Position numbers and translations under genes: made by a program. A DNA stretch of 63,976 bases, the filler included, from an uncultured bacterium (GTDB lineage: Bacteria; CAZDME01; JAYEMH01): the NCBI GenBank assembly GCA_964506785.1. It is 3 parts of 3 records of this genome, joined end to end, with 100 filler letters (N's around TTAATTAATTAA, not from the genome) between each part and the next. Parts side by side here need not be neighbours in the genome. Positions count along the whole stretch, not along the records: positions 26,396 to 51,211 come from CAZDME010000016.1; 2 more parts are not named here. One strand, given 5' to 3'. The notes beneath the pieces are model-generated. The model was given only the letters and a program-made list of their open reading frames with translations, had not been told where the DNA came from and made no database searches. Positions 1 to 63,976 of this stretch are shown here, in pieces. How positions within the stretch are numbered: the stretch's first letter is position 1; each line of letters begins with the position of its first letter.

Positions 1-1171
1 CCTCAAGGACCTCTTTGAGTAAAATTTTCTCTATGGGCTTGGCCGGCTGATAATAAATTTCCTCGCCTTTAACTTCGGCTAAAATCTTTCCTTGGCATAG
101 TTCAAAAAGGACTTCATTTATCAACCGCACCGGAATGTTTAAATACTGGGATAATCCTTCCGCTGACCAGGGTTTTTCTCCTTGATTAAATTTTTTTGCT
201 ACCGCCGCCACTAAACGCAGGCCCAAAGCTTCTTTAAAAGACTGGCTCACCCTGAAAACCCGGCTTTCCTCTCGATAAGTGGTGGCATTCTGATAAGCAA
301 AAGAAACCTCAGCCCCAAAAAGAATAATTATCCAGTTAACATTAACCCAGATTAAAAATATCGGGAAACTGGCAAAGATACCGTAAATAGCGCTGTATCT
401 GGCTACTCCGACTTGAAAGTGAACATAAAGCCATTGGGCAACCTGCCATAAGGTTCCTCCGACAATTCCGCCAATCAAGGCCGAACGGAAACGAACCCGG
501 GTATTGGGAAGAAAAATATAAACAAAGGCAAAGGCTAACCAAAGAGTCACATACGGAGCTAAACTCAAAAATAGTTTAAAGACACCGGTAACGATAAAAA
601 TATTTTTTATCTTTGCCAAAAATGAAAGGTTGGAATAACTGGCGGTAATTCCCGTAGCCGCCAGAACTAAAATAGGGAAGATAATTCCCACGCTGATATA
701 ATCGCGAAACTTCTGGAATAAATTCCGGGAGCGCTTAATCCCCCAGATATCGTTAAAGGCCCTTTCAATAAAACCCAGCATATTAATGACCACGGCAATC
801 AAAATAACCAAGCCGATTGTTCCTAAGGTGGCCACATTGGTCTTATCGACATATTCCAAAATTCTTGAAAAAACTTCACCCTGGCCGACGGCAAATTTAT
901 CAATAATCAACGGCCTGAGTTTATCCTGAACTCCGAAATTTTTTGCTAAGGAAAAAATAAAGGCAAGAAAAGGACCGACGCAAAGAAGAGTCATATAGGT
1001 AAGCCAGGCCGCTTGCAGATGGATAGTTCCTTTAATAAAACCTTTCCAAATGAGGTAAATAACTTTGAGCTGATGAAGGAGGAATCCTTTAAGGCGGGAA
1101 ATATTTCTTGCGTCTACCCGCCAAAGATCCTCTATCATAAAGTTCTTAATGCGCTGTAACTTTTTAATCAA
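1..1171 (-). CDS. YihY/virulence factor BrkB family membrane protein with C-terminal winged-helix (Rrf2-like) extension; 3' end runs off the window
   Basis: Hand-translated (missing from ORF track): MIKKLQRIKNFMIEDLWRVD...AAWLTYMTLL...YSAIYGIFASFPIFLIWVNVNWIIILFGAEVSFAYQN. TTG start at 1171 or ATG at 1138. Confidence 0.85.
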   Translation of the reverse strand, partial: MIKKLQRIKNFMIEDLWRVDARNISRLKGFLLHQLKVIYLIWKGFIKGTIHLQAAWLTYMTLLCVGPFLAFIFSLAKNFGVQDKLRPLIIDKFAVGQGEVFSRILEYVDKTNVATLGTIGLVILIAVVINMLGFIERAFNDIWGIKRSRNLFQKFRDYISVGIIFPILVLAATGITASYSNLSFLAKIKNIFIVTGVFKLFLSLAPYVTLWLAFAFVYIFLPNTRVRFRSALIGGIVGGTLWQVAQWLYVHFQVGVARYSAIYGIFASFPIFLIWVNVNWIIILFGAEVSFAYQNATTYREESRVFRVSQSFKEALGLRLVAAVAKKFNQGEKPWSAEGLSQYLNIPVRLINEVLFELCQGKILAEVKGEEIYYQPAKPIEKILLKEVLE

Positions 1172-1556
1172 GAGGCGTCTCCTTTTGCCCTTTAATTTCC
1201 TTTTGCCGCTCTAAAAGATGCTGGCCATACAAAGAAGTTAGCCCTCCTTTTGTTTCTAAATTTTGAAGATGCTTCTCTACTTCCTCTAACGTCATCCGGT
1301 TTATTTTTTTCCTTTTTTTCCCTTTTCCCTCTGGAGGAACGGCCGCTTTTTCTTTTGTTTCCTCCTTCGGCGCCTCTTTTTTTTCCTTTGACCCTTCTTC
1401 CTTTTCTTTTTGGGGCACCTCTTTTTTCACCTCTTTAACTTCCTCTTTTGACGGTTCCTTGGCGGCTTTTTCTTTGGCCGCCTCTTTTTGTTCCTTTTCT
1501 TTCGGATTTTCTTCTGCGGCCTTATCAATCTCTTTCTTCTCTTTTTCCTCGGTCAT
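1164..1556 (-). CDS. Lys/Glu-rich low-complexity protein with short C-terminal helical domain
   Basis: Strong RBS (AGGAGGAG) before ATG at 1556 (MTEEKEKK), so the ORF-track start at 1649 is probably too long. Confidence 0.7.
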   Translation of the reverse strand: MTEEKEKKEIDKAAEENPKEKEQKEAAKEKAAKEPSKEEVKEVKKEVPQKEKEEGSKEKKEAPKEETKEKAAVPPEGKGKKRKKINRMTLEEVEKHLQNLETKGGLTSLYGQHLLERQKEIKGQKETPLD

Positions 1557-1657
1557 TTCTCCTCCTGTCAACCCTCTCCCCTCCTCAATGGCGGGGGGCA
1601 CTGTCCGAATGTCAAGTCTACGGAATTTAAGGTATTTTAGTATGCGCAAAACTCAAT

Positions 1658-2038
1658 TTAAAACGCGGCGTATATTAATCCAAATCCAATGGCCATGACT
1701 AAACAGCTAAGCAGACGAAAAACATAAAGAGGTTTCTCCTTCCAATAAGAAAAAATAGCCATTATTTTATTTTGAGAAATAAAAAATGTCAAAAGCCCGG
1801 CCGTAAAAATAATTATACCCAGGCTGATAACAAAGGAATAAGCCCTGCTTTCCTGGGCGGAAAAAAGCAGTAAAAGCCCCAGAAATATTCTTATCGCGCC
1901 AACCAAATAAAGTCGGCCCTTTCCTCTTTTAGAGACAAAATCAATAATTACCGGGCCAGCCAAAGGCCGAAGCAAAATAATCATCCCCAAAATAACCATT
2001 CCCGAACCGATTAAAGATATAATCCAATATGGCATCAT
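1658..2038 (-). CDS. Small 4-TM membrane protein (DUF2065-like)
   Basis: 126 aa, four hydrophobic segments. Confidence 0.65.
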   Translation of the reverse strand: MMPYWIISLIGSGMVILGMIILLRPLAGPVIIDFVSKRGKGRLYLVGAIRIFLGLLLLFSAQESRAYSFVISLGIIIFTAGLLTFFISQNKIMAIFSYWKEKPLYVFRLLSCLVMAIGFGLIYAAF

Positions 2039-2112
2039 CTCTCTGTCCCCCTTCTTTAGGAGCTCAGAACCTCACCGCTCGCTTTATCCTTCAAATACGG
2101 CCCTTTGCCCTT

Positions 2113-2961
2113 TTAGATTGTTTTTTCAAGATTGTTAATTCTTTTTATTAATCCCTCATGTGTAGGGAAAAGCCTAAGATCTTTCCGGTAATATTCTATA
2201 GCTTTATCCGCCCTGCCTGTTTTTTCGTAACTGGCGCCCAGAAAGGTCAAAACATGGCTCATATCAAACTTATCGCAGTTTTCTTCATTCATTAACAATT
2301 CTGCTTTAGAATAAAATCTTATTGACTGGGGATAATCCTGCTTCTCGGTAAAATAAAGATTACCCATTTCAGCATAAATCTGCCAGGCATTTGGATTATA
2401 TTTCATCCCTTCCCTTAAAAATTTTAAAGCTTCATCCACCTTTCCTAATCTCGAACCTACCCAGTAGGCGCCAATCACATAGGCCTCGATATTATGCGGG
2501 TTAAGTTTGACTGAGTAATAAAGCCAGGGCACAACTTCCTTTTCTTCTTCGCCATGAAGGTGCCGGTGTTGATGAATAGAAATTTCACCGCCGATTCGCG
2601 GAAGAATATTAAATATGCATGTTTTTTCCGTTTCACCCTCGTTTTCATCCGCATGTTTATGCAGATGGGGCAGGTCTTTGACTAACCCTTTTCTCCCAAT
2701 CTGTTCTTCTTTATCCCGCAGGAGACAAACATGAGGTTCTAAATTTTTATGTCTTACGCCACCGTGGTAGTATTCGTCAGCCTTTAGATAAGTTAAATCA
2801 GCCACCAGGTTTTTAGCTTCCCCCAGCGTTCTAAAAACAATATCCCTTTCCGAAATGCCTTTAGATTTAATGAAGTCATGGTTGAACCCATCTATCCTGG
2901 GGGCAAGGTAGAGAACGCTGAGTGCCCAAAGTAAACTAAAAAAATATACTTTCGTTTTCAT
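2113..2961 (-). CDS. Membrane-anchored TPR protein with His-rich segment
   Basis: Likely start MKTKV at 2961 (ATGA overlap with upstream stop). N-terminal TM/signal; TPR-like helices (DEALKFLREGMKYNP, KAIEYYRKDLRLFP). Confidence 0.8.
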   Translation of the reverse strand: MKTKVYFFSLLWALSVLYLAPRIDGFNHDFIKSKGISERDIVFRTLGEAKNLVADLTYLKADEYYHGGVRHKNLEPHVCLLRDKEEQIGRKGLVKDLPHLHKHADENEGETEKTCIFNILPRIGGEISIHQHRHLHGEEEKEVVPWLYYSVKLNPHNIEAYVIGAYWVGSRLGKVDEALKFLREGMKYNPNAWQIYAEMGNLYFTEKQDYPQSIRFYSKAELLMNEENCDKFDMSHVLTFLGASYEKTGRADKAIEYYRKDLRLFPTHEGLIKRINNLEKTI

Positions 2962-3728
2962 AGAGATTTCTTCCGTATTTTTAGATAGCCCAGCGTAAGA
3001 ATAAAAGATACATAAATCAACGTATAAAAAAATATAGCGCTGACGACCCAGAATGGCAGCGGTTCCCAATCGTGAACAATTCTCATCCGCAGGTCATAAA
3101 ATTCGTAATGAGGAAAAATTTGATAACTTAAGTTATAAATAAAAGCGAGGATTTTTTGCGGGGATAATATTTGCACCCGGAGATATTCGCCAAACCAGCT
3201 CATAAAAACATAAAAAAGTATAGAAATTGTCACATTCGCCGAGATGGTAAGAAAGGTAGAAAAAAAGATGCTTAAGGCGCAAACTAAACTTAGAAAAAGC
3301 AGACCAAAAAGATAGGCTTGAAAAAAAAGCGCCCATTCCAGTTCTTCTCCTTTTAACCGGGAAATCAGAATAAAAATTATATAGAAAATGGTAAAGGAAA
3401 AAATTGCCGCCGAAACAGAACCCAAAAATTTCCCTAAAAGCATCTGCCAGCGGCTGATTGGTTTAGCCAAAAGCGGCTGGATCGTATGAGTGCTTATCTC
3501 CGTGGGAATCTGGCGGGCCGAGAAAGTTACGGCGATAACTAAAGAAAAAAGCCATAAAAGGCTAAATCCGACATCCTTTAAAAAACGAGAAATCCCCGGC
3601 ACATTAAGAAAAGTCTGATTCAAAAGGACCAGTAGAAAAATAACCAATAGGATGAAGAAAACATAAAAATCTTTCTTTCGATATACCTCCCTCCAGGAAT
3701 TTTTAGCCAGGGCTAATATACTTCCCAT
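2958..3728 (-). CDS. ABC-2 type transporter permease
   Basis: 6 TM; TIQPLLAKPISRWQMLLGKFLG motif. Confidence 0.9.
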   Translation of the reverse strand: MGSILALAKNSWREVYRKKDFYVFFILLVIFLLVLLNQTFLNVPGISRFLKDVGFSLLWLFSLVIAVTFSARQIPTEISTHTIQPLLAKPISRWQMLLGKFLGSVSAAIFSFTIFYIIFILISRLKGEELEWALFFQAYLFGLLFLSLVCALSIFFSTFLTISANVTISILFYVFMSWFGEYLRVQILSPQKILAFIYNLSYQIFPHYEFYDLRMRIVHDWEPLPFWVVSAIFFYTLIYVSFILTLGYLKIRKKSL

Positions 3729-4462
3729 TACCTTCCTCCAATGACAGATAAGAAGTATTGCTCAAGACTCTGGTGTTGCCCTCTTTCCTCAAGAAGTTTA
3801 TCCAGAGTTCCTAAGCGCTTAATCTTTCCTTCTTTAAGAATGGCAATGCGGTCGCTGATTAATTCTACTTCCGATAATTCATGAGAAGAGAAAAATATAG
3901 TTTTCCCTCTATTCTTCAATTCTTTTATTAAATCCCTCATGGTTATTCTGGATACGGGGTCTAATCCGCCGGTCGGCTCGTCTAAAATGAGAAGCTCGGG
4001 GTCATTGATAAGAGCCTGGACGAAACTAACCTTCTGCATCATCCCTTTAGAAAAATTCTTCATCAGAATGTCTGCCGAATCTCTTAAATCGACCAACTCT
4101 AATAGTTCATCCGTCCGCTTAGCTATGGTCTTTTTATCCAGATGGAAAAAAGTTCCATACATCCGGAGCAACTCCCCTGGGGTAAGATACCAATAATAAG
4201 TAGCTATCTCCGGCATATAGCCTATTTTTCCCCGGGAGAACGGATTTTGAGGCAGTTTTCTGAAGAGAAAAATTTCCCCTGAATCAGGATAAAGCAACCC
4301 GAGCATCGCTTTAATGGTAGTGGTTTTCCCGGCGCCATTAGGGCCTAAAAAACCAAATATTTCTCCCGGATAAATTTCAAGGTCAAGCCGGTCAAGGGCT
4401 AATTTAGCCTTTCTGTCTTTATAGATTACGGTCAAATTGCTAATTTCAATAACCTTATCCAT
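3728..4462 (-). CDS. ABC transporter ATP-binding protein
   Basis: Walker A GPNGAGKT, signature FSKGM, Walker B LLILDEP, SSH switch. Confidence 0.95.
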   Translation of the reverse strand: MDKVIEISNLTVIYKDRKAKLALDRLDLEIYPGEIFGFLGPNGAGKTTTIKAMLGLLYPDSGEIFLFRKLPQNPFSRGKIGYMPEIATYYWYLTPGELLRMYGTFFHLDKKTIAKRTDELLELVDLRDSADILMKNFSKGMMQKVSFVQALINDPELLILDEPTGGLDPVSRITMRDLIKELKNRGKTIFFSSHELSEVELISDRIAILKEGKIKRLGTLDKLLEERGQHQSLEQYFLSVIGGR

Positions 4463-4515
4463 TCAAACCTCAATAACCACCTGAAAGTTTACCTTGCTCG
4501 AATCGCCATTGAGTT

Positions 4516-4595
4516 TTCCAATAATTTAAAATTTCCAATATACAAATTACACACACCTTTTTTATTTGTAATTTGGGAGTTGTAATTTGTAATTT
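4516..4595. repeat. AT-rich heptameric/palindromic intergenic repeat (caaatta/ttgtaat family)
   Basis: tatttgtaatttgggagttgtaatttgtaattt (4563-4595) nearly matches tatttgtaatttgttagttgtactttgtaattc (47462-47494). Confidence 0.7.
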
Positions 4596-4658
4596 ACCAT
4601 GTCCTAGCTACGCCACCGCGAGCGGTTACCCCAGTCTTTCAGTTACCCTAATAGCCCT

Positions 4659-5468
4659 TTACTCCACCCCATATTTTAGCAGAAAATCATTGATTTTTTG
4701 AGAAAATTTTTCTGAATTTTCTAAAGCCGCTTCGTTATGGCCCCCTCTTAATTCAAGAAATTCTTTGGGAGGAGGGGCTTCGGCAAACAAAGCCTCTGCC
4801 TGTTCGAAAGGGACAATTTCATCATCCCGGCTATGAATAATTAATTTGGGAATGGTCAGATTCTTTATTTTAGAAAAGGAGTCGTATTTTTGGGTAATAA
4901 TTAATTTTACCGGATAATGAGGATAAAGTTTTCGTCCCATATCAGTCGCCGAGGTAAAAGTACCGAAGGTAATTAGGCTTCTGGCTGTAACCTTACCGGC
5001 TAGGTCAATGGCTACTGCCCCGCCCAATGATTCGCCGTAAAGAACAATTTTATCTTTATCGATATCTGCGCGCCCCGTCAGATAATCATAAGCACCTTTA
5101 CCGTCAGAATAAATCCCTTTTTCTGAGGGATTCCCCGGGCTTTTTCCGTAGCCGCGATAATCAAAGATAAAAACATTCAGCCCTAATTTGTTGAAAATCT
5201 TAAAAAAATCAATCCGATGGCCGATATTCCCGCCATTTCCATGCGAAAAAAGGATCGTCCCGCGATTTTTTTTAGCCGGGATAAACCAGCCGTTTATCTG
5301 CTTGCCGTCAGCAGTCGGATAAAAAACCTCTTCAAAATCTAAACCAACTTCTCCAGGAGTAAATTCGATAATCTCTGAAGGAAAATAAATATTATTATGC
5401 TCGAAATTCCTGAGATACATCCATCCACCCAACAGGATTAAAATAATAACAATTAAGCGTATCAACAT
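4659..5468 (-). CDS. Alpha/beta hydrolase (ABHD13/BEM46-like)
   Basis: HGNGGN, DYRGYG, nucleophile GESLG, D(DEIVP), GGHN. Confidence 0.92.
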   Translation of the reverse strand: MLIRLIVIILILLGGWMYLRNFEHNNIYFPSEIIEFTPGEVGLDFEEVFYPTADGKQINGWFIPAKKNRGTILFSHGNGGNIGHRIDFFKIFNKLGLNVFIFDYRGYGKSPGNPSEKGIYSDGKGAYDYLTGRADIDKDKIVLYGESLGGAVAIDLAGKVTARSLITFGTFTSATDMGRKLYPHYPVKLIITQKYDSFSKIKNLTIPKLIIHSRDDEIVPFEQAEALFAEAPPPKEFLELRGGHNEAALENSEKFSQKINDFLLKYGVE

Positions 5469-5517
5469 TTTGATAAGTAAGAATTATATACTACATTTAA
5501 GGAAAAGGGAAGCGATT

Positions 5518-6570
5518 TTATTTTAGGGATTTTTTTATGATTCCCCCGCCAAGAACAACCTTACCGTCATAAAAAACCACCGCTTGACCCGGCGTTATGG
5601 CCCGCTGGGGCTTTTTAAATCTGACTAAAGCCGTATTCCTTTTTTGTGGAGTTACCTGCGCCTCTCTTTCTTTATGAAGATACCTTATTTTCGCCCTGGC
5701 AGAAAAACCTCTGGTTTTCTTTCTATATATATAATGCACCTTTTGGGCAATTACCTCCCTCTGGTAAAGATTTTTTTCGCTACCGATAAAGATACTGTTC
5801 GTCTTAGCCTCGATTCTAGTTACATATCGCCTCTCTCCACTTGATATGCCCAAACCCCTTCGCTGGCCGATAGTATAAAAGGCTATTCCCGAATGCTTTC
5901 CTAACATTTCTCCTTTACCGTTTAAAATGGGTCCGGGAAACGTCTCTTTAGAAAAACAATCCTTAAGAAAACTTCGATAATTATTGCCGGGGATAAAACA
6001 AATATCCTGGCTTTCTCTTTGTTCGGCCGGAAATCCCAGCGCTCTGGCTCCCTTTGTTGCTTTTTTTTTGCTGTAATTTCCCAGCGGCAGCAAAATTCTG
6101 GCCAATTGATTTTGTCTTAAGAAGTACAATACGTAAGATTGGTCTTTCTTTGAATCGACTCCTTTTTTAAGTAAATAACATTTTTTTCTTTTATTGTATT
6201 CGACCCGGGCGTAATGTCCGGTAGCCACAAATTTTATTCCTAATTCGCCAGCTTTTTTAAACAAATATCTAAATTTTATATACTGGTTGCATCTGATGCA
6301 GGGATTAGGGGTTTTCCCCTGCCAATATTCCCGGCAAAATTTTTCAATTATTTCTTTTCTAAAAGCTTCCTCCACATCTAATACATAATGGTCTATTCCC
6401 AGCTTTGCGGCTGTTTTTTTCGCCTCAAAAGCCTTAGAACCTTTCAGATAGCCGGGCCAGAGCTGTAGGGTTAAACCAATAACCTCATAGCCAGCTTTCT
6501 TTAAAAGATAAGCGGCAACTGAGGAATCAATTCCGCCGCTCATCCCCACCAATACTTTTTTATTCCGCAT
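5518..6570 (-). CDS. mnmA: tRNA 2-thiouridine(34) synthase
   Basis: SGGIDS, PNPCIRCN, ATGHYA, KDQSY, ESQDICF, TIGQRRG, TPGQAVV. Confidence 0.97.
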   Translation of the reverse strand: MRNKKVLVGMSGGIDSSVAAYLLKKAGYEVIGLTLQLWPGYLKGSKAFEAKKTAAKLGIDHYVLDVEEAFRKEIIEKFCREYWQGKTPNPCIRCNQYIKFRYLFKKAGELGIKFVATGHYARVEYNKRKKCYLLKKGVDSKKDQSYVLYFLRQNQLARILLPLGNYSKKKATKGARALGFPAEQRESQDICFIPGNNYRSFLKDCFSKETFPGPILNGKGEMLGKHSGIAFYTIGQRRGLGISSGERRYVTRIEAKTNSIFIGSEKNLYQREVIAQKVHYIYRKKTRGFSARAKIRYLHKEREAQVTPQKRNTALVRFKKPQRAITPGQAVVFYDGKVVLGGGIIKKSLK

Positions 6571-6699
6571 AATTTTAAAAATCCTGCCTAAAAATCCTGC
6601 TTCAAGTCACTATCTTATATATGATATAATGACTTGTCCAGAAAATTATTAGACGCATCTGCATTCAAAAAAAGGGGTGCGTAATACAGGCTAAAGATT

Positions 6700-7455
6700 A
6701 TGAAAAAAGGGAAAAATAGAATTTTTATCGGCACAAGCGGCTATAACTACCGCCATTGGGGAGGGGGAATTTTTTATCCGGCAACCATCCCCTCCAGACA
6801 ATGGCTGGAATATTACAGCCGGCATTTTAATAGCGTCGAATTAAATGTTACTTTTTACCGCCTCCCCAGCCTTAAAGCCTTTGCCGGTTGGTACCGCCGC
6901 AGTCCTAAAAATTTCAGATTTGTCATCAAAGGAAGCCGCTTCATCACCCACCTGAAAAGATTAAAAGATTCGAAGGAAAACCTGCGAATCTTTTTTAAAA
7001 ATGCCGCCCCCTTAAAAGAAAAATTAGCTGCCGTTCTTTGGCAATTTCCGGCAAATTTCCACCTGAATTTGGAAAGATTATCCGAATTTACCGCTTTACT
7101 CAAAAAAAATAAACTGGCAAAAAAAGTGCCGCAGGTCTTTGAATTCCGCCATCCCAGCTGGTTTTGCCCGGAGGTTTATTCTCTCCTGGGGAAACATAAT
7201 TTTTGCCTGTGTATCGCCCATTCCAACCGCTGGCCCACCTTTGAAATTACCACTGCCGATTTTACATATCTGCGCTTTCATGGAGGAAAAAGTCTTTATT
7301 CTTCAAATTATTCACCAAAGGAATTAAAGAAGTGGGCAGATAAAGCCAGAGTCTGGCTCAGGGAAGGTAAGGATTTTTACGCCTACTTTAATAATGACGC
7401 CAGAGGCTTCGCCGTAAAGAACGCCATCTATTTCAAAAAACTGCTAAAAAAATAA
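6700..7455 (+). CDS. DUF72 (YecE-like) protein
   Basis: IGTSGYNY, VELNVTFYRLP, EFRHPSW, YLRFHG, YFNND. Confidence 0.93.
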   Translation: MKKGKNRIFIGTSGYNYRHWGGGIFYPATIPSRQWLEYYSRHFNSVELNVTFYRLPSLKAFAGWYRRSPKNFRFVIKGSRFITHLKRLKDSKENLRIFFKNAAPLKEKLAAVLWQFPANFHLNLERLSEFTALLKKNKLAKKVPQVFEFRHPSWFCPEVYSLLGKHNFCLCIAHSNRWPTFEITTADFTYLRFHGGKSLYSSNYSPKELKKWADKARVWLREGKDFYAYFNNDARGFAVKNAIYFKKLLKK

Positions 7456-7472
7456 AAGGGCCGCCCCGTCAG

Positions 7473-8099
7473 TTAGTTCTTTACCAAATGCACCAAAAAG
7501 TATTCCTTCTCGTCTTCAAGCCTCTCAAGAGAAAAATTCGTCTTCTCTGCCCAGTTTCTAAATTCATCCGCAGCAGGGAGAAAATCCTTTGCGATGGGAA
7601 AAGCTTTTTTTGCGTGGAACCGATTTAAGTTCTGGCGGCTAGCCAGATGAAAAATTAAAAAACTCCCTCCATTTTTTAATAAACGAAAAGCCTCTTTTAT
7701 AATTTTTTCTTTATCTTGAAAGTGGGGAAAAGAAGAAAAACAAAAAATATGGGTAAAACTCCCATCTTTAAAAGGGAGATGTTGAGCATCTGCCTGAATC
7801 CAGGAGAATCCATTAGTGCCTTTGGAGGCAGCCTTATCTCTCCTTATCCGCATGCCCTGCCTGAGCATTTCCCCGGAGATATCCGAGACAAAAAAATTCA
7901 AAGAAACCTTAGAAAAATTTACTAAAAACTCTGATAATCTTCCCGTTCCGCCCCCTAAATCCAGGATAAAATCCTGCGGCCTAAATTTTACTGGAGAAAG
8001 AATCTTTTTTGCCTTTTTCTCATCTTCCTGCCTAAATTGATGTTTCCCGTGCCAGTTAGCGGCCAGGCTGTCAAAAAATTTTTGCTTGGTAGGTATCAT
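7473..8099 (-). CDS. Class I SAM-dependent methyltransferase
   Basis: ILDLGGGTG, DIS-ML, ADAQHLPF, FPHF; last gene of the nikR-headed operon. Confidence 0.9.
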   Translation of the reverse strand: MIPTKQKFFDSLAANWHGKHQFRQEDEKKAKKILSPVKFRPQDFILDLGGGTGRLSEFLVNFSKVSLNFFVSDISGEMLRQGMRIRRDKAASKGTNGFSWIQADAQHLPFKDGSFTHIFCFSSFPHFQDKEKIIKEAFRLLKNGGSFLIFHLASRQNLNRFHAKKAFPIAKDFLPAADEFRNWAEKTNFSLERLEDEKEYFLVHLVKN

Positions 8100-8141
8100 C
8101 GTTCCCTAAAAAAATAGCTGTCCCTATCTTTTTTCACCCAT

Positions 8142-8675
8142 TTAATGAATGATAACTCTATATCTATCTAACCCCTTTACCAAAATAGGGACGACAATAA
8201 AATTAAGGATAATCCCCGGGATATTTTTTATCAGCGCCGGCCAAACCAGCCACTCCCCCGGCAGATGGAAAACATCGGACATAGCTAAAACGTAAAGAAT
8301 AAGAATTCCCCTTTCGGTTAAAAAAGCCAGAGAAAGGCTCAGAAAAATGTTCCAGCGCATTTTTTGATGCGTCCAATAAGCAATTTGAGTCATAGCGGCA
8401 AATTCTAAACACATAAGAGGAGCAATGGGCGGATAAAGCGGCGGCATACCGGTAGTAAAGGAAGATAGAAAAGGGATAAGCAAACTTAAAACTAAAGTTA
8501 TCCGCCACTGCAGGGTAAACCCGGCCACCAGAATAGGGAAAAACATGGGCATAAAGGTTGCGCCCAAGCCCAGTGCGTGAAAAATAAGGGGGAGGAGAAG
8601 GGCTAATGCCCCCCATATTCCTCCCCAAACCATATCCTTAATTTCTGCTCTTGATTTTTCTCTTGATTTAACCAT
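8142..8675 (-). CDS. ECF transporter substrate-specific S component
   Basis: LLLPLIFHALG..FMPMFFPIL...TGMPPLYP pattern; about 6 TM; same operon as EcfT/EcfA. Confidence 0.8.
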   Translation of the reverse strand: MVKSREKSRAEIKDMVWGGIWGALALLLPLIFHALGLGATFMPMFFPILVAGFTLQWRITLVLSLLIPFLSSFTTGMPPLYPPIAPLMCLEFAAMTQIAYWTHQKMRWNIFLSLSLAFLTERGILILYVLAMSDVFHLPGEWLVWPALIKNIPGIILNFIVVPILVKGLDRYRVIIH

Positions 8676-8702
8676 TTTTCAATTACAGCAATTCCAATTT
8701 AC

Positions 8703-8731
8703 AATTATAGGGTATCCGATATCCTATAATT
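8703..8731. repeat. Intergenic inverted repeat (stem-loop)
   Basis: aattatagggtatccgatatcctataatt is a near-perfect palindrome between the TonB-dependent receptor and the S component. Confidence 0.6.
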
Positions 8732-8752
8732 TCGATAGCCAATAGTTATGAT

Positions 8753-10561
8753 TTAAAACTTTAAACTCAACTTTCCCATAACAAACTGCTCGGGCATAGG
8801 GTAGCCTTGAACCGTTTCATAACTTTCATCAAAAACATTGCTGACGATAAGAGAAAGGTCAAACCAATCCTTAGGTTTATAACCCAGCCTCAAATCAGTA
8901 ACAAAATAGTCTTCATAGCGGGAAGTAAGTTTTAATCGGTAGACATATTGCGGGACCACCTGCAGGTAGAAATCCCGCCAGCGTAAATTTGTCGTCGCTG
9001 AAATAACATGCTGGGCATTACCGGTAATATCTCTGCTCTGGTCTAAAGCGGTATAACTTAAAGACATATCGAAGAAATCGGCCGGATGCCAGGAAGCCTG
9101 CGTTTCCACTCCTTTATTAATTACCGCCCCGGTATTCTGAAATTTATAAGTTGTCCCGTCGAACTGGATTAGGTTCTCGGCGTCAACATAGAAGGCAGTC
9201 AGGTCAAAGAAAAATTTTTCGCCCAGATGCTGTTCCCAGCCTAATTCATAACTCCAGGCCTCCTCGGCCTTTAAATCTTCATTAGAAGAACTAAATAAAG
9301 CAAGGTCCCTGACTGTTGGCGCCCGATAACCCCGGGAAATCTGCCCGTGCAAAAATGTTGATTCACCTACCTCCAAACGCACTCCCCCCCGGGGTATGGC
9401 GACTGCATCCAAAGCTTCTCCCCATTGTCCGCGGAGGCCGGCCTGTATGGTCAGCTTATCAAAAAGTTTAAACTCATCGTCAATATATCCTCCATAGAGC
9501 CACTGGTAATGCCTGCCGAAATCTACGCCGGTTATGGTATTTTTTCCCCTGCCGCCGCATTGCTCCACGTCCAGTCCGATTTCCAGGCGGTTATCGGGGA
9601 GAACTTCAAAAGACTGAAAACCAATTATTCCCAGCACTCTATCGGTTGAATCCCAGCCGTCAAAATTAGCGAAATCGTGGTCACCCCACTCACCAAAAAG
9701 AGTCAGCGCTCCCGCAGAGTCTTCAAAATCGTTAAATAAAGTTACTCCTCCGCCCCCCCGGGTAACCTTACGGGAATCAGTCAGGCTGGGGCTGGTTATC
9801 GTCCCGGGATCGTGCACCGTAAAATCAACCCCCCAGCCGTTCAGAGTGAGATTCCAATTTTCATCAATCTGGTAACCCGCCTTTCCGTAAAAATTCTCGC
9901 CATCAAACTGGCTGTTGGGACGATCGCCTTCGCTCTGGCGATGGATAACCGAACCAAAATAACTAAAATTGTCCACTCTTCCACCGTGGGAAAAGCTTCC
10001 CCGGTAGGTATCGTCTTGACCAAGACCGATATCGACGCGGGTATCAAATCCTTCCTTGGGTGCTTTTTTAGTTACAATATTAATTACCCCGCCCATAGCG
10101 TGATTCCCGTAGTGTAATGAATGGGGACCCCGTAAAACTTCGATTCTCTCCACTTCATCTAAAGGATAAGCATCAGGGATGGGGTGCCCAAAAAGTCCTG
10201 TTTTAGTCGGTTGGCCGTCAAGAAGAACTAGCACCTCGGCATTAGGTTCTCCGCCTAATCCCCGGATGGATATTTTACCGGCTGACCCGGTACCGATACC
10301 ATAATTTAAAAAACCCCTCTCGGTAACAAAAACCCCGGGTACCTGTCCGGAAATTAATTCAAGCACATCGTGGGCATATGAAGATTCAATTTGCTTTCGG
10401 TCGATTACTAAAAGAGAGGAAGTCCCCTCTCTTCCCACCACAGATGAGTCAGCAATATCATTGATAACTACCTCGCCCAACTCATATTTCTCGCCGGCGA
10501 AGGTTTTCCCTCCATAAATAATTATTAAAGAGATTATAAATGCGGCAACCTTTCTTTTCAT
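8753..10561 (-). CDS. TonB-dependent outer-membrane receptor (BtuB/CirA-like)
   Basis: Signal peptide, plug motifs ISIRG, VLVLLDG, ERIEVLRGP..YG..AMGGVINIVT; NVFDESY; C-terminal Phe. Confidence 0.95.
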   Translation of the reverse strand: MKRKVAAFIISLIIIYGGKTFAGEKYELGEVVINDIADSSVVGREGTSSLLVIDRKQIESSYAHDVLELISGQVPGVFVTERGFLNYGIGTGSAGKISIRGLGGEPNAEVLVLLDGQPTKTGLFGHPIPDAYPLDEVERIEVLRGPHSLHYGNHAMGGVINIVTKKAPKEGFDTRVDIGLGQDDTYRGSFSHGGRVDNFSYFGSVIHRQSEGDRPNSQFDGENFYGKAGYQIDENWNLTLNGWGVDFTVHDPGTITSPSLTDSRKVTRGGGGVTLFNDFEDSAGALTLFGEWGDHDFANFDGWDSTDRVLGIIGFQSFEVLPDNRLEIGLDVEQCGGRGKNTITGVDFGRHYQWLYGGYIDDEFKLFDKLTIQAGLRGQWGEALDAVAIPRGGVRLEVGESTFLHGQISRGYRAPTVRDLALFSSSNEDLKAEEAWSYELGWEQHLGEKFFFDLTAFYVDAENLIQFDGTTYKFQNTGAVINKGVETQASWHPADFFDMSLSYTALDQSRDITGNAQHVISATTNLRWRDFYLQVVPQYVYRLKLTSRYEDYFVTDLRLGYKPKDWFDLSLIVSNVFDESYETVQGYPMPEQFVMGKLSLKF

Positions 10562-10637
10562 GTTACTCTCCTTTCTGTTTCGTTTTTCTTAGGGATACGA
10601 TTCAGACCTGCCTCCCTCCGTAGGCAGAAAATACGGC

Positions 10638-11327
10638 TTAATAGCTCAGCTCAAACACCAGCGTCGTCTCAATAGTTTTACCAATAATGGCGCTATCTTT
10701 AGGCTTAGGGAAAGGTGAGGCTTTATCTAAAATCTTTCGGGCAGCCAGGTTTAAAGTCTTGTATTTTGAAAAACGGGTTAAATTAACATTTTTGGCTTTC
10801 CCAAATTTATCAATCTGAAATTCTAAGGTAACCTCTCCTTCCAGTCTGGCCATTTTTGCCCGGGGCGGATAAAATTTAGCTTTTTCAATTCGCCGCCTCA
10901 CTTCTTCTAAATAAGAATTATTGCCGCTCTGTGAAGTTACCTTCTCTTTGCCAGAACGTCCGCTTTTCTGCCCAAGACTCCGGCTTAACTTCCCTGCAGA
11001 CTTCTCTGCCGAAGTATCTGCTTTTTTTTCTTCTTTAATTTTCTCTTTTATCTTTTCCTTCGTAGATAAGAAATTCTTAAGCGGTTGAACCTCTTTCTTA
11101 TCCTTTTCTTTTTTAACTATCGGCCTTTTGGCTGAAGAAGCTTGTGGAATAACTTCGCTCCATCCGATTTCGAGAAGAATTACCTCTTCTCTATCCCTGC
11201 CTAAGTTCGAATTATTTATAGCATTACCCGCCCAGCCGCCAAATCCGCCGGCAATACCCAGATGAACAGCCAGAGAAACAAGCAAAAACTGAAAAAGAGG
11301 CGCGCTTCGCTTTCTATAACGATTCAT
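10638..11327 (-). CDS. tonB: Energy transducer TonB
   Basis: N-terminal TM with SLAVH, charged linker, C-terminal YPPRA..LEGEVTLEFQID domain. Confidence 0.9.
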   Translation of the reverse strand: MNRYRKRSAPLFQFLLVSLAVHLGIAGGFGGWAGNAINNSNLGRDREEVILLEIGWSEVIPQASSAKRPIVKKEKDKKEVQPLKNFLSTKEKIKEKIKEEKKADTSAEKSAGKLSRSLGQKSGRSGKEKVTSQSGNNSYLEEVRRRIEKAKFYPPRAKMARLEGEVTLEFQIDKFGKAKNVNLTRFSKYKTLNLAARKILDKASPFPKPKDSAIIGKTIETTLVFELSY

Positions 11328-11337
11328 TTCCTGTCCC

Positions 11338-12009
11338 TTACTCCATCCCGTAATTTCTTAAGAAGGCAGAATTTCCCAGAATCTCCCGGGTATTGCCGCG
11401 GGCAACTAATTTGGCTTTATCTAAAATTAAAACTGTTTCGGCGAGTTCCCTGATTAAATCTAAATCGTGGCTGGCAATAATCAAGGTATTCTTCAAATCT
11501 TTGAGAATTTCAATAATCTGCCGGCGCTGGCGAAAATCCAATCCTAAAGATGGTTCATCCAGCAAAACGATTTCTGGCTCGCCAATCAGGACACTGGCAA
11601 TACTTAATCTTTTTTTTTCGCCAAAACTCAATTCAAAGGGAGAGCGCTTTTCGAATCCGGAAAGGAGGACTTTTTCTAAAATCCTCTTTACTTCAAGTTT
11701 TACCTTTCCTTTATTCTCTTTTTTCCTGAGTAAAGAGAACCCGACATCATCCTCAACGGTGCTGCCAATAATCTGGTCATCTGGATTCTGGAAAACCAGG
11801 GCTATCTCTTTGCCTCTTGAATTAATGGAACCTTGCAAAAACTTTTTAGGGAAAAGTCCCGCTAAAGCAAAAAGCAGGGTGCTTTTCCCTGCCCCGTTTC
11901 CGCCGGCAATTCCCAGGGTTTTCCCTTCTTCTAAGCTGCAAGAGATATCCTCCAAGGCTTTAAGGCCGTTAGGATAGCTGAAAGATAAATTTTTTATTTC
12001 CAAAATCAC
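11338..12009 (-). CDS. ECF/Co-Ni transporter ATPase (CbiO/NikO-like)
   Basis: GGNGAGKS, VFQNPDDQI, LSFGEKKR, LLDEP, SHD. Confidence 0.93.
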   Translation of the reverse strand: MILEIKNLSFSYPNGLKALEDISCSLEEGKTLGIAGGNGAGKSTLLFALAGLFPKKFLQGSINSRGKEIALVFQNPDDQIIGSTVEDDVGFSLLRKKENKGKVKLEVKRILEKVLLSGFEKRSPFELSFGEKKRLSIASVLIGEPEIVLLDEPSLGLDFRQRRQIIEILKDLKNTLIIASHDLDLIRELAETVLILDKAKLVARGNTREILGNSAFLRNYGME

Positions 12010-12052
12010 CGGTTTCTCTTTCTATAAAGAAATCAAAAACCTAAAACAACAG

Positions 12053-12742
12053 CTAATTTTTTCGGGGTGAATAAAGGGTAAAAAATTCCCCTTTAAAGCC
12101 CCGGCTGTGAAGGGCCGATTCAAAAATCTCCCCTCTTTTTATCGTCCGGTAAAATATAGAATAAAGTAAATTCCTGATTTTTCCCCGCGCTTTGGTCTTA
12201 ACCAAACCGCGCGAGCGCAGGGCTAAGGGCAGCAGCCTGAATTCGTTTGTAAGAAGCTCCAAAGAACGGAGGACAAAAAACAGTTGAGAAATGATAAAAA
12301 CAGGGATCTTCATCTTTTTTAAGGCGTAAAGCAGTTCCGTCCGGTTAGTGGTAATAATAAAAACGTAACTTAAAGAAACAATAAGGGCGCCTTTAATAAA
12401 CATAAGGCCGAGGTGCTTGGTTCCTTTCAAATAGAACCCGGAGGGATAATTGCCGCCGGATTTTAAAGAATAGATTATGCCCAGTAAAACAGCCAGGACC
12501 AAAAAAAAACTTAAAAAAGGGAAAAGCATCAATCCATATATCTTTCTGTTCTGCCAGGCAGAGGCTAAAACAAAAAGAAGCAAAATGAAAAGAAGGGGGG
12601 GTAAAAGAAACCATAGCCTAAAGTTTATGGGGACGGCAAAAAGATAAATCAGTCCGCATAAAAAAATCGCCATTTTAAGAAGAGGGTGCCCTCTTTTTAA
12701 AATCGAATTATTCGCCTTTTTAAAAGTTATCAAAGGAAGCAT
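12053..12742 (-). CDS. ECF transmembrane T component (CbiQ/NikQ-like)
   Basis: HPLLK motif, TM helices, coupling motifs ALRSRG and ALHSRGF. Confidence 0.88.
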   Translation of the reverse strand: MLPLITFKKANNSILKRGHPLLKMAIFLCGLIYLFAVPINFRLWFLLPPLLFILLLFVLASAWQNRKIYGLMLFPFLSFFLVLAVLLGIIYSLKSGGNYPSGFYLKGTKHLGLMFIKGALIVSLSYVFIITTNRTELLYALKKMKIPVFIISQLFFVLRSLELLTNEFRLLPLALRSRGLVKTKARGKIRNLLYSIFYRTIKRGEIFESALHSRGFKGEFFTLYSPRKN

Positions 12743-12758
12743 CTGAATTTTTCAACCC

Positions 12759-13175
12759 CTATTTAATTTTCTCTCCGGTAGTCGCCATACTGAGCGAGCA
12801 GTGTTTAACCCCTTTAAGAGCTTCAAACATTGCGGCAATCTCTTTTATCCTCTGCGGTTTCCCTTTAGCCACTACTACCTCCAGACAATTATCGTGGTCC
12901 AGATGTATGTGCTGGGTGGTAAGAATTTCTTTGGTGTAATCGTGTTGGAGATGAGTTATTGTATGGTCCAGGCCCGGCCGGTGGTGGTCATAAATCATGG
13001 TGATGGTAGCGGCGACTATATCGCCAACCTGCCATTCCTGCTTCACCAAATCTTTACGGATTAAATCCCGAATCGCTTCGGAGCGGTTGCGGTATTTTCT
13101 CCCTTTGATAAGCCTGTCAAAATCCTCAAGCAGCTTTTTTTCTAAAGAAACCCCAAAACGCAAAATTTTAGACAT
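12759..13175 (-). CDS. nikR: Nickel-responsive ribbon-helix-helix regulator
   Basis: RFGVSL, NRSEAIRDLIR, YDHH, QH, HIHLDHDNCLEV Ni-site motif. Confidence 0.97.
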   Translation of the reverse strand: MSKILRFGVSLEKKLLEDFDRLIKGRKYRNRSEAIRDLIRKDLVKQEWQVGDIVAATITMIYDHHRPGLDHTITHLQHDYTKEILTTQHIHLDHDNCLEVVVAKGKPQRIKEIAAMFEALKGVKHCSLSMATTGEKIK

Positions 13176-13236
13176 CCTTTTTCTCCCTCTATAGTTTTAA
13201 ACTATGAGATGTGGGCCAAAAGCCATAAGCTACGCC

Positions 13237-13272
13237 GTAGCACTATTTTAGCAAAGATAACACCGCTGTCAA
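13237..13272 (-). promoter_or_regulatory. sigma70 promoter of nikR operon with overlapping putative NikR operator
   Basis: Minus strand TTGACA(13272-13267)-N16-TAAAAT(13250-13245) with extended TG; overlapped by GTGTTAT-N13-GTGCTAC (13263-13237). Confidence 0.75.
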
Positions 13273-13312
13273 GAAAAAAAATTCCGCACATCCCAGCTCC
13301 TTTTCAAAACCT

Positions 13313-14077
13313 TTAATTCTCCTTTATTATTTCTGAAACGGGAACAAATTCATAACCTCTCCCCTTTAAAACATCAATCACCCGGGGAAGACTTTTAATG
13401 CTTTCCGGACACTGCTCGTGATAAAGAATGATTGAACCGCCGGTAACCGTCCCCAGGATTGTCTCTTCAATTTGATTTTTTTCGATACCAAACCAGTCCT
13501 TAGAATCAACGGTCCAGAGAATTACCTTGAGGCCGAATCTGGGCATCACCACTAAATCTTCCAACATCATTGTTCCGTAGGGCGGGCGGAAAAGAGTGGG
13601 AGAGCTGCCGGTAATTTCTTTTAAAATCCTTTGTGTCCTTCTAAGTTCTTTAATCACCTTTACCGGGTTAGCCTTTCCCATATTCGGATGAGAATAGGAA
13701 TGATTGCCTATTTCATGCCCCCGCCTTTTAATTTCCAGAACCAGTTCTGGATAAGTCTCAGCGTTTTCTCCGATAAGAAAAAAAGTAGCGAGGATATTTT
13801 TCTCCTCCAACGCCTTAAGGATTAAAAGGGTATTTTCCTGATGGGGGCCGTCATCAAAAGTGAGGGCTACTTTTTGAGATGTGTACGGACCTGACCAGAA
13901 AACGGAAGTCTGTATACCCTTGGTTTTTTTGAGATTTCTAAACTGCCGCCGCTCCCTAAAATTATAGAAACTTTGTTGTTTTTTTTCTTCTGTTTCTCCT
14001 TCGCCCTCGCTTGAACCGACGGACGATACATTTACTATTACCCCCAAAGCAAATATCAAAAAAAATATTTTTTTCAC
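13313..14077 (-). CDS. Polysaccharide/peptidoglycan deacetylase (CE4, NodB)
   Basis: LTFDDGP, HSYSH, FRPPYG, DSKDW, ILYH; signal peptide. Confidence 0.93.
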   Translation of the reverse strand: MKKIFFLIFALGVIVNVSSVGSSEGEGETEEKKQQSFYNFRERRQFRNLKKTKGIQTSVFWSGPYTSQKVALTFDDGPHQENTLLILKALEEKNILATFFLIGENAETYPELVLEIKRRGHEIGNHSYSHPNMGKANPVKVIKELRRTQRILKEITGSSPTLFRPPYGTMMLEDLVVMPRFGLKVILWTVDSKDWFGIEKNQIEETILGTVTGGSIILYHEQCPESIKSLPRVIDVLKGRGYEFVPVSEIIKEN

Positions 14078-14197
14078 CCGTTTACCTTTTTTAAAAACCT
14101 TTCGGTTAAATAGACTGCTTCCCTTTTTTGAATAAACAAAGACGCCGATTTTATCATTCCCGGGGGAAGAAAGACAAAGAGATTTGATAGGATTAAT

Positions 14198-14788
14198 TCA
14201 GGCGGCCAGCTTAACCATCAAATCCAAATTTTTTATTATTTCCTCTGAAATCAATGTTTTATAAGAAAAGTTTTGTATTTTAATTTCAACAGCTGACTGA
14301 TTAAACAATATCATATTCACCCAGGGCCTGGTAATCCCCGGTTGATAATTCTGGAAAATAGCATCGACAACGTACTGCTTTTGTAAATCAAAATAACGCT
14401 TAATTAAAAGGACATTACCCCCTTTAACCTCGATAAAATATTTACTGTCAATTTCTTCGTTGCCGGTTTCTATCCTTTCATACCCAAAACCCAGCCAGCT
14501 TGGTTTCATCCCCCGAAAAATATGCATCTCGAAAGGCAGATTAATTAAAATCTCGAAACTAACATAGGGAAGAGAACACCTGCCTAATCTCGACATTCTG
14601 ATGTTAACGCTTTTGCCTTTATACAAACCGCTTACCGATATATCAGAGGAAGCCTTGAAATCTATGTTTTGTATCGGCAGTTTCGTTAACATCGCTTTTA
14701 ATCTAAGATAACTGAATTGGGTATAGCCGATAGCCGCCAGGATGACCGCCAGAAGAATAATATACAAAAACCACATGGGGATTCTCAC
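14198..14788 (-). CDS. Hypothetical membrane-anchored protein
   Basis: GTG start after GAGGAAGGA; single N-terminal TM. Confidence 0.65.
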   Translation of the reverse strand: MRIPMWFLYIILLAVILAAIGYTQFSYLRLKAMLTKLPIQNIDFKASSDISVSGLYKGKSVNIRMSRLGRCSLPYVSFEILINLPFEMHIFRGMKPSWLGFGYERIETGNEEIDSKYFIEVKGGNVLLIKRYFDLQKQYVVDAIFQNYQPGITRPWVNMILFNQSAVEIKIQNFSYKTLISEEIIKNLDLMVKLAA

Positions 14789-14833
14789 TCCTTCCTCTAT
14801 TTCAAAAGTGGAGTTATTTCCTGCACACCAGCC

Positions 14834-14890
14834 TTTTCACACTTACGAAGTGTGATAAGACGAAGTTTTCACACTTACGAAGTGTGATAA
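14834..14890. repeat. Two identical 25-bp palindromic direct repeats (REP-like)
   Basis: ttttcacacttacgaagtgtgataa at 14834-14858 and 14866-14890, 7-bp spacer; each folds TCACACTT-acg-AAGTGTGA. Confidence 0.85.
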
Positions 14891-14902
14891 AATGCACCGA
14901 TT

Positions 14903-16009
14903 TTAGGGGTTTGTTGAAATTTCAAATAAATCGTATCGCCCCTCAATCCGGGATAAGAACTTCAGGGTAAATGTTTGAAAAAATACGGCTATGGGAAGAA
15001 AGATACAATTCAAACAAAAACCGGCGGCTAAAAACAGAGGCAGGCCGATAATAATCAAGATGGCGATATAAGCCGGGTGCAAAAAAACCGGCATAATTCT
15101 ATACCCGAGAAAAATGAGCCCGGCGCTTAATCCCGCCGGTAATAGCAGACTGAAAGAAACCAGCATACCCACCAGTCCGGCTAAAATGAAAACAGCAATC
15201 ATTAAGCCGGCCTTTATTAAAAGATATAAAAAAACGCTTCTTTTATTTTCATTAAGAATCTTTAAAACCGGCCTCCAGGCTTTAAGTACGGTCATTTTAT
15301 CTTTATACATAACCGGCAAAATAAAATTATTGACCACAAAGGTTAAAAAAACAAATATAATTCCGATAATGCCGATAAAAACGATAAAAGGTAAAATGGC
15401 CAGTAAAATCTTCATCCCGCCAGCCTGTATGCCCTGGCTAAAAACACCTATCCGGGATAAAGATAGATACATAAATAACCCAAGTGCCCCGGCAAGGGTT
15501 AAACTAATTATGCCGATGGTAATATTCCAGAGGAAATAAGAATTTCCTAAACGGCGGTTTTCCCGGAACGGCTTTTTTATCGAGGCCTCATTCTTGACGA
15601 CGGCTTCAATAAAGATAAAAGAAAACCTGGAAAAAATCCAGGTAAAGAGAAAAAAGAAAAGAATAAAAACGAAAATCAGGCCGGCAATAATAGAGGCAAG
15701 AAATCTTTTGTCTATCTTTTGGAAGCTGGCACGGGATTTCTGAAAGGGGGAAGACTCTTCGGCCCGAGATGAAATCTTTTCTTCCTGCCGGCTTCTTTTT
15801 CCCTGGCTGGTCTCCTCTACCTTTGTTTCTCGGGAATCGCCCCTCGGCAGATTGACATTTCCCCGGGAATTATAACCATAACTAAGCTGCCCGGCCAGCA
15901 AGGCAATAAAGCCCAGAATGAGCCATTTCTTTATTTGAAATGGACGAAAGAGAACCGTTCTCGTCCACTCCCAGGAAGCAGCAATTATTTCCGAAAAGTT
16001 TCCTCGCAA
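14903..16009 (-). CDS. Polytopic membrane protein of unknown function
   Basis: 368 aa, about 7 TM, hydrophilic loop after TM1. Confidence 0.75.
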   Translation of the reverse strand: MRGNFSEIIAASWEWTRTVLFRPFQIKKWLILGFIALLAGQLSYGYNSRGNVNLPRGDSRETKVEETSQGKRSRQEEKISSRAEESSPFQKSRASFQKIDKRFLASIIAGLIFVFILFFFLFTWIFSRFSFIFIEAVVKNEASIKKPFRENRRLGNSYFLWNITIGIISLTLAGALGLFMYLSLSRIGVFSQGIQAGGMKILLAILPFIVFIGIIGIIFVFLTFVVNNFILPVMYKDKMTVLKAWRPVLKILNENKRSVFLYLLIKAGLMIAVFILAGLVGMLVSFSLLLPAGLSAGLIFLGYRIMPVFLHPAYIAILIIIGLPLFLAAGFCLNCIFLPIAVFFQTFTLKFLSRIEGRYDLFEISTNP

Positions 16010-16090
16010 AGCATCCCTTTTAAAAAGAGGCTAAACCTTTTTTTCTGTTAACTGTAAACTGTTCACTTTAAGAAATTAGCCCCTTCCCTT

Positions 16091-17005
16091 TTATTTAGCG
16101 TAAATATCCACTATCTCCTTAAGCAGGGTAAGAGCTTCCTTCTTTGGCCGCTGAAAGGAGTTTCGCCCGATAATCGAACCAAAGCCGCCGCCAGCCTTAA
16201 TCCCCTTAATCTCATCCAGAATGGCCGCCTTATCTTTAGCCGGCCCGCCAGAAAAAATCACTATCCGCCGGCCATTAAAAGCGCTCTGGATGACATGTTT
16301 TACCCTTTCGGCCAAGGTTTTAATGGGTATTTTTTCCTTTTCATAGACTTTTCTCGCTGCTTCTAACTCAATATGTTCGCTTGGCGGTTTGACCTTAACA
16401 ATATGGGCTCCGAGCTGAACGCCAATTTGGGCCGCATAAGCGCAGATATCCACCGCTGTTTCGCCTTCTTTAGATAGATTGCTACCGCGGGGATAAGACC
16501 AGATAACCACCACTAATCCCTTGGCTTTGGCTTCTTCCGCCAGGGCCCTAATTTCCTCATACATCTCTTTATTGTGCGCCGAGCCCGGGTAAATGGTAAA
16601 GCCAATGGCGGCACAGCCCAGACGCAGGGCATCATTGACCGAAGCGGTTACGGCCGGGATAGGATCCTTATCGGAATGAAGCAGTTCATGATTATTAAGC
16701 TTAAGAATCAAAGGAATCTCTCCGGGGAAATCAGCTGCTGCCGCTTCAATAAAACCAAGCGGAGCGGCATAACCATTACAGCCGGCTTCCAGGGCCAGCT
16801 CAAAATGATAACGCGGGTCATAACCCGGCGGATTAGGAGCAAAACTCCTGGCTGGCCCATGTTCGAAGCCCTGGTCAACGGGGAGAATAACCATCTTACC
16901 GGTACCTCCCAATCTTCCATGATTAAGCATCCGGGCTAAATTACCCAGCGTTCCGGGATTATCTGAGCCATACCAACTTAAAATTTCTTTCACTCGTGGG
17001 GTCAT
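16091..17005 (-). CDS. fbaB: Class I fructose-bisphosphate aldolase (FbaB/DhnA family)
   Basis: ILPVDQGFEHGP, WSYPRG, AHIVKVK (Schiff-base Lys), FSGG, IIGRNSFQRP. Confidence 0.95.
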   Translation of the reverse strand: MTPRVKEILSWYGSDNPGTLGNLARMLNHGRLGGTGKMVILPVDQGFEHGPARSFAPNPPGYDPRYHFELALEAGCNGYAAPLGFIEAAAADFPGEIPLILKLNNHELLHSDKDPIPAVTASVNDALRLGCAAIGFTIYPGSAHNKEMYEEIRALAEEAKAKGLVVVIWSYPRGSNLSKEGETAVDICAYAAQIGVQLGAHIVKVKPPSEHIELEAARKVYEKEKIPIKTLAERVKHVIQSAFNGRRIVIFSGGPAKDKAAILDEIKGIKAGGGFGSIIGRNSFQRPKKEALTLLKEIVDIYAK

Positions 17006-17138
17006 CTTATCCTCCTTTTTGTAATTCCTTTAGATGTTTTTTATTTAAATTACCTTTATATATAAGGCACCTTACAATAATAGTATACGATAAGGCAAGG
17101 ATTTTCAAGAACTTTTAATAATTTAACAATCCCTATCG

Positions 17139-17876
17139 CTATTTATATCCCGTAAAATTCTCCGTTTTAATCTTCTCGTCAGTTAATTTAAGCTCACTGG
17201 TGAGAATTTCCTTCATTGCCTCAACCATAGCCGGCGGACCGGAGATATAAAAGAGGCGCTGGCGATAATCGGGAATCTCCTCTTCAATCATTTTCTTATC
17301 AATGCGGCCGGTTCTTCCCGCCCAGCTTCGGGATTCATCCGGCAAAGTGATGGTTTCGACTACCTTTAATTTCTTATTAGCCGCCTGTATCTCGTTAAAA
17401 TCATCCTTGAAAACTATATCCTTCGGGGTATTGCTGCTGTAAAGCAGGATGATATCAACCGCCATCCGCCGGTCAGTGGCAAATTTACAGATGCTTCTTA
17501 CCGGGGTTATGCCGATTCCACCGGCAAGAAAGGCAAACTTAGGATATTCATCTTGACTTTCCCTCCCGGATAGAGATAACGGGGTAAACTGGCCGTAGGC
17601 CAGACGAAGCCTTGCCCAATCCCCAGTTTTTAATTTCTCCAGGGCATTGGAGAATTCGCTCCCGGTAAGCCTCTTGGTAAATTCTATGTAGCCGGCCTCA
17701 GTCGGGGAGTTGGAAAAAGAAAAATGTTTGGTTGCTTCTTCGCCGTCTATCTTTATAGTAACAAAGAAAAACTGGCCGGGTAGAAAATTAATTTCTCCCT
17801 TAAGGGCAAAACGAAAGCTTTTGACGTTTTCGGTGCGTTTAATTACCGCTTTTACTTCTGTCTCAAATTCCGCCAT
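17139..17876 (-). CDS. FNR-like FAD/NAD(P)-binding oxidoreductase
   Basis: Likely start MAEFE (17876); FLPGQF, FSFSNSP, AGGIGITP, YISGPP, ENF. Confidence 0.9.
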   Translation of the reverse strand: MAEFETEVKAVIKRTENVKSFRFALKGEINFLPGQFFFVTIKIDGEEATKHFSFSNSPTEAGYIEFTKRLTGSEFSNALEKLKTGDWARLRLAYGQFTPLSLSGRESQDEYPKFAFLAGGIGITPVRSICKFATDRRMAVDIILLYSSNTPKDIVFKDDFNEIQAANKKLKVVETITLPDESRSWAGRTGRIDKKMIEEEIPDYRQRLFYISGPPAMVEAMKEILTSELKLTDEKIKTENFTGYK

Positions 17877-17880
17877 ATCC

Positions 17881-18876
17881 TTACTCTTTTTTCTTAAGAT
17901 GCAGTTCGACCACATCCTTGTCTCTAAGCAGGTAGTCATAAGGGACCGCCTGGCCGTCAAAACGAGCCGAACCCCAGAGCCGGGCTTTCTCTAAACCACT
18001 GGTAAAATCCTTATGAATGGCTTTGGCTAAATCGGTCACATTGCTTCCCACTGGTAAAGTAAAAGGCCTGTCTAAATCCGGCGGCTTGCCGGGCGGCTTG
18101 GAATAAACGCGGATAATCTTAAGCAATAAAAAAATATCTTTTTTAAAATCCTTCAGTTTCTTATCATCAAAGGTCGAAATCGGTATAATCCGGAATTTAT
18201 TTCCAAAGAATTCTTTCAGCACCGGAAGATTATCGGCCGCCAGGGGGGCATCCATCTTATTGGCAATAAGAAATGTCTTTTTGTAAACGGTGCCGATTGG
18301 GGCTGTTTCCTTTACCTCTTCATTTATCAGCTCTACCCGGCGCTTTTTCAACTGCTCAATGACTACTTCGATTTCACTTAAAACGTCGGCATCTTCAGTA
18401 TCGACGACAAAAAGAAGGGCATCAGAGTTTCGGATGATATTAAACTGCCAACCTTCCATCCCGGCTTCAGTTATCGGCGGCAGGTCAACCAGTTGAATCT
18501 GGACATCCTCATAATCCATAATCCCGGGAAGGGGCATTGCCGTCGTAAAAGGATAAGGCCCGATTTTGGGTTTGGCTTTGGTTAAAGCCGCCAGCAGGCT
18601 TGATTTTCCCGAACTGGGCGGTCCGATTACGGCTAATTGGCCGGCTCCCTCGCGTTTAATAAGGAACGCCTCACTGGCTTTAGTGAGTTTTTTTTCTTCG
18701 GTTTTTTTTAACTTAGATATACGCTGTTTTATGCCGGCTTTGAGTTTATCCGTTCCCTTATGCTTGGGCAAAAGCGCATACATCTCTTCTAAAGCGGCCA
18801 GTTTTTCTTCCTTGGTCTTAGCTTCTCGAAAAAACTTCTCCGCTTCTAAATATTGGGGGGTTAAATTAGCCGGCAA
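17881..18876 (-). CDS. DRG-like Obg-family GTPase with TGS domain
   Basis: TTG start after GAGGTG; MPANLTPQY, PKHKGT, GPPSSGKS, YPFTT, QLVDLP, NKMD, C-terminal TGS (ARLWGS..FDGQ). Confidence 0.92.
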   Translation of the reverse strand: MPANLTPQYLEAEKFFREAKTKEEKLAALEEMYALLPKHKGTDKLKAGIKQRISKLKKTEEKKLTKASEAFLIKREGAGQLAVIGPPSSGKSSLLAALTKAKPKIGPYPFTTAMPLPGIMDYEDVQIQLVDLPPITEAGMEGWQFNIIRNSDALLFVVDTEDADVLSEIEVVIEQLKKRRVELINEEVKETAPIGTVYKKTFLIANKMDAPLAADNLPVLKEFFGNKFRIIPISTFDDKKLKDFKKDIFLLLKIIRVYSKPPGKPPDLDRPFTLPVGSNVTDLAKAIHKDFTSGLEKARLWGSARFDGQAVPYDYLLRDKDVVELHLKKKE

Positions 18877-18953
18877 TTTTCACCTCATCTAAAAATTTCA
18901 ATTTATTCTAACATACAGATTTTTTAAATTCAAGACGAATATGGTGTCCCCGT

Positions 18954-19038
18954 TTATGGCTCATAGCTCATGGTTATAAGCTGATAGCGTAAAGATTCAT
19001 TTTAAACCAAGAGCCATCAGCCAAGAGCTACGAGCTAA
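18954..19038. repeat. Inverted pair of heptamer arrays (stem-loop REP-like element)
   Basis: tatggct-catagct-catggtt-ataagct-gatagc followed by complementary ccaagag-ccatcag-ccaagag-ctacgag-ctaa. Confidence 0.65.
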
Positions 19039-19218
19039 TTAGTCGCTGGAGAAACAAACGTCTCTGAAAAAAGCAAACCCGAGCAGGCCCCGCGTTAAAG
19101 ATGAATCGGGCTGCATTATTTATGAATCAACGACTTCTTTTAAATTTGTTTTGGGTAACATTTAATGCAAGTCAATTCGAGAAGCCGATTTTAATCGACT
19201 CTAACGGAAAAACGTGCT

Positions 19219-21381
19219 ATGGTAATTTTAATGAAAATAACCGAGGTTTGCCAAAAATATAATCTCCCTTTAAAAATTGCCAGCACCCTGGAGAAATCCG
19301 GTTTAAGCGCCTTTTACCCTCCTCAGGAAAGCGCCATAAAATCCGGAATTCTCGAAGGGAAAAATTTTGTTCTTTCCATGCCGACGGCCTCGGGGAAAAC
19401 ACTTCTGGCTGAGCTCTGCCTGATTCAATCCATTATCAAAAAAGGCGGCCGGTGTCTTTATGTCGTTCCCCTGCGTGCCTTAGCTTCGGAAAAATATGAG
19501 GATTTCAAACGAAAGTATGCCCCTCTGGGTATCAGGATAGGTATTGCCACCGGCGATTACGATACCCCCAGCCCGAATTTAGCCCGATATCAAATTCTTA
19601 TTGCCACTTCGGAAAAGATTGATTCTCTCCTCCGTTTCCGCACCCCCTGGCTCAGCCAGGATTTAAGCCTGGCCGTATTTGACGAAATTCATCTTCTTGA
19701 CGACCGCGGACGGGGACCAACTTTAGAAATCCTCATTGCCCGTCTCAGACAGCTAAATTCCCGAATGCAGGTTTTAGCCCTTTCGGCAACAATTGCCAAT
19801 GCCTCTGACCTGGCCAAATGGCTCCAAGCCGACTGTTTAATCAGCCGCTGGCGGCCTGTTCCTCTAAAAGAAGGGGTCTATTTTCGTAGAAAAATAAGAT
19901 TTGTTGACGGCGAAAATAAAATAATAAAGGAAAATACCCTGGAAGAATTCCCCTCTCTGGTTTTGGATACCATAAAAGAAAACGGCCAGGTCCTGGTTTT
20001 CGTCAATACCCGCCGCTCTACTCAGGCCACGGCCGCCAGAATTGCCCAGGCCGTCTATCCGCGTCTTAGTCAAGCAGAAAAAAAAGCCCTGGCGCCTATT
20101 GCCCGGAAAATAGAGGGGAGCCGTACTGAAGCGACGAAAATCTGCCAGAAATTAGCCGCCGCGGTAAAACACGGCGTCGCTTTTCATCATGCCGGACTCC
20201 GCCGGGAACAGCGCAAGCTGGTTGAAGATGCCTACCGCAATAACCTGATTAAGGTTATCTGCACTACTCCCACTCTGGCCGCCGGAGTAAATCTTCCTGC
20301 CCGCCGGGCGATTATCCGCGATTACCGCCGCTATGAAGCCGGGTTGGGTTCCTGCCGCATTGCCGTATTTGAGTATAAGCAGATGTGCGGCCGGGCCGGA
20401 CGCCCCCAATATGACGAATATGGCGAAGCCATACTTATCGCCCGTTCCGACCAGGAATCCGAATCTTTATTTGAAGAGTTTATTCTGGCCGAACCCGAGC
20501 CGATTACCTCTAAATTAGAGAATGAATCTGCTTTAAGGACGCATCTTCTTTCTTCGATTGCCTCCGGCTATATCCGCGATGAAAGGGGAATGATGGAATT
20601 TCTCCGTCATACCTTTTTCGCCTGCCAGAAGGAAAGCCAGGATTTATACTACATTATCGATAAAATTATGGACTTCCTCCACAAAGAAAAAATGATTGAA
20701 AGGTTCAAAGGGGGCTTCCGGGCCACTCCTTTTGGGGAAGAAATTTCCCGTCTCTATATCGACCCTCTTTCCGGTGTCGTTTTAAGAGACGGCCTGATTA
20801 GCGCCTGGGGCAGGAAAACAACTATCTCCGGCCTTCTTCATCTTATCTCGCTTACCCCGGATATGGACACCCTGAGGCTCAACCGAAAAGATTTTGAATC
20901 GGTTGAGCTCTTCGCCAAATTACACGAAAATGATTTTCTTCTTCCAACCGACCACTTCGATTATGAAGACCATCTTTCTATCTGTAAAACCGCCTATCTT
21001 TTGGAAAGCTGGGCCAAGGAAGAAAAGGAAGATACACTCTGCGATAAATTCGGGATTGGTCCGGGGGATATTCACCGCCTGATGGAAACGGCTGACTGGC
21101 TGATTTATTCGGCAAAAAAACTGGCCAAATTATTTGCCGCTCAAAGTTTGCCTAACCGGATAGAAAATATTCGCAGCCGGGTGAAATACGGGATAAAAGA
21201 GGAACTTCTGGATTTAGTCAAGCTTAAAGGAATCGGCCGCATCCGGGCACGGGCACTTTACAAAAAAGGGATTAAAAATCTCTCTATGCTCAAGAAAACC
21301 CAGCTTTCAAAATTAAGACAAATCCCCTATATCGGAAAGGAATTAGTTTTAAGTATTCAGCACCAGCTGGAATCGGAATAA
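19219..21381 (+). CDS. hel308: Hel308/Hjm (Ski2-like) ATP-dependent DNA helicase
   Basis: PTASGKT, DEIH, LSAT, AFHHAGL, TPTLAAGVNLPAR, QMCGRAGRP-YD-GEA, C-terminal HhH domain with GIGRIRARALY; start may be ATG 19231. Confidence 0.93.
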   Translation: MVILMKITEVCQKYNLPLKIASTLEKSGLSAFYPPQESAIKSGILEGKNFVLSMPTASGKTLLAELCLIQSIIKKGGRCLYVVPLRALASEKYEDFKRKYAPLGIRIGIATGDYDTPSPNLARYQILIATSEKIDSLLRFRTPWLSQDLSLAVFDEIHLLDDRGRGPTLEILIARLRQLNSRMQVLALSATIANASDLAKWLQADCLISRWRPVPLKEGVYFRRKIRFVDGENKIIKENTLEEFPSLVLDTIKENGQVLVFVNTRRSTQATAARIAQAVYPRLSQAEKKALAPIARKIEGSRTEATKICQKLAAAVKHGVAFHHAGLRREQRKLVEDAYRNNLIKVICTTPTLAAGVNLPARRAIIRDYRRYEAGLGSCRIAVFEYKQMCGRAGRPQYDEYGEAILIARSDQESESLFEEFILAEPEPITSKLENESALRTHLLSSIASGYIRDERGMMEFLRHTFFACQKESQDLYYIIDKIMDFLHKEKMIERFKGGFRATPFGEEISRLYIDPLSGVVLRDGLISAWGRKTTISGLLHLISLTPDMDTLRLNRKDFESVELFAKLHENDFLLPTDHFDYEDHLSICKTAYLLESWAKEEKEDTLCDKFGIGPGDIHRLMETADWLIYSAKKLAKLFAAQSLPNRIENIRSRVKYGIKEELLDLVKLKGIGRIRARALYKKGIKNLSMLKKTQLSKLRQIPYIGKELVLSIQHQLESE

Positions 21382-21383
21382 TT

Positions 21384-21836
21384 TTACAAAAACGATAATT
21401 TAAGCTTGGGCGAACAGCGCTCCAGGCTCTGGACAAAAACATCTTTTCCGACAAGAGTCACTTTGGGCCTAAAGAGAACTATCTCTAAATTGGCCTTAAA
21501 TTTGGGAACTTTAAGCAGATATCCCCGGCCGCTCCTGGAGATAAATCTGGATTCAGGCAGGTTAAAAGCTACCTTTAGTTGCGGACGAGATTTCTCGTAG
21601 GTCTGGATAAAAACACCTTCTCCGATAAAAGTAGTTTTAGGCTGGGCCGTAATTATATCCACCTCTATAATATTATGCCGGAAGATTATAACCGTTCCGA
21701 TAATCAGAAAAACGATAAAGGCGCCCTTAAAATGCACTTTAGGCCGTCTTTCCTGACTTTCTCTTGGTGCCTTCCCGGAAATATAATTTTCTAAATTCAT
21801 ATATCTGATTTTCTTAAGGCTATATCGTTCTTGCAT
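21384..21836 (-). CDS. Hypothetical single-TM protein
   Basis: RBS AAGGTGA before ATG; one TM segment; directly downstream of the giant gene. Confidence 0.6.
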   Translation of the reverse strand: MQERYSLKKIRYMNLENYISGKAPRESQERRPKVHFKGAFIVFLIIGTVIIFRHNIIEVDIITAQPKTTFIGEGVFIQTYEKSRPQLKVAFNLPESRFISRSGRGYLLKVPKFKANLEIVLFRPKVTLVGKDVFVQSLERCSPKLKLSFL

Positions 21837-21847
21837 TGTCTTTCACC

Positions 21848-24800
21848 TTAGTTCCTGCTTCCTATATAGTTATTTGCAGTTTCTGCGGTTTTTGCCTGTA
21901 TAACCTTTCTTTCAATTACCGAAACGCCTTCACTGCCATTGTTTTGTTCTCTCTTTTCTATCTGGTTAAATATTTTATCTTCAATTATTTCCCCGAATGC
22001 ATCATATCCATTTTTTTTAATAAAATCTTCAAGCGGTTCCTCTAAAAGCGGCCTGTTGAATTCGTCTAAAAGCCGGCCAAATGAAAACATCCATAACTTA
22101 GCTTTTCTTTCTTTATGACTCATCTTCCACAATTCTTTTACCGGTAAAAGCACTATGCCTACTTGATGATATTCATTGGGCCGTTCCAATCCGCTGATTA
22201 TCCCTTCTGAGTTGTTCCCTTTAATAGCCTCAGCCAATTTTTTAAATAGCTCGGGGTCCTTGGGTGCAAATTGTTCACCGGTAATTGTTAAAATAAACCA
22301 GTAGCCGGCTATTTTACAAAGGGTAAACTCGTCAAAATTAGGCACGCACAATTCATCTTCGTATTTCCTTACATCTCGTTCAATTGCTGCGCTTATTGCC
22401 AGAAAACCTTTTTCCTTCATTAGCTCAGTTACCGGCGGCGCCCATTTGCAGCATGAACCGATTCTTCCCTCTTTTAAATATACCTCTTTAAATTCCTTTA
22501 ACTCTTTATTTAAAACATCCAAAAATCTATCTATCTCCTTCTCCTCTCCCGAATGAACCCGCTTATCTTCCTGTAAGTTTGCAACAAGCTTCCGAAAAGT
22601 CTCCGAGGTTACATTTACAAATCCTGTCTGATAAATAGAGGAATCTTCTTCTTTAACCAAGCTGGAATGGGTAAAATGGCTCTTCAAAAATTTAGCTAAG
22701 TTGTAAGTACCCCCCCAAATCTCTTTAATATATTTAAAATACTCTATCGGCGGAGAAAAAACCGCCATGCTGAAAGTGATATCTCTCCTTCTATCGCCGA
22801 ATTCATCCGCTCTAAGAATAGCCTTTCCTCTCACCACTCCTGAGCCGGGAATATTGGCCTCCACCAGAGGCATTTCTTTCAATGATTTATCTTCTGCCGG
22901 GTTATAAGGGTTACGAGAAACGTTTGTAGTCCCATCTACATTCCTTCCTAAAATTTTCTGAATTCCAAAATGCAGGTGAGGAGAGACATCACTCATTCTC
23001 CCTGAAATCTGCCCGATAACCTGCCCGGCAATGACCTCATCACCTTCTTTAAAATTTCCAATCTTTATATGCCCGTACGTTACCAGGATTTCACCTTTAT
23101 GGTCTATCATTAAAATTTCATTCTCTTTATCTATTAATATAATTCTCCCTTCAGTTACCGCCACGACATCGGTTCTTGCCGGTATAGGCTTAGCCGAATA
23201 TTCACCTGAAGCTGTTTCACTGGTTAAATAATAGGCCCAATCTAATCCGGAATGCGGCCCCTTATTCCTTTCGGCAAAACCGGAGCGATAATCCCATGTT
23301 TTGGTATGGCCATAAAGACTGCCGGAAGGAAAAAACCATCCTTTAAAATCGGAAGGCATATTTTTTTCGTCAACCGGATAATACTCGAATATATCTAGAA
23401 AGTCCTCATCGCCTAAAGAATTATACCCGGATAAAACAGTAAAATTAAGAACAGTAAAATATTCACCTTCAAATCTTTCCCTTTCTTCCTTTTTCAATAA
23501 TTTATCGTCTAAAAGAGTGCCCAACCCTTTATCTACCTGAAGCCATCCGCCGTTACCTAATATGGCTGTTAATTCAGGCAATATTGCCAAGGCCTCATCA
23601 GCTCCACCTACATTACACATTGCCCCATCACCCTTATCTAAATGTCTTCCAAAAAGTTTCAGAAACTCAGTTACCGCCTCTTTATTGGTATTATCCAGAG
23701 GTAAAACCGAATACTCCAAATCGGACAACTGATTATATTTTTGTTTCATCTCCTTTAATGTCTTCCGCGCTATTCCTAATTTATGTTCATCTTTGTTGGT
23801 AACAACTATATAAACTTTGAAATCTACATATCCCCTGATATATTCAGCAATTTTATCTAATAGAAAGGCAATATCGAGCTTTTGTCCGGCGTTAATATAA
23901 TATACGAGCCTTCTATCCTGATTTTTCTCCTTTGTTCTAAACTGTCTATCTAATATCTTATCAAAAATTTCAAGACCTTTTCGGTCACGATATTTAAAAG
24001 TATCCACAATATTTTCCCAGCCTTGTGGAGAAGCCGGCGGCGCCTTTTTAAGCCATTCCCGCTCAAACGCTTCCAGAGGGTTCTTCGATTTCCCAAAAAG
24101 CCTCCGCCGTTTTGGCGAGGGAATAATAGATGTCTGCCTTTCTCTCCCGGGTCTTATCCTGTTAAATTCGGCGAGATTTCTGAGATAATCTCTTTCTCTA
24201 ACTTCCTTTGGCGTTCTTTCGCGGGCCCCCTCGCCATAAAGCCCCCGGTTTTTATCGCCTGACTTATCCGGGTTAAATTTGTCTTTCCCCTTTGGTCCCT
24301 CAATTATTTTTCTATCCAGGAAATCCCTATATTCCATTATTACTTCAGATGGATTTCTAAATAAATAATGGAGCCTCATTCCTTTTTCCACCAAATCCTC
24401 AATCCCCCCTGGTAAATCGTATATTCCCTTTACAATAACCTGAGGATTAACCAGTAATTCATGGGGTATACCGTAATAATGCAAAAAAGGAAATCCTGTG
24501 TATTCCAGGCAATATCTAAACAGAGGATAAACACGCAATAGATATCTATCCAGCCTGCTTTTTATAATGCCGAAAGGGGAACTTAATTTTATTATTCCAT
24601 TTTTAAACTCCATTTTCCCCATTACCAGCGCGTCATAGCTTTTATATTGTATATGCTTTTCCTGTAAGGTTAAATCCCAGACCTGCTTTTCGCCGGTAGA
24701 AAAATTAATTAGATTAACACCGTGGCTAAAAGGGGCCGGGGGGGCTTCCCTGAGACGCTCTGTGAGAATAGAAATCAGTTTGTCCCCCGGGACATTCAGG

Positions 24801-26295
24801 CTGCCCAGAATTTCCTTTATTTTATTTTCCAGCCCTTCTTCACTCCGGTGCCGGGAGATAATATCCGCCTGATATGCTTTATCTATACCGTAGTTTTCAA
24901 GTACTTTCATCATAGCCCTGACATCTTTCCCTACGCCTATGGTATCAACATTAACCCCAAAGGCCGAAGCCAGGATATCAAAAAGAATTGCGTAGCCGCC
25001 GCAAACCGCTTTTTCGTTAATTAATACGCTCGCCGGAACAGCCCAGGAAGACATCTCCTCCAATGAAATTTCTTTACTGTTGAATCTATATATCTGTTTT
25101 TCCAATTCATAGCTATATTGAACGTTGGTTAATATGAAATCGTATAAAAAGTTTACGACTTCCCTTTCAATGGCCCCCTTTCTATACACCTTTTTTTCTT
25201 TTCTTAACTCGTCTCTGACAAGCTCGGCCAAATGGGTAAACTGGCTGTTTATTATCCCCTGGCCGAGGTAATAAACACCATTCGTATAGATAAAATTCTT
25301 CCTGACTATTTGCTGCAACAGCGGAGGAAGGGTATGATAAAACATCTTTTTATTTCTACCATTAGCTGTAATCTGGTAATCCGGGTTTGAGGAGACAAGT
25401 TCTTTGTGAAGGTCCGAAGAAATAGGATAAGAATAATGCCTCTTCACAAAATTTTCCACCCATTCATTGTTTAGTTTATCGGATAAGGTAAATGCCGTCT
25501 GCCCATCCGGCATATATCCGCCCCTTCTTTTATATATACGCAGAGACTTATCAAGTATCTGGTACCAGCCCAATTGGCCATAGGCATAATATAACGGGAC
25601 AGCCGGGCTAAGATGCGGCCAGGCCAATAAGTATACCCCTGTAAACATAGTTACTATGAGTGTTTTGAAACCAGCCTGAGACCATTTAGACCTTTTATCT
25701 GTTTTTTCTCTATTGGTGCTATCCGGCATCTGATTTAAAAGACGAAAATCCCGGATAATATCTAATGCCTCTTCTTTAGAATCAGTTATCTTATAAAGCT
25801 CCGTATCTTCTTTTGAAATAGTCCCTTCGGAGACCAGCTTACTCATAAACCAATTATGCCACGGTTGCCAAAATTCTTTACCCATCAATATTATCGGTAC
25901 CGGTTTCATTTTACCGGTTTGAATTAAACATAATAATTCAAACAATTCATCTAAAGTGCCCGGGCCGCCGGGGAAAAAAACAAAACTCATACTATGCCTG
26001 GCCATGGCTATTTTTTGTTCAAACATATATTTAAACCCTAAACGGATATCTCCCGGAGGCAATGTTTTTTCTTTATCTTCGGTAAACCATAAAGCAATTG
26101 CATGCGCCTTAACCGATGTATCCTTTATAACCTTTCTATATCCATTCCAGACAGCTTTAGAAATCCCGGAAGGGCCGCTATACATTGCCGATATTCCTTC
26201 CTCAGCCAAAAGCTTGGCTAATTCAGAAGCCTTTTGGTAATCAGAACTATCCTCAGGCGTAAAATGAGAGCCTAAAATAGTTACCGCCGGACCTA
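21848..26295 (-). CDS. C-terminal part (>1480 aa) of a giant multidomain protein: LOG-family domain, TM, transglutaminase-like domain, M23 peptidase domain
   Basis: Frame stays open to the contig end (GPAVTILGSH...). LOG motif PGGPGTLDE; TGase-like AVCGGYA...SHGVN...VWD; M23 HSGLD...YGH...PHLHF. Confidence 0.85.
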
Positions 26296-26395
26296 NNNNN
26301 NNNNNNNNNNNNNNNNNNNNNNNNNNNNNNNNNNNNNNNTTAATTAATTAANNNNNNNNNNNNNNNNNNNNNNNNNNNNNNNNNNNNNNNNNNNN
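26296..26395. other. Artificial contig linker (N44-TTAATTAATTAA-N44)
   Basis: 12-mer with stop codons in all six frames, flanked by 44 N on each side. Confidence 0.98.
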
Positions 26396-26494
26396 AAAAA
26401 ATGACTATTATGGCACACAAAGACAGGCTTAATTCTAATCTTGCTATTGGGGCCAATCGGATAATATTTTTTCGAGATATTAAATCGTTTGTAG

Positions 26495-26524
26495 AAAAAA
26501 AGAAGGAACTGCCGTAGCAGTTCC
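26495..26524 (-). terminator. Rho-independent terminator
   Basis: Minus strand GGAACTGC-tacg-GCAGTTCC followed by TTCTTTTTTT. Confidence 0.75.
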
Positions 26525-26560
26525 CATTCGCCTATTATACATAGGCTTTAGTCATTTACA
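26495..26560 (-). ncRNA. Candidate ~65-nt small RNA or attenuated leader
   Basis: Lies between a consensus promoter and an intrinsic terminator; internal hairpin GCCTAT-gtata-ATAGGC; no ORF. Confidence 0.5.
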
Positions 26561-26565
26561 TAATA

Positions 26566-26594
26566 ATTATACAATATAAGTTGATGTTTGTCAA
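26566..26594 (-). promoter_or_regulatory. Perfect-consensus sigma70 promoter
   Basis: Minus strand TTGACA-aacatcaacttatattg(17)-TATAAT. Confidence 0.8.
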
Positions 26595-26681
26595 TAGACA
26601 AATTTGTGCCTGGATGGGTATGCTAATTAAACGCAGAAAAAGAGGTGGATTTTAGCGTTTTTCTAAACGGAGAAGAAGTAT

Positions 26682-27293
26682 ATGTTCAACCTCACTCCTC
26701 AAGAACGAAATGTAGCTTTATTTTTAGTCGGAACTTTAGTAATCGGTTCCGGGGTTTTGTTTTTTAAAAATAGACATTTTAAAGAGGTTAAGCCCTATCT
26801 GGTTAAAGCCCACTCTCAACCGGAGACAAAAATAAACCAGGCGGAGGAGTCTCTGGTCGTTCATCTGGCCGGTGCGGTATTTAGGCCCGGCTTGTATCGG
26901 GTCAAAAAAGGCACCCGGGTAGGGGAGGTGTTGACAGAAACAAATCTCAAGGTGGAAGCGGATATTTCCTCTATAAATCTGGCCAGGACCCTTATAGATG
27001 GAGAAAAGATATTTATTCCCGTAAAAGCGCCGGCCCAAGGAGACTCTCTAAGAATTCCCTCTCTTTCGGTAAATGCAATAGAGAAGGGAAAATCGGGAGA
27101 GTTTCTCAACATTAATCAGGCCGATGTTTTTCAGTTAGCCAGACTGCCGGCCATTGGAGAAATTCTGAGCCAAAGGATTATCGACTATCGAAAAGAAACC
27201 GGGCCTTTTAAAAGCAAAGAAGAGATTCAAAAAGTCAGAGGGATTGGTCTAAAACGCTTTGAGAAAATAAAAGATTTAATATCTGTCGATTAA
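26682..27293 (+). CDS. comEA: Competence DNA receptor ComEA
   Basis: N-terminal TM, SLBB domain (VHLAGAVFRPG, INLA..LIDGEKI), C-terminal HhH (ININQA..LPAIG..RIIDYR..GPF..VRGIG). Confidence 0.93.
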   Translation: MFNLTPQERNVALFLVGTLVIGSGVLFFKNRHFKEVKPYLVKAHSQPETKINQAEESLVVHLAGAVFRPGLYRVKKGTRVGEVLTETNLKVEADISSINLARTLIDGEKIFIPVKAPAQGDSLRIPSLSVNAIEKGKSGEFLNINQADVFQLARLPAIGEILSQRIIDYRKETGPFKSKEEIQKVRGIGLKRFEKIKDLISVD

Positions 27294-27345
27294 AAAACTT
27301 TAATTCTTTCCCTTTAATCACCCTCCCGTAAACCAAGGGGTTTTA

Positions 27346-27936
27346 ATGACTAAAGTTTTTTTATTTGTCATATTTTTGTTTATTTTAAACCCAGCTTTTG
27401 CCTATGGCCTTGATTTTGAATGGAAGAACAGTCAAACCGCGAGCTATGATATATCCGTAGATAACGAAGATTGGTATACTATAAGGCTATGGCCGGAAGC
27501 TCACTATTATCTTCCGGCTTTTAATAAAGAATTAAAACTTTGTCCTTTTATCGAAACAAGGTATCATTTTCATTCTCATAAACTTTGCCGGAGCGAATTC
27601 GGCTTTGAAGCCGGAACGGATTTGTTCAAATGGCTTTATTGGGCAGAAAGCCTCCAATATGCTATCCTTCATCCGGGAAGGGATACGATTGAATTAGAAT
27701 CTATTCTAAGGTTTCACCATCCCTTCTGGATAAAGGATAAAAAAATAGAAGCCTATATTTTCAACGAGCATACCTTTGCCTTTGTTATCGGTGAGGGTAA
27801 GAGAAACGAAATCGGCCTGGGAATTAACTGGCTGGCGGAAGATGATATTGAACTTTTATTAGGCTGGCGGCATATTGACCGGATACATAATTATGATTCT
27901 GACCAGATAGAGGCCTCTTTGTTTTTTAGCTTTTAG
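27346..27936 (+). CDS. Exported outer-membrane beta-barrel-like protein (DUF2490-like)
   Basis: Signal peptide, amphipathic aromatic strands, C-terminal Phe. Confidence 0.65.
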   Translation: MTKVFLFVIFLFILNPAFAYGLDFEWKNSQTASYDISVDNEDWYTIRLWPEAHYYLPAFNKELKLCPFIETRYHFHSHKLCRSEFGFEAGTDLFKWLYWAESLQYAILHPGRDTIELESILRFHHPFWIKDKKIEAYIFNEHTFAFVIGEGKRNEIGLGINWLAEDDIELLLGWRHIDRIHNYDSDQIEASLFFSF

Positions 27937-27946
27937 GAAAATTCGA

Positions 27947-29068
27947 GTGGCAAGCGGGGAAATGTTTACGGATAATTATTTTTTCTTTGGCAAATCTTAC
28001 CGGATAAGCACCGATTCAAAGGCCTTTCGGCAGGAATTAAAAGATATCTACCGCCATTTTCTCTCTCTTAAAAGGGGGGAAATTTTTGAGAAAATCCATA
28101 TTTTCTCCGGGCAGACAAACTGTCAAAAAGCCGGGATAAAGTGGGACGATTCTTTTTATCCTCTTTCTAAACTTTCGGCCAGGCAAGTGGCTTTGGCCAT
28201 ACCCTCTTTGATTGCCTCCCGGATGAGCAGTCACTTTATTTTCCACGGGGGAGTGGTTTCCTGGAAAGGGAAGGGATTTATTATTTGTGCTTATTCGGCT
28301 TTTGGCAAGACCACCCTGGTTATGGAGCTTTTAAAAAGGGGTTTTTCTTTACTCTCCGACGAATTAGCCCCTATTTCTGTTTCTTCCCGGTTGATTGAAC
28401 CTTTTCCCCGCAGCCTTCGCCTTTCCGCAAAAACCTTTAAGCTTTTTCCGGAGCTCTCCACTGCGCATCTGAAGAAAAACAAGAAGGATAGACGAAGAAA
28501 AATCATGCTTGATATTGATAATTTAGCCTGGGCAAAATTAGGCGAAAGATGTTTTCCCGGTTATGTTATTTTTCTCATCCCTCCTGGAGGGATAAAGGGG
28601 AAAGAAACCTTTATTGAGTTGGCCTTAACCTATATTACCCCTGCTTTTTTAAAGAAGTTAGCGAAAATAAAAGGAGTCAGGGAAGTAAGCCGGATTAAGG
28701 GAAGAGATTTCTCTTTGCTCAGCCTGAAGGTAAAAAAAGGAGTAAGATTAATACCGGCCATAAAAAACCTTTGTCTTGACTGCCGGATTCCCCTCATTTA
28801 TGCTCATCGGGGTAAAGCTGGACCAATGGATTGGCAAGCTTTCCCTTCTTTAAAGCCGATAGCTTCCTCATCGGGTTTTTTAAAACTTAGCCAGATGCTT
28901 CTTTTAGTTTCTAAGGAAGCTTTGCTGAAGGGAAGATTTAGCGGAAGTTCCCCCCGCTTGCTTATGGAATTAACCAGGCTTACTCAAGGAACGCGTTTTT
29001 TTGAAATGGTTCCGGGGAAACTCAGCCAGATGGCTGAATTAATTGAGAAATTGGTAAAAAGAGTTTAG
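27947..29068 (+). CDS. HPr-kinase-like P-loop serine kinase (RiPP/lasso-cluster type) with internal insertion
   Basis: FHGGVV, CAYSAFGKTT (P-loop), LLSDE, PFPRSL. Confidence 0.8.
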   Translation: MASGEMFTDNYFFFGKSYRISTDSKAFRQELKDIYRHFLSLKRGEIFEKIHIFSGQTNCQKAGIKWDDSFYPLSKLSARQVALAIPSLIASRMSSHFIFHGGVVSWKGKGFIICAYSAFGKTTLVMELLKRGFSLLSDELAPISVSSRLIEPFPRSLRLSAKTFKLFPELSTAHLKKNKKDRRRKIMLDIDNLAWAKLGERCFPGYVIFLIPPGGIKGKETFIELALTYITPAFLKKLAKIKGVREVSRIKGRDFSLLSLKVKKGVRLIPAIKNLCLDCRIPLIYAHRGKAGPMDWQAFPSLKPIASSSGFLKLSQMLLLVSKEALLKGRFSGSSPRLLMELTRLTQGTRFFEMVPGKLSQMAELIEKLVKRV

Positions 29069-29070
29069 TC

Positions 29071-31527
29071 TCAGAACTTCACCTTTACCCAATCCAATAA
29101 AACTCCCAGATTAGCGCTATAACCTTTAATGGCATATTCGTAGGGATTCCAGACAGTTGCGGTAATTCTTAAGACCGCCCTCCGGGGAAGAGAAGATTTA
29201 GTTACTGATGAAGGAATAATTAGGTTATATTCTTTGAATTCATTGGCCACTTCAAATTCTTTGATAAAATTTCCGTCCAGATAAAGAGAAATCCGGGCTA
29301 ATTTTTCTTCTTTCGGCCGGGCTCCGCCCATTTTGATAGTCAAACTAACCTTTTTATCTTCCTCCGGCCAGGGGATAGTTATTTCGGCCAGGCCGTATGT
29401 CCAGCGGCCGTTTATTCCGCCGCTATAGTTTCTCACCCGGTCAAAACCGCCGGCCAGGCCAAAGCAGTTTCGGCCGATATCGATAAAATGTTCACCTTTC
29501 TTTTCTTGCCTTTTTCTCTCAAGCAGCTTTAGCTGAAAGATTTTAACCGGTATTTTAAATTTTTTCACCTTCCGGGGAATCTGACGCAGCGGTTCTTCCA
29601 GCCGGCTTGAGTCTAAAATAGCCGAACCAACCTCCTGAAAATCGACTCTTGGGGTAAAAGGTTTGCTTTCCCGGGAGATATAGAAGACTTGCTTGTTTTC
29701 TTCAAGCCATTTCTCTATTATACTTAAGGCCTGCCAGGCTTTAGGGATATTTTGGTCAGAAAGGGAAAGGGTGTTTTTACCGTAGATATAATGCAAGGGA
29801 GTAGCCAGCCAATATCCATCACAGATATAGATAGCTTCTTCTTTCATTTGTTTCGCCAGATTTTCCGAAAATTCAATCATCCCTTGATAATCCACCTGTT
29901 TTATCAAAAGGGGAATTCGCCAGATGGGGAAGGCAAGAAGATAAATACAGATAGCCGTAGCTATGATTCGGCCGGTTATTTTTTTTCGCTCGCTTAATTC
30001 GATAATCAGGTAGCTGGCAAAAAGGTAAAAGCTGGGTACCATAAAGGGAACATAGCGCCTGAGGGCCCAGGGGTAGCTGGGAGCCAGGACCTTGTTACGC
30101 AGGAAGAAAAACGAAAAGGTTAAGGCCATGATGACAAAAGGTGCTTTTTTTCGGGAAAAACCCTGCCAAAAGGCCATCCCTAATCCAAAGATTGCCAGCC
30201 AGAAGCCTAAAGGGGTAAGGAAGAGAGCCAATTCTTGGGCATTGGTAGCATTGTTATTTAGAGGCATTATCCGGGGGCGAAGAAAATAAAGATAAAATGC
30301 CAGAAGCACTAGGAGCAAACTAGCCCCTCTTCTAAGATATTTCTTCTGGCAGAGGCGGTTAAAGAACGGCTTTATTTTCCCGGAGAAGACTTTTAAAAGA
30401 ATTAGCAGAATTAGGCCTGTCCCCAGAGCAATTACGGCTTTATCCCTGGCCGGATTGAATTTATAATGGTACCAATAAATGTTATAAATATAGGTTTTAG
30501 TAAAAAATACCCCCTGAATTAGCAAATAGACCAGTAAAAGGCTGAAAGGAACGATAAAAAAGAGGTCAAAACGCCTAAATTTCCCCCAATTTCGGTAGAA
30601 AAAGTAAAGAACTAATGCCGGAAGAATGAGGATAATGGTAAAAGAAGAAAGGAGAGCGGCTCCCAGGGTAAAGGCTCCGATTAAAGCCAGGAAAGGTTCA
30701 TTTTTCTCTTCATAAAGGGCCAAAAGATAGATTCCGCTCCAGAGTAGAAACTGACTGAATATTTCAGTGGTAGAAAAGCGAACATACCAAATCTGGATAA
30801 CGCTTAGGGCCAGAAATAGAGAGGCAAGCCCGGCTACTTTGCGGTTAAAAAGAATCCTGGCGGCTTGATAAAAGGCCAGGAGCCCCAAGAGGGCGAAGCA
30901 CGGATTTAGATAAAGGCTGAAGCGCAGGCCAAAAAGGCTGTAGAAGATAGCTATCCAGACTGGATAAAGGTGATAAAAACGGGGAATAATCCGACCCCTA
31001 ACTGAATCGGTAATCATGAAGCCGGGATATTTCTGCTGGATATTTACCCGGTTGTGAGAGAAGGCTTCCTGTTCCGCGGCCTTTAGGCCGGCCCAGGTTT
31101 TATCTTCAATCTTGATTGAGCCGGTTTTGGCGATATTTATCCCGGTGTTGAGATATGTTCCCGGGTCCCAGCCTCCTTCCAGATACTGATGCGGCCGGAA
31201 GAAGATAAAGGAGCTTAAAGCTAATAAAGCTAAAAGAAACCAGTTGGGCCGGAAGCGGATTTTTTTAAACTTTAACCCTTCCGGCCGTTTAAGATAAAGG
31301 CAGATAAATATAGTTAATGAATAGATACCCAGAAAAAAGACAAGATAGAAAAGGGAGAAAAAACCAAGTTGAGCCAATATCAGGCCGATTAAAGAACTGA
31401 GAAGAATGCTGATAAGTAAAGAGAAAGAATTTTTTCCCTTTAAAAGAAGACTGGTGAGATAGCCGGGCAGAAAAAAGATAAAAATGGCTGATAAAATCTT
31501 TCCGAAAAGCAGGAAGGCTGAATTCAT
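29071..31527 (-). CDS. GT-C (ArnT/PMT-like) polytopic glycosyltransferase with C-terminal extracytoplasmic domain
   Basis: More than 12 TM; GGWDPGTY, FYHLYPVW, QIWYVRFSTTE, WALRRYVP; soluble beta-rich C-terminus. Confidence 0.82.
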   Translation of the reverse strand: MNSAFLLFGKILSAIFIFFLPGYLTSLLLKGKNSFSLLISILLSSLIGLILAQLGFFSLFYLVFFLGIYSLTIFICLYLKRPEGLKFKKIRFRPNWFLLALLALSSFIFFRPHQYLEGGWDPGTYLNTGINIAKTGSIKIEDKTWAGLKAAEQEAFSHNRVNIQQKYPGFMITDSVRGRIIPRFYHLYPVWIAIFYSLFGLRFSLYLNPCFALLGLLAFYQAARILFNRKVAGLASLFLALSVIQIWYVRFSTTEIFSQFLLWSGIYLLALYEEKNEPFLALIGAFTLGAALLSSFTIILILPALVLYFFYRNWGKFRRFDLFFIVPFSLLLVYLLIQGVFFTKTYIYNIYWYHYKFNPARDKAVIALGTGLILLILLKVFSGKIKPFFNRLCQKKYLRRGASLLLVLLAFYLYFLRPRIMPLNNNATNAQELALFLTPLGFWLAIFGLGMAFWQGFSRKKAPFVIMALTFSFFFLRNKVLAPSYPWALRRYVPFMVPSFYLFASYLIIELSERKKITGRIIATAICIYLLAFPIWRIPLLIKQVDYQGMIEFSENLAKQMKEEAIYICDGYWLATPLHYIYGKNTLSLSDQNIPKAWQALSIIEKWLEENKQVFYISRESKPFTPRVDFQEVGSAILDSSRLEEPLRQIPRKVKKFKIPVKIFQLKLLERKRQEKKGEHFIDIGRNCFGLAGGFDRVRNYSGGINGRWTYGLAEITIPWPEEDKKVSLTIKMGGARPKEEKLARISLYLDGNFIKEFEVANEFKEYNLIIPSSVTKSSLPRRAVLRITATVWNPYEYAIKGYSANLGVLLDWVKVKF

Positions 31528-31618
31528 CGGTAAAAAATGTCTTAGGTGTAATCTAAAAGGTGTGCTGGGTTTATTTTGTATTATAAACCTTTAAAAATTG
31601 TGTTATAATTTTAGCATA

Positions 31619-32104
31619 ATGGATAAAAAATTCCAAAACAAATATTTCTGGAGTGTGGCTAAAGGAAAAAGCATGTCTCCTTTTATAAAAGAAGGGGACC
31701 GCCTTCTTCTGGCCGCTTTTTCTTCTTCTCAGATAAAACCGGGAGATATTGTGGCCATAAAGACGGGGCCGGGGATAGTTATTCACCGCCTTATAAGAAA
31801 ATACCGCCGGCATGGCCGGCTCTATTTTCAGGAAAAAGGCGACGGCAACCTGAGAGGGGAAACTATAGCTCCTGGAGATATTTTGGGTAAGGCCATTCTT
31901 ATCAAGCGTGGAGAAAAAGAAAAACATCTAAATCGGCCTCTCTGGCAGATTTTTAATAGAATTATGGGCACATATGGTTATTTATTATCTTCTCTATATC
32001 AACTGTATCAGAAAACTAAACAAAATACCGGACATCCCCGAATGACCCCGCAGGATTCCCAAAAATCCCGGCGGGGCAGGCGGCGGCGGGATAATAATGC
32101 TTAA
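31619..32104 (+). CDS. S24/S26-family peptidase (Ser-His type, no N-terminal anchor)
   Basis: GKSMSPFIKEGD, IVIHRLI, EKGDGN; ATG at 31619. Confidence 0.88.
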   Translation: MDKKFQNKYFWSVAKGKSMSPFIKEGDRLLLAAFSSSQIKPGDIVAIKTGPGIVIHRLIRKYRRHGRLYFQEKGDGNLRGETIAPGDILGKAILIKRGEKEKHLNRPLWQIFNRIMGTYGYLLSSLYQLYQKTKQNTGHPRMTPQDSQKSRRGRRRRDNNA

Positions 32105-33323
32105 GGAACAAAAGTTACTTTTAAACTCTCTTGCTAGAGGAAGAAGCGAAAAACTTCTCCGGGAAGAAAGAAAAATCCTCGAGACTGGGAATTTAGACTG
32201 GAATTACATACTTAGGGAGGCTGATTATCACCGGCTCAACCCCCTTATTTATTATCACTGGCGGAAAGAAAAGTTGATTAGCTTAATTCCTGAGGGAATA
32301 AGTGCCCGGCTGGAAAAGAAACATTATGCCGTTGCTTTTAGTAATTTAAAATTATCCCGGGAACTTGAACGGTTGATAGCCATTTTTATTAAGGCCGGAA
32401 TAGAATTTATTATTCTCAAAGGGCCGGTTCTCGATGAAGCTATCTATCCCGAAAAGGGCCTGCGGCCTTTCGGTGATTTAGATATATTTATCCGCCGTCC
32501 GGATTTAGATAAAATGGAAGATATACTTTTAAAAGAGGGGTATTTACTCCCTGCGGGGATTCTTCCCAAACAGTTCTATCGGCAATTTCATTTCGAATTA
32601 CCCTTTGTCAATCAGACAAAGGGGGGAGCATATTTGGAAATTCATTGGGATCTTCTGCCCCGCTGGCGCCTGCATTCTCCTGATATCTTTGAGGTTTGGA
32701 AGCGGAGACAAACTTTCGGTGAAAATAAGGTGTTTTATTCTCTGGGAATCGAAGATATGATTATTTATCTTTGTGGCCACCTGGATTTGCATGCTTATAT
32801 GAACCGTTATCGCTATCCTTCGGCCAAAATAGAAGATTATATCTTGACTCCTTCAAGCGGCAATAGACTTATCTGGTTTTCTGATATTTTGGAAACAATT
32901 AGATTTTTTGGAGAAAGGATTGACTGGGTAAAACTTAGAAAAAGGGCAAAACACTGGGGGGTAGAGACGGCTGTTTCTGTCAATCTATCGATTCTTAAAC
33001 AATTGTTTCCGTTTGAGGGGATTTTGGAAACAATCGACTTTTCTTTAATCCCTCGTCAAGGAAGGGTTAAGAAAACCGTCATTTTACTTGCGGAAAAAAA
33101 TATTTTTTTCTCAAAGAAAAAAAGAAGCTGGGAGAAAACACTGGGGTTTCGAGGCTCTCTTTCCTGGACAGATTTAATCGAATATATGTTTCCGGGGGGA
33201 AATGTATTAAAAGCCAGATATAGAGATAAATCAGGTAAGATGCCTTTATTTTACCAGATTACCTATCGATTGAAATGCCTTTTTGAAGGATTGAAAGGTA
33301 TGTATATGGCTATTTTAAAATAA
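32097..33323 (+). CDS. Nucleotidyltransferase (NTP_transf_5 family)
   Basis: ILKGP..YP..LRPFGDLDIFI, LEIHW, WFSDI. Confidence 0.9.
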   Translation: MLKEQKLLLNSLARGRSEKLLREERKILETGNLDWNYILREADYHRLNPLIYYHWRKEKLISLIPEGISARLEKKHYAVAFSNLKLSRELERLIAIFIKAGIEFIILKGPVLDEAIYPEKGLRPFGDLDIFIRRPDLDKMEDILLKEGYLLPAGILPKQFYRQFHFELPFVNQTKGGAYLEIHWDLLPRWRLHSPDIFEVWKRRQTFGENKVFYSLGIEDMIIYLCGHLDLHAYMNRYRYPSAKIEDYILTPSSGNRLIWFSDILETIRFFGERIDWVKLRKRAKHWGVETAVSVNLSILKQLFPFEGILETIDFSLIPRQGRVKKTVILLAEKNIFFSKKKRSWEKTLGFRGSLSWTDLIEYMFPGGNVLKARYRDKSGKMPLFYQITYRLKCLFEGLKGMYMAILK

Positions 33324-33331
33324 GCTAATTT

Positions 33332-33460
33332 TTAGAGGAATCCGGGCTCATTCTCGCCGGATCCGAGAGTCAAGCCTAATTCTTCTTCCAGTTCTTCGGC
33401 TTCGTAGGTTTTTATCTCCGGCCTCTTATAAACTGTTTTTTTCTCTTTATCCTTGGACAT
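33332..33460 (-). CDS. 42-aa putative RiPP precursor peptide MSKDKEKKTVYKRPEIKTYEAEELEEELGLTLGSGENEPGFL
   Basis: Hand-translated; RBS GAGGT; overlaps the 3' end of the PqqD gene; YxxPxI RRE-recognition motif. Confidence 0.8.
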   Translation of the reverse strand: MSKDKEKKTVYKRPEIKTYEAEELEEELGLTLGSGENEPGFL

Positions 33461-33773
33461 GATTTACCTCTTGATAAGTTAGTAAACCTTTCTTTTTCAG
33501 TTTAGTTATTATTTGGTGGACATCTAATTCAACCGCTGTTTTAAGAGGCAGGCTAAAGGTCTTTTTAATGTTTTTCGCTATTTCGCCAACCTGGTGCCGA
33601 CCGTTAGCCATTTTCCAGATAAAAGCGGCTGTTTCATTTAAAACGTGAAGGCGCTCTGTTTTCGGGTCATAAAGCAACAGTTCCTGCCCAACTTTCGAAC
33701 TTATAACATCCTTCCTTATAAGTGGACATTTTATCATCATTTTAGGCTTTAACTTTTTCTCCCAACTGTCCAT
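33447..33773 (-). CDS. PqqD-family RiPP recognition element (RRE)
   Basis: LLLYDP...LHVLNETAAFIWKMANG...EIA...DV...L.KKGLL. Start is ATG 33773 or 33740; the ORF-track TTG at 33824 is part of a TTGACA -35 box. Confidence 0.9.
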   Translation of the reverse strand: MDSWEKKLKPKMMIKCPLIRKDVISSKVGQELLLYDPKTERLHVLNETAAFIWKMANGRHQVGEIAKNIKKTFSLPLKTAVELDVHQIITKLKKKGLLTYQEVNHVQG

Positions 33774-33863
33774 TATAATAGATTTCTTTATATCATTTTT
33801 ATCACGAATTATTTTTTTTGTCAAGAGAAACTATTTTTGCTCAAACTTTTTGCTGGGGAGTGG

Positions 33864-34649
33864 TTAATTTCCCTTTTTCTTGCTTCTAAAAAGGTTATAG
33901 TAGCCCGATAATTTTCCCCGGAAACTCAAAGGTTTATTCATATCGGAATTGGTTACTTTGATTCTTTTCAATTCATAGATATCCCTATTTAATTCTGCCA
34001 TCCCCCGGTTAGTGGTGCAGGCCCCTTTATATCCGGCCTTTTTTACCATCTCTTTAATCTCCGCTGTAAAGCCTCCGGTGGGGTAGGAGAAGTAATTAAC
34101 TGGCCGCTCTATCTTATTTTCAATCTCTCCTTTACATCCGGCTATTTCCTCCCAGAGTAGGCCTTCATCTTTTATGGCGGGAAGATAGACCTGATGTTTG
34201 GTATGACCGCCAAAAGATATTTTATTTTTTGCCATTTCCTTAATTTCTTCCCAGCTCATATAATTTTTTTCGTTGCTGATGGAGTATGAAACAATAAATA
34301 TGGTTGCCGGAAAGCCGTGTTTTTTTAAGGTCGGATAGGCCACGGTAAAATTATCTTGATAGCCGTCATCTATGGTAATAACCAAAGTTTTCTTTCTGAA
34401 TTTTCTTTCATTTTTTATTCCTTTTACCAACTCATCAAGAGAGATTACTTGATAATTTTTCTCTTTAAGATAGGCCATCTGCCGTCTGAAATTCTCCGGG
34501 GTGACGAAAAGGGAGCTTTCTTTATAGCCAAAACGGTGGTACATAAGGATGGGGACGACATAACGGGGGGAGAGCCAGAGAAAATAGACCGCTCCGCTAA
34601 TGATTGATAGAATGATTATCGCCCCTAAAAATCTTTTAAAAGATTTCAT
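33864..34649 (-). CDS. Polysaccharide deacetylase (IcaB-like CE4)
   Basis: PILMYH, ITIDDGY, GGHT, FSYPTG; RBS AAGGAGG before ATG 34649. Confidence 0.92.
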   Translation of the reverse strand: MKSFKRFLGAIIILSIISGAVYFLWLSPRYVVPILMYHRFGYKESSLFVTPENFRRQMAYLKEKNYQVISLDELVKGIKNERKFRKKTLVITIDDGYQDNFTVAYPTLKKHGFPATIFIVSYSISNEKNYMSWEEIKEMAKNKISFGGHTKHQVYLPAIKDEGLLWEEIAGCKGEIENKIERPVNYFSYPTGGFTAEIKEMVKKAGYKGACTTNRGMAELNRDIYELKRIKVTNSDMNKPLSFRGKLSGYYNLFRSKKKGN

Positions 34650-34726
34650 TGCTAACAACCTCCTTCAAAAATCGCTATATTCTACCACAATAGTCTTTTT
34701 CTTGCCACAAAAAATATAAAAACCAT

Positions 34727-34755
34727 TTGACAAGTTTGTTCCTCTGTGGTACAAT
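34727..34755 (+). promoter_or_regulatory. sigma70 promoter of the hydrogenase operon
   Basis: TTGACA-N17-TACAAT with extended TG. Confidence 0.8.
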
Positions 34756-34766
34756 CCCTTTTAAGA

Positions 34767-34784
34767 TTGTGATTTCCTTCACAA
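34767..34784. promoter_or_regulatory. Rex operator
   Basis: TTGTGATTTCCTTCACAA, one mismatch to consensus TTGTGAA-N4-TTCACAA, just downstream of the -10; rex is in the operon. Confidence 0.85.
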
Positions 34785-34810
34785 ACTAACACAAAACAAC
34801 TTAGCGATTT

Positions 34811-35845
34811 ATGTATTTTCTTTCATCCGTCAATTTAATTAAATTCCTGGATTTTTTAAAAGCCCAATATGGAGTTTATCTCCCTGTTAAAAAAGGGGAG
34901 GAACTCCTTTACAAAAGGTACACTGAATTTAGTAATGATATTGTAATCGGCGAAGTCCGTTCCTTTGAGCCCTTAAAGTCTTTTTTTTCCCGGGCTCGTG
35001 AAATTGTCGCCGAAGGATTTAAGGATTCTACCGGTTCTTCTATGCCGACAGGAGGCAAGCCTCTGGCCATTGTTGGCGTCAAGGCCTGTGACTTGAAAAG
35101 CTTCAAGATTCAGGATTATGTATTTCAAAACCATGATTATCAGGATCCTTTTTATATCAAAAACCGCCGGGACAACCTGATTATCTCCAGCGACTGCACC
35201 TCTGCCTTAGAAACCTGCTTTTGTTTAGCCCTTGGCCTTAAACCCTATCCCCGGGAAGATTTTGATATTAACCTTTCTCCGCTTACTGGCGGTTTCATTA
35301 TCGAGGTAGGCTCTCAAAAAGGCCAGGCCCTGATTGATAAAAATGCCTCTCTTTTTACCGAAGCCAAAAAAAACTTTCTTCTTGAAAGAGATGACCAGCG
35401 TCAAAGGGTCATTATGAAGGTAGAAAAGAACATTAAAGATAATAATATTCCTTATCAGGATTTTTTTAAAGGTGTAATTGAGAAAAACTATGAATCTGAT
35501 ATTTGGGCCGATGAAGCTCAAACCTGTGTTGAATGCGGTGCCTGCAATACAATCTGTCCCACCTGCCATTGTTTTCTTCTTTATGACCAGAAGGATGAGG
35601 AGAAGATGGTCCGTCTTCGCCTCTGGGATTCCTGTTTGATAAAGGATTTTGCCCGGGTGGCCGGAGGAGCCAATCCCCGGGAAAAGCTTTGGATGAGATT
35701 AAGAAACAGATTCGAGAAGAAATTTGATTTTTTTCCCAAAGTTGCCGAAGTTTACGCCTGCACCGGCTGCGGCCGTTGCATCTCGGCCTGTCCGGGCAAG
35801 ATAGATATCAGAAAGGTACTTAAAAGATTGGTAAGCGATGGATAA
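34811..35845 (+). CDS. Sulfhydrogenase beta / AsrA-like Fe-S subunit
   Basis: VKACD, CFC, CVECGACNTICPTCHCF, WDSC, CTGCGRCISACP. Confidence 0.9.
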   Translation: MYFLSSVNLIKFLDFLKAQYGVYLPVKKGEELLYKRYTEFSNDIVIGEVRSFEPLKSFFSRAREIVAEGFKDSTGSSMPTGGKPLAIVGVKACDLKSFKIQDYVFQNHDYQDPFYIKNRRDNLIISSDCTSALETCFCLALGLKPYPREDFDINLSPLTGGFIIEVGSQKGQALIDKNASLFTEAKKNFLLERDDQRQRVIMKVEKNIKDNNIPYQDFFKGVIEKNYESDIWADEAQTCVECGACNTICPTCHCFLLYDQKDEEKMVRLRLWDSCLIKDFARVAGGANPREKLWMRLRNRFEKKFDFFPKVAEVYACTGCGRCISACPGKIDIRKVLKRLVSDG

Positions 35846-36665
35846 TAAAATTGATAATCCATATCAGCCTATTGAGGCTCGGGTAATCGAGGTTATCCCG
35901 GAGACACCGACGATAAAGACTATCCGCTTTAAATCTAAAGTGCCTATTGGTTTTGCTACCGGCCAGTTTATCGCCCTGACCGTTCCCGGCGTAGGTGAAG
36001 CCCCTTTTACCCCCTCATCAAGGCCTTCCAGCCGAGAGACCATGGCGGTTACGGTGATGAAGGTCGGTAAGGTAACCGAGAAAATTCATCAGCTTAAAGA
36101 AGGCGATATTATCGGTATTCGGGGCCCATTGGGGCAGGGTTATCCCATTGACGAATTTAAAGGCAAGGAGATTCTGGTGGTTGGCGGCGGCTGCGGTTTT
36201 GCTCCTTTAAGAAGTCTGATGTATGAGCTTTTCGAACGGAGCGGCGAATTTAAAAAAATATTTTTTCGCGGCGGTTGCAAAACCCCTCAGGAACTGGTCT
36301 ATCACCGCGAGATTGATGAATGGCGAGACAAGACAGATTTGGATTTAAGGCTTACCGTTGACCAGGCCGATAGCCATTGGCAGGGAAATGTCGGGGTAGT
36401 GACCACTATTTTGGATGGCCTTGATATGGACTTTGCCCGGGCGATAGCCATTGTTTGCGGGCCGCCTATAATGATGAAATTTGCCACCCGGAAACTCTTA
36501 GAGCTGGGCTTTGGAGACGAGAATATTTATCTTTCTATGGAAAAGAATATGTCCTGCGGCATTGGAAAATGCGGCCATTGCCGGATTGGCGCCTATTATG
36601 CCTGTAAAGACGGCCCGGTTTTTACCTACGATAAAATAAAAGGTTTTCCCAATATATGGGACTGA
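35838..36665 (+). CDS. Sulfhydrogenase gamma / AsrB-like FAD/NAD(P)H [2Fe-2S] diaphorase subunit
   Basis: GQF..GEAPF, RGPLG, GGGCGFAP, CGPP, MSCGIGKCGHC...CKDGPVF. Confidence 0.92.
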   Translation: MDNKIDNPYQPIEARVIEVIPETPTIKTIRFKSKVPIGFATGQFIALTVPGVGEAPFTPSSRPSSRETMAVTVMKVGKVTEKIHQLKEGDIIGIRGPLGQGYPIDEFKGKEILVVGGGCGFAPLRSLMYELFERSGEFKKIFFRGGCKTPQELVYHREIDEWRDKTDLDLRLTVDQADSHWQGNVGVVTTILDGLDMDFARAIAIVCGPPIMMKFATRKLLELGFGDENIYLSMEKNMSCGIGKCGHCRIGAYYACKDGPVFTYDKIKGFPNIWD

Positions 36666-36733
36666 GCAGCTTAAAATTTAAAACTTAAAGCTAAAAACCT
36701 TAATAAGAATTTAAAACTTTTGAATTTTACGCT

Positions 36734-37300
36734 ATGGATAAAATAAAAACGACTGCCGAAGAACTTCACCAGGGAAAATTGAACCTGAATCCCCAGAAAA
36801 GTGAAAAAGTGCGGCTTTTTATTGACCTTGATATCTGCCACTCTGGTGAGTGTAAGGAGTGTGTTATTAAATGCAGTTATTTCTATCATCCCGATAATAA
36901 CGGTATTTTTTCCGTGGCTGAACTGGCCAGTTTGTTTCTGGTCTGCCGTCGGTGTGAAGAGCCTCATTGTGTCAATGCCTGTCCGGTAGATGCCCTGGAG
37001 CAGCAAAAAGAAAAAGACAACCTTCTCATCCGCCATAATATGCGTTGCATTAGCTGTCGGTCCTGCTCGCACGCCTGTCCTTATGGGACAATCTATCCGG
37101 AAAATGTCCCTTTATTAATTCATAATTGTGATTTTTGTTTTGACCGGAGGAAAAACAAAGATGAGCCTTTATGTATCCAGACCTGTCCTTATCAGGCTTT
37201 AAGTTTAAAAAGAGGGGATATGGAATTAAATGAAAACACCTTTTTAGTCGGAGAGAATCTTATCGTTCATTCCACTCATTGGGATAGAGAAAAGGCATGA
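36734..37300 (+). CDS. Polyferredoxin electron-transfer subunit (HycB/FdhB-like)
   Basis: CRRCEEPHCVNACP, CISCRSCSHACP, CDFC...CIQTCP. Confidence 0.88.
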   Translation: MDKIKTTAEELHQGKLNLNPQKSEKVRLFIDLDICHSGECKECVIKCSYFYHPDNNGIFSVAELASLFLVCRRCEEPHCVNACPVDALEQQKEKDNLLIRHNMRCISCRSCSHACPYGTIYPENVPLLIHNCDFCFDRRKNKDEPLCIQTCPYQALSLKRGDMELNENTFLVGENLIVHSTHWDREKA

Positions 37301-38217
37301 TTTATATATTCTACCTTTTTGTTTATGGTTTTCTGTTAACGGCCGCAATAGGTCTTTTTGCCAGCTGGTTTGACCGCAAGGTAACCGCCCGGGTGCAGTA
37401 CCGCGTCGGCCCGCCTCTCTTCCAGCCTTTATTCGACATCATAAAACTTTTAGGCAAAGAGACACTTGTTCCTTCCGGGTCATCAAAAATAACTTTTCTT
37501 ATCGCTCCGGTTATCGGCCTGGCCAGTTTGATTTTTGTCTCCACCCTTTTATGGCTTAATGCCCTTAACCCGGCCCGGACCTTTTTAGGCGATTTAATTG
37601 TCGTTTTATATTTACTGACTATCCCTTCAATCAGCATTATTATCGGCGGCTTTGCTTCAAAGAATCCTTTAGCCAGCCTCGGCTCATCCCGCGAGATGAA
37701 GCTTATTTTGAGTTACGAACTGCCCTTTGTTTTAGCCTTACTGGTTCCGGTAATAAAGTCTAATTCTATCCGGCTGGGTGAGATTTTAAATTTTCAAGCC
37801 CAAAACGGGGTAGTGGCTGGCAGCTTATCCGGATTCCTGGCTCTGGCGGTGGGTATCATTTGCATGCAGGCAAAGTTAGCCCTGGTGCCTTTTGATATTC
37901 CCGAGGCCGAGACAGAAATTACCAGCGGCCCTTTAATTGAATATTCCGGCAGTGCCCTGGCTTTATACCGGCTGATGAAAAACATGCTTTTATTTACCCT
38001 GCCATTTTTTTTAATTATTATTTTTATGGGCGGGATAAGGTTTGGCGGCATTCATCTTTTATATGCATTCTTAAAATACATCGGATTAGTAGCTTTGGTT
38101 ACCGTCATAAGAAATACCAACCCGCGTCTTAGGATTGACCAGGCGGTCAGATTTTTCTGGGGGCCGATGACTATTATGGCGGCAGTCGCCGTAACCCTGG
38201 CTTTACTGGGTAAATAA
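37297..38217 (+). CDS. Group-4 hydrogenase membrane subunit (NuoH/HycD/MbhM-like)
   Basis: DRKVTARVQYRVGPP, PFDIPEAETE..SGP..EYSG, PRLRIDQ. Confidence 0.93.
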   Translation: MIYIFYLFVYGFLLTAAIGLFASWFDRKVTARVQYRVGPPLFQPLFDIIKLLGKETLVPSGSSKITFLIAPVIGLASLIFVSTLLWLNALNPARTFLGDLIVVLYLLTIPSISIIIGGFASKNPLASLGSSREMKLILSYELPFVLALLVPVIKSNSIRLGEILNFQAQNGVVAGSLSGFLALAVGIICMQAKLALVPFDIPEAETEITSGPLIEYSGSALALYRLMKNMLLFTLPFFLIIIFMGGIRFGGIHLLYAFLKYIGLVALVTVIRNTNPRLRIDQAVRFFWGPMTIMAAVAVTLALLGK

Positions 38218-38651
38218 TGAGTATGAAATTAAAAGCACTTTTAAAATCACCCTGGGTTTTTCATTTATCGACCGGCAGCTGCAATAACTGCGATATAGAG
38301 GTTTTGGATTGTCTTACCCCCAGATTCGATATTGAAAGGTTCGGTATGCTTCTTGCCGGGAGCATAAAACATGCCGATGTGCTTTTGATTACCGGCTCCT
38401 GTAACCGCCAGTCGGTAATACGACTGAAAAGATTATATGAACAGATTCCCAGGCCCTGTTTAGTAGTGGCCATTGGTGAATGTTCTTTATCAAGAGGGAT
38501 GTTTATTCATAGCTACAATTGCCCCCAGCCTTTAGATAAGATTATTCCGGTAGATGTTTACATTCCCGGTTGTCCGCCCAAGCCGGAGGCGATTATTGCC
38601 GGGGTAGTAAAGCTTATTGAAAAAGTAAAGAGAGATAAGGGAAAAAAATGA
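38217..38651 (+). CDS. [NiFe]-hydrogenase group-4 small subunit (NuoB/HycG/MbhJ-like)
   Basis: GSCNNCDIE, AIGEC, IPGCPP. Confidence 0.93.
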   Translation: MSMKLKALLKSPWVFHLSTGSCNNCDIEVLDCLTPRFDIERFGMLLAGSIKHADVLLITGSCNRQSVIRLKRLYEQIPRPCLVVAIGECSLSRGMFIHSYNCPQPLDKIIPVDVYIPGCPPKPEAIIAGVVKLIEKVKRDKGKK

Positions 38652-39121
38652 CCGGAGAAGAGATTTTAAAGGACATAAAAGAAAGATTCAAGGATTATAT
38701 AATTGATTTTTTTGATAAAACCCCCAGGAGGGTTTATATAGAGATTAAGCCGGAATCGATTGTCAAGGTAGCCGGCTACATCTTTAAGAAGCTCGGTGCC
38801 AGATTTAATATTACCACCGGACTGGATACCAGGCACCACATGGAATTATTGTATCACTTTACTTTTGAAGATATAAATTTAATCATTTCTCTTCGGGTGA
38901 AATTAAAGAAAGACAAACTGGAGATTAATTCTCTTACCTCACTTTTTGCCGGTGCCAACTGGATAGAGAGGGAGATTTACGAGATGTTAGGCATAAATTT
39001 TAAAGGACACCCCGATTTAAGGAGGCTTCTTTTATCGGATGACTGGCCGGAAGGTGTTTATCCTTTAAGATGCGATTATAAAGAGTGGGATAAGAAGGCT
39101 ATCAGAGATAGAGGCGTTTAA
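38648..39121 (+). CDS. NuoC/MbhK-like subunit
   Basis: ANWIEREIYEMLGINFKGHPDLRRLLL..WP..YPLR. Confidence 0.93.
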   Translation: MTGEEILKDIKERFKDYIIDFFDKTPRRVYIEIKPESIVKVAGYIFKKLGARFNITTGLDTRHHMELLYHFTFEDINLIISLRVKLKKDKLEINSLTSLFAGANWIEREIYEMLGINFKGHPDLRRLLLSDDWPEGVYPLRCDYKEWDKKAIRDRGV

Positions 39122-40305
39122 TGGCACGAACCATTGTTCCCATAGGTCCGTATCATCCCCTGCAGGAAGAGCCGGAATTCTTCAGTCTGACGGTTGAAGG
39201 GGAAAAGGTAGTCGATATCGATGTCCGGGTGGGTTACAATCACCGGGGGATAGAGAAGCTTTCAGAGAGAAAGACTTTTGACCAATCCACCTTTGTTATC
39301 GAAAGGATTTGCGGGATTTGTTCCACCAGCCATCCCTTTGCTTATACCCGGGCGGTCGAGGATATTATTCCTTTAGAGGTTCCGGAAAGGGCTAAGTATA
39401 TAAGGACGATAATTGCCGAAGGTGAGCGGATACACTCCCATCTTTTGTGGGCCGGATTAGCCGGTCATTTTCTGGGATATAACACCGTCTATATGTGGGT
39501 TTGGAAACTAAGGGAAGAGATTCTGGATGTCATGGAGATTTTATCCGGCAACCGGAATAACTACGCCATGTTTAAGCCCGGAGGGGTTCGCAGAGACATA
39601 AAAAAGGAAGATATTCCCCCGGTAATGAAGAAGCTCGATTCGATTATTCCGAACCTGGAGATGTTAAAGAAGGCCATTCGTGATGACCCGGTTCTTCATG
39701 CCCGGACTAAAGGAATAGGCATTCTTACCAAAGAAGATGCTATAAACTACTGCGCTCTGGGTCCGACCTCCCGGGCATCCGGTGTTGCCAGAGACGTGAG
39801 GAAAGATGCCCCTTATGGCGCCTACGATAAAGTGGACTGGCAAATGATTGTTTCCCGTAACGGCGATGTTTTCGACAAACTGATGGTCAGGATTAATGAA
39901 GTCTTGGAATCGATAAAGATAATGAAGCAGTGCCTGCTGAATCTGCCCAAGGGTGAAATAGATGCCAATATCAAAAATATTCCGCCCGGTGAAGGTATTG
40001 GCTGTGCCGAGGCTCCCCGGGGCGAGGTTTTTCATTATGTCAGAAGCGACGGAACCAACCGGCCGGTCCGCCATAAGGTCAGGGCCCCGACTTTTATGAA
40101 TCTGCCTACTTTCAAGGCAACGGTTATTGGCGAGACCATTTCTGATGCCACCATTATTTTAGCTTCTATTGATCCCTGTTATTGCTGCACGGAAAGAATG
40201 GCCGTGCGCAATGTAAAGGGAAAAAAGCTTTATAACGGAGAAGAGCTGATTGAACTTTCAAAGGCAAAAACCCAAAAAATAAAAGATAGAATGGGGATTA
40301 AATGA
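39121..40305 (+). CDS. [NiFe]-hydrogenase group-4 large (catalytic) subunit
   Basis: L1 ERICGICSTSH, EAPRGE, KVRAPT, L2 DPCYCCTER followed by a cleavable C-terminal tail. Confidence 0.93.
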   Translation: MARTIVPIGPYHPLQEEPEFFSLTVEGEKVVDIDVRVGYNHRGIEKLSERKTFDQSTFVIERICGICSTSHPFAYTRAVEDIIPLEVPERAKYIRTIIAEGERIHSHLLWAGLAGHFLGYNTVYMWVWKLREEILDVMEILSGNRNNYAMFKPGGVRRDIKKEDIPPVMKKLDSIIPNLEMLKKAIRDDPVLHARTKGIGILTKEDAINYCALGPTSRASGVARDVRKDAPYGAYDKVDWQMIVSRNGDVFDKLMVRINEVLESIKIMKQCLLNLPKGEIDANIKNIPPGEGIGCAEAPRGEVFHYVRSDGTNRPVRHKVRAPTFMNLPTFKATVIGETISDATIILASIDPCYCCTERMAVRNVKGKKLYNGEELIELSKAKTQKIKDRMGIK

Positions 40306-41981
40306 ATCTCATCCCGGAGTTTTTTAGATTTGACAGCCTTTCTATTTTTGTCGGGATATTCATTGCCTTTTTCACGGTATTAATTATCTTTTATTCTATT
40401 GGTTTCAGCCCTCTTCGGAAATCAGGAAATGGCCGCTCAGGGAAAAGGCTTTTCAGGTATTATTGCTATATCGTTTTGACTTTTTTGGTTTCACTCGGGG
40501 CTGTTTTTTCTAATGACCTTCTTTTATTTATCGTTTTTTGGGGATTCTTAGGCTTTCTTCTATATCTTTTAATCGGTTTTGGAGAAAAAGAAAACACCCC
40601 GGCGACGGCCAAAAAAGCCTTTATCATTATTGGCGGCACCGACGCCCTGATGCTTTTAGGTTTAGCTTTAATCTGGCGTCTTACCGGTTCGTTTCAAATG
40701 GATAAGATAGATATTGCCCTTAATAGCCGGGCGGCTGTTTGGGCTTATCTCTGTCTGGCCGCCGGAGCTTTTGCCAAAGCCGGGGCAATACCTTTTCACA
40801 CCTGGGTTCCGGATACAGCCGAAGATGCCCCGGCGCCGGTAGCCGCTTTTTTACCGGCCTCTTTAGATAAACTTCTGGGCATATATTTTCTTTTCCGGAT
40901 TTCTATCGATATATTTCAGCTGGATACGGCTATGAACACCTTTCTTATGATGATCGGCAGCTTTACTATTATTGCCGCGGTAATGATGGCTCTTATCCAG
41001 CATGATTTTAAAAGACTATTGGGCTATCATGCCGTCAGTCAAGTAGGGTATATGGTTTTAGGTATCGGGACGGGAAATCCTCTCGGTATTGCCGGGGGGT
41101 TATTTCACATGCTTAACCACGCAATTTATAAATCCTGCCTTTTTCTTGGCAGCGGCGCCGTTGAAAAGGATGCCGGGACGACCGATTTAGATAAACTGGG
41201 GGGTCTCGCCAAAATTATGCCCCTTACTTTTATTACCTTTATTATCGCTTCTTTAGCCATATCCGGTGTTCCGCCTTTGAATGGTTTTGCCTCGAAGTGG
41301 ATGGTTTATCAAGGAATAATCGAAACGGCCAAAAATGGAGGGTATCTATGGATAATCTGGCTGGCGGCGGCCATGTTTGGCAGCGCTTTGACCTTAGCCA
41401 GTTTTATGAAACTGATTCATTCCGTATTTCTCGGTCAGCCTTCTAACCAACCGCCAGCCGCTAGTTACCAGCGGCGAGGGACCAGTTTAGCCATCTTATT
41501 TCCCATGCTTATTCTCTCTGCCCTCTGCCTCATATTCGGTATTTTTCCCTACCGGATACCCCTTAAAATGTTTATCTTTCCTAGCCTGGGAGAAAAAGTT
41601 GCCTTTAGCGGTATATGGCCGGCCAGCCTGGCGACGATTCTCTTGATTTTAGGAATTGCCATTGGTCTCATAATCTATCTCCTTGGCAGCCTCAGCAAGA
41701 TGAGGGAAACCAAGCCTTTTCTGGGCGGGGAAGTTTTGGAAGAGCATCCGGATATGAGGGTTTCCGGAACAGAATTTTATAATACCATAAAGGATTTAGG
41801 TTTTTTAAGAACGATTTATAGGCTCGCCGAAATAAAGTTTTTTGACCTTTATGATTTAGGCAGTAAATTCACTTTTGGTTTTAACCGGCTTTTACGTTAT
41901 TTTCATAACGGGATTCTTTCCACCTATTTATCCTGGTGTCTTTTGGGCACGCTCATTCTTTTTTACGTCTTTTTGAGGTAG
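40302..41981 (+). CDS. MrpA/NuoL-like antiporter subunit (N-terminal portion)
   Basis: PFHTWVPD, KRLLGYHAVSQVGY, HMLNHAIYKSCLF, GVPPLNGF. Confidence 0.9.
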   Translation: MNLIPEFFRFDSLSIFVGIFIAFFTVLIIFYSIGFSPLRKSGNGRSGKRLFRYYCYIVLTFLVSLGAVFSNDLLLFIVFWGFLGFLLYLLIGFGEKENTPATAKKAFIIIGGTDALMLLGLALIWRLTGSFQMDKIDIALNSRAAVWAYLCLAAGAFAKAGAIPFHTWVPDTAEDAPAPVAAFLPASLDKLLGIYFLFRISIDIFQLDTAMNTFLMMIGSFTIIAAVMMALIQHDFKRLLGYHAVSQVGYMVLGIGTGNPLGIAGGLFHMLNHAIYKSCLFLGSGAVEKDAGTTDLDKLGGLAKIMPLTFITFIIASLAISGVPPLNGFASKWMVYQGIIETAKNGGYLWIIWLAAAMFGSALTLASFMKLIHSVFLGQPSNQPPAASYQRRGTSLAILFPMLILSALCLIFGIFPYRIPLKMFIFPSLGEKVAFSGIWPASLATILLILGIAIGLIIYLLGSLSKMRETKPFLGGEVLEEHPDMRVSGTEFYNTIKDLGFLRTIYRLAEIKFFDLYDLGSKFTFGFNRLLRYFHNGILSTYLSWCLLGTLILFYVFLR

Positions 41982-41983
41982 CT

Positions 41984-42532
41984 ATGATTGAACTTTATAT
42001 TTTGTTAATCTTTATGATTATCGGGGCCATCGTTGCTATTGAATTGAAAGACCTGCTTTCTTCGGTAATTGCCGTCGGTGCCGTTGGTTTAGGTCTTTCC
42101 ATAGTTTTTTTAATTCTTAAGGCCCCTGATGTTGCCATTACCCAGTTAGTGGTTGAAATATTATGTTTGATTATTTTAATCAGGGCAACTTTAAAGAGGG
42201 ATTTGCCCTTTTCAACCACGGGCCGCTGGTTTTTAAACACGGCGATTACCATCGCTTTTATTTCTGCTTTCTTATGGATGGCGGTTCAAGCCTTGAAGGA
42301 TTTGCCGGAGTTCGGTTATCCGATAATGAAGGTGGCCGGCACCTATTTAAAAAAAGGATTAGCTGAAACCGGGGCCGCCAATTTGGTATCCGCGGTGATA
42401 CTTGATTTCAGGGCCTATGATACCCTGGGTGAGGCGACGGTATTATTTACCGCCGTAATCGGCGTTCTCACTGTTGTCCGGCGGGTAGGCAGAAAAAAGC
42501 CGGATGGAATTATTGAGGAGAATAATGAGTAA
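41984..42532 (+). CDS. MrpA C-terminal/MbhD-E-like subunit (DUF4040)
   Basis: Start MIELY at 41984; APDVAITQ, N.V..VILDFRAYDTLGE. Confidence 0.88.
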   Translation: MIELYILLIFMIIGAIVAIELKDLLSSVIAVGAVGLGLSIVFLILKAPDVAITQLVVEILCLIILIRATLKRDLPFSTTGRWFLNTAITIAFISAFLWMAVQALKDLPEFGYPIMKVAGTYLKKGLAETGAANLVSAVILDFRAYDTLGEATVLFTAVIGVLTVVRRVGRKKPDGIIEENNE

Positions 42533-42977
42533 AGAAGGCGAAAAGGGAATGTCTCTCATTGTCAAAACAATCACCCGCCTGACCGTGGGCTTGATACTTC
42601 TTTATGGAATTTATCTGGTTTTGCACGGCCATGTATCACCGGGGGGCGGTTTTGCCGGCGGGGTTATTATTGCTCTTTCCTTTATCCATCTGATGCTTGC
42701 TTATGGCAAAGAAGCCGCTTTTAAGAAACTCTCGCAATCCGCCGCCTCGTTTTTCGAAAGTTTTGGGGCGATATTATTTCTAACTATTGCCCTTTTGGGG
42801 CTTATCGCCGGGTATTTCTTTTCGAACTTCCTGCCTAAAGGCGAGCCTTTTAGATTATTCAGCGCCGGTATTATTCCGCTTTGCAATATTGCCGTAAGTT
42901 TTAAAGTTGGTGCCGGGCTATTTGCCATATTTGTCGCTCTGGTCTTATTGAAATTGGATTCGGAGAAAAAGAAATGA
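42525..42977 (+). CDS. MrpB/MnhB subunit
   Basis: HGHVSPGGGFAGG; start MSKEG at 42525. Confidence 0.9.
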   Translation: MSKEGEKGMSLIVKTITRLTVGLILLYGIYLVLHGHVSPGGGFAGGVIIALSFIHLMLAYGKEAAFKKLSQSAASFFESFGAILFLTIALLGLIAGYFFSNFLPKGEPFRLFSAGIIPLCNIAVSFKVGAGLFAIFVALVLLKLDSEKKK

Positions 42978-43312
42978 TGGTATATCTGCTTTGTCTGGTG
43001 CTTTTTTGCTGCGGTCTTTACTGTATCTTAAGAAAGCGCAATATCATTAAAATTATTGTCGGGGTGATTATTTCCGAATATGCCGTTAACCTTTTTTTTA
43101 TTTTAACCGCTTACCGGATTAAAGGCCGCTCGCCGATATTTTCAACCGGAGGGGATATTTGCAACATGGTTGACCCCTTGCCGCAGGCTTTAGTCCTGAC
43201 GGCCATTGTCATTGGTCTGGCCACCACTGCCTTACTGGTTGCCCTGGCCATGAGAATATATGAGAAATACGGCACCTTTGATATTACCAAAATCAGGGAA
43301 TTGAGAGGATAG
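42974..43312 (+). CDS. MrpC/MnhC subunit
   Basis: DPLPQALVLTAIVIG. Confidence 0.93.
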   Translation: MMVYLLCLVLFCCGLYCILRKRNIIKIIVGVIISEYAVNLFFILTAYRIKGRSPIFSTGGDICNMVDPLPQALVLTAIVIGLATTALLVALAMRIYEKYGTFDITKIRELRG

Positions 43313-43316
43313 GATT

Positions 43317-44810
43317 ATTAGTATAATTCCGTTTTTCATTATTATACCGCTGGCTGGAGCCTTCCTGGTTTCAATCATCGGTAGGAAGATAAAATGGTTT
43401 CCGGATGCCTTGGGAAATTTCACTACCCTGGCCTTATTTTGTTTTTCTATGCTGGCCGTTCGGGCAGTCAATAGCCAGGGAACTTTGGTTTATAGCCTGG
43501 GGGGCTGGAGGCCGCCGGCAGGGATTGCCATGGTTCTGGATGGTTTAACTGCCTTTATGCTGGCAACCGTAAATTTAGTTGCCTTTCTTATTGCTGTCTA
43601 TGCCGTTGATTATATGGAGAAGTTTACCTCAAAATGGAAATTTTACAGCCTGTATCTTTTGATGCTCGCCGGAATGAACGGAGTGTTGATAAGCGGCGAT
43701 ATCTTTAATCTTTTTGTCTTTTTAGAGATTGCCTCAGTAGCCAGCTATGCCTTAGTTGCCTTTGGCACCGAACGGCACGAGCTTGAAGCCGCTTTTAAAT
43801 ATGCGGTTATGGGCACCGTCGGTTCGCTTTTTATCCTTATTGGGATTGTATTTTTGTACAGTTTTTCTTCAACCTTGAATATGGCCGATATGGCTAATTT
43901 TTTTGGAGAGAAGGGTCCGGGAAACGTTACTATTATGGTCAGCGTTTTATTTATTATGGGTTTTGGCCTTAAGGCCGCCCTTGTTCCTTTCCATGCCTGG
44001 CTGCCTGATGCTCATCCCTCGGCACCGGCTCCGATTTCTGCCATACTTTCCGGGATATTAATAAAATCCCTTGGTGTTTATACCTTAGTGCGGATATTTT
44101 ATAATGTCATCGGCGTAACTCCAAAGCTATCATCGGTATTGATGTTTTTAGGGGCTCTTTCCATGGTTATCGGGGTATTTCTGGCTATCGGCCAATGGGA
44201 TTTCAAAAGGCTTCTGGCATATCACTCAATCAGCCAGATTGGTTATGTGGTTTTAGGTATTGGTTTGGGCACACCACTAGGTATTCTCGGGGGGCTCTTT
44301 CATCTTTTTAACCATTCCGTATTTAAATCGCTTCTATTTTTGAATTCCGGGGCGGTAGAATATGCCACCGGCACCCGTGATTTACGAAAGACGGGCGGCT
44401 TATTTCAGAAGATGCCCTTAACCGGCAGCGCCAATCTCATTGCTTCTATGTCTATTGCCGGTATTCCTCCTTTTAATGGTTTCTGGAGCAAGTTGATTAT
44501 TATAATCGCTGCCGTCCAGGCTGGCCGTTATGGATACGCCGGCTGGGCGGTTTTAGCCAGTATATTGACTCTGGCTTCGTTTACCAAGGTAATGAAGTAT
44601 GTATATTACGGTAAATTGGAAGAGAAATGGAATAAGGTAAAGGAAGTACCGTTTTTTATGAAGCTGGCCATGGCCGCTTTAGCCATTATCTGTTTATTCG
44701 GCGGAGCTTTACTTATTGGGCAAATAAACAGAGCTTTTCTTCAGCCGGCCGTGGAGGTGATTTTAAATGGCCGTAACTATGGTGCCATGCTTTTTAAAAG
44801 GATACTTTAG
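43317..44810 (+). CDS. MrpD/MnhD antiporter subunit
   Basis: DIFNLFVFLEI, KAALVPFHAWLPDAH, KRLLAYHSISQ. The frame extends to ATT at 43317 with a canonical first helix (IIPFFIIIPLAGAF). Confidence 0.9.
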   Translation: MSIIPFFIIIPLAGAFLVSIIGRKIKWFPDALGNFTTLALFCFSMLAVRAVNSQGTLVYSLGGWRPPAGIAMVLDGLTAFMLATVNLVAFLIAVYAVDYMEKFTSKWKFYSLYLLMLAGMNGVLISGDIFNLFVFLEIASVASYALVAFGTERHELEAAFKYAVMGTVGSLFILIGIVFLYSFSSTLNMADMANFFGEKGPGNVTIMVSVLFIMGFGLKAALVPFHAWLPDAHPSAPAPISAILSGILIKSLGVYTLVRIFYNVIGVTPKLSSVLMFLGALSMVIGVFLAIGQWDFKRLLAYHSISQIGYVVLGIGLGTPLGILGGLFHLFNHSVFKSLLFLNSGAVEYATGTRDLRKTGGLFQKMPLTGSANLIASMSIAGIPPFNGFWSKLIIIIAAVQAGRYGYAGWAVLASILTLASFTKVMKYVYYGKLEEKWNKVKEVPFFMKLAMAALAIICLFGGALLIGQINRAFLQPAVEVILNGRNYGAMLFKRIL

Positions 44811-45308
44811 ATGAAAAGTAGAGCCGTTTTATTTCTTGTTTCTTTTCTGGTTTGGTCACTCTTGAACTGGATGCCGGATTGGCAGCATCTTCTCGTCGGC
44901 TTTTTTATCGCTCTTTTTATTGCTTTTATGACCGGGGATTTATTTATCAGGAGGCCTCATGTTTTAAAACATCCCTGGCGTTACTGGTATTTCTTTGCGG
45001 AGTATCTGCCGGTATTTCTCTGGGAATGTTTAAAGGCTAATATTGACGTTGCCTATCGGGTATTGCATCCGCGCCTGCCGATAAATCCGGGCATTGTTAA
45101 AGTGAAGACACGCCTCAAGTCGGATACGGCCTTAACATTTTTGGCCAATTCCATCACCTTGACTCCCGGGACGATGAGCGTTGATATCGACCGGGAAAAT
45201 AATATTTTGTATGTTCACTGGATTAATGTCCGTAGTACCGACGTTGAAGGGGCAACCAGGATGATTGTTGGCCGTTTTGAAGGCATATTGGAAAAGATTT
45301 TCGATTAG
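44811..45308 (+). CDS. MrpE/MnhE subunit
   Basis: ANIDVAY..LHP..INPGIV, LANSITLTPGT, LYVHW. Confidence 0.93.
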   Translation: MKSRAVLFLVSFLVWSLLNWMPDWQHLLVGFFIALFIAFMTGDLFIRRPHVLKHPWRYWYFFAEYLPVFLWECLKANIDVAYRVLHPRLPINPGIVKVKTRLKSDTALTFLANSITLTPGTMSVDIDRENNILYVHWINVRSTDVEGATRMIVGRFEGILEKIFD

Positions 45309-45317
45309 GGTAAAAAG

Positions 45318-45686
45318 ATGAAAACCATTCGCTGGTTTATTGGCGCCGTTATTTTATCAGGGCTGGTTGCTTTGATTATTCTCCGGCCGCTTCCGTTTCT
45401 TTTTTATCCGGATCTTCCGTACCTCAATTTTTTGGGCCGGGCCCTTTACATAATTATTCTTGCTTGTATCTTAGCCCTTTTTAGGATATGGAAGGGGCCA
45501 ACCGGCGCTGACCGTATTGTTGCCATAGATATTCTTGGTATTATGATTGTCGGTCTCTGTGCTGTTTTGACCATTTCCACCGGCCGCTCCTGGTATATCG
45601 ATATTGGCATTGCCTGGGCCCTGCAAAGTTTTATCAGCACCCTGGCCCTTTCCAAATATTTAGAGGGAAAAGGGTTTGAAGAGTAA
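45318..45686 (+). CDS. MrpF/MnhF subunit with extra N-terminal TM
   Basis: RIWKGPTGADRIVAID. Confidence 0.88.
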   Translation: MKTIRWFIGAVILSGLVALIILRPLPFLFYPDLPYLNFLGRALYIIILACILALFRIWKGPTGADRIVAIDILGIMIVGLCAVLTISTGRSWYIDIGIAWALQSFISTLALSKYLEGKGFEE

Positions 45687-45713
45687 AAATACGGATTTAC
45701 AGAGAAAAGGATA

Positions 45714-46049
45714 ATGAATATTCCGATAGGTTTAGTATTTATCAGTTTGGGTTTAGCCTTTGATTTTTTTGGTTGTCTGGGGCTGGTTCGTCTTCCGGAT
45801 ATATACAATCGTTTGCAGGCGGCGACAAAATGCGTCACTCTGGGTACCTGCAGTATTCTTTTTGGCACTTTTCTGATTGTTGGGTTTTGCGCCGCCGGGA
45901 TGAAAGCCCTTTTATGCATAATCTTTCTTCTTTTGACTGCGCCGGTATCCGCCCATGCCTTAGCCAGGGGCGCCCACCGCTCGGGGGTGAAACTTTGCCA
46001 GGGTAGCCTCGTTGATAAATACAGGGAAGATAAAGAAGGTGAAGTTTAA
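45714..46049 (+). CDS. MrpG/MnhG subunit
   Basis: GLVRLPDIYNRLQAATK..TLG, TAPVSAH. Confidence 0.93.
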   Translation: MNIPIGLVFISLGLAFDFFGCLGLVRLPDIYNRLQAATKCVTLGTCSILFGTFLIVGFCAAGMKALLCIIFLLLTAPVSAHALARGAHRSGVKLCQGSLVDKYREDKEGEV

Positions 46050-46051
46050 AA

Positions 46052-46663
46052 ATGAAACTTCCAAAAATAAGAGAATTAATTGAGGCCATAAAGGCGTTAA
46101 TAAAAGGGCCTTACACCACAAAATTTCCAAAAGGTTCGTACCGGCCCCACCCAAATTTCCGGGGACAGCCCAAGTTTGACCGGGAGAAATGTGTAGGGTG
46201 TCTCGCCTGCGAAGAAATTTGTCCGGTAGAGGCCATTGCCCATAAAGATATTATTGATGGGGGTGGAAAGGCCAGGCGGGTTATGATTCATTATACCGAT
46301 ACCTGTATATTCTGCGGCCAGTGTGAAGCCGCTTGTATCGCTGAACACCAGGGAATTAAACTCTCCAATGACTGGGAGCTTTCTTTTTTTGACAGAAAAA
46401 ACGAATCATCTGAAACCATTGAGAAAGAACTTCAGCTTTGCGAGATGTGCGGAACGCCCATTGCCTGTAAAGACCATCTTAACTGGATTGCCGAGAAACT
46501 AGGCGAGCTTACTTATTCCAGCCCCACATTATATTTATCCCGCCTTAAAAGTTTGGGGATAATCGATGAAAATATTATATCTTCTTTAAAAGATGAGGGG
46601 CGTTCCGACCGGGTAAAAATTCTTTGCGCCCGCTGCCGCAGAAAGACTACCCAAACGACCTGA
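46052..46663 (+). CDS. NuoI/HycF/MbhN-like 2x[4Fe-4S] subunit
   Basis: FRGQP, CVGCLACEEICP, CIFCGQCEAAC, extra CEMC/CARC. Confidence 0.92.
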   Translation: MKLPKIRELIEAIKALIKGPYTTKFPKGSYRPHPNFRGQPKFDREKCVGCLACEEICPVEAIAHKDIIDGGGKARRVMIHYTDTCIFCGQCEAACIAEHQGIKLSNDWELSFFDRKNESSETIEKELQLCEMCGTPIACKDHLNWIAEKLGELTYSSPTLYLSRLKSLGIIDENIISSLKDEGRSDRVKILCARCRRKTTQTT

Positions 46664-46668
46664 TAGCC

Positions 46669-47151
46669 ATGCGCTCCACTTTTAAAAAGATACTTAAAGG
46701 GAAAGTTATTGTTCTGGGTGTGGGCAATATTATGCGTGGGGATGATGGCTTCGGCCCGGCTCTTATTGAAAACTTGAGCCGGCCCTCCGGCCGGGCTGAA
46801 TCAACGAGAAAATTTATTTTTATTGACGCCGGCAGCGCCCCGGAGAATTATCTGGGTAAGATTATAAAAGAAAAGCCCGATACTGTTTTAATCGTTGATG
46901 CTGTTCACCTCAACTTATCGCCGGGTAAATACGAACTTTTAAAAAAGGCGGAAATAGCCAACTGCGGTTTAACCACGCATGACATCTCACCCGGTTTATT
47001 TATCGATTTTTTAGAGAAAGAGACGGATGCCGACATTTATTTTTTGGGACTTCAGCCTAAGAATATTACCTTGGGAGATGATATGTCAGTTGAGGTTAAA
47101 AAATCCGTTATTGAACTATCCGGATTGATTAAGGGGGTGACAAATGCATGA
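46669..47151 (+). CDS. hycI: Hydrogenase maturation endopeptidase (HycI-like)
   Basis: LGVGNIMRGDDGFG, GSAPEN, IVDA, TTH, GLQP; ATG at 46669. Confidence 0.92.
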   Translation: MRSTFKKILKGKVIVLGVGNIMRGDDGFGPALIENLSRPSGRAESTRKFIFIDAGSAPENYLGKIIKEKPDTVLIVDAVHLNLSPGKYELLKKAEIANCGLTTHDISPGLFIDFLEKETDADIYFLGLQPKNITLGDDMSVEVKKSVIELSGLIKGVTNA

Positions 47152-47386
47152 ATCACATCTGATTGAGCCGGTAATCAAAGGTGTATCCGAACATGCCCGA
47201 AAAGAGGGGGCAAAGGCGGTATCTAAATTAAGGCTGAAAATCGGCCTTCTTACCGGTGTGAAAGAAGAATCGTTTAAAGAGACATTTTACCTTCTTGCCA
47301 AAGGAACTGTTTTGGAGAAGGCTGAGCTTGAATTGACCTTTTCCCCGGATTCAAAAATAGAAGTTGTTTCTTTTGATGTAGAATAA
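47144..47386 (+). CDS. hypA: Minimal HypA nickel metallochaperone lacking the zinc-finger domain
   Basis: MHE Ni motif, V..LRLKIG.LTGV..ESF..F....GT..E.AEL; 80 aa with no Cys. Confidence 0.85.
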   Translation: MHESHLIEPVIKGVSEHARKEGAKAVSKLRLKIGLLTGVKEESFKETFYLLAKGTVLEKAELELTFSPDSKIEVVSFDVE

Positions 47387-47419
47387 CTCTTGTTATGCTG
47401 GTTAAGAAAATCTTTAAGA

Positions 47420-47494
47420 ATTTAAAATTTAAAATATACAATTTCCAAATTACAAATAGAATATTTGTAATTTGTTAGTTGTACTTTGTAATTC
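47420..47494. repeat. AT-rich heptameric/palindromic repeat (same family as 4516-4595)
   Basis: Perfect 13-bp stem caaattacaaata-gaa-tatttgtaatttg (47446-47474). Confidence 0.7.
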
Positions 47495-47509
47495 TGGATA
47501 TAATGAAAT

Positions 47510-48814
47510 ATGTGTTATGCCATTCCTGGAAAGGTAAAGGAAATAAGCGGGAGGACTGTTCTGGTCGATTATTTTGGCCAGACCAAAAAGGCGATTAACG
47601 AATTCTATGATATCCGTCCCGGGGATTATATTTCTGCTCAAGGAGGTTATGTAATAAAAAAGGTGCCGCCTGAGGAGGCGGAAGATATCCTTTCTGCCTG
47701 GGGGGAACTTTTCTTTGAACTTCAGGAAGTTGACCTGCGTCTTTCCAGCCTGGATTTTGAAAAAAAGGATATTGATAAAAAACTAAGCCTTATTTTGGAT
47801 AGGGCCTTAGAAGGCCTTCCTTTAAGGCGTGAGGACTTGTCCTATTTAATCAGTCTTGATAATCCAAAGGCTCTGGATTTTTTATTCAAGACAGCCAATT
47901 TCCTCCGTCAGAAATTTCACCAGAATTCCTGCTGTGTCCACGGCATAATCGAAATTTCGAATTATTGCCGGAGGGCCTGTCTTTATTGCGGTATATCAAC
48001 CCACAATAAAAATATTGTCCGCTACCGGATGAAGGCTGATGAGATTGTTGCTGCGGCTAAAGAAGCCGTCGAAAAATACGGCTTCCAGGCTTTGGTTTTA
48101 CAAAGCGGCGAAGACCCTCTTTATAGCCTTGATGAGCTTGCCGCTATCATCGAGAGGATCAAAAAAGAAGCGGCTGTGTTGATTTGCATAAGTTTTGGGG
48201 AAATCGGCCTAGCCGGTTTGGAAAGACTTTATCGAGCCGGTGCCCGGGGAATTCTTATGCGTTTTGAAACCTCCAATCGGGAAATCTTTAAGCGGCTTCA
48301 TCCCGGCCAGGAGTTAGCCGCCAGATTGGCCCATTTAAAAAAAGCGGCCGAGTTGGGTTACTTAATTATGACCGGGGGGCTTATCGGCCTGCCCGGACAA
48401 ACCAGTGAAGATATTATAAATGACCTTTATCTGGCCAAAGAACTTGGGGCGGAGATGTATTCTTTTGGTCCTTTTCTGCCGCATCCGGAAACACCTTTAT
48501 CTGAAAGCCCTCCTCCTTCAGAAGAGAGGGTTTTAAAAACCCTGGCCTTAGCCAGGCTTATTGACCCGGAAAACGCTAAAATCTTGGTTACCACTGCTTT
48601 TGAAACCTTAAGTGCGGCGGCGCGGAGGAAAGGACTTGTTTCCGGGGCCAGCTCGGTCATGCTTAATGTCACTCCTCTTAAATACCGCCGGCATTATTCG
48701 ATTTATCCGGATAAAGCCTATAGTACCGAGGCGGTAAATGTTCAGATTGAAGAAACCGTTTCTTTGCTTAAGTCTCTGGGGCGGGCGCCTACGGATTTAG
48801 GCACAGATAAATAA
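47510..48814 (+). CDS. HypC/HupF-domain + HydE-like radical SAM fusion protein
   Basis: N-term MCYAIPGKV...VDYFG...PGDY...EEAE (HypC). C-term HGIIEISNYCRRACLYCG, RYRM, VLQSGED, ET, GLPGQT, GPFLPHPETPL, TTA, YSIYPDK (HydE/PylB-type). Confidence 0.9.
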   Translation: MCYAIPGKVKEISGRTVLVDYFGQTKKAINEFYDIRPGDYISAQGGYVIKKVPPEEAEDILSAWGELFFELQEVDLRLSSLDFEKKDIDKKLSLILDRALEGLPLRREDLSYLISLDNPKALDFLFKTANFLRQKFHQNSCCVHGIIEISNYCRRACLYCGISTHNKNIVRYRMKADEIVAAAKEAVEKYGFQALVLQSGEDPLYSLDELAAIIERIKKEAAVLICISFGEIGLAGLERLYRAGARGILMRFETSNREIFKRLHPGQELAARLAHLKKAAELGYLIMTGGLIGLPGQTSEDIINDLYLAKELGAEMYSFGPFLPHPETPLSESPPPSEERVLKTLALARLIDPENAKILVTTAFETLSAAARRKGLVSGASSVMLNVTPLKYRRHYSIYPDKAYSTEAVNVQIEETVSLLKSLGRAPTDLGTDK

Positions 48815-48840
48815 AAATTTTTGAACATTAGTTTCCAATT

Positions 48841-49491
48841 ATGAAAAACCGGAAAGCAATAAATAAAAACGTTTTTTCCCTGGGTACCATTAAACGTCTT
48901 AGTTTATATCTACGAAATTTAAAGATTCTGAGAGAACGCCGCATCGAAATTATTTCCTCCGATAAAATAACCCGTTTTCTCAATGTTACCCCGGTTCAGT
49001 TTAGAAAAGACCTTTCTTTTTTTGGCGGCTTTGGAAAAAGAGGGGTTGGCTACCGGGTGGAAAAGTTAATCCAGGAGATTGAAAATATATTAGGGGTAAA
49101 TAAAGAGTGGCATATTGTCCTGGTTGGAGCCGGAAAATTAGGCAGCGCTCTTTTAGGCTTTGACGGCTTTTCGAAATTCAATATTAAAATAATCTATGCC
49201 TTTGATATCGATAAGGATAAGATAGGCAAGACAAGGAAAGGGGTAAAAATAGAGGATTTAGAAAAAATGAAAGATATCGTTAAACAAAATAACATTAAGC
49301 TGGCGATAATTTCTACCCCGCCGGAAGTAGCCCAGGGTATAATAAATGATTTGGTGAAATCGGGAGTAAGGGGTTTTTTGAATTTTGCCCCGGTCGCCCT
49401 TAAGGTTCCTGATGATATTTCCGTTTCAAATGTTGATATGGCCTGTGAGCTGGAAAGTTTAATATTCTTTGCCAAGAAAAGGCATATTTAA
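48841..49491 (+). CDS. rex: Redox-sensing (NADH/NAD+) repressor Rex
   Basis: TIKRLSLY, QFRKDLSFFG.FGKRGVGY, VGAGKLGSAL, LNFAP. Confidence 0.96.
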   Translation: MKNRKAINKNVFSLGTIKRLSLYLRNLKILRERRIEIISSDKITRFLNVTPVQFRKDLSFFGGFGKRGVGYRVEKLIQEIENILGVNKEWHIVLVGAGKLGSALLGFDGFSKFNIKIIYAFDIDKDKIGKTRKGVKIEDLEKMKDIVKQNNIKLAIISTPPEVAQGIINDLVKSGVRGFLNFAPVALKVPDDISVSNVDMACELESLIFFAKKRHI

Positions 49492-49514
49492 ATCCATAAC
49501 TTAAGGATTACAAG

Positions 49515-51011
49515 ATGTTGGCCGATACCGTAAAGCTCAATTCCTGGATAGATAATCGGATAAAAAAAGAACAAATTACAAAATACCTGAATGGAGAGAG
49601 AGATTTTATCGATCAGGATAAAATCCGCCGCCTTTTAATTTCCTCAGAAAGGCCGGGTACCCAGATGGTCAGGGATATCCTTAAGAAATCAGAATCTATT
49701 CAAACTTTGACCCTTGAAGAAACCGCCGCGCTTTTGAATGTTACCGATAGAGATTTATGGGAAGAAATGAAAGAAAAAGCCGGCCAGATCAAGCAAAAGG
49801 TTTATGATAACCGCATTGTCACCTTTGCCCCGCTGTATATGAGCAACCTCTGTGTCAATAATTGCCTTTATTGCGGTTTTCGCAAAGACAATTGGCAGAC
49901 CAAAAGGCAGATGCTCACTTTAGATGAGGTGAGAAAAGAGACAGAGGTTTTAGCCGGAGAAATTGGCCATAAGCGCCTGATAGTTGTTTATGGGGAGCAT
50001 CCGGAAAGTGATATCGATTATATGGCTTCCACCATAAAGGCCATCTATCAGGTTAAGACAAAAACAAAAAGAGCCTTTGGCCAAATCCGCCGGGTAAATG
50101 TTAATGCCGCGCCCTTATCCATCGAAAATCTCAAGATTCTTCATCAGGTAGGTATCGGCACTTATCAGGTATTTCAAGAGACCTATCACCGGCCTACTTA
50201 CCGGGCAGTTCATCCTCAGGGAACTCTCAAATCCGATTATCAATGGCGCCTTTATTGTATGCACCGGGCATTCGAGGCCGGGGTAGATGATGTCGGTATT
50301 GGTGTTCTTTTTGGCTTGTATGACTGGCGGTTTGAAGTTTTAGGCCTTCTTTCTCATGCCCGTGAGCTGGAGGAAAAATTTGGCATTGGCCCTCACACTA
50401 TTTCCTTTCCCCGTCTGGAGGAAGCGGCCAATAGTCCTTTTACCCGGCATCCGGCTTACAAGGTTAGTGATGAAGATTTTGAGAAGCTAATTGTAATTAT
50501 CAGGCTATCCGTTCCTTATACCGGAATGATTCTCACTGCCCGGGAGACCCCGGCAATAAGAAGAAAGGTTATTTCTTTGGGCTGTACCCAGACTGATGCC
50601 TCAACCCGTATCGGCATCGGCGCTTATAGCGACCGCTATACTGAACAGGAAGGAAAGCGCCAGCAATTTTTCTTAGGTGATACCAGAAGCCTGGATGAGG
50701 TAATAAGGGATTTAGCCGAGATGGGCTACATTACTTCCTTTTGTACCGCCGGGTATCGCTGCGGGCGCACCGGTAAATGCATTATGGATTTATTAAGAAA
50801 GGGCGAAGAGAGATGGTTCTGTAAATTGAATGCCGTTTTAACCTTTGAAGAATATCTTCAGGATTTTGCCGATGAAGAAACCCGGCTTGTTGGGAAAAAA
50901 CTGGTTGAAAAAGAAGCGAAAGAGATTGAGGAGAAAATCCCCAAGCTAAAATCCAGATTCAGGGAATACTTGACACGCATTGGAAATGGAGAACGAGACC
51001 TCTATTTTTGA
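49515..51011 (+). CDS. hydG: [FeFe]-hydrogenase maturase HydG (tyrosine lyase, CO/CN- synthon producer)
   Basis: FAPLYMSNLCVNNCLYCGF, YGEHP, RRVNVN, FQETYH, GPHTISFPR (dangler His), C-terminal CTAGYRC-X19-C auxiliary cluster motif, GERDLYF. Confidence 0.95.
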   Translation: MLADTVKLNSWIDNRIKKEQITKYLNGERDFIDQDKIRRLLISSERPGTQMVRDILKKSESIQTLTLEETAALLNVTDRDLWEEMKEKAGQIKQKVYDNRIVTFAPLYMSNLCVNNCLYCGFRKDNWQTKRQMLTLDEVRKETEVLAGEIGHKRLIVVYGEHPESDIDYMASTIKAIYQVKTKTKRAFGQIRRVNVNAAPLSIENLKILHQVGIGTYQVFQETYHRPTYRAVHPQGTLKSDYQWRLYCMHRAFEAGVDDVGIGVLFGLYDWRFEVLGLLSHARELEEKFGIGPHTISFPRLEEAANSPFTRHPAYKVSDEDFEKLIVIIRLSVPYTGMILTARETPAIRRKVISLGCTQTDASTRIGIGAYSDRYTEQEGKRQQFFLGDTRSLDEVIRDLAEMGYITSFCTAGYRCGRTGKCIMDLLRKGEERWFCKLNAVLTFEEYLQDFADEETRLVGKKLVEKEAKEIEEKIPKLKSRFREYLTRIGNGERDLYF

Positions 51012-51029
51012 TTTTTCCTCCCATAAGAT

Positions 51030-51211
51030 ATGAACGACAAGCCCCTTTTCGGCCTCATCCTTATTTTTATCCTTGGAATATGTTTGGCAAAAGTGCTACA
51101 TATTCCCTTTTTTTATTTGTATCCTCTCACCCTGGCAGTTGCCATCCTCAGTTTCATCTTCCTCCGCCGAACGGCAATTCATTTTTATCTCATTATTCTC
51201 CTTTTATCTTT
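51030..51211 (+). CDS. 5' fragment of a membrane protein, probably ComEC/Rec2 (cut by contig end)
   Basis: MNDKPLFGLILIFILGI..., resembling the ComEC N-terminal TM region; only 60 codons visible. Confidence 0.45.
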
Positions 51212-51311
51212 NNNNNNNNNNNNNNNNNNNNNNNNNNNNNNNNNNNNNNNNNNNNTTAATTAATTAANNNNNNNNNNNNNNNNNNNNNNNNNNNNNNNNN
51301 NNNNNNNNNNN
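51212..51311. other. Artificial contig linker (N44-TTAATTAATTAA-N44)
   Basis: Identical to the linker at 26296-26395. Confidence 0.98.
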
Positions 51312-51428
51312 AGAACGTTATCTGTAGATGAAGCGATGCTGTCGGTTTTTCCGGAAAAGAAACGACAGCACATGCCGGAAATCGCACCGAAAAAAGCGGT
51401 TTTATCTTTCAAGGAAGTCGCTAAAGGT

Positions 51429-51732
51429 TTTTCGGAAGCTTCGGCAAAGAAAGAGTAAAATTGCCAAAGCTTCAATCTACCGTACCTTTAAATTATTGGT
51501 CGGGGCCGGCATTTTAAGGCCGGTTATTTTTACTGACCGGCATCTTCATTATGAACAGGTGATTGGGAAGAAGCATCATGGACATCTGGTTTGTTTGAAA
51601 TGCGGCCGGGTAATCGAATTTAGCCGACCCAAGATACTAAAGGAATTAAACAAAGTTTATAGGGAATATCATTTTAAGGAGTTTGACCATAAAGTTGAAG
51701 CTACTGGATATTGTCATCAATGCCAAAAATAA
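51429..51732 (+). pseudogene. fur: Fur-family regulator lacking its N-terminal helices (truncated or chimeric)
   Basis: KIAKASIYRTFKLL..AGI, HYE..HHGHLVCLKCG, CHQC; sequence upstream of ~51429 is not Fur-like. Confidence 0.7.
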
Positions 51733-51959
51733 TCATCAGCCTTTCAGAACTTAAAAAAGGCGACCGGGCGGTTATCTCTAAAATAAAAGTTCAGGGCGGG
51801 CTGGGCCGGCGTCTGCGGGATATGGGGCTGGTACCGGGCAGCCCGGTGGAGTTAATAAGAGTAGCTCCTTTAGGCGATCCAATCGAAATAAAAATAAAGG
51901 GTTATCGTCTTTCTTTACGTAAAGAGGAAGCGGCTGACATATATGTTGAAACGGGGTGA
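51720..51959 (+). CDS. feoA: Ferrous iron transport protein A
   Basis: RRLRDMGLVPG, APLGDPIE..IKGYRLSLRKEEA; ATG at 51720. Confidence 0.95.
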   Translation: MPKIIISLSELKKGDRAVISKIKVQGGLGRRLRDMGLVPGSPVELIRVAPLGDPIEIKIKGYRLSLRKEEAADIYVETG

Positions 51960-51969
51960 AAAGGCAATA

Positions 51970-52221
51970 ATGAAAGGGCAAATTTTACCTTTAACGACGA
52001 TTTCTCCGGGCAGAACAGTGATACTGGTAGCAATCACTGGCGGGTTGGGTTTAAGGCAAAGATTAACTGATATGGGTCTAAAGGAAGGGGTTAAATTCAG
52101 GTTAGTTCATTCCCTGAGGCCGGGACCATGCATTGTTAATTTTGGCGGGACCAGATTGGTGCTTGGCCATGGTATGGCCCAGAAGATATTGGTACGCTCT
52201 GTTAGACTTGGCGAGGAATAG
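51970..52221 (+). CDS. feoA: Ferrous iron transport protein A (second copy)
   Basis: RLTDMGL, GP, RLVLGHGMAQKILV. Confidence 0.92.
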   Translation: MKGQILPLTTISPGRTVILVAITGGLGLRQRLTDMGLKEGVKFRLVHSLRPGPCIVNFGGTRLVLGHGMAQKILVRSVRLGEE

Positions 52222-52368
52222 TGGAGAGAGCAGAACGGAAAGTATCTTTAAGGGTGAGATATTATGAAGCCTGCAGAGATAAATTGGATGCGATGCGAAG
52301 AGAAAGGTAGTCAAAAAACACAATGGGTAAGCGGAATCTTTGTAAAAGCTTAAAAAGGGGTTAAAAAG

Positions 52369-54510
52369 GTGAAAAAGTTAACCATTGCTTTAGCCGGTAA
52401 CCCTAATTCCGGTAAAACAACCATTTTTAATAATTTGACTGGCGCCCGCCAGCATGTGGGGAATTACCCCGGGGTTACCGTAGAAAAAATAGAAGGCAGT
52501 TTAAAATACAAAGGCTATGAAATAGAAGTAGTGGATTTGCCCGGGACCTATAGTTTAAACGCTTATTCACTGGATGAGGTTGTTGCCCGCAATTTTGTCC
52601 TTGAAGAAAAACCTGACGTAGTTATTGATATCATTGACACTTCAAATTTAGAGAGAAATCTCTATCTGGCGACTCAATTTAAAGAGCTGGGTATTCCTTT
52701 GGTTTTAGCTTTTAACATGGCTGATTTAGCCCAGAAGCAGGGTTTAAGCATCGATAAAAAAAGGCTCAGTGCGCTTTTAGGACTGCCGATTATTTTTACC
52801 GTAGCCAGCAAGAAAAAAGGGATGAATGAACTGCTTGATGCAGCCATTCAATTAGCTGAAGGGAAAATTAAACTGGCTGAGACGATAGTTGGTTATGGCC
52901 GCGAGATTGAAGAGGAGATTAAAAAGTTAGAGGAGATTCTTTCTCAAGATACCGGGTTAATTATAAAATATCCGGTCCGCTGGATAGCCCTCAAACTTTT
53001 GGAAGGTGACCGCGAAATTGTAAAAAAAGTAAAAAAGAGCGAAAAAGCCGGTGAAATCGAAGAGATAGCAGGAAAAAGCATTTCTCATCTTAAGGGAATT
53101 TTCGGTGATGAAGTGGAAGCAATAATTGCTGACCGCCGTTATGGATTTATTAGCGGAGCCTGCAGTGAATCAATTTTGAAAACCTATGAGGTTCGTCATA
53201 CTACTTCAGACCAAATAGATAAGGTCTTGGTTAACCGACTCTTAGGTTTGCCCATTTTTCTGGGATTGATGTATCTGCTTTTTAAATTTACCTTTACCTT
53301 AAGTATCCCATTGATGGCTTGGGTCGAAACCGGCCAGGAATGGTTGAGCAATTTTATCCATGGGTGTCTTCCGGAAGGAAGTGCCGTTCAATCTCTGGTA
53401 GTTGGCGGTATAGTCGGCGGAGTAGGCAGTGTCCTGGTATTTGTTCCCATCATTTTTTTGTTGTTTTTAGCCATTGCCTTGCTTGAAGATTCAGGCTATA
53501 TGGCCAGAGCAGTTTTTATTATGGATAGATTTATGCATAAAATTGGACTGCACGGCCGTTCCTGTATACCGATGCTTTTGGGTTTCGGCTGTAATCTTCC
53601 CGCTATTATGGCTGCCCGCACCATTAAAGACAGAAAAGACCGGTTAGTGACTATTCTGGTTAATCCTTTTATGAGCTGTGGCGCCAGACTCCCGGTTTAT
53701 ACCCTGTTAATCGGAGCATTTTTTAGCGAAAAAACAGCCGGCAATATTTTGTTTTCTCTTTACGCTCTGGGGGTGGTGGTAGCAATTGTTATGGCTAAAA
53801 TATTTCGCCGCTATCTATTTAAGGGAGAAACGGCTCCTTTTGTTATGGAGTTACCGCCTTATCGGCTGCCGACGATTAAAGGCCTTCTTATCCATATGTG
53901 GGAACGAGGGGTCCTTTATTTAAAGAAAGCCGGAACAATTATTTTTGCTGGTTGCCTGGTAGTTTGGTTTTTAAGTAATTTTCCCTGGAATCCGCAGTAT
54001 TCCAAAGATTACGATAGGCTGATTGAAGAGGTGCAGGATGAGACAATGTTAGTTACACAATTAGAAAATCAGAAGGCTCGGGAAAAATTAGAAAAAAGTT
54101 ATGCCGGAAGATTGGGGAAGAAAGTTGCTCCGGTTTTTAAGCCCCTGGGATTTGATGACTGGAGGATTTCGGTCGGTCTGATAGGCGGTTTTGTGGCCAA
54201 AGAAATTGTGGTGGGGACTTTAGGAACCCTTCATTCTGTTGGTGAGGCAGATGAAAACTCCATGTCTTTACGACAGGCCCTTCAGAGGCAGACTCGAAAG
54301 GACGGCAGCAAGTTCTATAGCCCTTTAGTCGCCTATGCTCTTATGGTCTTTGTCCTTTTGTACATTCCCTGTATCGCCGTAATTGCGGTAATAAAAAGAG
54401 AAACCAACTCCTGGCGCTGGCCGGCTTTTACGGCAGTTTATACAACTGTTTTGGCCTGGCTGGCCTCTTTCGTTATTTATCAAGGCGGAAGATTTTTGGG
54501 CTTTAAATAG
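52369..54510 (+). CDS. feoB: Ferrous iron transporter FeoB
   Basis: GNPNSGKT, VGNYPGVT, DLPGTY, LEDSGYMAR, GFGC, PFMSCGARLP, FVMELPPY, LYIPC. Confidence 0.97.
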   Translation: MKKLTIALAGNPNSGKTTIFNNLTGARQHVGNYPGVTVEKIEGSLKYKGYEIEVVDLPGTYSLNAYSLDEVVARNFVLEEKPDVVIDIIDTSNLERNLYLATQFKELGIPLVLAFNMADLAQKQGLSIDKKRLSALLGLPIIFTVASKKKGMNELLDAAIQLAEGKIKLAETIVGYGREIEEEIKKLEEILSQDTGLIIKYPVRWIALKLLEGDREIVKKVKKSEKAGEIEEIAGKSISHLKGIFGDEVEAIIADRRYGFISGACSESILKTYEVRHTTSDQIDKVLVNRLLGLPIFLGLMYLLFKFTFTLSIPLMAWVETGQEWLSNFIHGCLPEGSAVQSLVVGGIVGGVGSVLVFVPIIFLLFLAIALLEDSGYMARAVFIMDRFMHKIGLHGRSCIPMLLGFGCNLPAIMAARTIKDRKDRLVTILVNPFMSCGARLPVYTLLIGAFFSEKTAGNILFSLYALGVVVAIVMAKIFRRYLFKGETAPFVMELPPYRLPTIKGLLIHMWERGVLYLKKAGTIIFAGCLVVWFLSNFPWNPQYSKDYDRLIEEVQDETMLVTQLENQKAREKLEKSYAGRLGKKVAPVFKPLGFDDWRISVGLIGGFVAKEIVVGTLGTLHSVGEADENSMSLRQALQRQTRKDGSKFYSPLVAYALMVFVLLYIPCIAVIAVIKRETNSWRWPAFTAVYTTVLAWLASFVIYQGGRFLGFK

Positions 54511-54602
54511 AGCTTCTTTTCCAGCAATTTTAAAGACTTGAAATATCACTTCTCCTGTGTTATTATTACAGCCTATAAATTGTTAATATGAGGAGAAGTT
54601 AG

Positions 54603-55739
54603 TTGCCTGGTTTTGAAGCTAAAAGCATTTTAATCGCTAATCCCTACGGGATTGGCGATATTCTTTTTACCACCCCCCTGGTAAGCACCTTAAGAAAGGC
54701 TTTCCCGAAGAGCTATATTGCCTATCTCGTTGGTTCCCGGACCAAAGAGGTTTTGGCGGCCAACCCGGAGATAGATGAAATCTTTGTTTTTGACCGTGAT
54801 GCCTTCCGGGCTAAACCTAAACTTCAAGCCTATAAAGACTTTTTAGGGCTGATAAGGTCCCTTCGAAGGAAAAAATTCAATTTGTATTTTGACCTTTCTA
54901 ATACTTCTATGTATGGTTTTCTTAGCTTTATTTTAGGCATCAGGTGGCGGATTGGCTTTAATTATAAAAAGAGGGGGAGATTTTTGAATTTCAAGATGCC
55001 TCTTAATGGGTTTGAAGATAAACACGTAATTGAATATTATTTAAGTCTTCTTGATTTTCTGCCGGGAAGGATAAAAAAAGAAAAAGTCTCCAAATTTTAT
55101 CTGCCCGGGGAGATAGAAAACTGGGCGGAGGAATTTCTCAAGCTGCATAATCTAAAGGGAAGTGTTCTAATCGGCATTCATCCCGGGGGTGGAAAAAGCT
55201 GGGGAAAAATGGCCCATTTCCGCTGGTGGCCTGAAGAGAGATTCTTCTCTTTAGCTAAGATTTTAATCAAGAAATACCAGGCAAAAATAATAGTTTTCTC
55301 TGAACCTCGAGAGGCGCCTGCCAAAGGCAGGGAGCCCAGGATTTTTTCAGAAAGAGCTGAATTACCTTCAAGCGAGCAGGCCCAGAATGGGCTGGATAGA
55401 GGATCTTTTATTTTTCCCAGGGATTTAAGCTTAATCCAATTTGCCGCTTTAATAAAACGGATTCGTTTGCTTATATCTAACGATGGAGGGCCGTTACAAA
55501 TCGCCGTAGCCGTCGGGACGCCGACAGTTTCCATTTTCGGCCCAGTTTCCGAAGTTGTCTATGGCCCATATCCGCCGAACGAAAAACATGAAATTGTTAG
55601 CAAAGGATTAGACTGTCAGCCTTGCTACCGAAAATTTTCCTTTAACCCTTGCCGCCAGCGAAAATGTTTAGATGAGCTTACTGAAAATGAAGTTTTAGCT
55701 AAAGTGGAAAGGGTTTTGAGCCACAAAGCCAATGCCTAA
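54603..55739 (+). CDS. GT9 LPS heptosyltransferase (WaaF/WaaQ-like)
   Basis: GIGDILFTTP, GIHPGG, W..ERF, ISNDGGPLQIA.AVGTPTVSIFGP, CQPC...C...C. Confidence 0.92.
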   Translation: MPGFEAKSILIANPYGIGDILFTTPLVSTLRKAFPKSYIAYLVGSRTKEVLAANPEIDEIFVFDRDAFRAKPKLQAYKDFLGLIRSLRRKKFNLYFDLSNTSMYGFLSFILGIRWRIGFNYKKRGRFLNFKMPLNGFEDKHVIEYYLSLLDFLPGRIKKEKVSKFYLPGEIENWAEEFLKLHNLKGSVLIGIHPGGGKSWGKMAHFRWWPEERFFSLAKILIKKYQAKIIVFSEPREAPAKGREPRIFSERAELPSSEQAQNGLDRGSFIFPRDLSLIQFAALIKRIRLLISNDGGPLQIAVAVGTPTVSIFGPVSEVVYGPYPPNEKHEIVSKGLDCQPCYRKFSFNPCRQRKCLDELTENEVLAKVERVLSHKANA

Positions 55740-55791
55740 CTGGAAATAAAAACCACCGCTTATCCGGGCTTATTTATATCTGCGATTAAAA

Positions 55792-56934
55792 ATGCGCGTT
55801 GCTATTGATGTCAAGTCTACCTTAAAAGAAAAAGTTACCGGGATAGGTTCCTATACGCTTAGGCTGATTAAAGCCTTAAGCAGTATCGATTCTCACAATT
55901 CCTACCTGCTTTTCAGCCATAGCGGGTCATTTAATTCCAAGGCAAGTTTTCCTCTAAGCGATTTGCCTGAGAATTTTTATCTAAGGGAAAAAAGATTATC
56001 GGGGAAACTACTCTTTTTTTTATTGAATAAGGGTAGATTACCACTTGACTATTTTTTGGGAGAGGTGGATATTTTCCAAAGTACCGAGTCTAAATATCCT
56101 CATCCCAAAAGGGCTAAGTTAGTTTACTTTTTGGCCGATGTTATTCCTTTAGTCCATCCGGAGTTCTATGAGTTTCAAGAAGTGGATTCGTTCAGGCAGC
56201 AAATGAGAGCCCTTTTAGATAAAGCAGACGGCTTAATTACCCCTTCTTTATCCAGCCAAAAGGATATGGCTAAGTTCTTCCCCGGTTTTATTAAGCCAGT
56301 CGGGGTAATTCCCATAGGCATAGAGAAGGAATTTAGACCGCTCAATGGTTTTAATCAAAACGGTTTCCGCAGGAAGTATGGCTTGTCCAAAAAAATTATA
56401 CTTTCGGTGGGAACACTGGAAAGAAGGAAAAATTTCGAGGTTTTGCTTAAGGCTTTTAAAGAAATAAGAGAAAAAGGGCTAAACTATCAATTGGTAATTA
56501 TTGGCGATAAAATAAAAGGCTCGGAAAAAATATTAAATTTATCCCGGGACCTGGGTATTTCCCGGGAGGTTGTTTTTACCGGATATATTCCCAAAGAGGA
56601 TTTGGTCTATTTTTATAATTTAGCCGAAGTTTTTGTTTATCCCTCGGTTTATGAAGGCTATGGCCTGCCGCCACTGGAGGCGATGGCTTGCGGTCTGCCC
56701 GTAATTGTATCCCGAAGTAGTTCCTTACCCGAAGTAGTAGGGGAAGGTGCTTTGTTTTTTGAGCCAAGCGAGGCCTCTGATTTATCTTCCAGAATAGAGA
56801 CGCTTTTAGTTTCTCCCGGTCTTAGAGAGGCGTTAAAAAATAAAGGTTTCAAACGGGCAAAGGAATTGAGCCTGGAAAAGATGGGAAGAGAAACGGTCGC
56901 TTTTTATGGGGAGATATTAAGAAGGGGAGTTTAA
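55792..56934 (+). CDS. GT4 glycosyltransferase
   Basis: VGTLERRKN, FVYPSVYEGYGLPPLEAMACG. Confidence 0.93.
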   Translation: MRVAIDVKSTLKEKVTGIGSYTLRLIKALSSIDSHNSYLLFSHSGSFNSKASFPLSDLPENFYLREKRLSGKLLFFLLNKGRLPLDYFLGEVDIFQSTESKYPHPKRAKLVYFLADVIPLVHPEFYEFQEVDSFRQQMRALLDKADGLITPSLSSQKDMAKFFPGFIKPVGVIPIGIEKEFRPLNGFNQNGFRRKYGLSKKIILSVGTLERRKNFEVLLKAFKEIREKGLNYQLVIIGDKIKGSEKILNLSRDLGISREVVFTGYIPKEDLVYFYNLAEVFVYPSVYEGYGLPPLEAMACGLPVIVSRSSSLPEVVGEGALFFEPSEASDLSSRIETLLVSPGLREALKNKGFKRAKELSLEKMGRETVAFYGEILRRGV

Positions 56935-57072
56935 AATTTCAAATTTTCTGCCTATCGAGGTTTTATACATTGCAAAAAACCCTAGATGCCGTTAGCTTTG
57001 CATCCGAACACTATAGATTCGTTTGTTATTTGTGATTTGGTTATTGGAATTTATTTAGTGGATGGGTTTTAG

Positions 57073-58014
57073 GTGGATACCATTTTTAAAATAGACAGAC
57101 TAAAATTAATGTTTTTAATCACCCTGGCAGCCTGCCTGTTTTCCCAATCGGGCTGCGGATTAGCCAAAAAGTTCATCCGTCCCTTCCCTAAAGAGAAAAA
57201 GATATTGACCGGGGGGAAAAACAAAAGAGGAGGATTATTTTCCCGGAAGGGGAAGGAACCAGTGGCTGAGGCTGAGGGAGAACTTAAAATTATTAAAAGA
57301 ATCGAACCGGAGCGGGATTTAGTCCAGCTCCCTTTTTCTCCGGAAGAAAAACTTGTTTACGGAGTAAAATGGCGGGGTATACCGATTGGGGAAATCCGTT
57401 TAATGGTAGACGGCCTCTATCAGTTGAATAATGGAAGAAGAGTTTATCGTTTGGTCTACGAAGCTTCTACCAATCCGCTTTTTGATACTGTTTACAAGGT
57501 GAGAGACCAAATAGTTTCATATTTCGATTGTCAAGAATTGATACCCTGGAAAACAGAAAAGCATCTTCGTGAGGGCGGATATCGCCGCCAGGAAATTATT
57601 GAACTTGACCGGGAAAATAATCAAGCTATTTATCTGACCAGCCAGCCGCTTGAAATCGCCGAGATAAAACCTGGAGCCCAGGATATACTTTCTTGCTTCT
57701 ATTATTACCGGACCAAAGATATAGAAACAGGGAAGAGTGAACGGATGTTTGTTTTTTCCGATAGGAAAAACTGGAATTTGGAATTAAAGGCCCTGCAGAA
57801 AAAAAGGATTAATACCTATTTAGGAAAGTTTGATTCAATTCTAGTTGCGCCTGAAGCTAAGTTCCGCGGTGTTTTTTTTAGAAAGGCAAAAATGCAATTA
57901 TACCTTAAGGATGATAAATCGAAAATTCCTCTGGTGATAACAGCTAAGCGGTCTTTTTTTGGGTCGATTACGGCAACTTTAATGAGAATGGACAAGAAAG
58001 AGGAGGAGATATAA
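57073..58014 (+). CDS. DUF3108 family lipoprotein
   Basis: Lipobox-like SGC; E.L.Y.VKW.GI..G, YKVRD..S, QDILS.FY..R, IPL. Confidence 0.8.
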   Translation: MDTIFKIDRLKLMFLITLAACLFSQSGCGLAKKFIRPFPKEKKILTGGKNKRGGLFSRKGKEPVAEAEGELKIIKRIEPERDLVQLPFSPEEKLVYGVKWRGIPIGEIRLMVDGLYQLNNGRRVYRLVYEASTNPLFDTVYKVRDQIVSYFDCQELIPWKTEKHLREGGYRRQEIIELDRENNQAIYLTSQPLEIAEIKPGAQDILSCFYYYRTKDIETGKSERMFVFSDRKNWNLELKALQKKRINTYLGKFDSILVAPEAKFRGVFFRKAKMQLYLKDDKSKIPLVITAKRSFFGSITATLMRMDKKEEEI

Positions 58015-58965
58015 ATGGCAAAAAAACATAAATCGATCGATTTTAGGAAAATAAAGACTGTTTCTCTTAAAGAAAGAAAAAACAAGGTCAAAATGGAAAA
58101 TTTTGCCAAGGTTTGCTCTAAGGGAGGCGGTTTTAAAGAATTTTTGGATTCCCTCCCCAAAATTTTAACTGGAAATGATATCCGAGATGTGTTAAACTCT
58201 ATAGGACGGGCTTATCAAACGAAGAAAATAATTCTTTTTTCTCTTGGGGCCCATGTGATAAAGTGCGGGCTGAATCCCGTCATTATAGACCTTATACATA
58301 AAAGGGTTATTGATGGGCTGGCCCTGAACGGAGCCGGGCTCATTCATGATGTGGAAATCGCCTTAATTGGGGCGACTTCCGAAAATGTCAATTCCGGATT
58401 AGCTAATGGCACCTTTGGCATGGCCAGAGAGACGGCTGAGTTAATTAATAAAGCTGTAAGCGAAGCCGGCCAGAAAAATAAAGGGATTGGGGAAGTCGTT
58501 GGGGATAAACTGCTTACCCTTAAAGCACCTAATAATTCCGTAAGCATTGTTGCCCAAGCCAGGGCTTTAGATATCCCGATAACTATCCATCCAGCTATAG
58601 GGACTGATATAGTTCACCAGCATCCAGGTGTAGACAGCCAGGCTTGGGGAAAGGCCGGTTTTTCGGATTTTCGCCTTTTTATTAAATTGGTCAGCCAGCT
58701 TGAAGGGGGAGTTTTTATTAATGTCGGTTCGGCAGTAATTATGCCAGAGGTTTTTTTAAAAGCTTTAACTGTAGCCCGCAATTTAAAGTTCAAAGTAAAA
58801 AAATTCACTACTGTCAATATGGACCAAATAGAACACTATCGTTCTAAAATGAATATTGTCAAGAGGCCGACTGAACTCGGCGGACAGGGATATTATTTAA
58901 TTGGCCGGCATGAGGTCATGGTTCCTTTTTTAGCCAGAGCGATAAAGGAAGAGTTGGATTTATGA
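58015..58965 (+). CDS. Conserved protein, deoxyhypusine-synthase-like fold
   Basis: GAHVIKCGL, NGAG.IHD.E, G.FGMA.ET, HPAIGTDI.HQHP, GSAVIMPEVFLKAL, GRHE.M.P. Confidence 0.7.
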   Translation: MAKKHKSIDFRKIKTVSLKERKNKVKMENFAKVCSKGGGFKEFLDSLPKILTGNDIRDVLNSIGRAYQTKKIILFSLGAHVIKCGLNPVIIDLIHKRVIDGLALNGAGLIHDVEIALIGATSENVNSGLANGTFGMARETAELINKAVSEAGQKNKGIGEVVGDKLLTLKAPNNSVSIVAQARALDIPITIHPAIGTDIVHQHPGVDSQAWGKAGFSDFRLFIKLVSQLEGGVFINVGSAVIMPEVFLKALTVARNLKFKVKKFTTVNMDQIEHYRSKMNIVKRPTELGGQGYYLIGRHEVMVPFLARAIKEELDL

Positions 58966-59960
58966 AAATTGACTTAAGGCATCTTAAAAATGTTATTAAG
59001 AAATTTTCCCAGACAAAAGTTCTTGTCCTGGGCGACGTGATGCTTGATGAATTTATCTGGGGAAAGGTTTCCCGTATTTCTCCCGAAGCGCCAGTTCCGG
59101 TGGTAGATATTCATTCAGAATCAATGATGCCCGGGGGAGCGGCTAATGTCCTGGCAAATCTTAATAGTTTAGGCGCGGAGTCTTATTTGGCCGGGGTAGT
59201 CGGAAAGGACAGGGCCGGAGAGGTCCTTCGCCAAGAGGTACTGAAGAGGAAAGTAAGTGACGAAGGTTTGATAGTTGACCCGAAAAGGAAAACTATTTCT
59301 AAAAGCCGTCTTATTGCTCATAGCCAGCAAGTGGTAAGAATGGACCGCGAAACTCGAGAAGAAATTAAAGGGGAAATTTTTAATCAGTTAATGCGTTATC
59401 TTAAAAGCATGATTCCCAAAATAGATGCCTTGATTATTTCCGATTATGGTAAGGGAGTAGTTACCGAAAGGCTGCTTAAAGAATTACTTCCCATGGCCCG
59501 CCTGGCTAAGAAGCGGGTTGCGATTGATCCTAAATTAGGTAATTTTTTTAATTATCGCGGGGTAACTATGATTACTCCCAACCAGAATGAGGTGGAGAGG
59601 GCTATGGGGATAGAAATTAAAAATGAGAGAGATTTATTTAAAGCCGGAAAGGAGGTTTTAAAACGGCTTAACTGTGAAAGTCTTTTGATTACCCGCGGGG
59701 AAGAAGGAATGACTCTTTTTGAACCTAATCGTCATCCGGTAAATATTCCGACGGTAGCGCGAGAAGTTTACGATGTAACCGGGGCCGGCGATACGGTTAT
59801 AAGTACCCTTACCTTAGCTTTAAGCCTCGGTCTGAACAAGGAAGAAGCCGCCCATCTGGCTAATTTGGCTGCCGGGATCGTTGTCGGTGAGATTGGGACG
59901 GCTACCTTAACTCAAAAAGAACTTGTAGAGGCAATCGAGTTAGAAAATCAAAATACATGA
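58962..59960 (+). CDS. rfaE1: D-glycero-beta-D-manno-heptose-7-phosphate kinase (HldA)
   Basis: GDVMLD, RISPEAPVPV, GGAANV, SDYGKG, TPN, DVTGAGDT. Confidence 0.96.
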   Translation: MKIDLRHLKNVIKKFSQTKVLVLGDVMLDEFIWGKVSRISPEAPVPVVDIHSESMMPGGAANVLANLNSLGAESYLAGVVGKDRAGEVLRQEVLKRKVSDEGLIVDPKRKTISKSRLIAHSQQVVRMDRETREEIKGEIFNQLMRYLKSMIPKIDALIISDYGKGVVTERLLKELLPMARLAKKRVAIDPKLGNFFNYRGVTMITPNQNEVERAMGIEIKNERDLFKAGKEVLKRLNCESLLITRGEEGMTLFEPNRHPVNIPTVAREVYDVTGAGDTVISTLTLALSLGLNKEEAAHLANLAAGIVVGEIGTATLTQKELVEAIELENQNT

Positions 59961-60682
59961 AAACCATTGGTGTGATTCCAGCGAGATTCGATTCAAGGCG
60001 GCTGCCCGGTAAACCGCTGGCAGAGATTGAAAAAAAACCTCTGATCCAATATGTTTACCAGCAAGCTCAAAAGGTGAAAAATATAGATGAGCTTTTAGTG
60101 GCCACTGATAATGAGAGAATCTTTAATAAAGTCCGCCAATTCGGCGGTAAAGTGAAATTAACTTCGGCTCAATGCCGTTCGGGTTCTGACCGAGTGGCCG
60201 AGGCAATCAAAGATATTAAATGTGAAGTAGTGGTTAATATTCAGGGCGATGAGCCTTTTTTCGAGCCAGAGATGGTTGAAAAGATGATTGGGCTTTTAAC
60301 AAAAAATCCGGAAATTCAAGTTAGCACCCCCTGCGTTAAGATAAAGAAACGTGAAGAGATAAAAGATGAAAATGTGGTAAAAGTGGCTTTAGATAAAGAT
60401 AATTTCGCTATTTATTTTTCACGTTTACCCATTCCTTATTTTCGAGAAGGAAAGGGCAATTTTTTAAAACATTTAGGTTTTTATGCTTTTCGGAGAGATT
60501 TCCTTTTGCAATTTAGCCGCTGGCCGCAAACTCCCTTGGAAAAAGCGGAGAAACTCGAACAGCTTAGAATATTAGAGAATGGCTGCCGGATAAAAGTGGT
60601 TGAGTGTCATTCCGATAGTTTAGGAATCGATGTGCCGGCAGATCTTCAGAGAGCAAAAGAATTTTTAAAAGTTAGAGTTTGA
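59957..60682 (+). CDS. kdsB: 3-deoxy-manno-octulosonate cytidylyltransferase
   Basis: IPARFDSRRLPGKPL, SGSDR, NIQGDEP, YFSR, EKLEQLR. Confidence 0.97.
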   Translation: MKTIGVIPARFDSRRLPGKPLAEIEKKPLIQYVYQQAQKVKNIDELLVATDNERIFNKVRQFGGKVKLTSAQCRSGSDRVAEAIKDIKCEVVVNIQGDEPFFEPEMVEKMIGLLTKNPEIQVSTPCVKIKKREEIKDENVVKVALDKDNFAIYFSRLPIPYFREGKGNFLKHLGFYAFRRDFLLQFSRWPQTPLEKAEKLEQLRILENGCRIKVVECHSDSLGIDVPADLQRAKEFLKVRV

Positions 60683-60685
60683 GCT

Positions 60686-62209
60686 ATGAGTAAAAAAATT
60701 GGATTTGATAACAGCAAATATCTCCAGGAACAAAGCCGGGCAATTCTTGAGAGAGTCAATAGGTTTGACCATAAGCTTTATCTGGAATTTGGGGGGAAAC
60801 TTTGTTTTGATTATCATGCTGCCCGGGTTCTGCCTGGATACGAGCCAACGGTCAAAATGAAACTTTTGCAGCGGCTGAGGGAAAAGATTGATATTGTTTT
60901 TTGCATATATGCCAAAGATGTAGAGAAGGGAAGAATTAGAGGGGACTTTGGCATGACTTATGATATGGCTATATTAAAAACGATAGACGATTTGATGGAT
61001 TGGGATTTAACGGTTTCCTCAGTGGTTATCACCCGTTTTAATAATGAACCGGCGGCGGTTAAATTAATGAATAAGCTTAAGAAGAAGAATATAAAAATCT
61101 ATACCCACGCGGAAATTGAAGGATACCCCGGGGATATCGATAAAATTGTAAGCGAAGAAGGGTATGGAAAAAACGCCTATATAAAAACAACAAAGCCGAT
61201 AGTGATAGTAACAGCCCCCGGCCCGGGGAGCGGGAAACTGGCGACTTGTCTTTCTCAGCTTTATCACAGTCACAAAAGAAACATTAATTCCGGCTATGCT
61301 AAATTTGAAACATTTCCGGTATGGAATCTGCCCTTAAAGCACCCGGCAAATATTGCTTATGAAGCGGCGACGGCTGATATAAAAGATTTTAATTTAGTCG
61401 ACCCTTTCCACCTGGCTGCTTACGATGAAACGGCGATAAATTATAACCGGGATGTGGAAGCCTTTCCCATTTTACAGGCTATTCTAAACAGGATTGTCGG
61501 TAAGGAGGCTAAACAGGGCGTTTATAATTCCCCAACCGAAATGGGGGTCAACAGGGCCGGATTTGCTATTACCGATGATAAGCTGGTAAAGGAAGCGGCC
61601 AAACAGGAAATAATCAGGCGCTACTTCAGATATAACTGGGAGTTTATGATGGGTGTAGGAAGAAAAGAGACGGTAGCCAAGACCGAGCGGCTTATGCAGG
61701 AGATGAAAGTAAAGCCTGAGGATAGGCCAACAGTTTTACCAGCCAGGAAAACGGTGCGCCAGGCAGAGAAAAAAAAGAATGATGATGAAGGAATTTACTG
61801 CGGAGCAGCAATAGAGCTGGCCAACGGGAAAATTGTAACCGGAAAAAACTCTCTATTGTTGCATGCTACCTCAGCGGTTATTTTAAATGCGATAAAGGTT
61901 TTGGCGAAAATCCCGGATAAAATTCCACTTTTGCCGGCATCGGTTATAAAAAGTCTGGCCAATCTTAAAAAAGATGTTTTAGAGATGAAATCAGAAAGTT
62001 TGGATTTAGAAGAAACCTTGGTGGCTCTGTCCATCAGTGCAACAAGCAATCCGGCGGCTGAAGAAGCATTAAATCGACTTAAAGAACTTAGAGAATGTGA
62101 ACTTCATATGACCCATATACCGCCGGCTGGAGATGAAGAAGGATTGAGGAAATTAGGCATAAACGCCACTACCGATGCTCTCCCAACATCCAGATATTTT
62201 TTGAGGTGA
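60686..62209 (+). CDS. DUF1846 (UPF0371) P-loop protein
   Basis: GFDN.KY, KLYLEFGGKL, HAARVLPG, TAPGPGSGK, GYAKFETFP, AYEAATAD, NYNRD, SPTEMGVN. Confidence 0.93.
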   Translation: MSKKIGFDNSKYLQEQSRAILERVNRFDHKLYLEFGGKLCFDYHAARVLPGYEPTVKMKLLQRLREKIDIVFCIYAKDVEKGRIRGDFGMTYDMAILKTIDDLMDWDLTVSSVVITRFNNEPAAVKLMNKLKKKNIKIYTHAEIEGYPGDIDKIVSEEGYGKNAYIKTTKPIVIVTAPGPGSGKLATCLSQLYHSHKRNINSGYAKFETFPVWNLPLKHPANIAYEAATADIKDFNLVDPFHLAAYDETAINYNRDVEAFPILQAILNRIVGKEAKQGVYNSPTEMGVNRAGFAITDDKLVKEAAKQEIIRRYFRYNWEFMMGVGRKETVAKTERLMQEMKVKPEDRPTVLPARKTVRQAEKKKNDDEGIYCGAAIELANGKIVTGKNSLLLHATSAVILNAIKVLAKIPDKIPLLPASVIKSLANLKKDVLEMKSESLDLEETLVALSISATSNPAAEEALNRLKELRECELHMTHIPPAGDEEGLRKLGINATTDALPTSRYFLR

Positions 62210-62231
62210 GAATGATGTCAAGGGGATCTTT

Positions 62232-63062
62232 ATGAAGGAAGTGATAGTAGATAGCGTAAAAATTGGTGCCGGGAATCCGCTTGTTTTAATTGCCGGGCCT
62301 TGTGTTATCGAAAATGAAACCAGCGCTTTAGAACATGCCCGATTAATCAAGAAGGTGGCTGGTAAAGCTGGGATTCCTTTGATATATAAATCGAGTTATG
62401 ACAAGGCCAATCGGACCTCAATAGATTCTTTCCGCGGCCCGGGATTGAAAAAGGGTTTAAAAATTCTTAAAAGAGTTAAAGAAGAATTAAAGATACCTGT
62501 TTTGAGCGATATCCATACCCAGGGAGAAATAAAAGAAGCCGAAAAGGTGTTAGATGTAATCCAGATTCCTGCTTTACTCTGCCGGCAGACAGATTTATTG
62601 CTGGCGGCGGGCCGGACAGGCAAACCAATAAATATAAAGAAGGGTCAATTCTTATCCCCCGAGGATATGGAGCCGATAATAAAAAAGATAGCCTCCACCG
62701 GTAACGAAAATATCCTTCTTACCGAACGGGGAAGCTGTTTTGGCTACCGTAATCTAATCAGTGATTTTCGTTCCCTGGTGATTATGGGGAAATTTAGTTA
62801 TCCGGTAATCTATGATGCTACTCATTCGGTTCAACTGCCGGGTGGAAAGGGTTCTGTCAGCGGAGGTAAAAGAGAATTTATAAAACCCCTGGCTTTGGCT
62901 GCTTCAGCGGTTGGCTGCGATGGAATATTTATCGAGGTTCACCAGCATCCCGAGGAGGCTCTCTGTGACGGGCCTAATAGCCTGCCTCTGGCGGAATTAT
63001 TAGAGCTTATTCAAACTATAAAAGAAATCGACAGGATAACCCATGGTTATAAAAAGAGCTAA
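62232..63062 (+). CDS. kdsA: Kdo-8-phosphate synthase
   Basis: IAGPCVIE, DKANRTS, QIPALLCRQT, KKGQF, ERG, DATHSVQ, CDG. Confidence 0.97.
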   Translation: MKEVIVDSVKIGAGNPLVLIAGPCVIENETSALEHARLIKKVAGKAGIPLIYKSSYDKANRTSIDSFRGPGLKKGLKILKRVKEELKIPVLSDIHTQGEIKEAEKVLDVIQIPALLCRQTDLLLAAGRTGKPINIKKGQFLSPEDMEPIIKKIASTGNENILLTERGSCFGYRNLISDFRSLVIMGKFSYPVIYDATHSVQLPGGKGSVSGGKREFIKPLALAASAVGCDGIFIEVHQHPEEALCDGPNSLPLAELLELIQTIKEIDRITHGYKKS

Positions 63063-63966
63063 GGAAATTCTTAAAATTGAATCCGAAGCCGTTAAAAATT
63101 TAATCAATCGAATTGACGATAAATTTGAAAAGGCGGTAAAGATTATTCTTCGCTGTCAGGGAAGAGTAGTGGTTACCGGAATGGGTAAATCTGGTTTAAT
63201 CGGAAAAAAGATTGCTGCTACTTTAGCCAGTACCGGCACGCCGGCTTTATTCCTTCATCCCGCTGAAGGCATTCATGGCGATTTAGGTATGATGGTTAAG
63301 GGGGACGTGATGATCGCTATTTCCCACAGCGGAGCTACCGAAGAAATAGCCCTTTTAGTCCCGGCGGTAAAAAGGCTGGGCATTAAATTGATTTCTTTAA
63401 CCGGAGATATTAACTCTCTTTTAGCTAAAAACAGCGAAGTAGTTTTGGACATTAGCGTACCCAAGGAGGCCTGTCCTTTTGGTTTAGCTCCGACGGCCAG
63501 TACCACGGCAACTTTAGCTTTAGGAGATGCTCTGGCAATTACTTTGTTAGAGAAAAGAGGTCTTAAAAAAGAAGATTATGCTTTTTTGCATCCGGGGGGC
63601 AGCCTGGGCAAAAAATTACTCAGGGTTTCAGATTTGATGCACCAGGGAGAAGAAATCCCCCAGGTGGGTGAAAATGTTTTAATGCGGAAGGCAATCCTTG
63701 AAATGACGGTTAAACGGCTGGGGGTAACGGCAGTGGTTAACGAAAACGGCGGGTTGGTTGGTGTTATTACCGATGGTGATTTAAGGAGACTTTTGGCTAG
63801 ATCGTCTACTCCTCTGGATTTAAGGGCCAAAGAGGTGATGGGTGGAAGTCCAAAGACGATCAAAAAGGAAGAATTGGCTGAGAAGGCTCTTAAGATGATG
63901 GAGGATAATGCCATTACTTCACTGATGATTTTAGGAAAAGATACGACTTGGATGAGAATGAAGTAG
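63043..63966 (+). CDS. kdsD: Arabinose-5-phosphate isomerase (KpsF/GutQ, SIS+CBS); last residues atypical
   Basis: GMGKSG, EGIHGDLG, EACPFGLAPTAST, HPGG, ITDGDLRR. Confidence 0.95.
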   Translation: MVIKRAKEILKIESEAVKNLINRIDDKFEKAVKIILRCQGRVVVTGMGKSGLIGKKIAATLASTGTPALFLHPAEGIHGDLGMMVKGDVMIAISHSGATEEIALLVPAVKRLGIKLISLTGDINSLLAKNSEVVLDISVPKEACPFGLAPTASTTATLALGDALAITLLEKRGLKKEDYAFLHPGGSLGKKLLRVSDLMHQGEEIPQVGENVLMRKAILEMTVKRLGVTAVVNENGGLVGVITDGDLRRLLARSSTPLDLRAKEVMGGSPKTIKKEELAEKALKMMEDNAITSLMILGKDTTWMRMK

Positions 63967-63976
63967 AAATCAGTTA

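What the first reader, a model, noticed from the sequence alone, without database searches (positions are those of the whole stretch)
46669..51011. Candidate hybrid maturation pathway: a [NiFe]-hydrogenase operon carrying HydG and a HypC-HydE fusion instead of HypD/E/F
Seen: the group-4 [NiFe] operon ends hycI-hypA-[hypC::hydE]-rex-hydG, all co-directional with gaps of about 120 nt or less. No hypB, hypD, hypE, hypF, hydF or hydA is recognisable in the window. Known: HypF/HypE normally make CN- from carbamoyl phosphate, and HypCD build Fe(CN)2CO, which HypC hands to the large subunit. In [FeFe] maturation, HydG cleaves tyrosine to give an Fe(CO)2(CN)(Cys) synthon that HydE accepts. Inference: HydG supplies the Fe-CO/CN unit, the HydE domain receives or remodels it, and the fused HypC domain delivers it to the NiFe large subunit before HypA adds Ni and HycI clips the tail. 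The ligand stoichiometries differ (2 CO:1 CN versus 1 CO:2 CN), so either a ligand-exchange step or a non-canonical Ni-Fe(CO)2(CN) site would be needed. I know of no description of this route.
Basis: partly seen in the sequence, partly recalled or inferred. Interest (0 to 1): 0.95.

Follow-up and report, generated by a model that had tools for sequence, protein, structure and literature searches.

The report
NiFe hydrogenase matured by HydG and HypC-HydE
A nickel-iron hydrogenase operon carries a HypC chaperone fused to a HydE-type radical SAM enzyme, plus HydG, in place of the usual HypD/E/F genes, and related genomes show the two gene sets replace each other, pointing to an undescribed way of building the enzyme's iron-cyanide-carbonyl centre.

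Summary
A Mrp-linked group-4 [NiFe] operon ends hycI, short hypA, hypC::hydE fusion, rex, hydG (46624-51011).

In 401 genomes of the same phylum, 197 have a [NiFe] large subunit. Of these, 129 have HypD and no fusion, 61 have the fusion and no HypD, 7 have neither and none has both.

- HydG is present in 32 of 32 fusion genomes that lack any [FeFe] hydrogenase, against 1 of 80 HypD genomes lacking HydA.
- HypE and HypF were absent in 18 of 18 fusion genomes tested, and HydF in 16 of 18.
- An orthologous operon (large subunit 83.5% identical) has hypF-hypC-hypD-hypE exactly where this window has fusion-rex-hydG.
- At least 15 protein clusters fuse HypC, HydE and HydG into one chain.
- The fused HydE domain keeps the catalytic pocket but replaces the product-exit Arg/Thr/Arg site with Cys-x-His. 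The HypC domain swaps its conserved His for Gln.

I conclude that a tyrosine-based HydG/HypC-HydE route replaces HypCDEF. This is shown only by comparative genomics. The chemistry, including the CO:CN ratio, is inferred. One 2026 preprint mentions the fusion in passing.

The parts
34811..36665 (+). Two genes directly upstream of the hydrogenase genes: a 4Fe-4S dicluster protein (Fer4_22) and an FAD/NAD-binding protein with a DHODB-type Fe-S domain. They are a likely NAD(P)H-linked electron module of the operon.
   Evidence: Pfam; same strand and abutting ORFs. Their role is inferred.
36734..46663 (+). Structural genes of an Mrp-linked group-4 [NiFe] hydrogenase: ferredoxin, NuoH-like, small subunit 38217-38651, NuoC-like, large subunit 39121-40305, two antiporter-like subunits, MbhD/E, MnhB, NuoK-like, MnhE, MrpF, and ferredoxin 46052-46663.
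   Evidence: Pfam. The large subunit has the RICGICSTSH and DPCYCCTER motifs plus a C-terminal tail.
46624..47151 (+). hycI, the endopeptidase that clips the large-subunit tail.
   Evidence: PF01750 at 47.5 bits; TIGR00142 at 114.5 bits (cut-off 119.1); superfamily TIGR00072 at 102.5 bits, over its cut-off.
47144..47386 (+). Short hypA (80 aa). It has the N-terminal nickel-binding half, beginning MHE, and no Zn-finger half.
   Evidence: PF01155 matches profile positions 1-66 of 112. The same 80-81 aa form is found in related operons of both maturation types.
47387..47509 (.). AT-rich spacer with a 30-nt imperfect inverted repeat (47429-47458 / 47462-47491) and repeated TTTGTAA half-sites. It is a candidate operator or promoter for the fusion-rex-hydG unit.
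   Evidence: Promoter-like hits at 47414 and 47435 are no more frequent than in shuffles. Its function was not tested.
47510..47749 (+). HypC domain of the fusion (residues 1-80). It has the N-terminal Met-Cys2 (MCYAIPGKV) and carries Gln44 where HypC proteins have a conserved His.
   Evidence: PF01455 at 47.7 bits; alignment to T. kodakarensis HypC 2z1c; comparison with stand-alone HypC of the same phylum. C2 and Q44 are invariant in 43 of 43 fusions.
47750..48814 (+). Linker helices plus the HydE-type radical SAM barrel (residues 81-434). The SAM cluster cysteines are C153, C157 and C160. Fusion-specific residues are C141, C142, H144 and R246, plus the C-terminal GRAPTD motif.
   Evidence: TIGR03956 at 242.8 bits. 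AlphaFold2 pLDDT 93.0 and pTM 0.92. Foldseek top hit is TmHydE 3cix, TM 0.94 and rmsd 1.7 A. Column comparison.
48841..49491 (+). rex, the NADH/NAD+-sensing repressor, sitting inside the maturation cassette.
   Evidence: NF003995 at 246.9 bits. It lies between the fusion and hydG in 7 related loci and next to them in 2 more.
49515..51011 (+). hydG, a radical SAM tyrosine lyase. It has the SAM-cluster motif CVNNCLYC and the dangler-iron His motif GPHT. Its auxiliary-cluster motif is the variant CTAGYRCGRTGKC...C instead of CTACYR...C.
   Evidence: TIGR03955 at 461.4 bits. Full-length alignment to TiHydG 4wcx at 493.8 bits. Motif survey.

Best explanation
The cassette hypC::hydE plus hydG is a self-sufficient replacement for HypC, HypD, HypE and HypF in maturing [NiFe] hydrogenases.

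Proposed mechanism, with each step marked:
1. HydG cleaves tyrosine and builds an Fe-carbonyl-cyanide unit on its dangler iron. Two turnovers give Fe(Cys)(CO)2(CN) plus a second cyanide. This is established for HydG in general and inferred here from equivalog-level similarity.
2. The HydE-type barrel of the fusion takes up this unit and frees it from its cysteine chelate by 5'-deoxyadenosyl radical chemistry. This is inferred: the SAM cluster, the pocket residues and both guide methionines are conserved.
3. In canonical HydE the product leaves through the Arg/Thr/Arg 'S3' exit towards HydF. In the fusion the iron unit is instead caught at a rebuilt exit that has an invariant Cys-x-His. One CO may be exchanged for HydG's second cyanide there, giving Fe(CN)2(CO). 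This is inferred from fusion-specific residues.
4. The covalently attached HypC domain receives the unit on Cys2 and inserts it into the large-subunit precursor. This is inferred from HypC homology.
5. Short HypA then adds nickel and HycI clips the tail (the standard pathway).

What is shown, by genomics only, is that the cassette and HypCDEF are mutually exclusive, interchangeable alternatives tied to [NiFe] large subunits. In genomes that also have an [FeFe] hydrogenase, a single HydG appears to feed both a canonical HydE and the fusion.
For: **1. Complementary distribution.** In one sample of 401 genomes of the phylum (set arithmetic), 197 have a [NiFe] large subunit (PF00374, best E <= 1e-10).
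- 129 have HypD only, 61 have the fusion only, 7 have neither and 0 have both.
- Fisher p = 1.8e-43, not corrected for phylogeny.
- All 61 fusion genomes have a large subunit, and none of the 204 genomes without one has the fusion.
- HypD is detected in 129 of 136 non-fusion [NiFe] genomes, so missing it in 61 of 61 is not MAG incompleteness.
- All 61 were checked to start with MC(Y)xIPG, including 12 with a shorter linker.

**2. Other maturation genes.**
- HypE and HypF over cut-off: 0 of 13 and 0 of 5 fusion genomes.
- Positive control in five HypD genomes: HypE over cut-off in 5 of 5, and HypF hits at E <= 1e-57 in 5 of 5.
- HydF: 2 of 13 and 0 of 5.
- The only HypC domain in five fusion genomes is the fusion itself.

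**3. HydG.**
- Present in 59 of 61 fusion genomes.
- Present in 32 of 32 fusion genomes without HydA, against 1 of 80 HypD-positive, HydA-negative genomes.

**4. Swap at the same position.** The G156 operon has a large subunit 83.5% identical to the window's, with the same hycI and 81-aa hypA. It continues hypF(short)-hypC-hypD-hypE where the window has fusion-rex-hydG.

**5. Large-subunit tree.** With 69 rows, the fusion/HypD label changes at least 11 times, at least 5 of them forced by starred branches. The window's nearest large subunit (86% identity) comes from a HypD genome.

**6. Triple fusions.**
- G168 has a 915-aa HypC-HydE-HydG ORF directly after hycI-hypA on a 1.26-Mb contig.
- 15 clusters of 805-946 aa carry HypC plus radical SAM domains, at 39-75% identity to the query.
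- 4 of 4 tested are HydE and HydG over cut-off.

**7. Residues.**
- Canonical HydE, 11 of 11: R, T and R at window-numbered columns 144, 226 and 247.
- Fusions, 32 of 32: C141, C142, H144 and R246; column 226 is variable and 247 is G/A/S.
- Both groups keep the SAM cysteines. The canonical set keeps M316 and M384 (TmHydE M224 and M291) in 11 of 11; the fusions keep M384 in 32 of 32 and M316 in 30 of 32.
- C-x-H is present in 15 of 15 HypC-bearing long fusions. 6 of 6 HypC-less HydE-HydG fusions keep x-L-R.

**8. Single origin and fold.**
- The fused HydE domains form one side of a branch against canonical HydE, SH-aLRT 100.
- The fold matches TmHydE, TM 0.94.

**9. Shared HydG.**
- Of 29 fusion genomes that also have HydA, 25 have exactly one HydG.
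- 14 of 14 fusion genomes with a second, canonical HydE-like hit are HydA-positive.
Against: - There is no experiment of any kind, and no RNA data.
- All genomes are MAGs whose completeness the tool did not report, and the labels are per genome, not per enzyme.
- The window's own genome could not be searched. Its operon contig ends 200 nt after hydG.
- Ligand arithmetic is unresolved. HydG's known product carries 2 CO and 1 CN, while the [NiFe] site needs 1 CO and 2 CN. The exchange step is my proposal only.
- Canonical HydE yields an Fe(I) species that dimerises, whereas a mononuclear Fe(II) unit is needed here.
- The window's HydE domain scores 242.8 bits, under the family cut-off of 254.6. 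All three S3 residues are lost, so it may do different chemistry from HydE.
- Exceptions:
  - 7 [NiFe] genomes have neither system.
  - 4 HypD genomes have no large subunit.
  - 2 fusion genomes have no HydG.
  - One HypD-positive, HydA-negative genome has HydG (G163).
- HypB was also not found in 5 of 5 fusion genomes, which shows these genomes can lack recognisable forms of expected maturases.
- The residue numbering of the S3 site (R54, T134, R155) rests on my mapping plus recall. No paper I could read confirmed it residue by residue.
Confidence: 0.75

Rival explanations
1. Partial replacement. HydG and the fusion supply only part of the centre, for example the CO ligand or an Fe-CO unit. 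Cyanide, or the HypD-type scaffold function, would then come from an unrecognised protein that no Hyp model detects.
For: - The anaerobic source of CO in [NiFe] maturation is an open question (my own knowledge).
- The 2 CO: 1 CN product of HydG (review passages) does not match Fe(CN)2CO.
- HypB was also undetected in 5 of 5 fusion genomes, so unrecognisable maturases are plausible in these lineages.
Against: - HydG makes equal amounts of CO and CN, so nothing further is formally needed.
- The only module conserved across bacteria and archaea is the fusion plus hydG. In archaeal contig L010 they sit alone among exosome and proteasome genes.
- Triple fusions join exactly these three domains and no fourth.
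- HypD, HypE and HypF are all missing together.
Confidence: 0.12
2. Same route but a non-canonical product. The large subunits served by the cassette would carry an Fe(CO)2(CN) or other unusual ligand set instead of Fe(CN)2(CO).
For: It is the simplest chemistry, because it would deliver HydG's known unit unchanged.
Against: - Large subunits served by the two systems are up to 86% identical and interleave on the tree.
- 0 of 435 alignment columns in the group-4 set separate the two classes. In the second set, only 6 ragged N-terminal columns of 490 do.
- The ligand pocket therefore shows no adaptation.
Confidence: 0.08
3. Coincidence. The hydG and hydE-like genes mature an [FeFe] hydrogenase encoded elsewhere, hypDEF lie on unbinned contigs, and the fusion is just a HypC that happens to be joined to HydE.
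For: - The window is a MAG made of short joined contigs.
- 29 of 61 fusion genomes do have HydA.
Against: - 32 of 61 fusion genomes have no HydA, yet 32 of 32 keep HydG.
- HypD is found in 0 of 61 fusion genomes, against 129 of 136 other [NiFe] genomes.
- HydA-positive fusion genomes carry a separate canonical HydE (14 of 14).
- The fusion is never found without a [NiFe] large subunit (61 of 61).
Confidence: 0.02
4. The fusion has an unrelated or regulatory role, and the [NiFe] enzymes of these genomes are inactive relics or are matured by another organism's machinery.
For: Omnitrophota include very small, possibly host-dependent cells (my own knowledge; genome sizes of 0.8-3 Mb).
Against: - All 68 large subunits examined keep both Ni-Fe cysteine motifs.
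- hycI and hypA are retained beside the fusion.
- The cassette is conserved over 39-100% identity across bacteria and archaea.
- Protein maturases are not known to be shared between cells.
Confidence: 0.03

Closest known systems
Canonical [NiFe] maturation by HypC/HypD/HypE/HypF (E. coli, T. kodakarensis)
   Same: - The target is the same: the large-subunit precursor with its CxxC motifs and C-terminal tail.
- HypA and the HycI endopeptidase are the same.
- A HypC module with the essential N-terminal Cys2 is present.
- The cassette occupies the same operon position as hypF-hypC-hypD-hypE in an orthologous operon.
   Different: - There is no HypD scaffold and no HypE/HypF carbamoyl-phosphate route to cyanide.
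- HypC is covalently fused to a radical SAM barrel.
- Its conserved His is an invariant Gln.
[FeFe] H-cluster maturation by HydG, HydE and HydF
   Same: - HydG is at equivalog level.
- The HydE fold (TM 0.94) has the SAM cluster, pocket residues and M224/M291 equivalents conserved.
- In genomes that have both enzyme types, one HydG is apparently shared.
   Different: - 32 of 61 fusion genomes have no HydA, and 16 of 18 tested have no HydF.
- The HydE exit site (Arg/Thr/Arg) is replaced by Cys-x-His.
- The fused domains form their own branch, separate from canonical HydE.
- The presumed recipient is HypC and a [NiFe] large subunit, not HydF and HydA.
'Unusual HydE-HypC fusion protein' in the [NiFe] operon of Candidatus Centrionella anaeramoebae (bioRxiv 10.64898/2026.04.11.717937; passages read)
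   Same: A fusion of the same two families sits in a [NiFe] hydrogenase operon with a maturation protease and HypA.
   Different: - The preprint lists it as part of a 'full maturation machinery' and offers no pathway.
- HydG and HypD are not mentioned in its text (0 occurrences each).
- That operon also has HypB.
- I did not see the sequence, so identity with this family is assumed from the description.
HypX, the aerobic CO-ligand route from formyl-tetrahydrofolate (PMC6802093; search listing and abstract only)
   Same: It is a precedent that the diatomic ligands of the [NiFe] site can come from more than one biosynthetic source.
   Different: HypX adds to HypCDEF and supplies only CO. The cassette here appears to replace HypCDEF altogether.
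HmdB, the HydE-like radical SAM enzyme of [Fe]-hydrogenase cofactor synthesis
   Same: It is a HydE/BioB-type radical SAM protein recruited to a hydrogenase other than the [FeFe] type. TIGR03957 hits the fusion at 79.7 bits, far under its cut-off.
   Different: It belongs to a different cofactor (the FeGP cofactor), has no HypC domain and does not depend on HydG. Its role as stated here is from my own knowledge.

Membership tests
HypC/HupF (PF01455) | Profile match over the curated cut-off | tested here: met
   47.7 bits against a cut-off of 28.5, residues 1-64. The stricter TIGR00074 gives 38.1 bits, under its cut-off of 48.
HypC/HupF (PF01455) | N-terminal Met-Cys with Cys2 as the iron ligand | tested here: met
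   The sequence starts MCYAIPGKV. C2 is invariant in 43 of 43 fusions.
HypC/HupF (PF01455) | Conserved His in the (V/I)H(V/T/A)GF motif (E. coli His51; number recalled) | tested here: not met
   It aligns to Gln44, which is invariant in 43 of 43 fusions. Two stand-alone HypC proteins of HypD-type genomes in the same phylum have His.
HydE (TIGR03956) | Equivalog score over the cut-off | tested here: not met
   The window protein scores 242.8 against 254.6. Five long (triple) fusions do pass, at 304-362 bits.
HydE (TIGR03956) | CX3CX2C SAM cluster and the (beta-alpha)8 HydE fold | tested here: met
   C153, C157 and C160 are present. The AlphaFold2 model against TmHydE 3cix gives TM 0.94 and rmsd 1.7 A over 344 columns.
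HydE (TIGR03956) | Conserved methionines that guide the iron species (TmHydE M224, M291) | tested here: met
   M316 is kept in 30 of 32 fusions and M384 in 32 of 32. The mapping to Tm numbers is mine.
HydE (TIGR03956) | [quoted passage not shown] | tested here: not met
   Canonical HydE has R/T/R in 11 of 11. Fusions have His, a variable residue and G/A/S in 32 of 32.
HydG (TIGR03955) | Equivalog score, SAM-cluster motif and dangler-iron His | tested here: met
   461.4 bits against 312.15. CVNNCLYC and GPHT are present, and the protein aligns end to end with TiHydG 4wcx.
HydG (TIGR03955) | C-terminal CX2CX22C auxiliary-cluster motif | tested here: not met
   The window has CTAGYRCGRTGKC...C, in which the second Cys is Gly and new Cys residues appear at +6 and +12. 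The same variant occurs in 11 of the 43 HydG sequences from related loci. One of them lies beside a canonical HydE in a HydA-positive genome (L040), so it is a lineage trait.
[NiFe] hydrogenase large subunit, group 4 | L1 RxCGxCxxxH and L5 DPCxxCxxR motifs, a C-terminal tail, and complex-I-like and Mrp-like partner subunits | tested here: met
   The subgroup (4g in the Omnitrophota literature, PMC8542988 passages) was not assigned here.
HypCDEF pathway | HypD, HypE and HypF present in the genome | tested here: not met
   HypD in 0 of 13 and 0 of 61 fusion genomes. HypE and HypF over cut-off in 0 of 13 and 0 of 5. The window's own genome could not be tested.
HydEFG [FeFe] maturation system | HydF scaffold and a HydA target present | tested here: not met
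   HydA is absent in 11 of 13 and in 32 of 61 fusion genomes. HydF is absent in 11 of 13 and in 5 of 5.

The most novel reading that the evidence does not exclude
A third, fully HypCDEF-independent biosynthesis of the [NiFe] active-site iron centre exists. Both CO and CN come from tyrosine via HydG. A re-tooled HydE barrel takes over the scaffold role of HypD, and its fused HypC arm inserts the unit. The cassette has a single origin and has repeatedly displaced HypCDEF by transfer across Omnitrophota, Nitrospirae-labelled MAGs, a Legionellales symbiont and DPANN archaea. It would be the first biochemical bridge between [FeFe] and [NiFe] maturation. It may also explain archaeal genomes reported to hold an 'incomplete' HydE/HydG set.
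Probability: 0.65. Interest if true: 0.95.

Novelty: categorically new. Interest (0 to 1): 0.92.

Why it matters
HypC, HypD, HypE and HypF have been treated as the universal machinery for the Fe(CN)2CO centre of every [NiFe] hydrogenase, with cyanide coming from carbamoyl phosphate. The anaerobic source of the CO ligand remains an open question.

- **A different chemical solution.** A natural two-gene (sometimes one-gene) substitute built from [FeFe]-type radical SAM maturases would be a second, chemically different answer to the same problem.
- **The CO question becomes testable.** In these enzymes the source of CO could be traced directly with labelled tyrosine.
- **The two maturation pathways become linked.** They have been regarded as unrelated.
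- **A practical use.** The cassette is a compact option for heterologous production of [NiFe] hydrogenases.
- **Annotation changes.** HydG and HydE in a genome no longer imply an [FeFe] hydrogenase, and a missing HypDEF no longer implies a dead [NiFe] enzyme.

Tried and rejected
- **Own genome:** no whole genome is held for the window, so I worked from related genomes instead.
- **Complex prediction:** Complex prediction on the large subunit (alignment A2) with the HypC domain (residues 1-80 of A1) gave no verdict. The median score was 0.25 against a mark of 0.32, and the controls were not run.
- **Expression:** no RNA holder was listed for 46624-51011. Five DNA runs from four studies hold at least 0.97 of its words, but all are flagged as possible sources.
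- **Model coordinates:** none are exposed, so the Cys2 to Cys-x-His distance could not be measured.
- **HydG variant as a pathway adaptation:** rejected. 21 of the 31 fusion-bearing loci where I read a HydG motif have the canonical CTACYR/CAACYR motif. The variant also sits beside a canonical HydE in a HydA-positive genome.
- **'Class 2' HydE-like hits (query residues about 124-432) as a separate non-HypC family:** rejected. All 12 start with the HypC domain and merely have a linker about 40 residues shorter.
- **A divergent or minimal [FeFe] hydrogenase hidden in the operon, as in the hybrid archaeal enzymes of PMC11216029:** rejected. Every operon ORF has a complex-I, Mrp or ferredoxin family assignment.
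- **fur/feoAB as part of the cassette:** rejected. They lie beyond a contig-joining linker and have no counterpart in related loci.
- **Promoter and terminator scans** gave no more hits than shuffled sequence.
- **Literature (8 searches):** no description of the pathway turned up. The library lacks most subscription journals, and supplementary tables were not readable, for example the maturase table S3 of PMC11216029, which may list archaeal HydE/HydG-only genomes.

Full report
**1. What is in the window**

- hycI, 46624-47151.
- An 80-aa hypA, 47144-47386. It matches only the first 66 of 112 HypA profile positions.
- A 434-aa protein, 47510-48814, with HupF_HypC at residues 1-64 and a radical SAM/BATS barrel behind it. 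Its best named family is HydE, TIGR03956, at 242.8 bits against a cut-off of 254.6.
- rex, 48841-49491.
- hydG, 49515-51011, TIGR03955 at 461.4 bits against 312.

Upstream, 36734-46663 encodes an Mbh/Mrp-type group-4 [NiFe] hydrogenase. Its large subunit has RICGICSTSH and DPCYCCTER plus a C-terminal tail, so it is a true nickel-iron enzyme that needs an endopeptidase.

Pfam scans of 57 window ORFs found no hypB/D/E/F, hydA or hydF. tblastn with the ORFs of two same-phylum hyp loci hit nothing in the window except HypC against the fusion's N-terminus.

The window is three contigs joined by N44-TTAATTAATTAA-N44 linkers at 26296-26395 and 51212-51311. The operon contig ends about 200 nt after hydG, and fur/feoAB are not real neighbours. 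No whole genome is held for the window. The question of what lies elsewhere therefore had to be answered in related genomes.

**2. The fusion is a large, conserved family tied to [NiFe] operons**

A scan of one genome per prokaryote species returned 13 genomes with a full-length fusion and 2 with ordinary HydE.
- hycI-hypA-fusion-rex-hydG follows the same group-4 operon in 7 loci.
- One locus has fusion-hydG-rex.
- Two loci place the fusion behind other [NiFe] large subunits.
- Two place fusion-hydG alone.

One of the last two, L010, is unmistakably archaeal: proteasome alpha, SBDS and the Rrp4/41/42 exosome genes flank it.

In the 5.8-billion-protein collection, 118 of the best 120 hits (61-100% identity) carry both PF01455 and PF04055. 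Automatic names vary between 'HypC chaperone', 'radical SAM protein', 'HydE' and 'biotin synthase'.

**3.

| Family | Genomes with a match over cut-off |
|---|---|
| HypD | 0 of 13 |
| HypE | 0 of 13 |
| HypF | 0 of 13 |
| HydG | 13 of 13 |
| HydA | 2 of 13 |
| HydF | 2 of 13 (the same two genomes) |

The five genomes whose locus did not show an orthologue of the window's large subunit all have a [NiFe] large subunit.

**4. The same test across the phylum**

Four searches over one sample of 401 genomes gave the following.
- Full-length fusion in 49 genomes.
- A shorter-linker form in 12. All 12 were later verified to begin with the HypC domain.
- HypD in 133.
- A [NiFe] large subunit (best E <= 1e-10) in 197. 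The tool's own tally over cut-off is 206. I set aside the weaker hits as probable NuoD.
- HydA in 155.

Set arithmetic on the 197 [NiFe] genomes:

| Class | Genomes |
|---|---|
| HypD only | 129 |
| Fusion only | 61 |
| Neither | 7 |
| Both | 0 |

- All 61 fusion genomes have a large subunit, and no genome without one has the fusion.
- Four HypD genomes show no large subunit.
- Fisher p is 1.8e-43, which is not corrected for shared ancestry.
- HypD is found in 129 of 136 non-fusion [NiFe] genomes, so assembly gaps cannot explain 0 of 61.

Controls and further checks:
- In five HypD genomes, HypE is over cut-off in 5 of 5 and HypF hits at E <= 1e-57 in 5 of 5, two full-length and three as a short C-terminal form.
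- In five more fusion genomes, HypF is 0 of 5, HypE over cut-off 0 of 5 and HydF 0 of 5. The sole HypC domain is the fusion itself in 5 of 5.

**5. HydG follows the fusion, not [FeFe] hydrogenase**

- HydG is over cut-off in 59 of 61 fusion genomes. The two misses are both HydA-positive.
- Thirty-two fusion genomes have no HydA, and all 32 have HydG.
- Among 80 of the 109 HypD-positive, HydA-negative genomes, only 1 (G163) has HydG. The other hits are ThiH-length matches under the cut-off.
- Of the 29 fusion genomes that do have HydA, 25 have exactly one HydG, 2 have two and 2 have none. In the cases I read (G066, G101, G201, G269, G397), HydG lies beside a separate canonical HydE.
- 14 of 14 fusion genomes showing a second, canonical HydE-like hit are HydA-positive.

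The simplest reading is one HydG feeding two branches: canonical HydE to HydF to HydA, and HypC-HydE to the [NiFe] large subunit.

**6. The two cassettes are interchangeable**

- In genome G156, an operon whose large subunit is 83.5% identical to the window's carries the same hycI and an 81-aa hypA. It then continues with short hypF, hypC, hypD and hypE at the position where the window has fusion-rex-hydG.
- I built a tree of 69 large subunits: 34 from fusion genomes, 34 from HypD genomes and 1 from a genome with neither. One fetched locus, L107, gave no large subunit by my motif filter and was dropped.
- On that tree the label changes at least 11 times, at least 5 of them forced by well-supported branches. 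The window's nearest relative (86% identity) is from a HypD genome.
- The cassette serves at least two very different large-subunit clades, group 4 and a 440-470-aa type.
- No alignment column separates the two classes:
  - 0 of 435 in the group-4 set (9 fusion rows against 16 HypD rows; the long-branch rows L009, L065 and L066 were left out).
  - Only 6 ragged N-terminal columns of 490 in the second set (22 against 17; L046 and L093 left out).
- This argues that the unit delivered fits the ordinary pocket.

**7. Triple fusions**

- In G168, on a 1.26-Mb contig, a single 915-aa ORF directly after hycI and an 80-aa hypA holds three domains:
  - HypC, residues 1-76.
  - HydE, residues 95-406, 304.5 bits.
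  - HydG, residues 444-913, 515.5 bits.
- A search for longer relatives found 15 clusters of 805-946 aa with HypC plus radical SAM domains, at 39-75% identity to the window protein. Some are from MAGs labelled Nitrospirae.
- Four of four tested score over cut-off for both HydE and HydG.
- Independent, divergent fusions of exactly these three domains are strong evidence that they act in one pathway.

**8. What changed in the protein**

- The AlphaFold2 model of the fusion is confident (pLDDT 93.0, pTM 0.92). Its barrel superposes on T. maritima HydE (TM 0.94, rmsd 1.7 A).
- I compared 32 fusions with 11 canonical HydE sequences from the same set of loci. Both groups keep the SAM-cluster cysteines. 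The two methionines that I map to TmHydE M224 and M291 are kept in 11 of 11 canonical sequences and in 30 and 32 of the 32 fusions.
- The canonical set has invariant Arg, Thr and Arg at columns 144, 226 and 247 (TmHydE R54, T134 and R155 by my mapping).
- The fusions have invariant Cys141, Cys142, His144 and Arg246. Column 226 is variable and 247 is Gly/Ala/Ser.
[quoted passage not shown] It describes that site as the escape route of the product towards HydF, with M224 and M291 guiding the iron species there.
- The fusion therefore keeps the chemistry half of HydE and rebuilds the hand-over site into a thiolate/imidazole site.
- In divergent triple fusions only Cys142-x-His144 persists (15 of 15). 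Six of six HypC-less HydE-HydG fusions keep the Arg. The Cys-x-His signature thus tracks the HypC domain.
- In the HypC domain, Cys2 is invariant. The His of the (V/I)H(V/T/A)GF motif is present in T. kodakarensis HypC and in two stand-alone HypC proteins of HypD-type Omnitrophota. It is an invariant Gln in 43 of 43 fusions.
- The fused HydE domains fall on one side of a fully supported branch against canonical HydE. This fits one origin followed by spread.

**9. Mechanism and its weak points**

- By the review's account, HydG makes Fe(Cys)(CO)(CN), then Fe(Cys)(CO)2(CN), plus a second cyanide. Two tyrosines thus give 2 CO and 2 CN.
- Fe(CN)2(CO) is therefore within reach if one CO is displaced by that cyanide. 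I place this step at the Cys-x-His site, but nothing here tests it.
- Canonical HydE produces an Fe(I) species prone to dimerise. Capture by protein thiolates could prevent that, which again is inference.
- The window's HydG has an altered auxiliary-cluster motif, CTAGYRCGRTGKC. Twenty-one of the 31 fusion-bearing loci where I read a HydG motif have the canonical form. The variant also occurs beside a canonical HydE in a HydA-positive genome. I treat it as a lineage trait.

**10. Prior knowledge**

- Eight full-text searches found no description of such a pathway.
[quoted passage not shown] It does not mention HydG or HypD.
- The Omnitrophota genome paper PMC8542988 reports group-4g enzymes and says nothing on maturation (0 occurrences of the word).
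- The archaeal hydrogenase paper PMC11216029 (passages) notes three archaeal genomes with an incomplete HydEFG set. Its table S3 was not readable here and may include this cassette.
- The searchable library omits most subscription journals.

**11. Verdict**

- Mutual exclusion of the fusion and HypD.
- Retention of HydG in genomes without HydA.
- A swap at the same operon position.
- Repeated switching on the large-subunit tree.
- Triple fusions.
- Remodelling of the HydE exit site and of HypC.

The chemistry is untested. I rate the replacement reading at about 0.75 and the detailed mechanism lower.

Noticed in passing
window 26296-26395 and 51212-51311: Two N44-TTAATTAATTAA-N44 linkers show that the window is three contigs joined artificially. 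Gene neighbourhoods across these points, such as hydG to fur/feoAB, are not real.
   Followed up: yes
window 47144-47386; also L047 7158-7400 and L108 11407-11649: HypA is only 80-81 aa: the N-terminal nickel-binding half without the Zn-finger half. The short form is conserved in group-4 operons of both maturation types. HypB (TIGR00073) was not found in 5 of 5 fusion genomes, so nickel insertion may also be unusual.
   Followed up: partly
window 49515-51011 (HydG residues about 410-440): The HydG auxiliary-cluster motif is CTAGYRCGRTGKC...C instead of CX2CX22C. The second Cys is replaced by Gly, and new Cys residues appear 6 and 12 positions after the first. The variant is found in 11 of the 43 HydG sequences from related loci (the window's own copy makes 12 of 44) and also in four triple fusions.
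   Followed up: partly
L069 (G138:C38:2800-6100): A [NiFe] large subunit continues in frame, straight after DPCISCATH, into a 160-residue maturation-endopeptidase-like domain (GLGNSLRRDDGIG...). The enzyme is fused to the protease that should clip it.
   Followed up: no
G156:C1:774115-775158, G347:C26:984536-985606, G162:C1:1649737-1650807: In three of five HypD-type genomes, the HypF next to hypCDE is a short form of 355-408 aa. It matches only HypF profile positions about 385-739 and lacks the acylphosphatase, Zn-finger and YrdC parts.
   Followed up: no
window 47429-47491: A 30-nt imperfect inverted repeat (80% complementary, 3 nt between the arms) with repeated TTTGTAA/TTACAAA half-sites lies in the 123-nt gap before the fusion. 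It could be an operator for the Rex encoded two genes downstream.
   Followed up: no
L010 (contig JBMFNT010000004.1) and L011: The fusion-hydG pair lies in 0.8-Mb archaeal (DPANN-labelled) genomes, flanked in L010 by proteasome, SBDS and exosome genes. These genomes have a roughly 440-aa [NiFe] large subunit on another contig and no HypD/E/F, HydA or HydF.
   Followed up: partly
window 8142-12742: This cluster holds an ECF substrate component, a TonB-dependent receptor, TonB, an ABC ATPase and a CbiQ-type permease. It may be a nickel or cobalt uptake system. It lies on a different contig of the window from the hydrogenase.
   Followed up: no
window 21848-26209 (- strand): A 1453-aa ORF carries a LOG/'lysine decarboxylase'-family domain near its N-terminus and a Peptidase_M23 domain near residue 1050. 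The rest is unassigned.
   Followed up: no
P0129, P0133: HypC-HydE-HydG triple fusions occur in MAGs that NCBI labels Nitrospirae, where they are named simply 'HydG'. The cassette therefore reaches beyond Omnitrophota, and automatic names hide it.
   Followed up: partly

What the first reader, a model, noticed from the sequence alone, without database searches (positions are those of the whole stretch)
47510..48814. HypC-HydE fusion with a remodelled HypC site and a divergent HydE pocket
Seen: one uninterrupted 434-aa frame. Residues ~1-70 are HypC-like, with the essential Cys2 (MCYAIPG) kept but the conserved His of 'VLVHVGFA' replaced (ISAQGGYV). The radical SAM barrel keeps CxxxCxxC, QSGED, the Met before GPF, and the YxxY motif. 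It differs from my recollection of the HydE consensus at pocket positions: RGLIE to HGIIE, DRYLLRHET to RGILMRFET, GIGPF to SFGPF, PATTAL to LVTTAF, NVVMPN to SSVMLN. Inference: a specialised subfamily with an altered product, and a HypC domain that no longer needs to pair with HypD.
Basis: partly seen in the sequence, partly recalled or inferred. Interest (0 to 1): 0.8.

Follow-up and report, generated by a model that had tools for sequence, protein, structure and literature searches.

The report
HypC–HydE fusion replacing HypDEF maturases
A widespread fused protein (a nickel-iron hydrogenase chaperone joined to an iron-iron hydrogenase radical enzyme) sits, together with HydG, exactly where the usual HypC-D-E-F genes sit in sister genomes, which suggests an undescribed way of building the nickel-iron hydrogenase cofactor.

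Summary
The 434-aa frame at 47510-48814 is real: a HypC domain (Cys2 kept, conserved His replaced by Gln44) fused to a HydE-like radical SAM barrel. It is no artefact: 118 of the 120 best database clusters share the architecture, and contigs of three runs span it without indels. The barrel belongs to a well-supported clade inside the HydE radiation. That clade keeps the SAM cluster and the two Fe-holding methionines (M316, M384). At the barrel bottom it has lost two arginines (TmHydE R54 and R155 become H144 and G247) and gained Cys142.

Context gives the main result. The gene follows a group-4 [NiFe] hydrogenase, HycI and a short HypA, and precedes Rex and HydG. In a 201-genome phylum sample, 24 genomes carry the fusion. 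All 24 have a [NiFe] protease. None has HypD, HypE or HypF, and the fused domain is their only HypC. Thirteen also lack HydF and HydA. By contrast, 47 protease-bearing genomes have HypD and no fusion. Orthologous hydrogenase operons (78-86% identical large subunits) carry either hypF'-hypC-hypD-hypE or the fusion-rex-hydG in the same slot.

Best reading (about 0.6): HydG plus HypC–HydE supply the Fe-CO/CN unit of [NiFe] hydrogenase without HypDEF.

The parts
37297..46663 (+). Group-4, Mbh/Mrp-type membrane-bound [NiFe] hydrogenase operon. It holds NuoH-, NuoB-, NuoC- and NuoD-like subunits, Mrp antiporter-like subunits and a NuoI-like 2x[4Fe-4S] subunit.
   Evidence: NCBIfam matches. The gene order is conserved in L003, L004, L007, L012 and L014.
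39121..40305 (+). [NiFe] large subunit (394 aa). It has both Cys pairs (RICGICSTSH and DPCYCCTER) and a C-terminal extension for proteolytic processing.
   Evidence: Translation. Orthologues at 78-86% identity are served either by HypD or by the fusion. No column of the alignment separates the two sets (0 of 396).
46624..47151 (+). HycI-type hydrogenase maturation endopeptidase.
   Evidence: TIGR00072 at 102.5 bits (cut-off 47.45); TIGR00142 at 114.5 (cut-off 119.1); Pfam HycI.
47144..47386 (+). Short HypA (80 aa): the Ni-binding N-domain with M-H-E at its start and no Zn-finger domain.
   Evidence: Pfam HypA covers profile positions 1-66 of 112; sequence. The same 80-aa form occurs in related loci and also in the HypD-type relative L048.
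47510..48814 (+). HypC–HydE-like fusion protein (434 aa), the subject of the finding.
47510..47701 (+). HypC domain (residues 1-64). Cys2 lies at 47513-47515. Gln44, which replaces the conserved His, lies at 47639-47641.
   Evidence: Pfam 47.7 bits; alignment to 2z1c. Cys2, Gln44, Gly45 and Gly46 are invariant in 21 family members. This domain is the only PF01455 match in each of 24 genomes.
47702..47806 (+). Helical linker (about residues 65-99): the C-terminal helix of HypC, a loop, then a helix.
   Evidence: AF2 secondary structure shows helix 54-78 and helix 90-100. Residues 64-82 pack on 420-434 in the complex model. Short-linker forms of 392-393 aa exist.
47930..47941 (+). C141-C142-V143-H144, the family-specific Cys/His motif at the N-terminal (bottom) end of barrel strand beta-1. 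It replaces V51-H52-I53-R54 of TmHydE.
   Evidence: Alignment. C141, C142 and H144 are invariant in 21 members. C142 and H144 are each present in 25 of 27 clade rows, against 0 and 0 of 117 other HydE rows. The motif lies in the predicted interface with the HypC N-terminus.
47966..47989 (+). Radical SAM cluster motif C153-x3-C157-x2-C160.
   Evidence: Aligns to TmHydE C63/C67/C70; invariant.
48455..48457 (+). Met316, equivalent to TmHydE M224 (the ligand of the Fe(CO)2(CN) intermediate in the S3 site).
   Evidence: Alignment; Met in 27 of 27 clade rows. Role taken from PMC11826987 (passages) and PMC10114646 (section 6, part 1 of 2).
48659..48661 (+). Met384, equivalent to TmHydE M291 (the second Fe-holding methionine).
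   Evidence: Alignment; Met in 26 of 27 clade rows. Role taken from PMC11826987 (passages).
48841..49491 (+). Rex redox-sensing repressor, conserved between the fusion and HydG.
   Evidence: NF003995 at 246.9 bits. In the same position in L001, L003, L004, L006, L007, L012 and L014.
49515..51011 (+). HydG, the radical SAM tyrosine lyase that makes CO, CN- and the Fe(Cys)(CO)2(CN) synthon in [FeFe] hydrogenase maturation.
   Evidence: TIGR03955 at 461.4 bits (cut-off 312.15). Matches T. italicus HydG 4wcx at E 4e-147. Encoded in 11 of 13 fusion loci. Fused in frame to the HypC–HydE protein in L019 (915 aa); P0125 (906 aa) and P0134 (881 aa) have lengths that fit the same triple fusion, but their C-terminal halves were not examined.

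Best explanation
The gene encodes the central enzyme of a HypD/HypE/HypF-independent route for putting the iron-carbonyl-cyanide unit into [NiFe] hydrogenase. The proposed steps are as follows.

1. HydG (49515-51011) cleaves tyrosine to CO and CN- and builds the Fe(Cys)(CO)2(CN) synthon, as it does for [FeFe] hydrogenase. This is inferred from family membership.

2. The HydE-like barrel binds that synthon, and 5'-deoxyadenosyl radical chemistry strips off the cysteine backbone. The Fe(CO)2(CN)S fragment then passes from top to bottom of the barrel over M384 and M316. This is inferred from conservation of the SAM cluster and of the residues equivalent to TmHydE M291, M224, R159, E161, T268, T269, Y303, Y306 and K309.

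3. In ordinary HydE two fragments dimerise for HydF. Here, instead, the fragment is caught at the remodelled bottom site by Cys142 and His144 and by Cys2 of the tethered HypC domain, which caps the barrel bottom. The barrel would thus play the scaffold role of HypD. This is inferred from the family-specific residues and from the predicted domain interface.

4. The HypC domain hands the iron unit to the apo large subunit. The short HypA then inserts Ni and HycI trims the C-terminus (standard steps, inferred).

One point is unsolved. The HydG synthon carries 2 CO and 1 CN, whereas the [NiFe] site needs 1 CO and 2 CN. One CO must therefore be exchanged for a second HydG-derived cyanide somewhere along the route.
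For: Position. The fusion lies directly after a bona fide [NiFe] hydrogenase operon, HycI and HypA, and before Rex and HydG. HycI-HypA-fusion recurs in 8 of 13 fusion loci, with a divergent version beside a group-3-type enzyme in L008. In L009 the fusion follows another group-4 enzyme whose large subunit ends at DPCISCTER.

Co-occurrence in a 201-genome sample of the phylum:
- The fusion is in 24 genomes, and all 24 have the [NiFe] protease.
- None of the 24 has HypD (E<=0.001), HypE or HypF, and only 1 of 24 has HypB.
- The only PF01455 (HypC) match in each of the 24 is the fusion itself.
- HypD occurs in 49 of the other 177 genomes.
- Among the 76 protease-bearing genomes, 24 have the fusion only, 47 have HypD only, 5 have neither and none has both (Fisher p = 3e-15, not corrected for kinship).
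- Thirteen of the 24 have neither HydF nor HydA, yet all 13 have HydG.
- Of the 15 genomes with HydG but no HydF, 13 are fusion genomes.

Displacement in place. In G148, whose large subunit is 84% identical to the window's, the order is NuoI-HycI-HypA(80 aa)-HypF(C-terminal half)-HypC-HypD-HypE. In the window it is NuoI-HycI-HypA(80 aa)-fusion-Rex-HydG. On a large-subunit tree the HypD/fusion label changes 5 times, with at least 4 changes forced by well-supported branches. The window's enzyme is sister to a HypD-type one (support 99/92). None of 396 large-subunit columns separates the two types.

Paralogy. At least seven genomes (G093, G193, G058, G185, G194, G205, G097) hold both an ordinary HydE, next to or near the single HydG found, and the fusion. 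Where the protease match lies on the fusion's contig, it is next to the fusion.

Gene fusion. A HypC-HydE-HydG triple fusion exists (915-aa ORF in L019). P0125 (906 aa) and P0134 (881 aa) are of like length, but their C-terminal halves were not examined.

Structure. The AF2 model has pLDDT 91.4 and pTM 0.91. Its barrel matches TmHydE at TM 0.90-0.95. When the two domains were folded as separate chains they docked with ipSAE 0.69 (three runs: 0.69, 0.78, 0.69), against a best control of 0.00. That mark was reached by 58 of 80 solved complexes and 2 of 110 mismatched pairs. The runs agree in at least 84% of their contacts and the partner's pLDDT is at least 79. The counts hold only roughly, because my own alignment was used and small molecules rode along. 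The interface holds HypC residues 1-5, 44-45 and 47, and barrel residues 142-145, 190-194, 222-224, 246, 285, 315 and 385, which are the N-terminal ends of the barrel strands.

Other lineages. Two 0.8-Mb MAGs labelled as DPANN archaea carry the fusion plus HydG and a [NiFe] large subunit. Neither HypD nor HydA was found in them.
Against: - There is no biochemical, genetic or expression evidence of any kind.
- All the genomes are metagenome-assembled. No completeness figures were given, so each single absence is weak. The argument rests on the pattern across genomes and on the shared locus.
- The CO:CN ratio of the known HydG/HydE product (2:1) does not fit the [NiFe] site (1:2), and I found no gene that would correct it.
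- Both Fe-holding methionines that ordinary HydE is proposed to use for dimerising two fragments are kept. A dimeric product is therefore not excluded.
- Ten of the 24 fusion genomes have HydF, and these ten plus one more (11 of 24) have HydA, so a role of the fusion in [FeFe] maturation cannot be excluded there.
- HydG was not found in 2 of the 24 (G113, G167).
- The Cys2-to-Cys142/His144 geometry is inferred from interface lists. I had no coordinates and measured no distance.
- The unusual HydG auxiliary-cluster motif in the window proved to be a lineage trait that also occurs beside ordinary HydE/HydF. HydG therefore shows no adaptation to the new task.
Confidence: 0.6

Rival explanations
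1. The protein is an ordinary [FeFe] hydrogenase HydE that happens to carry an extra N-terminal domain. It works with HydG and HydF on HydA, and its place next to the [NiFe] operon is incidental.
For: HydE is the best family match (TIGR03956, 242.8 bits). The protein is 36-38% identical to TmHydE with the same fold. The catalytic methionines and the SAM site are kept. Ten of the 24 carriers have HydF, and these ten plus one more (11 of 24) have HydA. Some database records name it HydE.
Against: - In 13 of the 24 carriers neither HydF nor HydA was found.
- Carriers that do have an [FeFe] system keep a second, ordinary HydE inside the hydE-hydG-hydF-hydA cluster, while the fusion lies elsewhere, beside the [NiFe] protease.
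- The score is below the curated HydE cut-off.
- The clade is separate and has lost R54 and R155.
- The fusion excludes HypD perfectly in the sample.
Confidence: 0.07
2. The fusion and HydG supply only part of the [NiFe] ligand set, for example the CO ligand, whose anaerobic source is not known. Cyanide and the scaffold function would then come from unrecognised, non-homologous proteins elsewhere in the genome.
For: The 2 CO: 1 CN make-up of the HydG synthon fits poorly with a complete replacement. The anaerobic origin of the CO ligand in the standard pathway is an open question (general knowledge, recalled, not from a call). The sole HypC is fused to the enzyme, so the iron must pass through it either way.
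Against: HydG makes cyanide as well as CO. HypE and HypF, the only known cyanide route, were found in 0 of 24 carriers. No further conserved gene accompanies the module: downstream of HydG the loci diverge (and for the window's own proteins). HypF, HypC, HypD and HypE are replaced as a block at the same locus.
Confidence: 0.13
3. The apparent loss of HypDEF is an artefact of incomplete or chimeric metagenome bins. Alternatively, these reduced-genome organisms make hydrogenase that is inactive or is matured by a partner. The fusion would then make some unrelated sulfur- or iron-containing product.
For: All genomes are MAGs of 0.8-3.1 Mb without completeness figures. The labels of several records disagree on taxonomy. 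HypB is missing too, which could point to general decay of the maturation system.
Against: Three unlinked searches (HypD, HypE, HypF) each gave 0 of 24, while HypD was found in 49 of the 177 other genomes assembled in the same way. Some carriers have very long contigs, for example a 1.26-Mb contig in the 1.8-Mb genome G160. In relatives the hyp genes lie in the very slot that the fusion occupies on the same contig, so binning cannot have removed them. The large subunits keep all four Cys ligands and are under the same constraint as in HypD-type relatives. HycI and HypA are retained.
Confidence: 0.08

Closest known systems
HydE of [FeFe] hydrogenase maturation (Thermotoga maritima TM1269; PDB 3iiz, 7o1o, 7o1t, 8qmk)
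   Same: Full (beta-alpha)8 radical SAM barrel: TM-score 0.90-0.95, rmsd 1.5 A over 336 columns, 36-38% identity, phmmer E 4e-64. It has the same CX3CX2C motif and QSGED, and the equivalents of R159, E161, M224, T268, T269, M291, Y303, Y306 and K309. It is encoded next to HydG.
   Different: - An N-terminal HypC domain is fused on.
- The score is below the curated family cut-off.
- R54 and R155 at the barrel bottom are replaced by His and Gly, H52 by an invariant Cys, G226 by Ser, and P292 is lost.
- There are no C-terminal cysteines for an auxiliary cluster (sequence).
- It occurs without HydF and HydA in 13 of 24 genomes, and alongside a separate ordinary HydE in others.
HypC/HybG/HupF chaperone and the HypC–HypD scaffold complex of [NiFe] hydrogenase maturation (Thermococcus kodakarensis HypC 2z1c; HypCD and HypCDE complexes 3vyr-3vyu)
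   Same: Met-Cys start with the essential Cys2. Same length and predicted beta-barrel-plus-helix layout (strands 7-52, helix 54-78). Pfam match over the cut-off. 37% identity to the free-standing HypC of a sister genome. Encoded right after HycI and HypA in a [NiFe] hydrogenase operon.
   Different: The conserved His is replaced by an invariant Gln44. HypD was found in none of the carrier genomes. The domain is covalently tied to a radical SAM barrel, and is predicted to lay its N-terminus on that barrel's bottom opening. There a Cys/His pair (C142/H144) may play the part that conserved Cys and His residues of HypD play in the standard scaffold (this last comparison is recalled, not tested).
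The HydG-HydE-HydF pathway for the [2Fe] subcluster of [FeFe] hydrogenase
   Same: It uses HydG and a HydE-type enzyme in series. In genomes that hold both pathways, the one HydG found lies in the [FeFe] cluster, so the same HydG seems to serve both.
   Different: HydF and HydA are not needed. The target is inferred to be a [NiFe] large subunit, the carrier is a HypC domain rather than HydF, and the product must be mononuclear.
   Same: Same barrel superfamily. PylB 3t7v gives TM 0.86 and BioB 0.80-0.85.
   Different: The scores are far below the family cut-offs: PylB 153.2 against 348.2, BioB 106.9 against 225, HmdB 79.7 against 320.9. BioB-like proteins of the same genomes fall outside as the outgroup in the tree.

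Membership tests
HydE (TIGR03956, [FeFe] hydrogenase H-cluster radical SAM maturase) | Whole-protein score at or above the curated cut-off of the equivalog model | tested here: not met
   242.8 bits against a cut-off of 254.6. HydE is still by far the best-scoring family.
HydE (TIGR03956) | CX3CX2C radical SAM cluster and a (beta-alpha)8 barrel superposable on TmHydE | tested here: met
   C153/C157/C160 align to C63/C67/C70. Foldseek TM 0.90-0.95 to 3iiz, 7o1p and others.
HydE (TIGR03956) | Residues that hold the Fe(CO)2(CN) intermediates (TmHydE M224, M291; K309 relay) | tested here: met
   M316, M384 and K402 align to them. In the clade Met is present in 27 of 27 and 26 of 27 rows, and Lys or Arg in 23 of 27. 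The roles are taken from PMC11826987 (passages).
HydE (TIGR03956) | Arginines at the barrel bottom (TmHydE R54, R155), conserved in ordinary HydE | tested here: not met
   H144 and G247 stand in their place. Arg is present in 109 of 117 and 100 of 117 other HydE representatives, and in 0 of 27 clade rows at either position. That these arginines line the S3 anion site is my recollection. The review section I read names the site but not its residues.
HydE (TIGR03956) | Genomic co-occurrence with HydF and the [FeFe] hydrogenase HydA | tested here: not met
   HydF was found in 10 of 24 carriers and HydA in 11 of 24. Neither was found in 13 of 24.
HydE (TIGR03956) | Placement within the HydE radiation in a tree | tested here: inconclusive
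   The clade lies inside the HydE radiation when the tree is rooted on BioB-like proteins, but it is a separate clade (SH-aLRT 99; 27 rows). This was a quick search with a single model, and 12 of 159 rows were dropped as fragments.
HypC/HybG/HupF (PF01455, TIGR00074) | Family model score over the cut-off | tested here: inconclusive
   Pfam gives 47.7 bits against 28.5 (met). TIGR00074 gives 38.1 bits against 48 (not met).
HypC/HybG/HupF | N-terminal Met-Cys, with Cys2 as the iron ligand | tested here: met
   The protein starts MCYAIPG. Cys2 is invariant in 21 of 21 members and aligns to Cys2 of 2z1c.
HypC/HybG/HupF | Conserved His (E. coli His51; the numbering is recalled) near Cys2 | tested here: not met
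   Gln44 aligns to the His of Thermococcus HypC and of the free-standing HypC of G148. Gln is invariant in alignment A1.
HypC/HybG/HupF | Works as a complex with HypD | tested here: not met
   HypD was found in 0 of 24 carriers at E<=0.001, and in 0 of 5 and 0 of 5 further sets. Binding itself is not testable here.
HypC/HybG/HupF | Delivers the Fe unit to the [NiFe] large-subunit precursor | not testable with these tools
   Only context speaks for it: the gene follows the large subunit, HycI and HypA in the operon, and it is the only HypC in the genome.
PylB / BioB / HmdB | Score over the curated cut-off of the equivalog models | tested here: not met
   153.2 against 348.2, 106.9 against 225, and 79.7 against 320.9.

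The most novel reading that the evidence does not exclude
In these bacteria, and in some MAGs labelled as DPANN archaea, [NiFe] hydrogenases get both their CO and their CN ligands from tyrosine. The route would run through HydG and a HypC-tethered HydE-type radical SAM enzyme, with no HypD, HypE, HypF or carbamoyl phosphate. This would be a second, independent biosynthetic route to the [NiFe] cofactor. It would also be a direct evolutionary and chemical bridge between the [FeFe] and [NiFe] maturation machineries, which are held to be unrelated. It would further be a [NiFe] system in which the anaerobic origin of the CO ligand is known.
Probability: 0.5. Interest if true: 0.95.

Novelty: new variant of a known kind. 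Interest (0 to 1): 0.88.

Why it matters
The maturation of [NiFe] and of [FeFe] hydrogenases is taught as two unrelated pathways: HypA-F on one side and HydE/F/G on the other.

A module in which HydG and a HydE-type enzyme feed a HypC domain, and which takes the exact place of hypF-hypC-hypD-hypE beside orthologous [NiFe] hydrogenase operons, would join the two. It would show that the Fe(CN)2(CO) unit can be made by radical SAM chemistry from tyrosine.

It would also make an old open question testable in a defined three-protein system, namely where the CO ligand of anaerobically matured [NiFe] hydrogenase comes from.

There are practical consequences as well:
- It offers a much smaller maturation gene set for heterologous production of [NiFe] hydrogenases.
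- It corrects annotation. Sources now name the family variously biotin synthase, HydE, radical SAM protein or HypC.
- Genome surveys that infer '[FeFe] hydrogenase maturation' from hydE and hydG, or a 'non-functional [NiFe] hydrogenase' from missing hypCDEF, would need revision for these lineages.

Tried and rejected
- **Whole genome of the window.** None is held. All genome-level statements therefore come from relatives reached through loci.
- **A HydG specialised for the new task.** The window's HydG has CTAGYRC...C in place of the usual CTACYR auxiliary-cluster motif. The same variant occurs in HydG genes that lie beside ordinary HydE/HydF (G093, G193, G058, G185, G205, G097, G170) and in the HypD-type genome G013. 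Other fusion loci (L005, L010, L011, L022, L023, L041, L042) have the usual motif. I rejected the variant as a marker of the pathway.
- **A hydrogenase altered to take a different cofactor.** None of 396 large-subunit columns separates the 10 fusion-type from the 9 HypD-type enzymes.
- **Further conserved partners downstream of HydG.** L003 continues with an aldo/keto reductase, an epimerase, a HAD hydrolase, a nuclease, an M48 peptidase and a tRNA synthetase. None of them recurs in the window.
- **Expression.** No RNA holder was listed.
- **Geometry.** I have only the interface lists.
- **Residues of the TmHydE S3 site.** The 2008 structure paper is not held. The review's section 6 (part 1 of 2 read) names the site but not its residues.
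- **Literature.** Eight full-text searches found no paper that describes a HypC–HydE fusion or a role of HydG/HydE in [NiFe] maturation.
  - PMC9324843 (passages) describes an Mbh-Mrp hydrogenase in the phylum Auribacterota; the passages seen say nothing about its maturation.
  - PMC11216029 (passages) does not mention HypC. It notes archaeal genomes with incomplete HydEFG sets; its Table S3 is a supplement I could not open and may list some of these proteins.
- **Contexts of the unfused Cys-x-His-type HydE representatives** (for example P0143, P0147, P0210).
Full report
**1. The observation**

The frame 47510-48814 (+) is open for 434 codons from an ATG.

- *Domains.* Pfam finds HupF_HypC on residues 1-64 (47.7 bits, cut-off 28.5), Radical_SAM on 147-304 and BATS on 323-424.
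- *Family scores.* NCBIfam puts HydE first at 242.8 bits, just under its curated cut-off of 254.6. PylB (153.2), BioB (106.9) and HmdB (79.7) are far below theirs.
- *Solved structures.* The barrel matches T. maritima HydE (E 4e-64, residues 99-428) and the N-terminus matches Thermococcus HypC.
- *Residue mapping.* The printed alignments give C153/C157/C160 = TmHydE C63/C67/C70, Q198 = Q107, R251 = R159, E253 = E161, M316 = M224, T361/T362 = T268/T269, M384 = M291, Y396/Y399 = Y303/Y306 and K402 = K309. Against these stand H144 for R54, C142 for H52, R246-G247 for D154-R155, F252 for H160, S318 for G226 and L385 for P292.
- *HypC part.* Cys2 aligns with Cys2, and Gln44 with the conserved His.

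**2. The fusion is not an artefact**

- Of the 120 best clusters at 90% identity (61-100% identical to the query), 118 carry both Pfam domains at 431-454 aa. The other two are shorter.
- A scan of one genome per species found 13 loci that match from residue 1.
- Five DNA runs of four studies hold 96% or more of the sampled words of 46600-51050.
- Contigs of X5, X1 and X2 each cover 47100-49600 in one piece with one or two substitutions and no indel. X1 and X2 may be the source sample.

**3. A distinct subfamily**

A library-wide HMMER search gave 3448 hits at E<=0.001. I aligned the best 150 with the query and eight proteins read from loci, and dropped 12 of the 159 rows as fragments. I then built a tree of the barrel, rooted on three BioB-like proteins from carrier genomes (IQ-TREE short search, LG+G4).

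- All 16 fused rows fall in one clade of 27 rows (SH-aLRT 99) inside the HydE radiation. Nine rows that carry the same Cys-x-His signature but lack a recognisable Met-Cys HypC start belong to it too, plus two others.
- Compared with the other 117 HydE rows, the clade has Cys at 142 (25 of 27 against 0 of 117), His at 144 (25 of 27, against Arg in 109 of 117), Gly or Ala at 247 (27 of 27, against Arg in 100 of 117), Ser at 318 (25 of 27, against Gly in 86 of 117) and never Pro at 385.
- Both groups keep E148, Q198, L249, R/K251, E253, M316, T361, T362, M384, Y396, Y399 and K/R402.

According to a QM/MM study (PMC11826987, passages) and a structural review (PMC10114646, section 6 part 1), M224 and M291 of TmHydE hold the Fe(I)(CO)2(CN)S fragments. 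The M224-bound species lies in the lower 'S3' site, and the reaction is thought to run from the top of the barrel to the bottom.

So the upper, chemical half of the barrel is conserved. The changes cluster at the N-terminal (bottom) end of strands beta-1 and beta-4: two arginines lost, one Cys and one His gained. Strand beta-1 runs over residues 142-148 in the model.

**4. Context in the window**

- Upstream lies a complete group-4, Mbh/Mrp-type [NiFe] hydrogenase (37297-46663). Its large subunit has RICGICSTSH and DPCYCCTER plus a C-terminal extension.
- Next come HycI (46624-47151) and an 80-aa HypA that keeps the M-H-E start but has no zinc domain (47144-47386).
- Downstream come Rex (48841-49491) and HydG (49515-51011; 461.4 bits against a cut-off of 312.15).
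- tblastn with the HypD, HypE and HypF of a relative finds nothing in the 64-kb window. A NikR homologue lies at 12765-13175.
- HycI-HypA-fusion recurs in 8 of the 13 fusion loci, and HydG is present in 11 of 13.
- L008 puts the fusion behind a different, group-3-like enzyme with its own protease and short HypA. L009 puts it behind another group-4 enzyme whose large subunit ends at DPCISCTER and so needs no protease.

**5. Genome-level pattern**

I sampled 201 genomes of the phylum that holds locus L003. Records of this group are titled Omnitrophota or 'uncultured Planctomycetia'.

- *Carriers.* The fusion is in 24 genomes: 22 match from residue 1, and two are short-linker forms confirmed as 392-393-aa ORFs.
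- *Other genes in the sample.* HypD is in 49, the [NiFe] maturation protease in 76, HydG in 96 and HydF in 83.
- *Cross-tabulation.* All 24 carriers have the protease and none has HypD. Of the 49 HypD genomes, 47 have the protease. The 76 protease genomes split into 24 fusion-only, 47 HypD-only, 5 with neither and 0 with both (Fisher p = 3e-15, not corrected for kinship).
- *Other Hyp genes in the 24 carriers.* HypD 0 of 24 at E<=0.001, HypE 0 of 24, HypF 0 of 24, HypB 1 of 24. PF01455 gives exactly one match per genome, the fusion's own N-domain.
- *[FeFe] genes in the 24 carriers.* HydF is in 10 and HydA in 11. Thirteen carriers thus have no sign of an [FeFe] hydrogenase, yet all 13 have HydG. 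Of the 15 genomes with HydG but no HydF, 13 are carriers.
- *Further carriers.* Nine more reached through loci also lack HypD, which makes 33 genomes in all. Two of them are 0.8-Mb bins labelled as DPANN archaea. These have a [NiFe] large subunit, and no HydA was found in them.
- *Caveat.* All are metagenome bins and no completeness figures were given.

**6. Displacement at the same locus**

Large subunits 78-86% identical to the window's occur in 15 sampled genomes: five with HypD (G155, G072, G180, G148, G076), eight with the fusion, and two with neither.

- In G148 the operon continues NuoI - HycI - HypA (80 aa) - HypF (C-terminal half only; 353 aa, 262.6 bits) - HypC (72 aa) - HypD - HypE - NikR.
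- The window continues NuoI - HycI - HypA (80 aa) - fusion - Rex - HydG. The two modules therefore occupy the same slot.
- On a large-subunit tree (21 rows, careful search) the label 'HypD' or 'fusion' needs five changes, at least four of them forced by well-supported branches. The window's enzyme is sister to that of HypD-type G072 (99/92), and fusion-type G138 is sister to HypD-type G186 (97/91). The exclusion is therefore not the echo of a single ancient split.
- No alignment column separates the two kinds of large subunit (0 of 396). The cofactor they receive should thus be the same.

**7. Two HydE paralogues and one HydG**

In G093, G193, G058, G185, G194, G205 and G097 an ordinary, unfused HydE (35-42% identical to the query) lies next to or near HydG. 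HydF and HydA lie in that cluster too in most of these genomes.

The fusion lies elsewhere. Where the protease match is on the same contig, it sits next to the fusion. Only one HydG per genome was found at E<=1e-80, so the same HydG appears to serve both.

A HypC-HydE-HydG triple fusion exists: the 915-aa ORF of L019 starts with the HypC motif and ends with the HydG C-terminus. P0125 (906 aa) and P0134 (881 aa) have lengths that fit the same architecture, but I did not examine their C-terminal halves.

**8. Structure**

- AF2 on a 21-member alignment gave pLDDT 91.4 and pTM 0.91.
- Foldseek puts TmHydE first (TM 0.90-0.95), then PylB (0.86).
- Folded as two chains with a 4Fe-4S cluster and an Fe ion riding along, the HypC domain docks on the barrel with ipSAE 0.69 (runs 0.69, 0.78, 0.69), against a best control of 0.00. 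The runs agree in at least 84% of their contacts and the partner's pLDDT is at least 79.
- That mark was reached by 58 of 80 solved complexes and 2 of 110 mismatched pairs. The counts hold only roughly here, because my own alignment was used and small molecules rode along. I know of no solved HypC-HydE complex that the model could recall.
- The interface lists HypC residues 1-5, 21-26, 42, 44-45, 47, 49-50 and 64-82. On the barrel it lists 142-145, 190-194, 222-224, 246, 285, 315, 385 and the conserved C-terminal G-R-A-P-T-D stretch.
- In the model, then, the HypC N-terminus with Cys2, and the remodelled His-to-Gln site, cover the bottom opening of the barrel where Cys142 and His144 sit.

**9. 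Reading**

The simplest account of all this is that HydG and the HypC-HydE protein together do what HypC, HypD, HypE and HypF do elsewhere.

- HydG makes the iron synthon with CO and CN.
- The barrel removes the cysteine by radical chemistry, as HydE does.
- The fragment is trapped at the new Cys/His site together with Cys2 of the tethered HypC, rather than being dimerised for HydF.
- The HypC domain passes it on to the large subunit.

What is shown: the architecture, the subfamily, the context, the complementary distribution, the shared locus and the predicted docking. What is inferred: every chemical step.

The weak points are these:
- The ligand count does not fit. The known synthon carries 2 CO and 1 CN, while the [NiFe] site carries 1 CO and 2 CN.
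- Both methionines used for dimerisation in HydE are kept.
- There is no expression or activity evidence.
- The genomes are metagenome bins.

I put about 0.6 on the general claim and less on the details. The rivals are an ordinary HydE with an extra domain, a partial supplier of CO only, and a binning artefact or unrelated product. They are scored in their own section.

**10. Novelty**

Eight full-text searches found nothing on such a fusion or on HydG/HydE acting in [NiFe] maturation. Two papers on hydrogenases of candidate phyla and archaea (passages only) do not mention it. A supplementary table of the second paper, which I could not open, may list some of these proteins as incomplete maturase sets.

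Public records name the family inconsistently. The parts are known families. What is new is their fusion, the remodelled barrel bottom, and their use in place of HypCDEF.

Noticed in passing
window 50736-50830 (HydG residues about 408-440): The auxiliary-cluster motif of HydG reads C-T-A-G-Y-R-C-G-R-T-G-K-C, not the usual C-T-A-C-Y-R. The second Cys of CX2C is a Gly, and new Cys residues stand 6 and 12 positions after the first. This is a lineage trait: it also occurs in HydG genes beside ordinary HydE/HydF and in a HypD-type genome, so it is not tied to the fusion. What it does to the [4Fe-4S]-dangler-iron site is unknown.
   Followed up: partly
window 47144-47386; L048 10155-10397: HypA is only 80 aa (Ni-binding N-domain, no zinc-finger domain) throughout this group. 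That includes relatives with the standard HypCDE set. HypB was found in only 1 of 24 fusion genomes. Nickel insertion seems to run on a minimal HypA alone.
   Followed up: partly
L048 9092-10153 (-): The HypD-type relative G148 has a 353-aa HypF that covers only profile positions 391-739 of 741, the C-terminal half of the HypF model. It lacks the N-terminal half (by recollection, the acylphosphatase, zinc-finger and YrdC-like parts).
   Followed up: no
L019 651-3398 (+): HypC, the HydE-like barrel and HydG are joined in one 915-aa frame in genome G160. Representatives P0125 (906 aa) and P0134 (881 aa) have matching lengths, but their C-terminal halves were not examined.
   Followed up: partly
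P0134, P0140, P0142, P0145 (library representatives): This is a second, more divergent group of fused proteins. They start MCLTIP (closer to ordinary HypC), keep Cys142/His144, and have Thr, Tyr or Ala where the main group has Gln44. Unfused members of the same clade also exist (for example P0143, P0147, P0210). Their gene contexts are unknown.
   Followed up: no
window 34811-37300: Directly upstream of the hydrogenase operon lie sulfhydrogenase beta/gamma-like (AsrA/AsrB-like) flavin/FeS subunits and a 4-cluster ferredoxin-like protein. They may be an NAD(P)H-linked electron module for the membrane-bound enzyme.
   Followed up: no
window 51328-54510: Fur, two FeoA genes and FeoB (ferrous iron uptake) follow HydG, after the N runs. 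Iron supply genes thus sit next to the iron-cofactor module. This part is not conserved in the related loci.
   Followed up: partly
window 12765-13175 (-): A NikR homologue lies here, 58% identical to the NikR that ends the hyp cluster in G148. In the window it is 34 kb away from the hydrogenase genes.
   Followed up: no
window 26296-26339, 26352-26395, 51212-51255, 51268-51311: There are four runs of 44 N, in two pairs. The second pair falls just after HydG, so linkage of HydG to the Fur/Feo genes rests on scaffolding or masking.
   Followed up: no
L010, L011 (genomes G207, G208): The fusion (48-50% identical) with HydG next to it occurs in two 0.8-Mb bins labelled Micrarchaeia and Woesearchaeota. 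These bins also hold a group-3-like [NiFe] large subunit. HypD, HydA and the protease were not found in them. Whether the contigs truly belong to archaea was not checked.
   Followed up: partly

What the first reader, a model, noticed from the sequence alone, without database searches (positions are those of the whole stretch)
59957..63062. DUF1846 occupies the slot normally held by CTP synthase (kdsB-pyrG-kdsA)
Seen: rfaE1-kdsB-DUF1846-kdsA-kdsD, with 3-nt and 22-nt gaps around DUF1846. Known: kdsB-pyrG-kdsA is a widely conserved order and KdsB consumes CTP; DUF1846/UPF0371 is, to my knowledge, uncharacterised. The protein has a P-loop (GPGSGK) and a C-terminal region (GAAIELANGKIVTGKN...) reminiscent of a cytidine-deaminase-type fold. 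Inference: in situ non-orthologous displacement, making DUF1846 a candidate alternative CTP-forming or cytidine-nucleotide enzyme.
Basis: partly seen in the sequence, partly recalled or inferred. Interest (0 to 1): 0.72.

Follow-up and report, generated by a model that had tools for sequence, protein, structure and literature searches.

The report
Second CTP synthase in Kdo operon

Summary
The order is rfaE1-kdsB-DUF1846-kdsA-kdsD on the + strand, with 3-nt and 22-nt gaps.

A 2024 bioRxiv preprint (10.1101/2024.09.24.614635, sections read) shows that pneumococcal DUF1846 protein Spd_0310 (PyrJ) is synthetic-lethal with pyrG and converts UTP to CTP with ammonia, not glutamine. The window's protein is a full-length ortholog (E 1e-151 to PDB 7f00; TM 0.88-0.93).

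New here: in 301 sampled genomes of the Omnitrophota phylum, the same cluster occurs in three forms.
- pyrG in the slot: at least 25 genomes.
- Empty slot: 10 genomes seen.
- DUF1846 in the slot: 4 genomes plus the window.

pyrG was not found in 37 of 301 genomes, and 32 of those 37 carry DUF1846.

Whether the window's own genome lacks pyrG could not be tested, because no genome is held. Of the four other in-slot genomes, two keep pyrG elsewhere.

This scan had already identified PyrJ on other DNA several times, but never in this slot.

The parts
58015..58965 (+). GSU2086-family (deoxyhypusine-synthase-like) gene directly upstream of rfaE1, in the same gene string
   Evidence: NF052581, 402.9 bits (cut-off 250); same position in G217 (L152), 49% identity.
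58962..59960 (+). rfaE1 / HldE domain I: D-glycero-beta-D-manno-heptose-7-phosphate kinase
   Evidence: PfkB fold; TIGR02198 399.7 bits (cut-off 345). Overlaps kdsB by 4 nt.
59957..60682 (+). kdsB: CMP-Kdo synthetase, which consumes CTP
   Evidence: PF02348 E 4.6e-63; NF003952 309.1 bits (cut-off 193).
60686..62209 (+). pyrJ ortholog (DUF1846/UPF0371), 507 aa: inferred ammonia-dependent CTP synthase in the slot that pyrG holds in relatives
   Evidence: PF08903 + PF20921; NF010184 722.7 bits; E 9.7e-152 to 7f00 (Spd_0310); model pLDDT 92.1; TMq 0.93 to 3bh1 and 0.88 to 7f00.
60698..61705 (+). N-terminal domain (residues 5-340), P-loop NTPase-like
   Evidence: PF08903, residues 5-340; weak matches of residues 20-207 to P-loop NTPases (YloQ 1t9h Z 8.2; human CTP synthetase domain 2vo1 Z 5.5).
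61220..61237 (+). P-loop GPGSGK (residues 179-184)
   Evidence: G179, G183 and K184 in 100 of 100 aligned sequences; S182 in 99; P180 in 92.
61724..62179 (+). C-terminal domain (residues 347-498), cytidine-deaminase-like fold without the deaminase catalytic Glu
   Evidence: PF20921; residues 343-507 match guanine deaminase 1tiy (Z 10.9, rmsd 2.4, 100 aligned) and many CDA-superfamily chains at Z 8-9; the H/C-A-E equivalent reads H393-A394-T395.
62232..63062 (+). kdsA: Kdo-8-phosphate synthase
   Evidence: PF00793 E 6.8e-71; NF003543 394 bits (cut-off 242).
63043..63966 (+). kdsD-like arabinose-5-phosphate isomerase (SIS + CBS), ending 10 nt before the window's end
   Evidence: SIS and CBS domains; TIGR00393 320.9 bits (cut-off 203.7).

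Best explanation
ORF 60686-62209 encodes a PyrJ-type CTP synthase. The enzyme has two domains and no glutamine amidotransferase domain. It makes CTP from UTP, ATP and free ammonia.

The N-terminal P-loop domain is inferred to bind ATP and activate the uracil C4 oxygen. The C-terminal cytidine-deaminase-like domain is inferred to hold the pyrimidine while ammonia replaces the activated oxygen, so the enzyme runs a deaminase reaction backwards, driven by ATP. This mechanism is the preprint authors' speculation. Only the overall reaction is shown, and only for the pneumococcal enzyme.

In this bacterium, probably a divergent member of the Omnitrophota, the gene sits in a tight rfaE1-kdsB-pyrJ-kdsA-kdsD string, in the position that pyrG occupies in related genomes. 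A CTP-making enzyme is therefore co-expressed with KdsB, the CTP-consuming step of Kdo activation for lipopolysaccharide. The locus is a non-orthologous replacement of pyrG by pyrJ at one operon position. Whether pyrG survives elsewhere in this genome is unknown.
For: Family and structure.
- Full-length matches to both DUF1846 Pfam domains, and to the NCBIfam equivalog NF010184 above its cut-off.
- E 9.7e-152 over residues 3-498 to PDB 7f00, the Spd_0310 protein.
- AlphaFold model pLDDT 92.1, superposing on 3bh1 (TMq 0.93) and 7f00 (TMq 0.88), and VIA Z 45.2 to 7f00.
- All 59 columns invariant in 100 homologs, including the P-loop G179/G183/K184, are by construction present in the window's protein.

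Function of the family.
- Preprint 10.1101/2024.09.24.614635, section 7 read in full: pyrG/spd_0310 synthetic lethality, rescue by cytidine, and purified protein making CTP from UTP with ammonia only.
- Its Discussion passage: about 31% of pyrJ genomes lack pyrG.
- The C. difficile DUF1846 gene gives a strong CRISPRi viability defect (passages).

Independent genomic evidence gathered here.
(a) Of 30 pyrG loci in the phylum sample, 10 read rfaE1-(kdsB)-pyrG-kdsA-kdsD. A further 15 genomes have DUF1846 immediately upstream of such a cluster.
(b) Of 144 classified DUF1846 loci, 4 read rfaE1-kdsB-DUF1846-kdsA-kdsD like the window (G217, G196, G216, G036).
(c) 9 genomes of the window's DUF1846 clade have the cluster with an empty slot.
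(d) pyrG (TIGR00337) was found in 264 of 301 genomes and DUF1846 in 147 of 301. Of the 37 without pyrG, 32 have DUF1846 (Fisher odds ratio 8.3, p 7e-7).
(e) The CTP-synthase N domain PF06418 was over its cut-off in 0 of 10 of these genomes re-tested. They include G148, whose main contig is 1.55 Mb of about 1.6 Mb.
(f) 35 of 144 DUF1846 genes lie within 9 kb of pyrG, on the same strand in all 35. They are often arranged as pyrG-carA-carB'-DUF1846.
Against: - No assay exists for this protein or any Omnitrophota homolog. Function is transferred from an enzyme 49-51% identical.
- The only experimental source found is a preprint. The library holds no peer-reviewed version.
- The window's protein differs from the characterised pneumococcal type at a cluster of possible metal ligands. 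It has H393, C471 and H477, where the Streptococcus row (L063) has T, L and V.
- Most genomes with DUF1846 also have pyrG (115 of 147), so the two enzymes are not simply interchangeable alternatives.
- The Fisher test ignores shared ancestry, and the completeness of these assemblies is not reported.
- 103 of 144 DUF1846 loci in the phylum sample, and 160 of 160 loci outside it, are not linked to kds genes. The Kdo link is therefore lineage-specific.
- An earlier paper assigns the same pneumococcal protein a hemin-binding role (abstract only).
Confidence: 0.85

Rival explanations
1. PyrJ here is only an accessory, second CTP synthase. pyrG is present elsewhere in the genome, and pyrJ in the Kdo operon adds CTP supply when glutamine is scarce or ammonia is plentiful. 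pyrG has been relocated, not replaced.
For: - G217 and G196 share the window's in-slot order and have pyrG on another contig.
- 115 of 147 DUF1846 genomes in the sample also have pyrG.
- 4 of the 10 other members of the window's DUF1846 clade have pyrG.
- In S. pneumoniae the two enzymes coexist.
Against: - G216 and G036, also in-slot, have no detectable pyrG or PF06418 domain.
- 6 of the 10 other clade members lack pyrG.
Confidence: 0.5
2. The protein is a hemin-binding or hemin-transfer protein of iron homeostasis, as proposed for Spd_0310 in 2022, and its place in the Kdo operon is incidental.
For: - Cao et al. 2022 (PMC9238395, abstract only) report hemin binding and an iron phenotype for Spd_0310.
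- feoB lies about 6 kb upstream in the window.
Against: - The protein carries an invariant P-loop and a nucleotide-deaminase-like domain.
- Its genes cluster with pyrG, carA/carB and kdsB, not with iron genes, in 35 + 6 of 144 loci.
- pyrG absence is concentrated in DUF1846 carriers.
- The preprint gives direct enzymology.
- Four LPS genes separate it from feoB.
Confidence: 0.04
3. The Omnitrophota subtype catalyses a related but different reaction. Examples would be amination or deamination of another pyrimidine nucleotide, or a cytidine-nucleotide step specific to Kdo activation.
For: - 48 of 100 aligned sequences, including the window's, carry an H-C-H-H set at positions 393/471/474/477 that the Streptococcus row lacks.
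- Identity to the characterised enzyme is only about 50%.
Against: - The same subtype (HCHH) occurs in G216, which has no pyrG.
- G148 carries HCHN and is a near-complete genome with no pyrG. Some enzyme must make CTP in these genomes.
- The same slot is filled by pyrG in relatives.
- The whole family scores above one equivalog model.
Confidence: 0.07

Closest known systems
PyrJ (Spd_0310, DUF1846/UPF0371) of Streptococcus pneumoniae; PDB 7f00; bioRxiv 10.1101/2024.09.24.614635
   Same: - Same two-domain architecture over the full length.
- 49-51% identity, E 9.7e-152.
- Same fold (TMq 0.88, Z 45.2).
- Invariant P-loop and no glutaminase domain.
- Genomic signature of redundancy with pyrG.
   Different: - Found in a diderm, uncultured lineage (Omnitrophota-like), whereas the preprint describes PyrJ as mostly in Firmicutes and Actinobacteria.
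- Embedded in a Kdo/LPS operon in the pyrG position.
- Carries H393/C471/H477, which the Streptococcus-type sequence lacks.
- Not assayed.
PyrG, the classical glutamine-dependent CTP synthase (TIGR00337; PF06418 + class I GATase)
   Same: - Inferred same net reaction (UTP to CTP, ATP-dependent).
- Same operon position between kdsB and kdsA in related genomes.
- Both use a P-loop-type nucleotide-binding domain.
   Different: - No sequence membership: Pfam finds only the DUF1846 domains.
- Only a weak structural match to the human synthetase domain 2vo1 (Z 5.5, rmsd 5.2).
- No glutamine amidotransferase domain, so ammonia only.
Cytidine/deoxycytidylate deaminase superfamily (for example guanine deaminase 1tiy, cytidine deaminase 3dmo and 1af2, dCMP deaminase 4p9c)
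   Same: The C-terminal domain (residues 343-507) has the same fold: Z 10.9 to 8.2 over 93-107 aligned residues.
   Different: - The catalytic Glu of the H/C-A-E motif is absent: position 395 is A, S or T in 89 of 100 sequences.
- No P-C-x-x-C motif; D483/E484 are conserved instead.
- The motif definitions are recalled, not from a call.
- The direction of the reaction is amination.
kdsB-pyrG-kdsA / pyrG-kdsA gene neighbourhood of Gram-negative bacteria
   Same: Same flanking genes and order. Seen here in Omnitrophota and as pyrG-kdsA-kdsD in a Syntrophorhabdus genome.
   Different: The middle gene is pyrJ instead of pyrG.

Membership tests
PyrJ / DUF1846 (UPF0371) ammonia-dependent CTP synthase | Both Pfam domains (PF08903 N, PF20921 C) present at full length | tested here: met
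   residues 5-340 (E 8.2e-159) and 347-498 (E 1.4e-48).
PyrJ / DUF1846 (UPF0371) ammonia-dependent CTP synthase | Scores above the curated cut-off of the NCBIfam equivalog model | tested here: met
   NF010184, 722.7 bits against a cut-off of 631, covering residues 3-498.
PyrJ / DUF1846 (UPF0371) ammonia-dependent CTP synthase | End-to-end similarity and shared fold with the characterised protein Spd_0310 (7f00) | tested here: met
   E 9.7e-152. TMq 0.88, 49% identity. Z 45.2 over 468 residues.
PyrJ / DUF1846 (UPF0371) ammonia-dependent CTP synthase | Conserved P-loop (GPGSGK) in the N-terminal domain | tested here: met
   G179, G183 and K184 in 100 of 100 sequences; present in the window.
PyrJ / DUF1846 (UPF0371) ammonia-dependent CTP synthase | Catalyses UTP + ATP + NH3 to CTP and cannot use glutamine | not testable with these tools
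   Shown only for the pneumococcal enzyme. The absence of any GATase domain in the window's protein is consistent with it.
PyrJ / DUF1846 (UPF0371) ammonia-dependent CTP synthase | Can stand in for PyrG: genomes exist with pyrJ and no pyrG | tested here: met
   32 of 147 DUF1846 genomes have no pyrG match, against 5 of 154 genomes without DUF1846. PF06418 over its cut-off in 0 of 10 re-tested. The window's own genome was not testable.
PyrG classical CTP synthase | CTP_synth_N (PF06418) plus class I glutamine amidotransferase domains | tested here: not met
   only DUF1846 domains at E <= 0.001. Z 5.5 to the 2vo1 synthetase domain, within the background range.
Cytidine deaminase-like superfamily (C-terminal domain) | CDA fold | tested here: met
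   more than 20 CDA-superfamily chains at Z 7-10.9, covering residues 343-507.
Cytidine deaminase-like superfamily (C-terminal domain) | Zinc and catalytic motifs H/C-A-E and P-C-x-x-C (motifs recalled from general knowledge) | tested here: not met
   the equivalent of H/C-A-E reads H-A-T in the window. His is present in 59 of 100 sequences and no Glu occurs at the third position. No P-C-x-x-C. Only H474 is invariant.

The most novel reading that the evidence does not exclude
In this organism PyrJ is the only CTP synthase and has taken over pyrG's seat inside the Kdo operon. All CTP, and therefore lipopolysaccharide core synthesis, would then depend on free ammonia rather than glutamine. More widely, Omnitrophota would be a phylum in which PyrG has been lost many times (at least 24 changes on the gene tree; 32 of 301 sampled genomes) wherever PyrJ was available. 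The three states of one operon slot (pyrG, empty, pyrJ) would record that replacement step by step.
Probability: 0.4. Interest if true: 0.55.

Novelty: new member of a known kind. Interest (0 to 1): 0.4.

Why it matters
According to the preprint, PyrG was the only CTP synthase known in any form of life until PyrJ was reported. The evidence for PyrJ rests on one organism and one preprint.

The data gathered here give independent comparative support from an uncultured diderm phylum. The same operon position between kdsB and kdsA is filled by pyrG in some genomes and by pyrJ in others. Genomes without pyrG are almost all pyrJ carriers.

The data also extend PyrJ well beyond the Firmicutes and Actinobacteria named in the preprint: 147 of 301 sampled Omnitrophota genomes carry it. 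They link it to CMP-Kdo synthesis. They also suggest that part of this phylum makes CTP from ammonia alone, which bears on the nitrogen economy of these small-genome bacteria.

Tried and rejected
- **pyrG in the window's own genome:** impossible, because no genome is held. None of the 8 larger window ORFs scanned is pyrG. The rest of the window was not scanned family by family.
- **Closer relatives:** the order of G217 holds only G217. The class sample and the metagenome scan (best 62% identity) gave nothing closer than 71%, so the in-slot order could not be followed within the window's own lineage.
- **Promoter and terminator scans:** chance level.
- **C-terminal domain folded alone without an alignment:** unusable model, pLDDT 44.8. 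The domain result comes from the full-length model instead.
- **Foldseek on the whole model:** only the two DUF1846 entries at E <= 0.001.
- **Literature on the kdsB-pyrG-kdsA order:** 4 papers hold all three words, none listed as dealing with the order (listing only).
- **Number of origins of the in-slot order:** the KdsB+KdsA tree did not settle it. The window sits on a long branch, and its join to the G216/G036/G196 group carries a long-branch warning.
- **Group codes for the genome handles:** not available.
- **Hemin-binding reading:** considered and rejected on context and on the preprint's enzymology.
- **Supplements:** the preprint's figures S13 and S14 (distribution of pyrJ and of pyrG loss) could not be seen. 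They may already cover phyla beyond those named in the text.


Full report
**What is there.** On the + strand, the window's last 6 kb carry a tight gene string: a GSU2086-family gene (58015-58965), rfaE1 (58962-59960), kdsB (59957-60682), a 507-aa DUF1846 gene (60686-62209), kdsA (62232-63062) and a kdsD-like isomerase (63043-63966). Pfam and NCBIfam confirm every assignment. Consensus promoter and terminator scans were at chance level and say nothing either way.

**What the middle gene is.** The protein matches both DUF1846 Pfam domains over their full length. It exceeds the cut-off of the NCBIfam equivalog NF010184 (722.7 against 631 bits). It aligns end to end with two solved structures, 7f00 (Spd_0310 of S. 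pneumoniae, E 9.7e-152) and 3bh1 (C. diphtheriae DIP2346, E 4.6e-138). A model built on 100 homologs is confident (pLDDT 92.1, pTM 0.89) and superposes on both structures (TMq 0.93 and 0.88).

A full-text search for the family name led to the bioRxiv preprint 10.1101/2024.09.24.614635. I read its section 7 in full. spd_0310 and pyrG are synthetic-lethal, the double depletion is rescued by cytidine only, and purified Spd_0310 converts UTP to CTP with ammonia but not with glutamine. The authors rename the gene pyrJ. The Discussion passage adds three points:
- PyrJ is mostly in Firmicutes and Actinobacteria.
- About 31% of pyrJ genomes lack pyrG.
- The protein is a P-loop ATPase-like domain joined to a cytidine-deaminase-like domain.

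A C. difficile study lists its DUF1846 gene among essential genes of unknown pathway, with a strong CRISPRi defect (passages). No later paper on PyrJ is in the library. An earlier paper calls the same protein a hemin carrier (abstract only).

**The fold claims.** VIA-align of the full model against 48,161 representative chains gave 7f00 at Z 45.2. For residues 343-507 it then gave a long run of cytidine-deaminase-superfamily enzymes:
- guanine deaminase 1tiy: Z 10.9, rmsd 2.4, 100 aligned residues
- TadA 2b3j: Z 9.0
- dCMP deaminase 4p9c: Z 8.8
- yeast cytosine deaminase 8i3o: Z 8.6
- cytidine deaminases 3dmo (Z 8.5) and 1af2 (Z 8.2)

Residues 20-207 match P-loop NTPases only weakly (YloQ 1t9h Z 8.2; human CTP synthetase domain 2vo1 Z 5.5), which lies within the tool's stated background.

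In the alignment of 100 homologs, the P-loop G179, G183 and K184 are invariant. The deaminase catalytic motif is not kept. The position equivalent to H/C-A-E reads H393-A394-T395 in the window, His is present in 59 of 100 sequences, and no sequence has Glu at the third place. Only H474 is invariant among Cys/His residues of the domain. Positions 393/471/474/477 read H-C-H-H in 48 of 100 sequences, including the window, but T-L-H-V in the Streptococcus row. The motif definitions are from general knowledge, not from a call.

**Is the slot really pyrG's slot?** No genome is held for the window, so I worked from relatives. The DUF1846 protein has relatives in many phyla at 61% identity or less, and none of the 80 best loci has a kds gene within 6 kb. 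One of them is an Omnitrophota assembly (G002).

In a sample of 301 genomes of its phylum, 147 have the gene, at up to 71% identity, and 264 have pyrG. Among the 30 best pyrG loci, 10 read rfaE1-(kdsB)-pyrG-kdsA-kdsD, with flanking genes 44-63% identical to the window's. pyrG-kdsA-kdsD also occurs in a Syntrophorhabdus genome.

I then fetched up to 9 kb on each side of the remaining DUF1846 genes and classified 144 of the 147 carriers. Three hold only fragments, and 23 had only 1.5 kb flanks. The classes are:

| DUF1846 locus state | Genomes |
|---|---|
| rfaE1-kdsB-DUF1846-kdsA-kdsD, like the window (G217, G196, G216, G036) | 4 |
| DUF1846 directly upstream of rfaE1-kdsB-pyrG-kdsA-kdsD | 15 |
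| DUF1846 upstream of a cluster with no pyrG seen in the slot (one cut by a contig end) | 2 |
| DUF1846 within 9 kb of pyrG on the same strand, away from kds genes (5 directly adjacent) | 20 |
| Elsewhere | 103 |

The non-kds neighbourhood is typically pyrG-carA-carB(N-terminal half)-DUF1846, which is a pyrimidine-synthesis context. Outside the phylum, 0 of 160 loci are linked to kds genes and 2 of 160 have pyrG nearby.

**The empty state.** In nine genomes of the window's DUF1846 clade, kdsB is followed directly by kdsA: G186, G007, G016, G353, G148, G042, G074, G180 and G377. Seven of these have no pyrG match; G180 and G377 have pyrG elsewhere. G209 is a tenth empty-slot genome, with DUF1846 upstream of rfaE1. 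One cluster thus occurs with pyrG, with nothing, or with pyrJ between kdsB and kdsA.

**Anti-correlation.** Counting all 301 genomes:

| | pyrG found | pyrG not found |
|---|---|---|
| DUF1846 found | 115 | 32 |
| DUF1846 not found | 149 | 5 |

The two genes mostly coexist, as in S. pneumoniae. But absence of pyrG is concentrated in DUF1846 carriers: 32 of 147 against 5 of 154, odds ratio 8.3, Fisher p 7e-7. Incompleteness alone should remove pyrG equally from both groups.

The CTP-synthase N domain (PF06418) was over its cut-off in 0 of 10 pyrG-less genomes re-tested, while the same searches hit 14 of 14 control genomes. One of the ten, G148, has a 1.55-Mb contig in a genome of about 1.6 Mb.

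On a FastTree of 167 DUF1846 sequences, pyrG presence needs at least 24 changes (shuffled labels: mean 31, minimum 26), so the absences are scattered rather than one clade.

Caveats: this is a gene tree, not a species tree; the Fisher test ignores relatedness; and assembly completeness is not reported for these handles.

**Where the window sits.** On the DUF1846 tree the window lies in an 11-row clade (support 93). G217 (in-slot, pyrG elsewhere) branches first, the window next, and the crown consists of nine genomes; the seven examined have an empty slot. The sister group of seven includes five genomes with pyrG in the slot (G030, G182, G279, G300, G285). The other three in-slot genes (G216, G196, G036) form a separate small clade, and parsimony needs at least 3 changes of the in-slot state.

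A KdsB+KdsA tree puts the window on a long branch inside a 19-row group (support 89) that holds all in-slot, empty and several pyrG-slot genomes. It does not resolve the window's sister; the join to G216/G036/G196 carries a long-branch warning.

The simplest reading is that pyrG left the slot in this group and pyrJ entered it once or a few times. The order of events is not established.

The window's organism has no close representative: at most 71% identity for PyrJ and 57% for KdsB+KdsA. Other earlier notes call it Ratteibacteria-like.

**How it most likely works.**
- Shown elsewhere: PyrJ makes CTP from UTP with ammonia.
- Shown here: orthology, fold, the invariant P-loop, the absence of a glutaminase domain, and the interchange of pyrG and pyrJ at one operon position.
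- Inferred: ATP-dependent activation of uracil O4 in the P-loop domain, and amination in the deaminase-like domain.
- Inferred: co-expression with KdsB, so that CTP is made where CMP-Kdo synthesis consumes it.
- Open: whether pyrG is absent from this genome. Of the 10 other clade members, 6 lack it. Of the 4 other in-slot genomes, 2 lack it.

**Novelty and verdict.** The enzyme family and its function are already described, in a preprint. This scan had identified PyrJ on other DNA seven or eight times, including in Omnitrophota nucleotide operons. The gene is therefore a new member of a known kind.

What seems not to be in print is the Kdo-operon context, the three-state slot and the high frequency in Omnitrophota. 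The preprint's main text contains none of the words kdsB, kdsA, Kdo, lipopolysaccharide, Omnitroph or synteny. No paper in the library holds both "Omnitrophota" and "CTP synthase". The preprint's supplements could not be read.

Noticed in passing
window 61862-61864, 62096-62098, 62105-62107, 62114-62116 (residues H393, C471, H474, H477): A possible metal-binding set H-C-H-H in the deaminase-like domain. It is present in 48 of 100 aligned PyrJ homologs, including the window and most Omnitrophota, but reads T-L-H-V in the Streptococcus row and D-C-H-T in 13 rows, the Clostridium aciditolerans row (L013) among them. The characterised enzyme therefore belongs to a different subtype.
   Followed up: partly
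window 58015-58965; L152 (G217) 12458-13393: A GSU2086-family, deoxyhypusine-synthase-like gene sits directly upstream of rfaE1 in both the window and G217 (49% identity). Its role in an LPS-core cluster is unexplained.
   Followed up: no
L189 (G289) 4476-10527; also L146, L150, L151: A conserved Omnitrophota cluster pyrG-carA-carB(N-terminal half, 553 aa)-DUF1846, followed by a beta-CASP RNase and an M48 peptidase. carB appears to be split.
   Followed up: partly
L155 (G007) 2575-3645: In pyrG-less genome G007, the carA-like gene lacks the glutaminase Cys and His (GIGAGCQ and FYP in place of GICLGHQ and HPE). The other 5 carA genes examined keep them. This fits the ammonia-route theme of earlier scan notes, but it is a single case.
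   Followed up: partly
L157 (G148) 10139-10909; L158 (G180) 9819-10586; L154 (G186) 5661-6377: In the window's closest relatives, a 238-256-aa gene follows DUF1846 directly. The G148 copy matches PF02540 (NAD synthase) with no glutaminase domain found, and the G180 and G186 copies group with it by BLASTP. It is possibly another ammonia-dependent amidation enzyme.
   Followed up: no
L289 (G003, WOR-3) 1978-7158; L039 641-5313: Outside Omnitrophota, pyrG and DUF1846 are also neighbours in a WOR-3 genome (divergent, 2.1 kb apart) and in a Clostridiales contig (same strand, 1.6 kb apart).
   Followed up: no
window 19219-21381 (+) and 29071-31527 (-): A Hel308-type helicase scores 875.8 bits on NF002654, just under its cut-off of 887. 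An 818-aa ORF has no NCBIfam match at E <= 1e-10.
   Followed up: no
L295 (G074:C1:62618-63433): The kdsA match in pyrG-less genome G074 contains one in-frame TAA. This could be a sequencing error or a broken gene.
   Followed up: no
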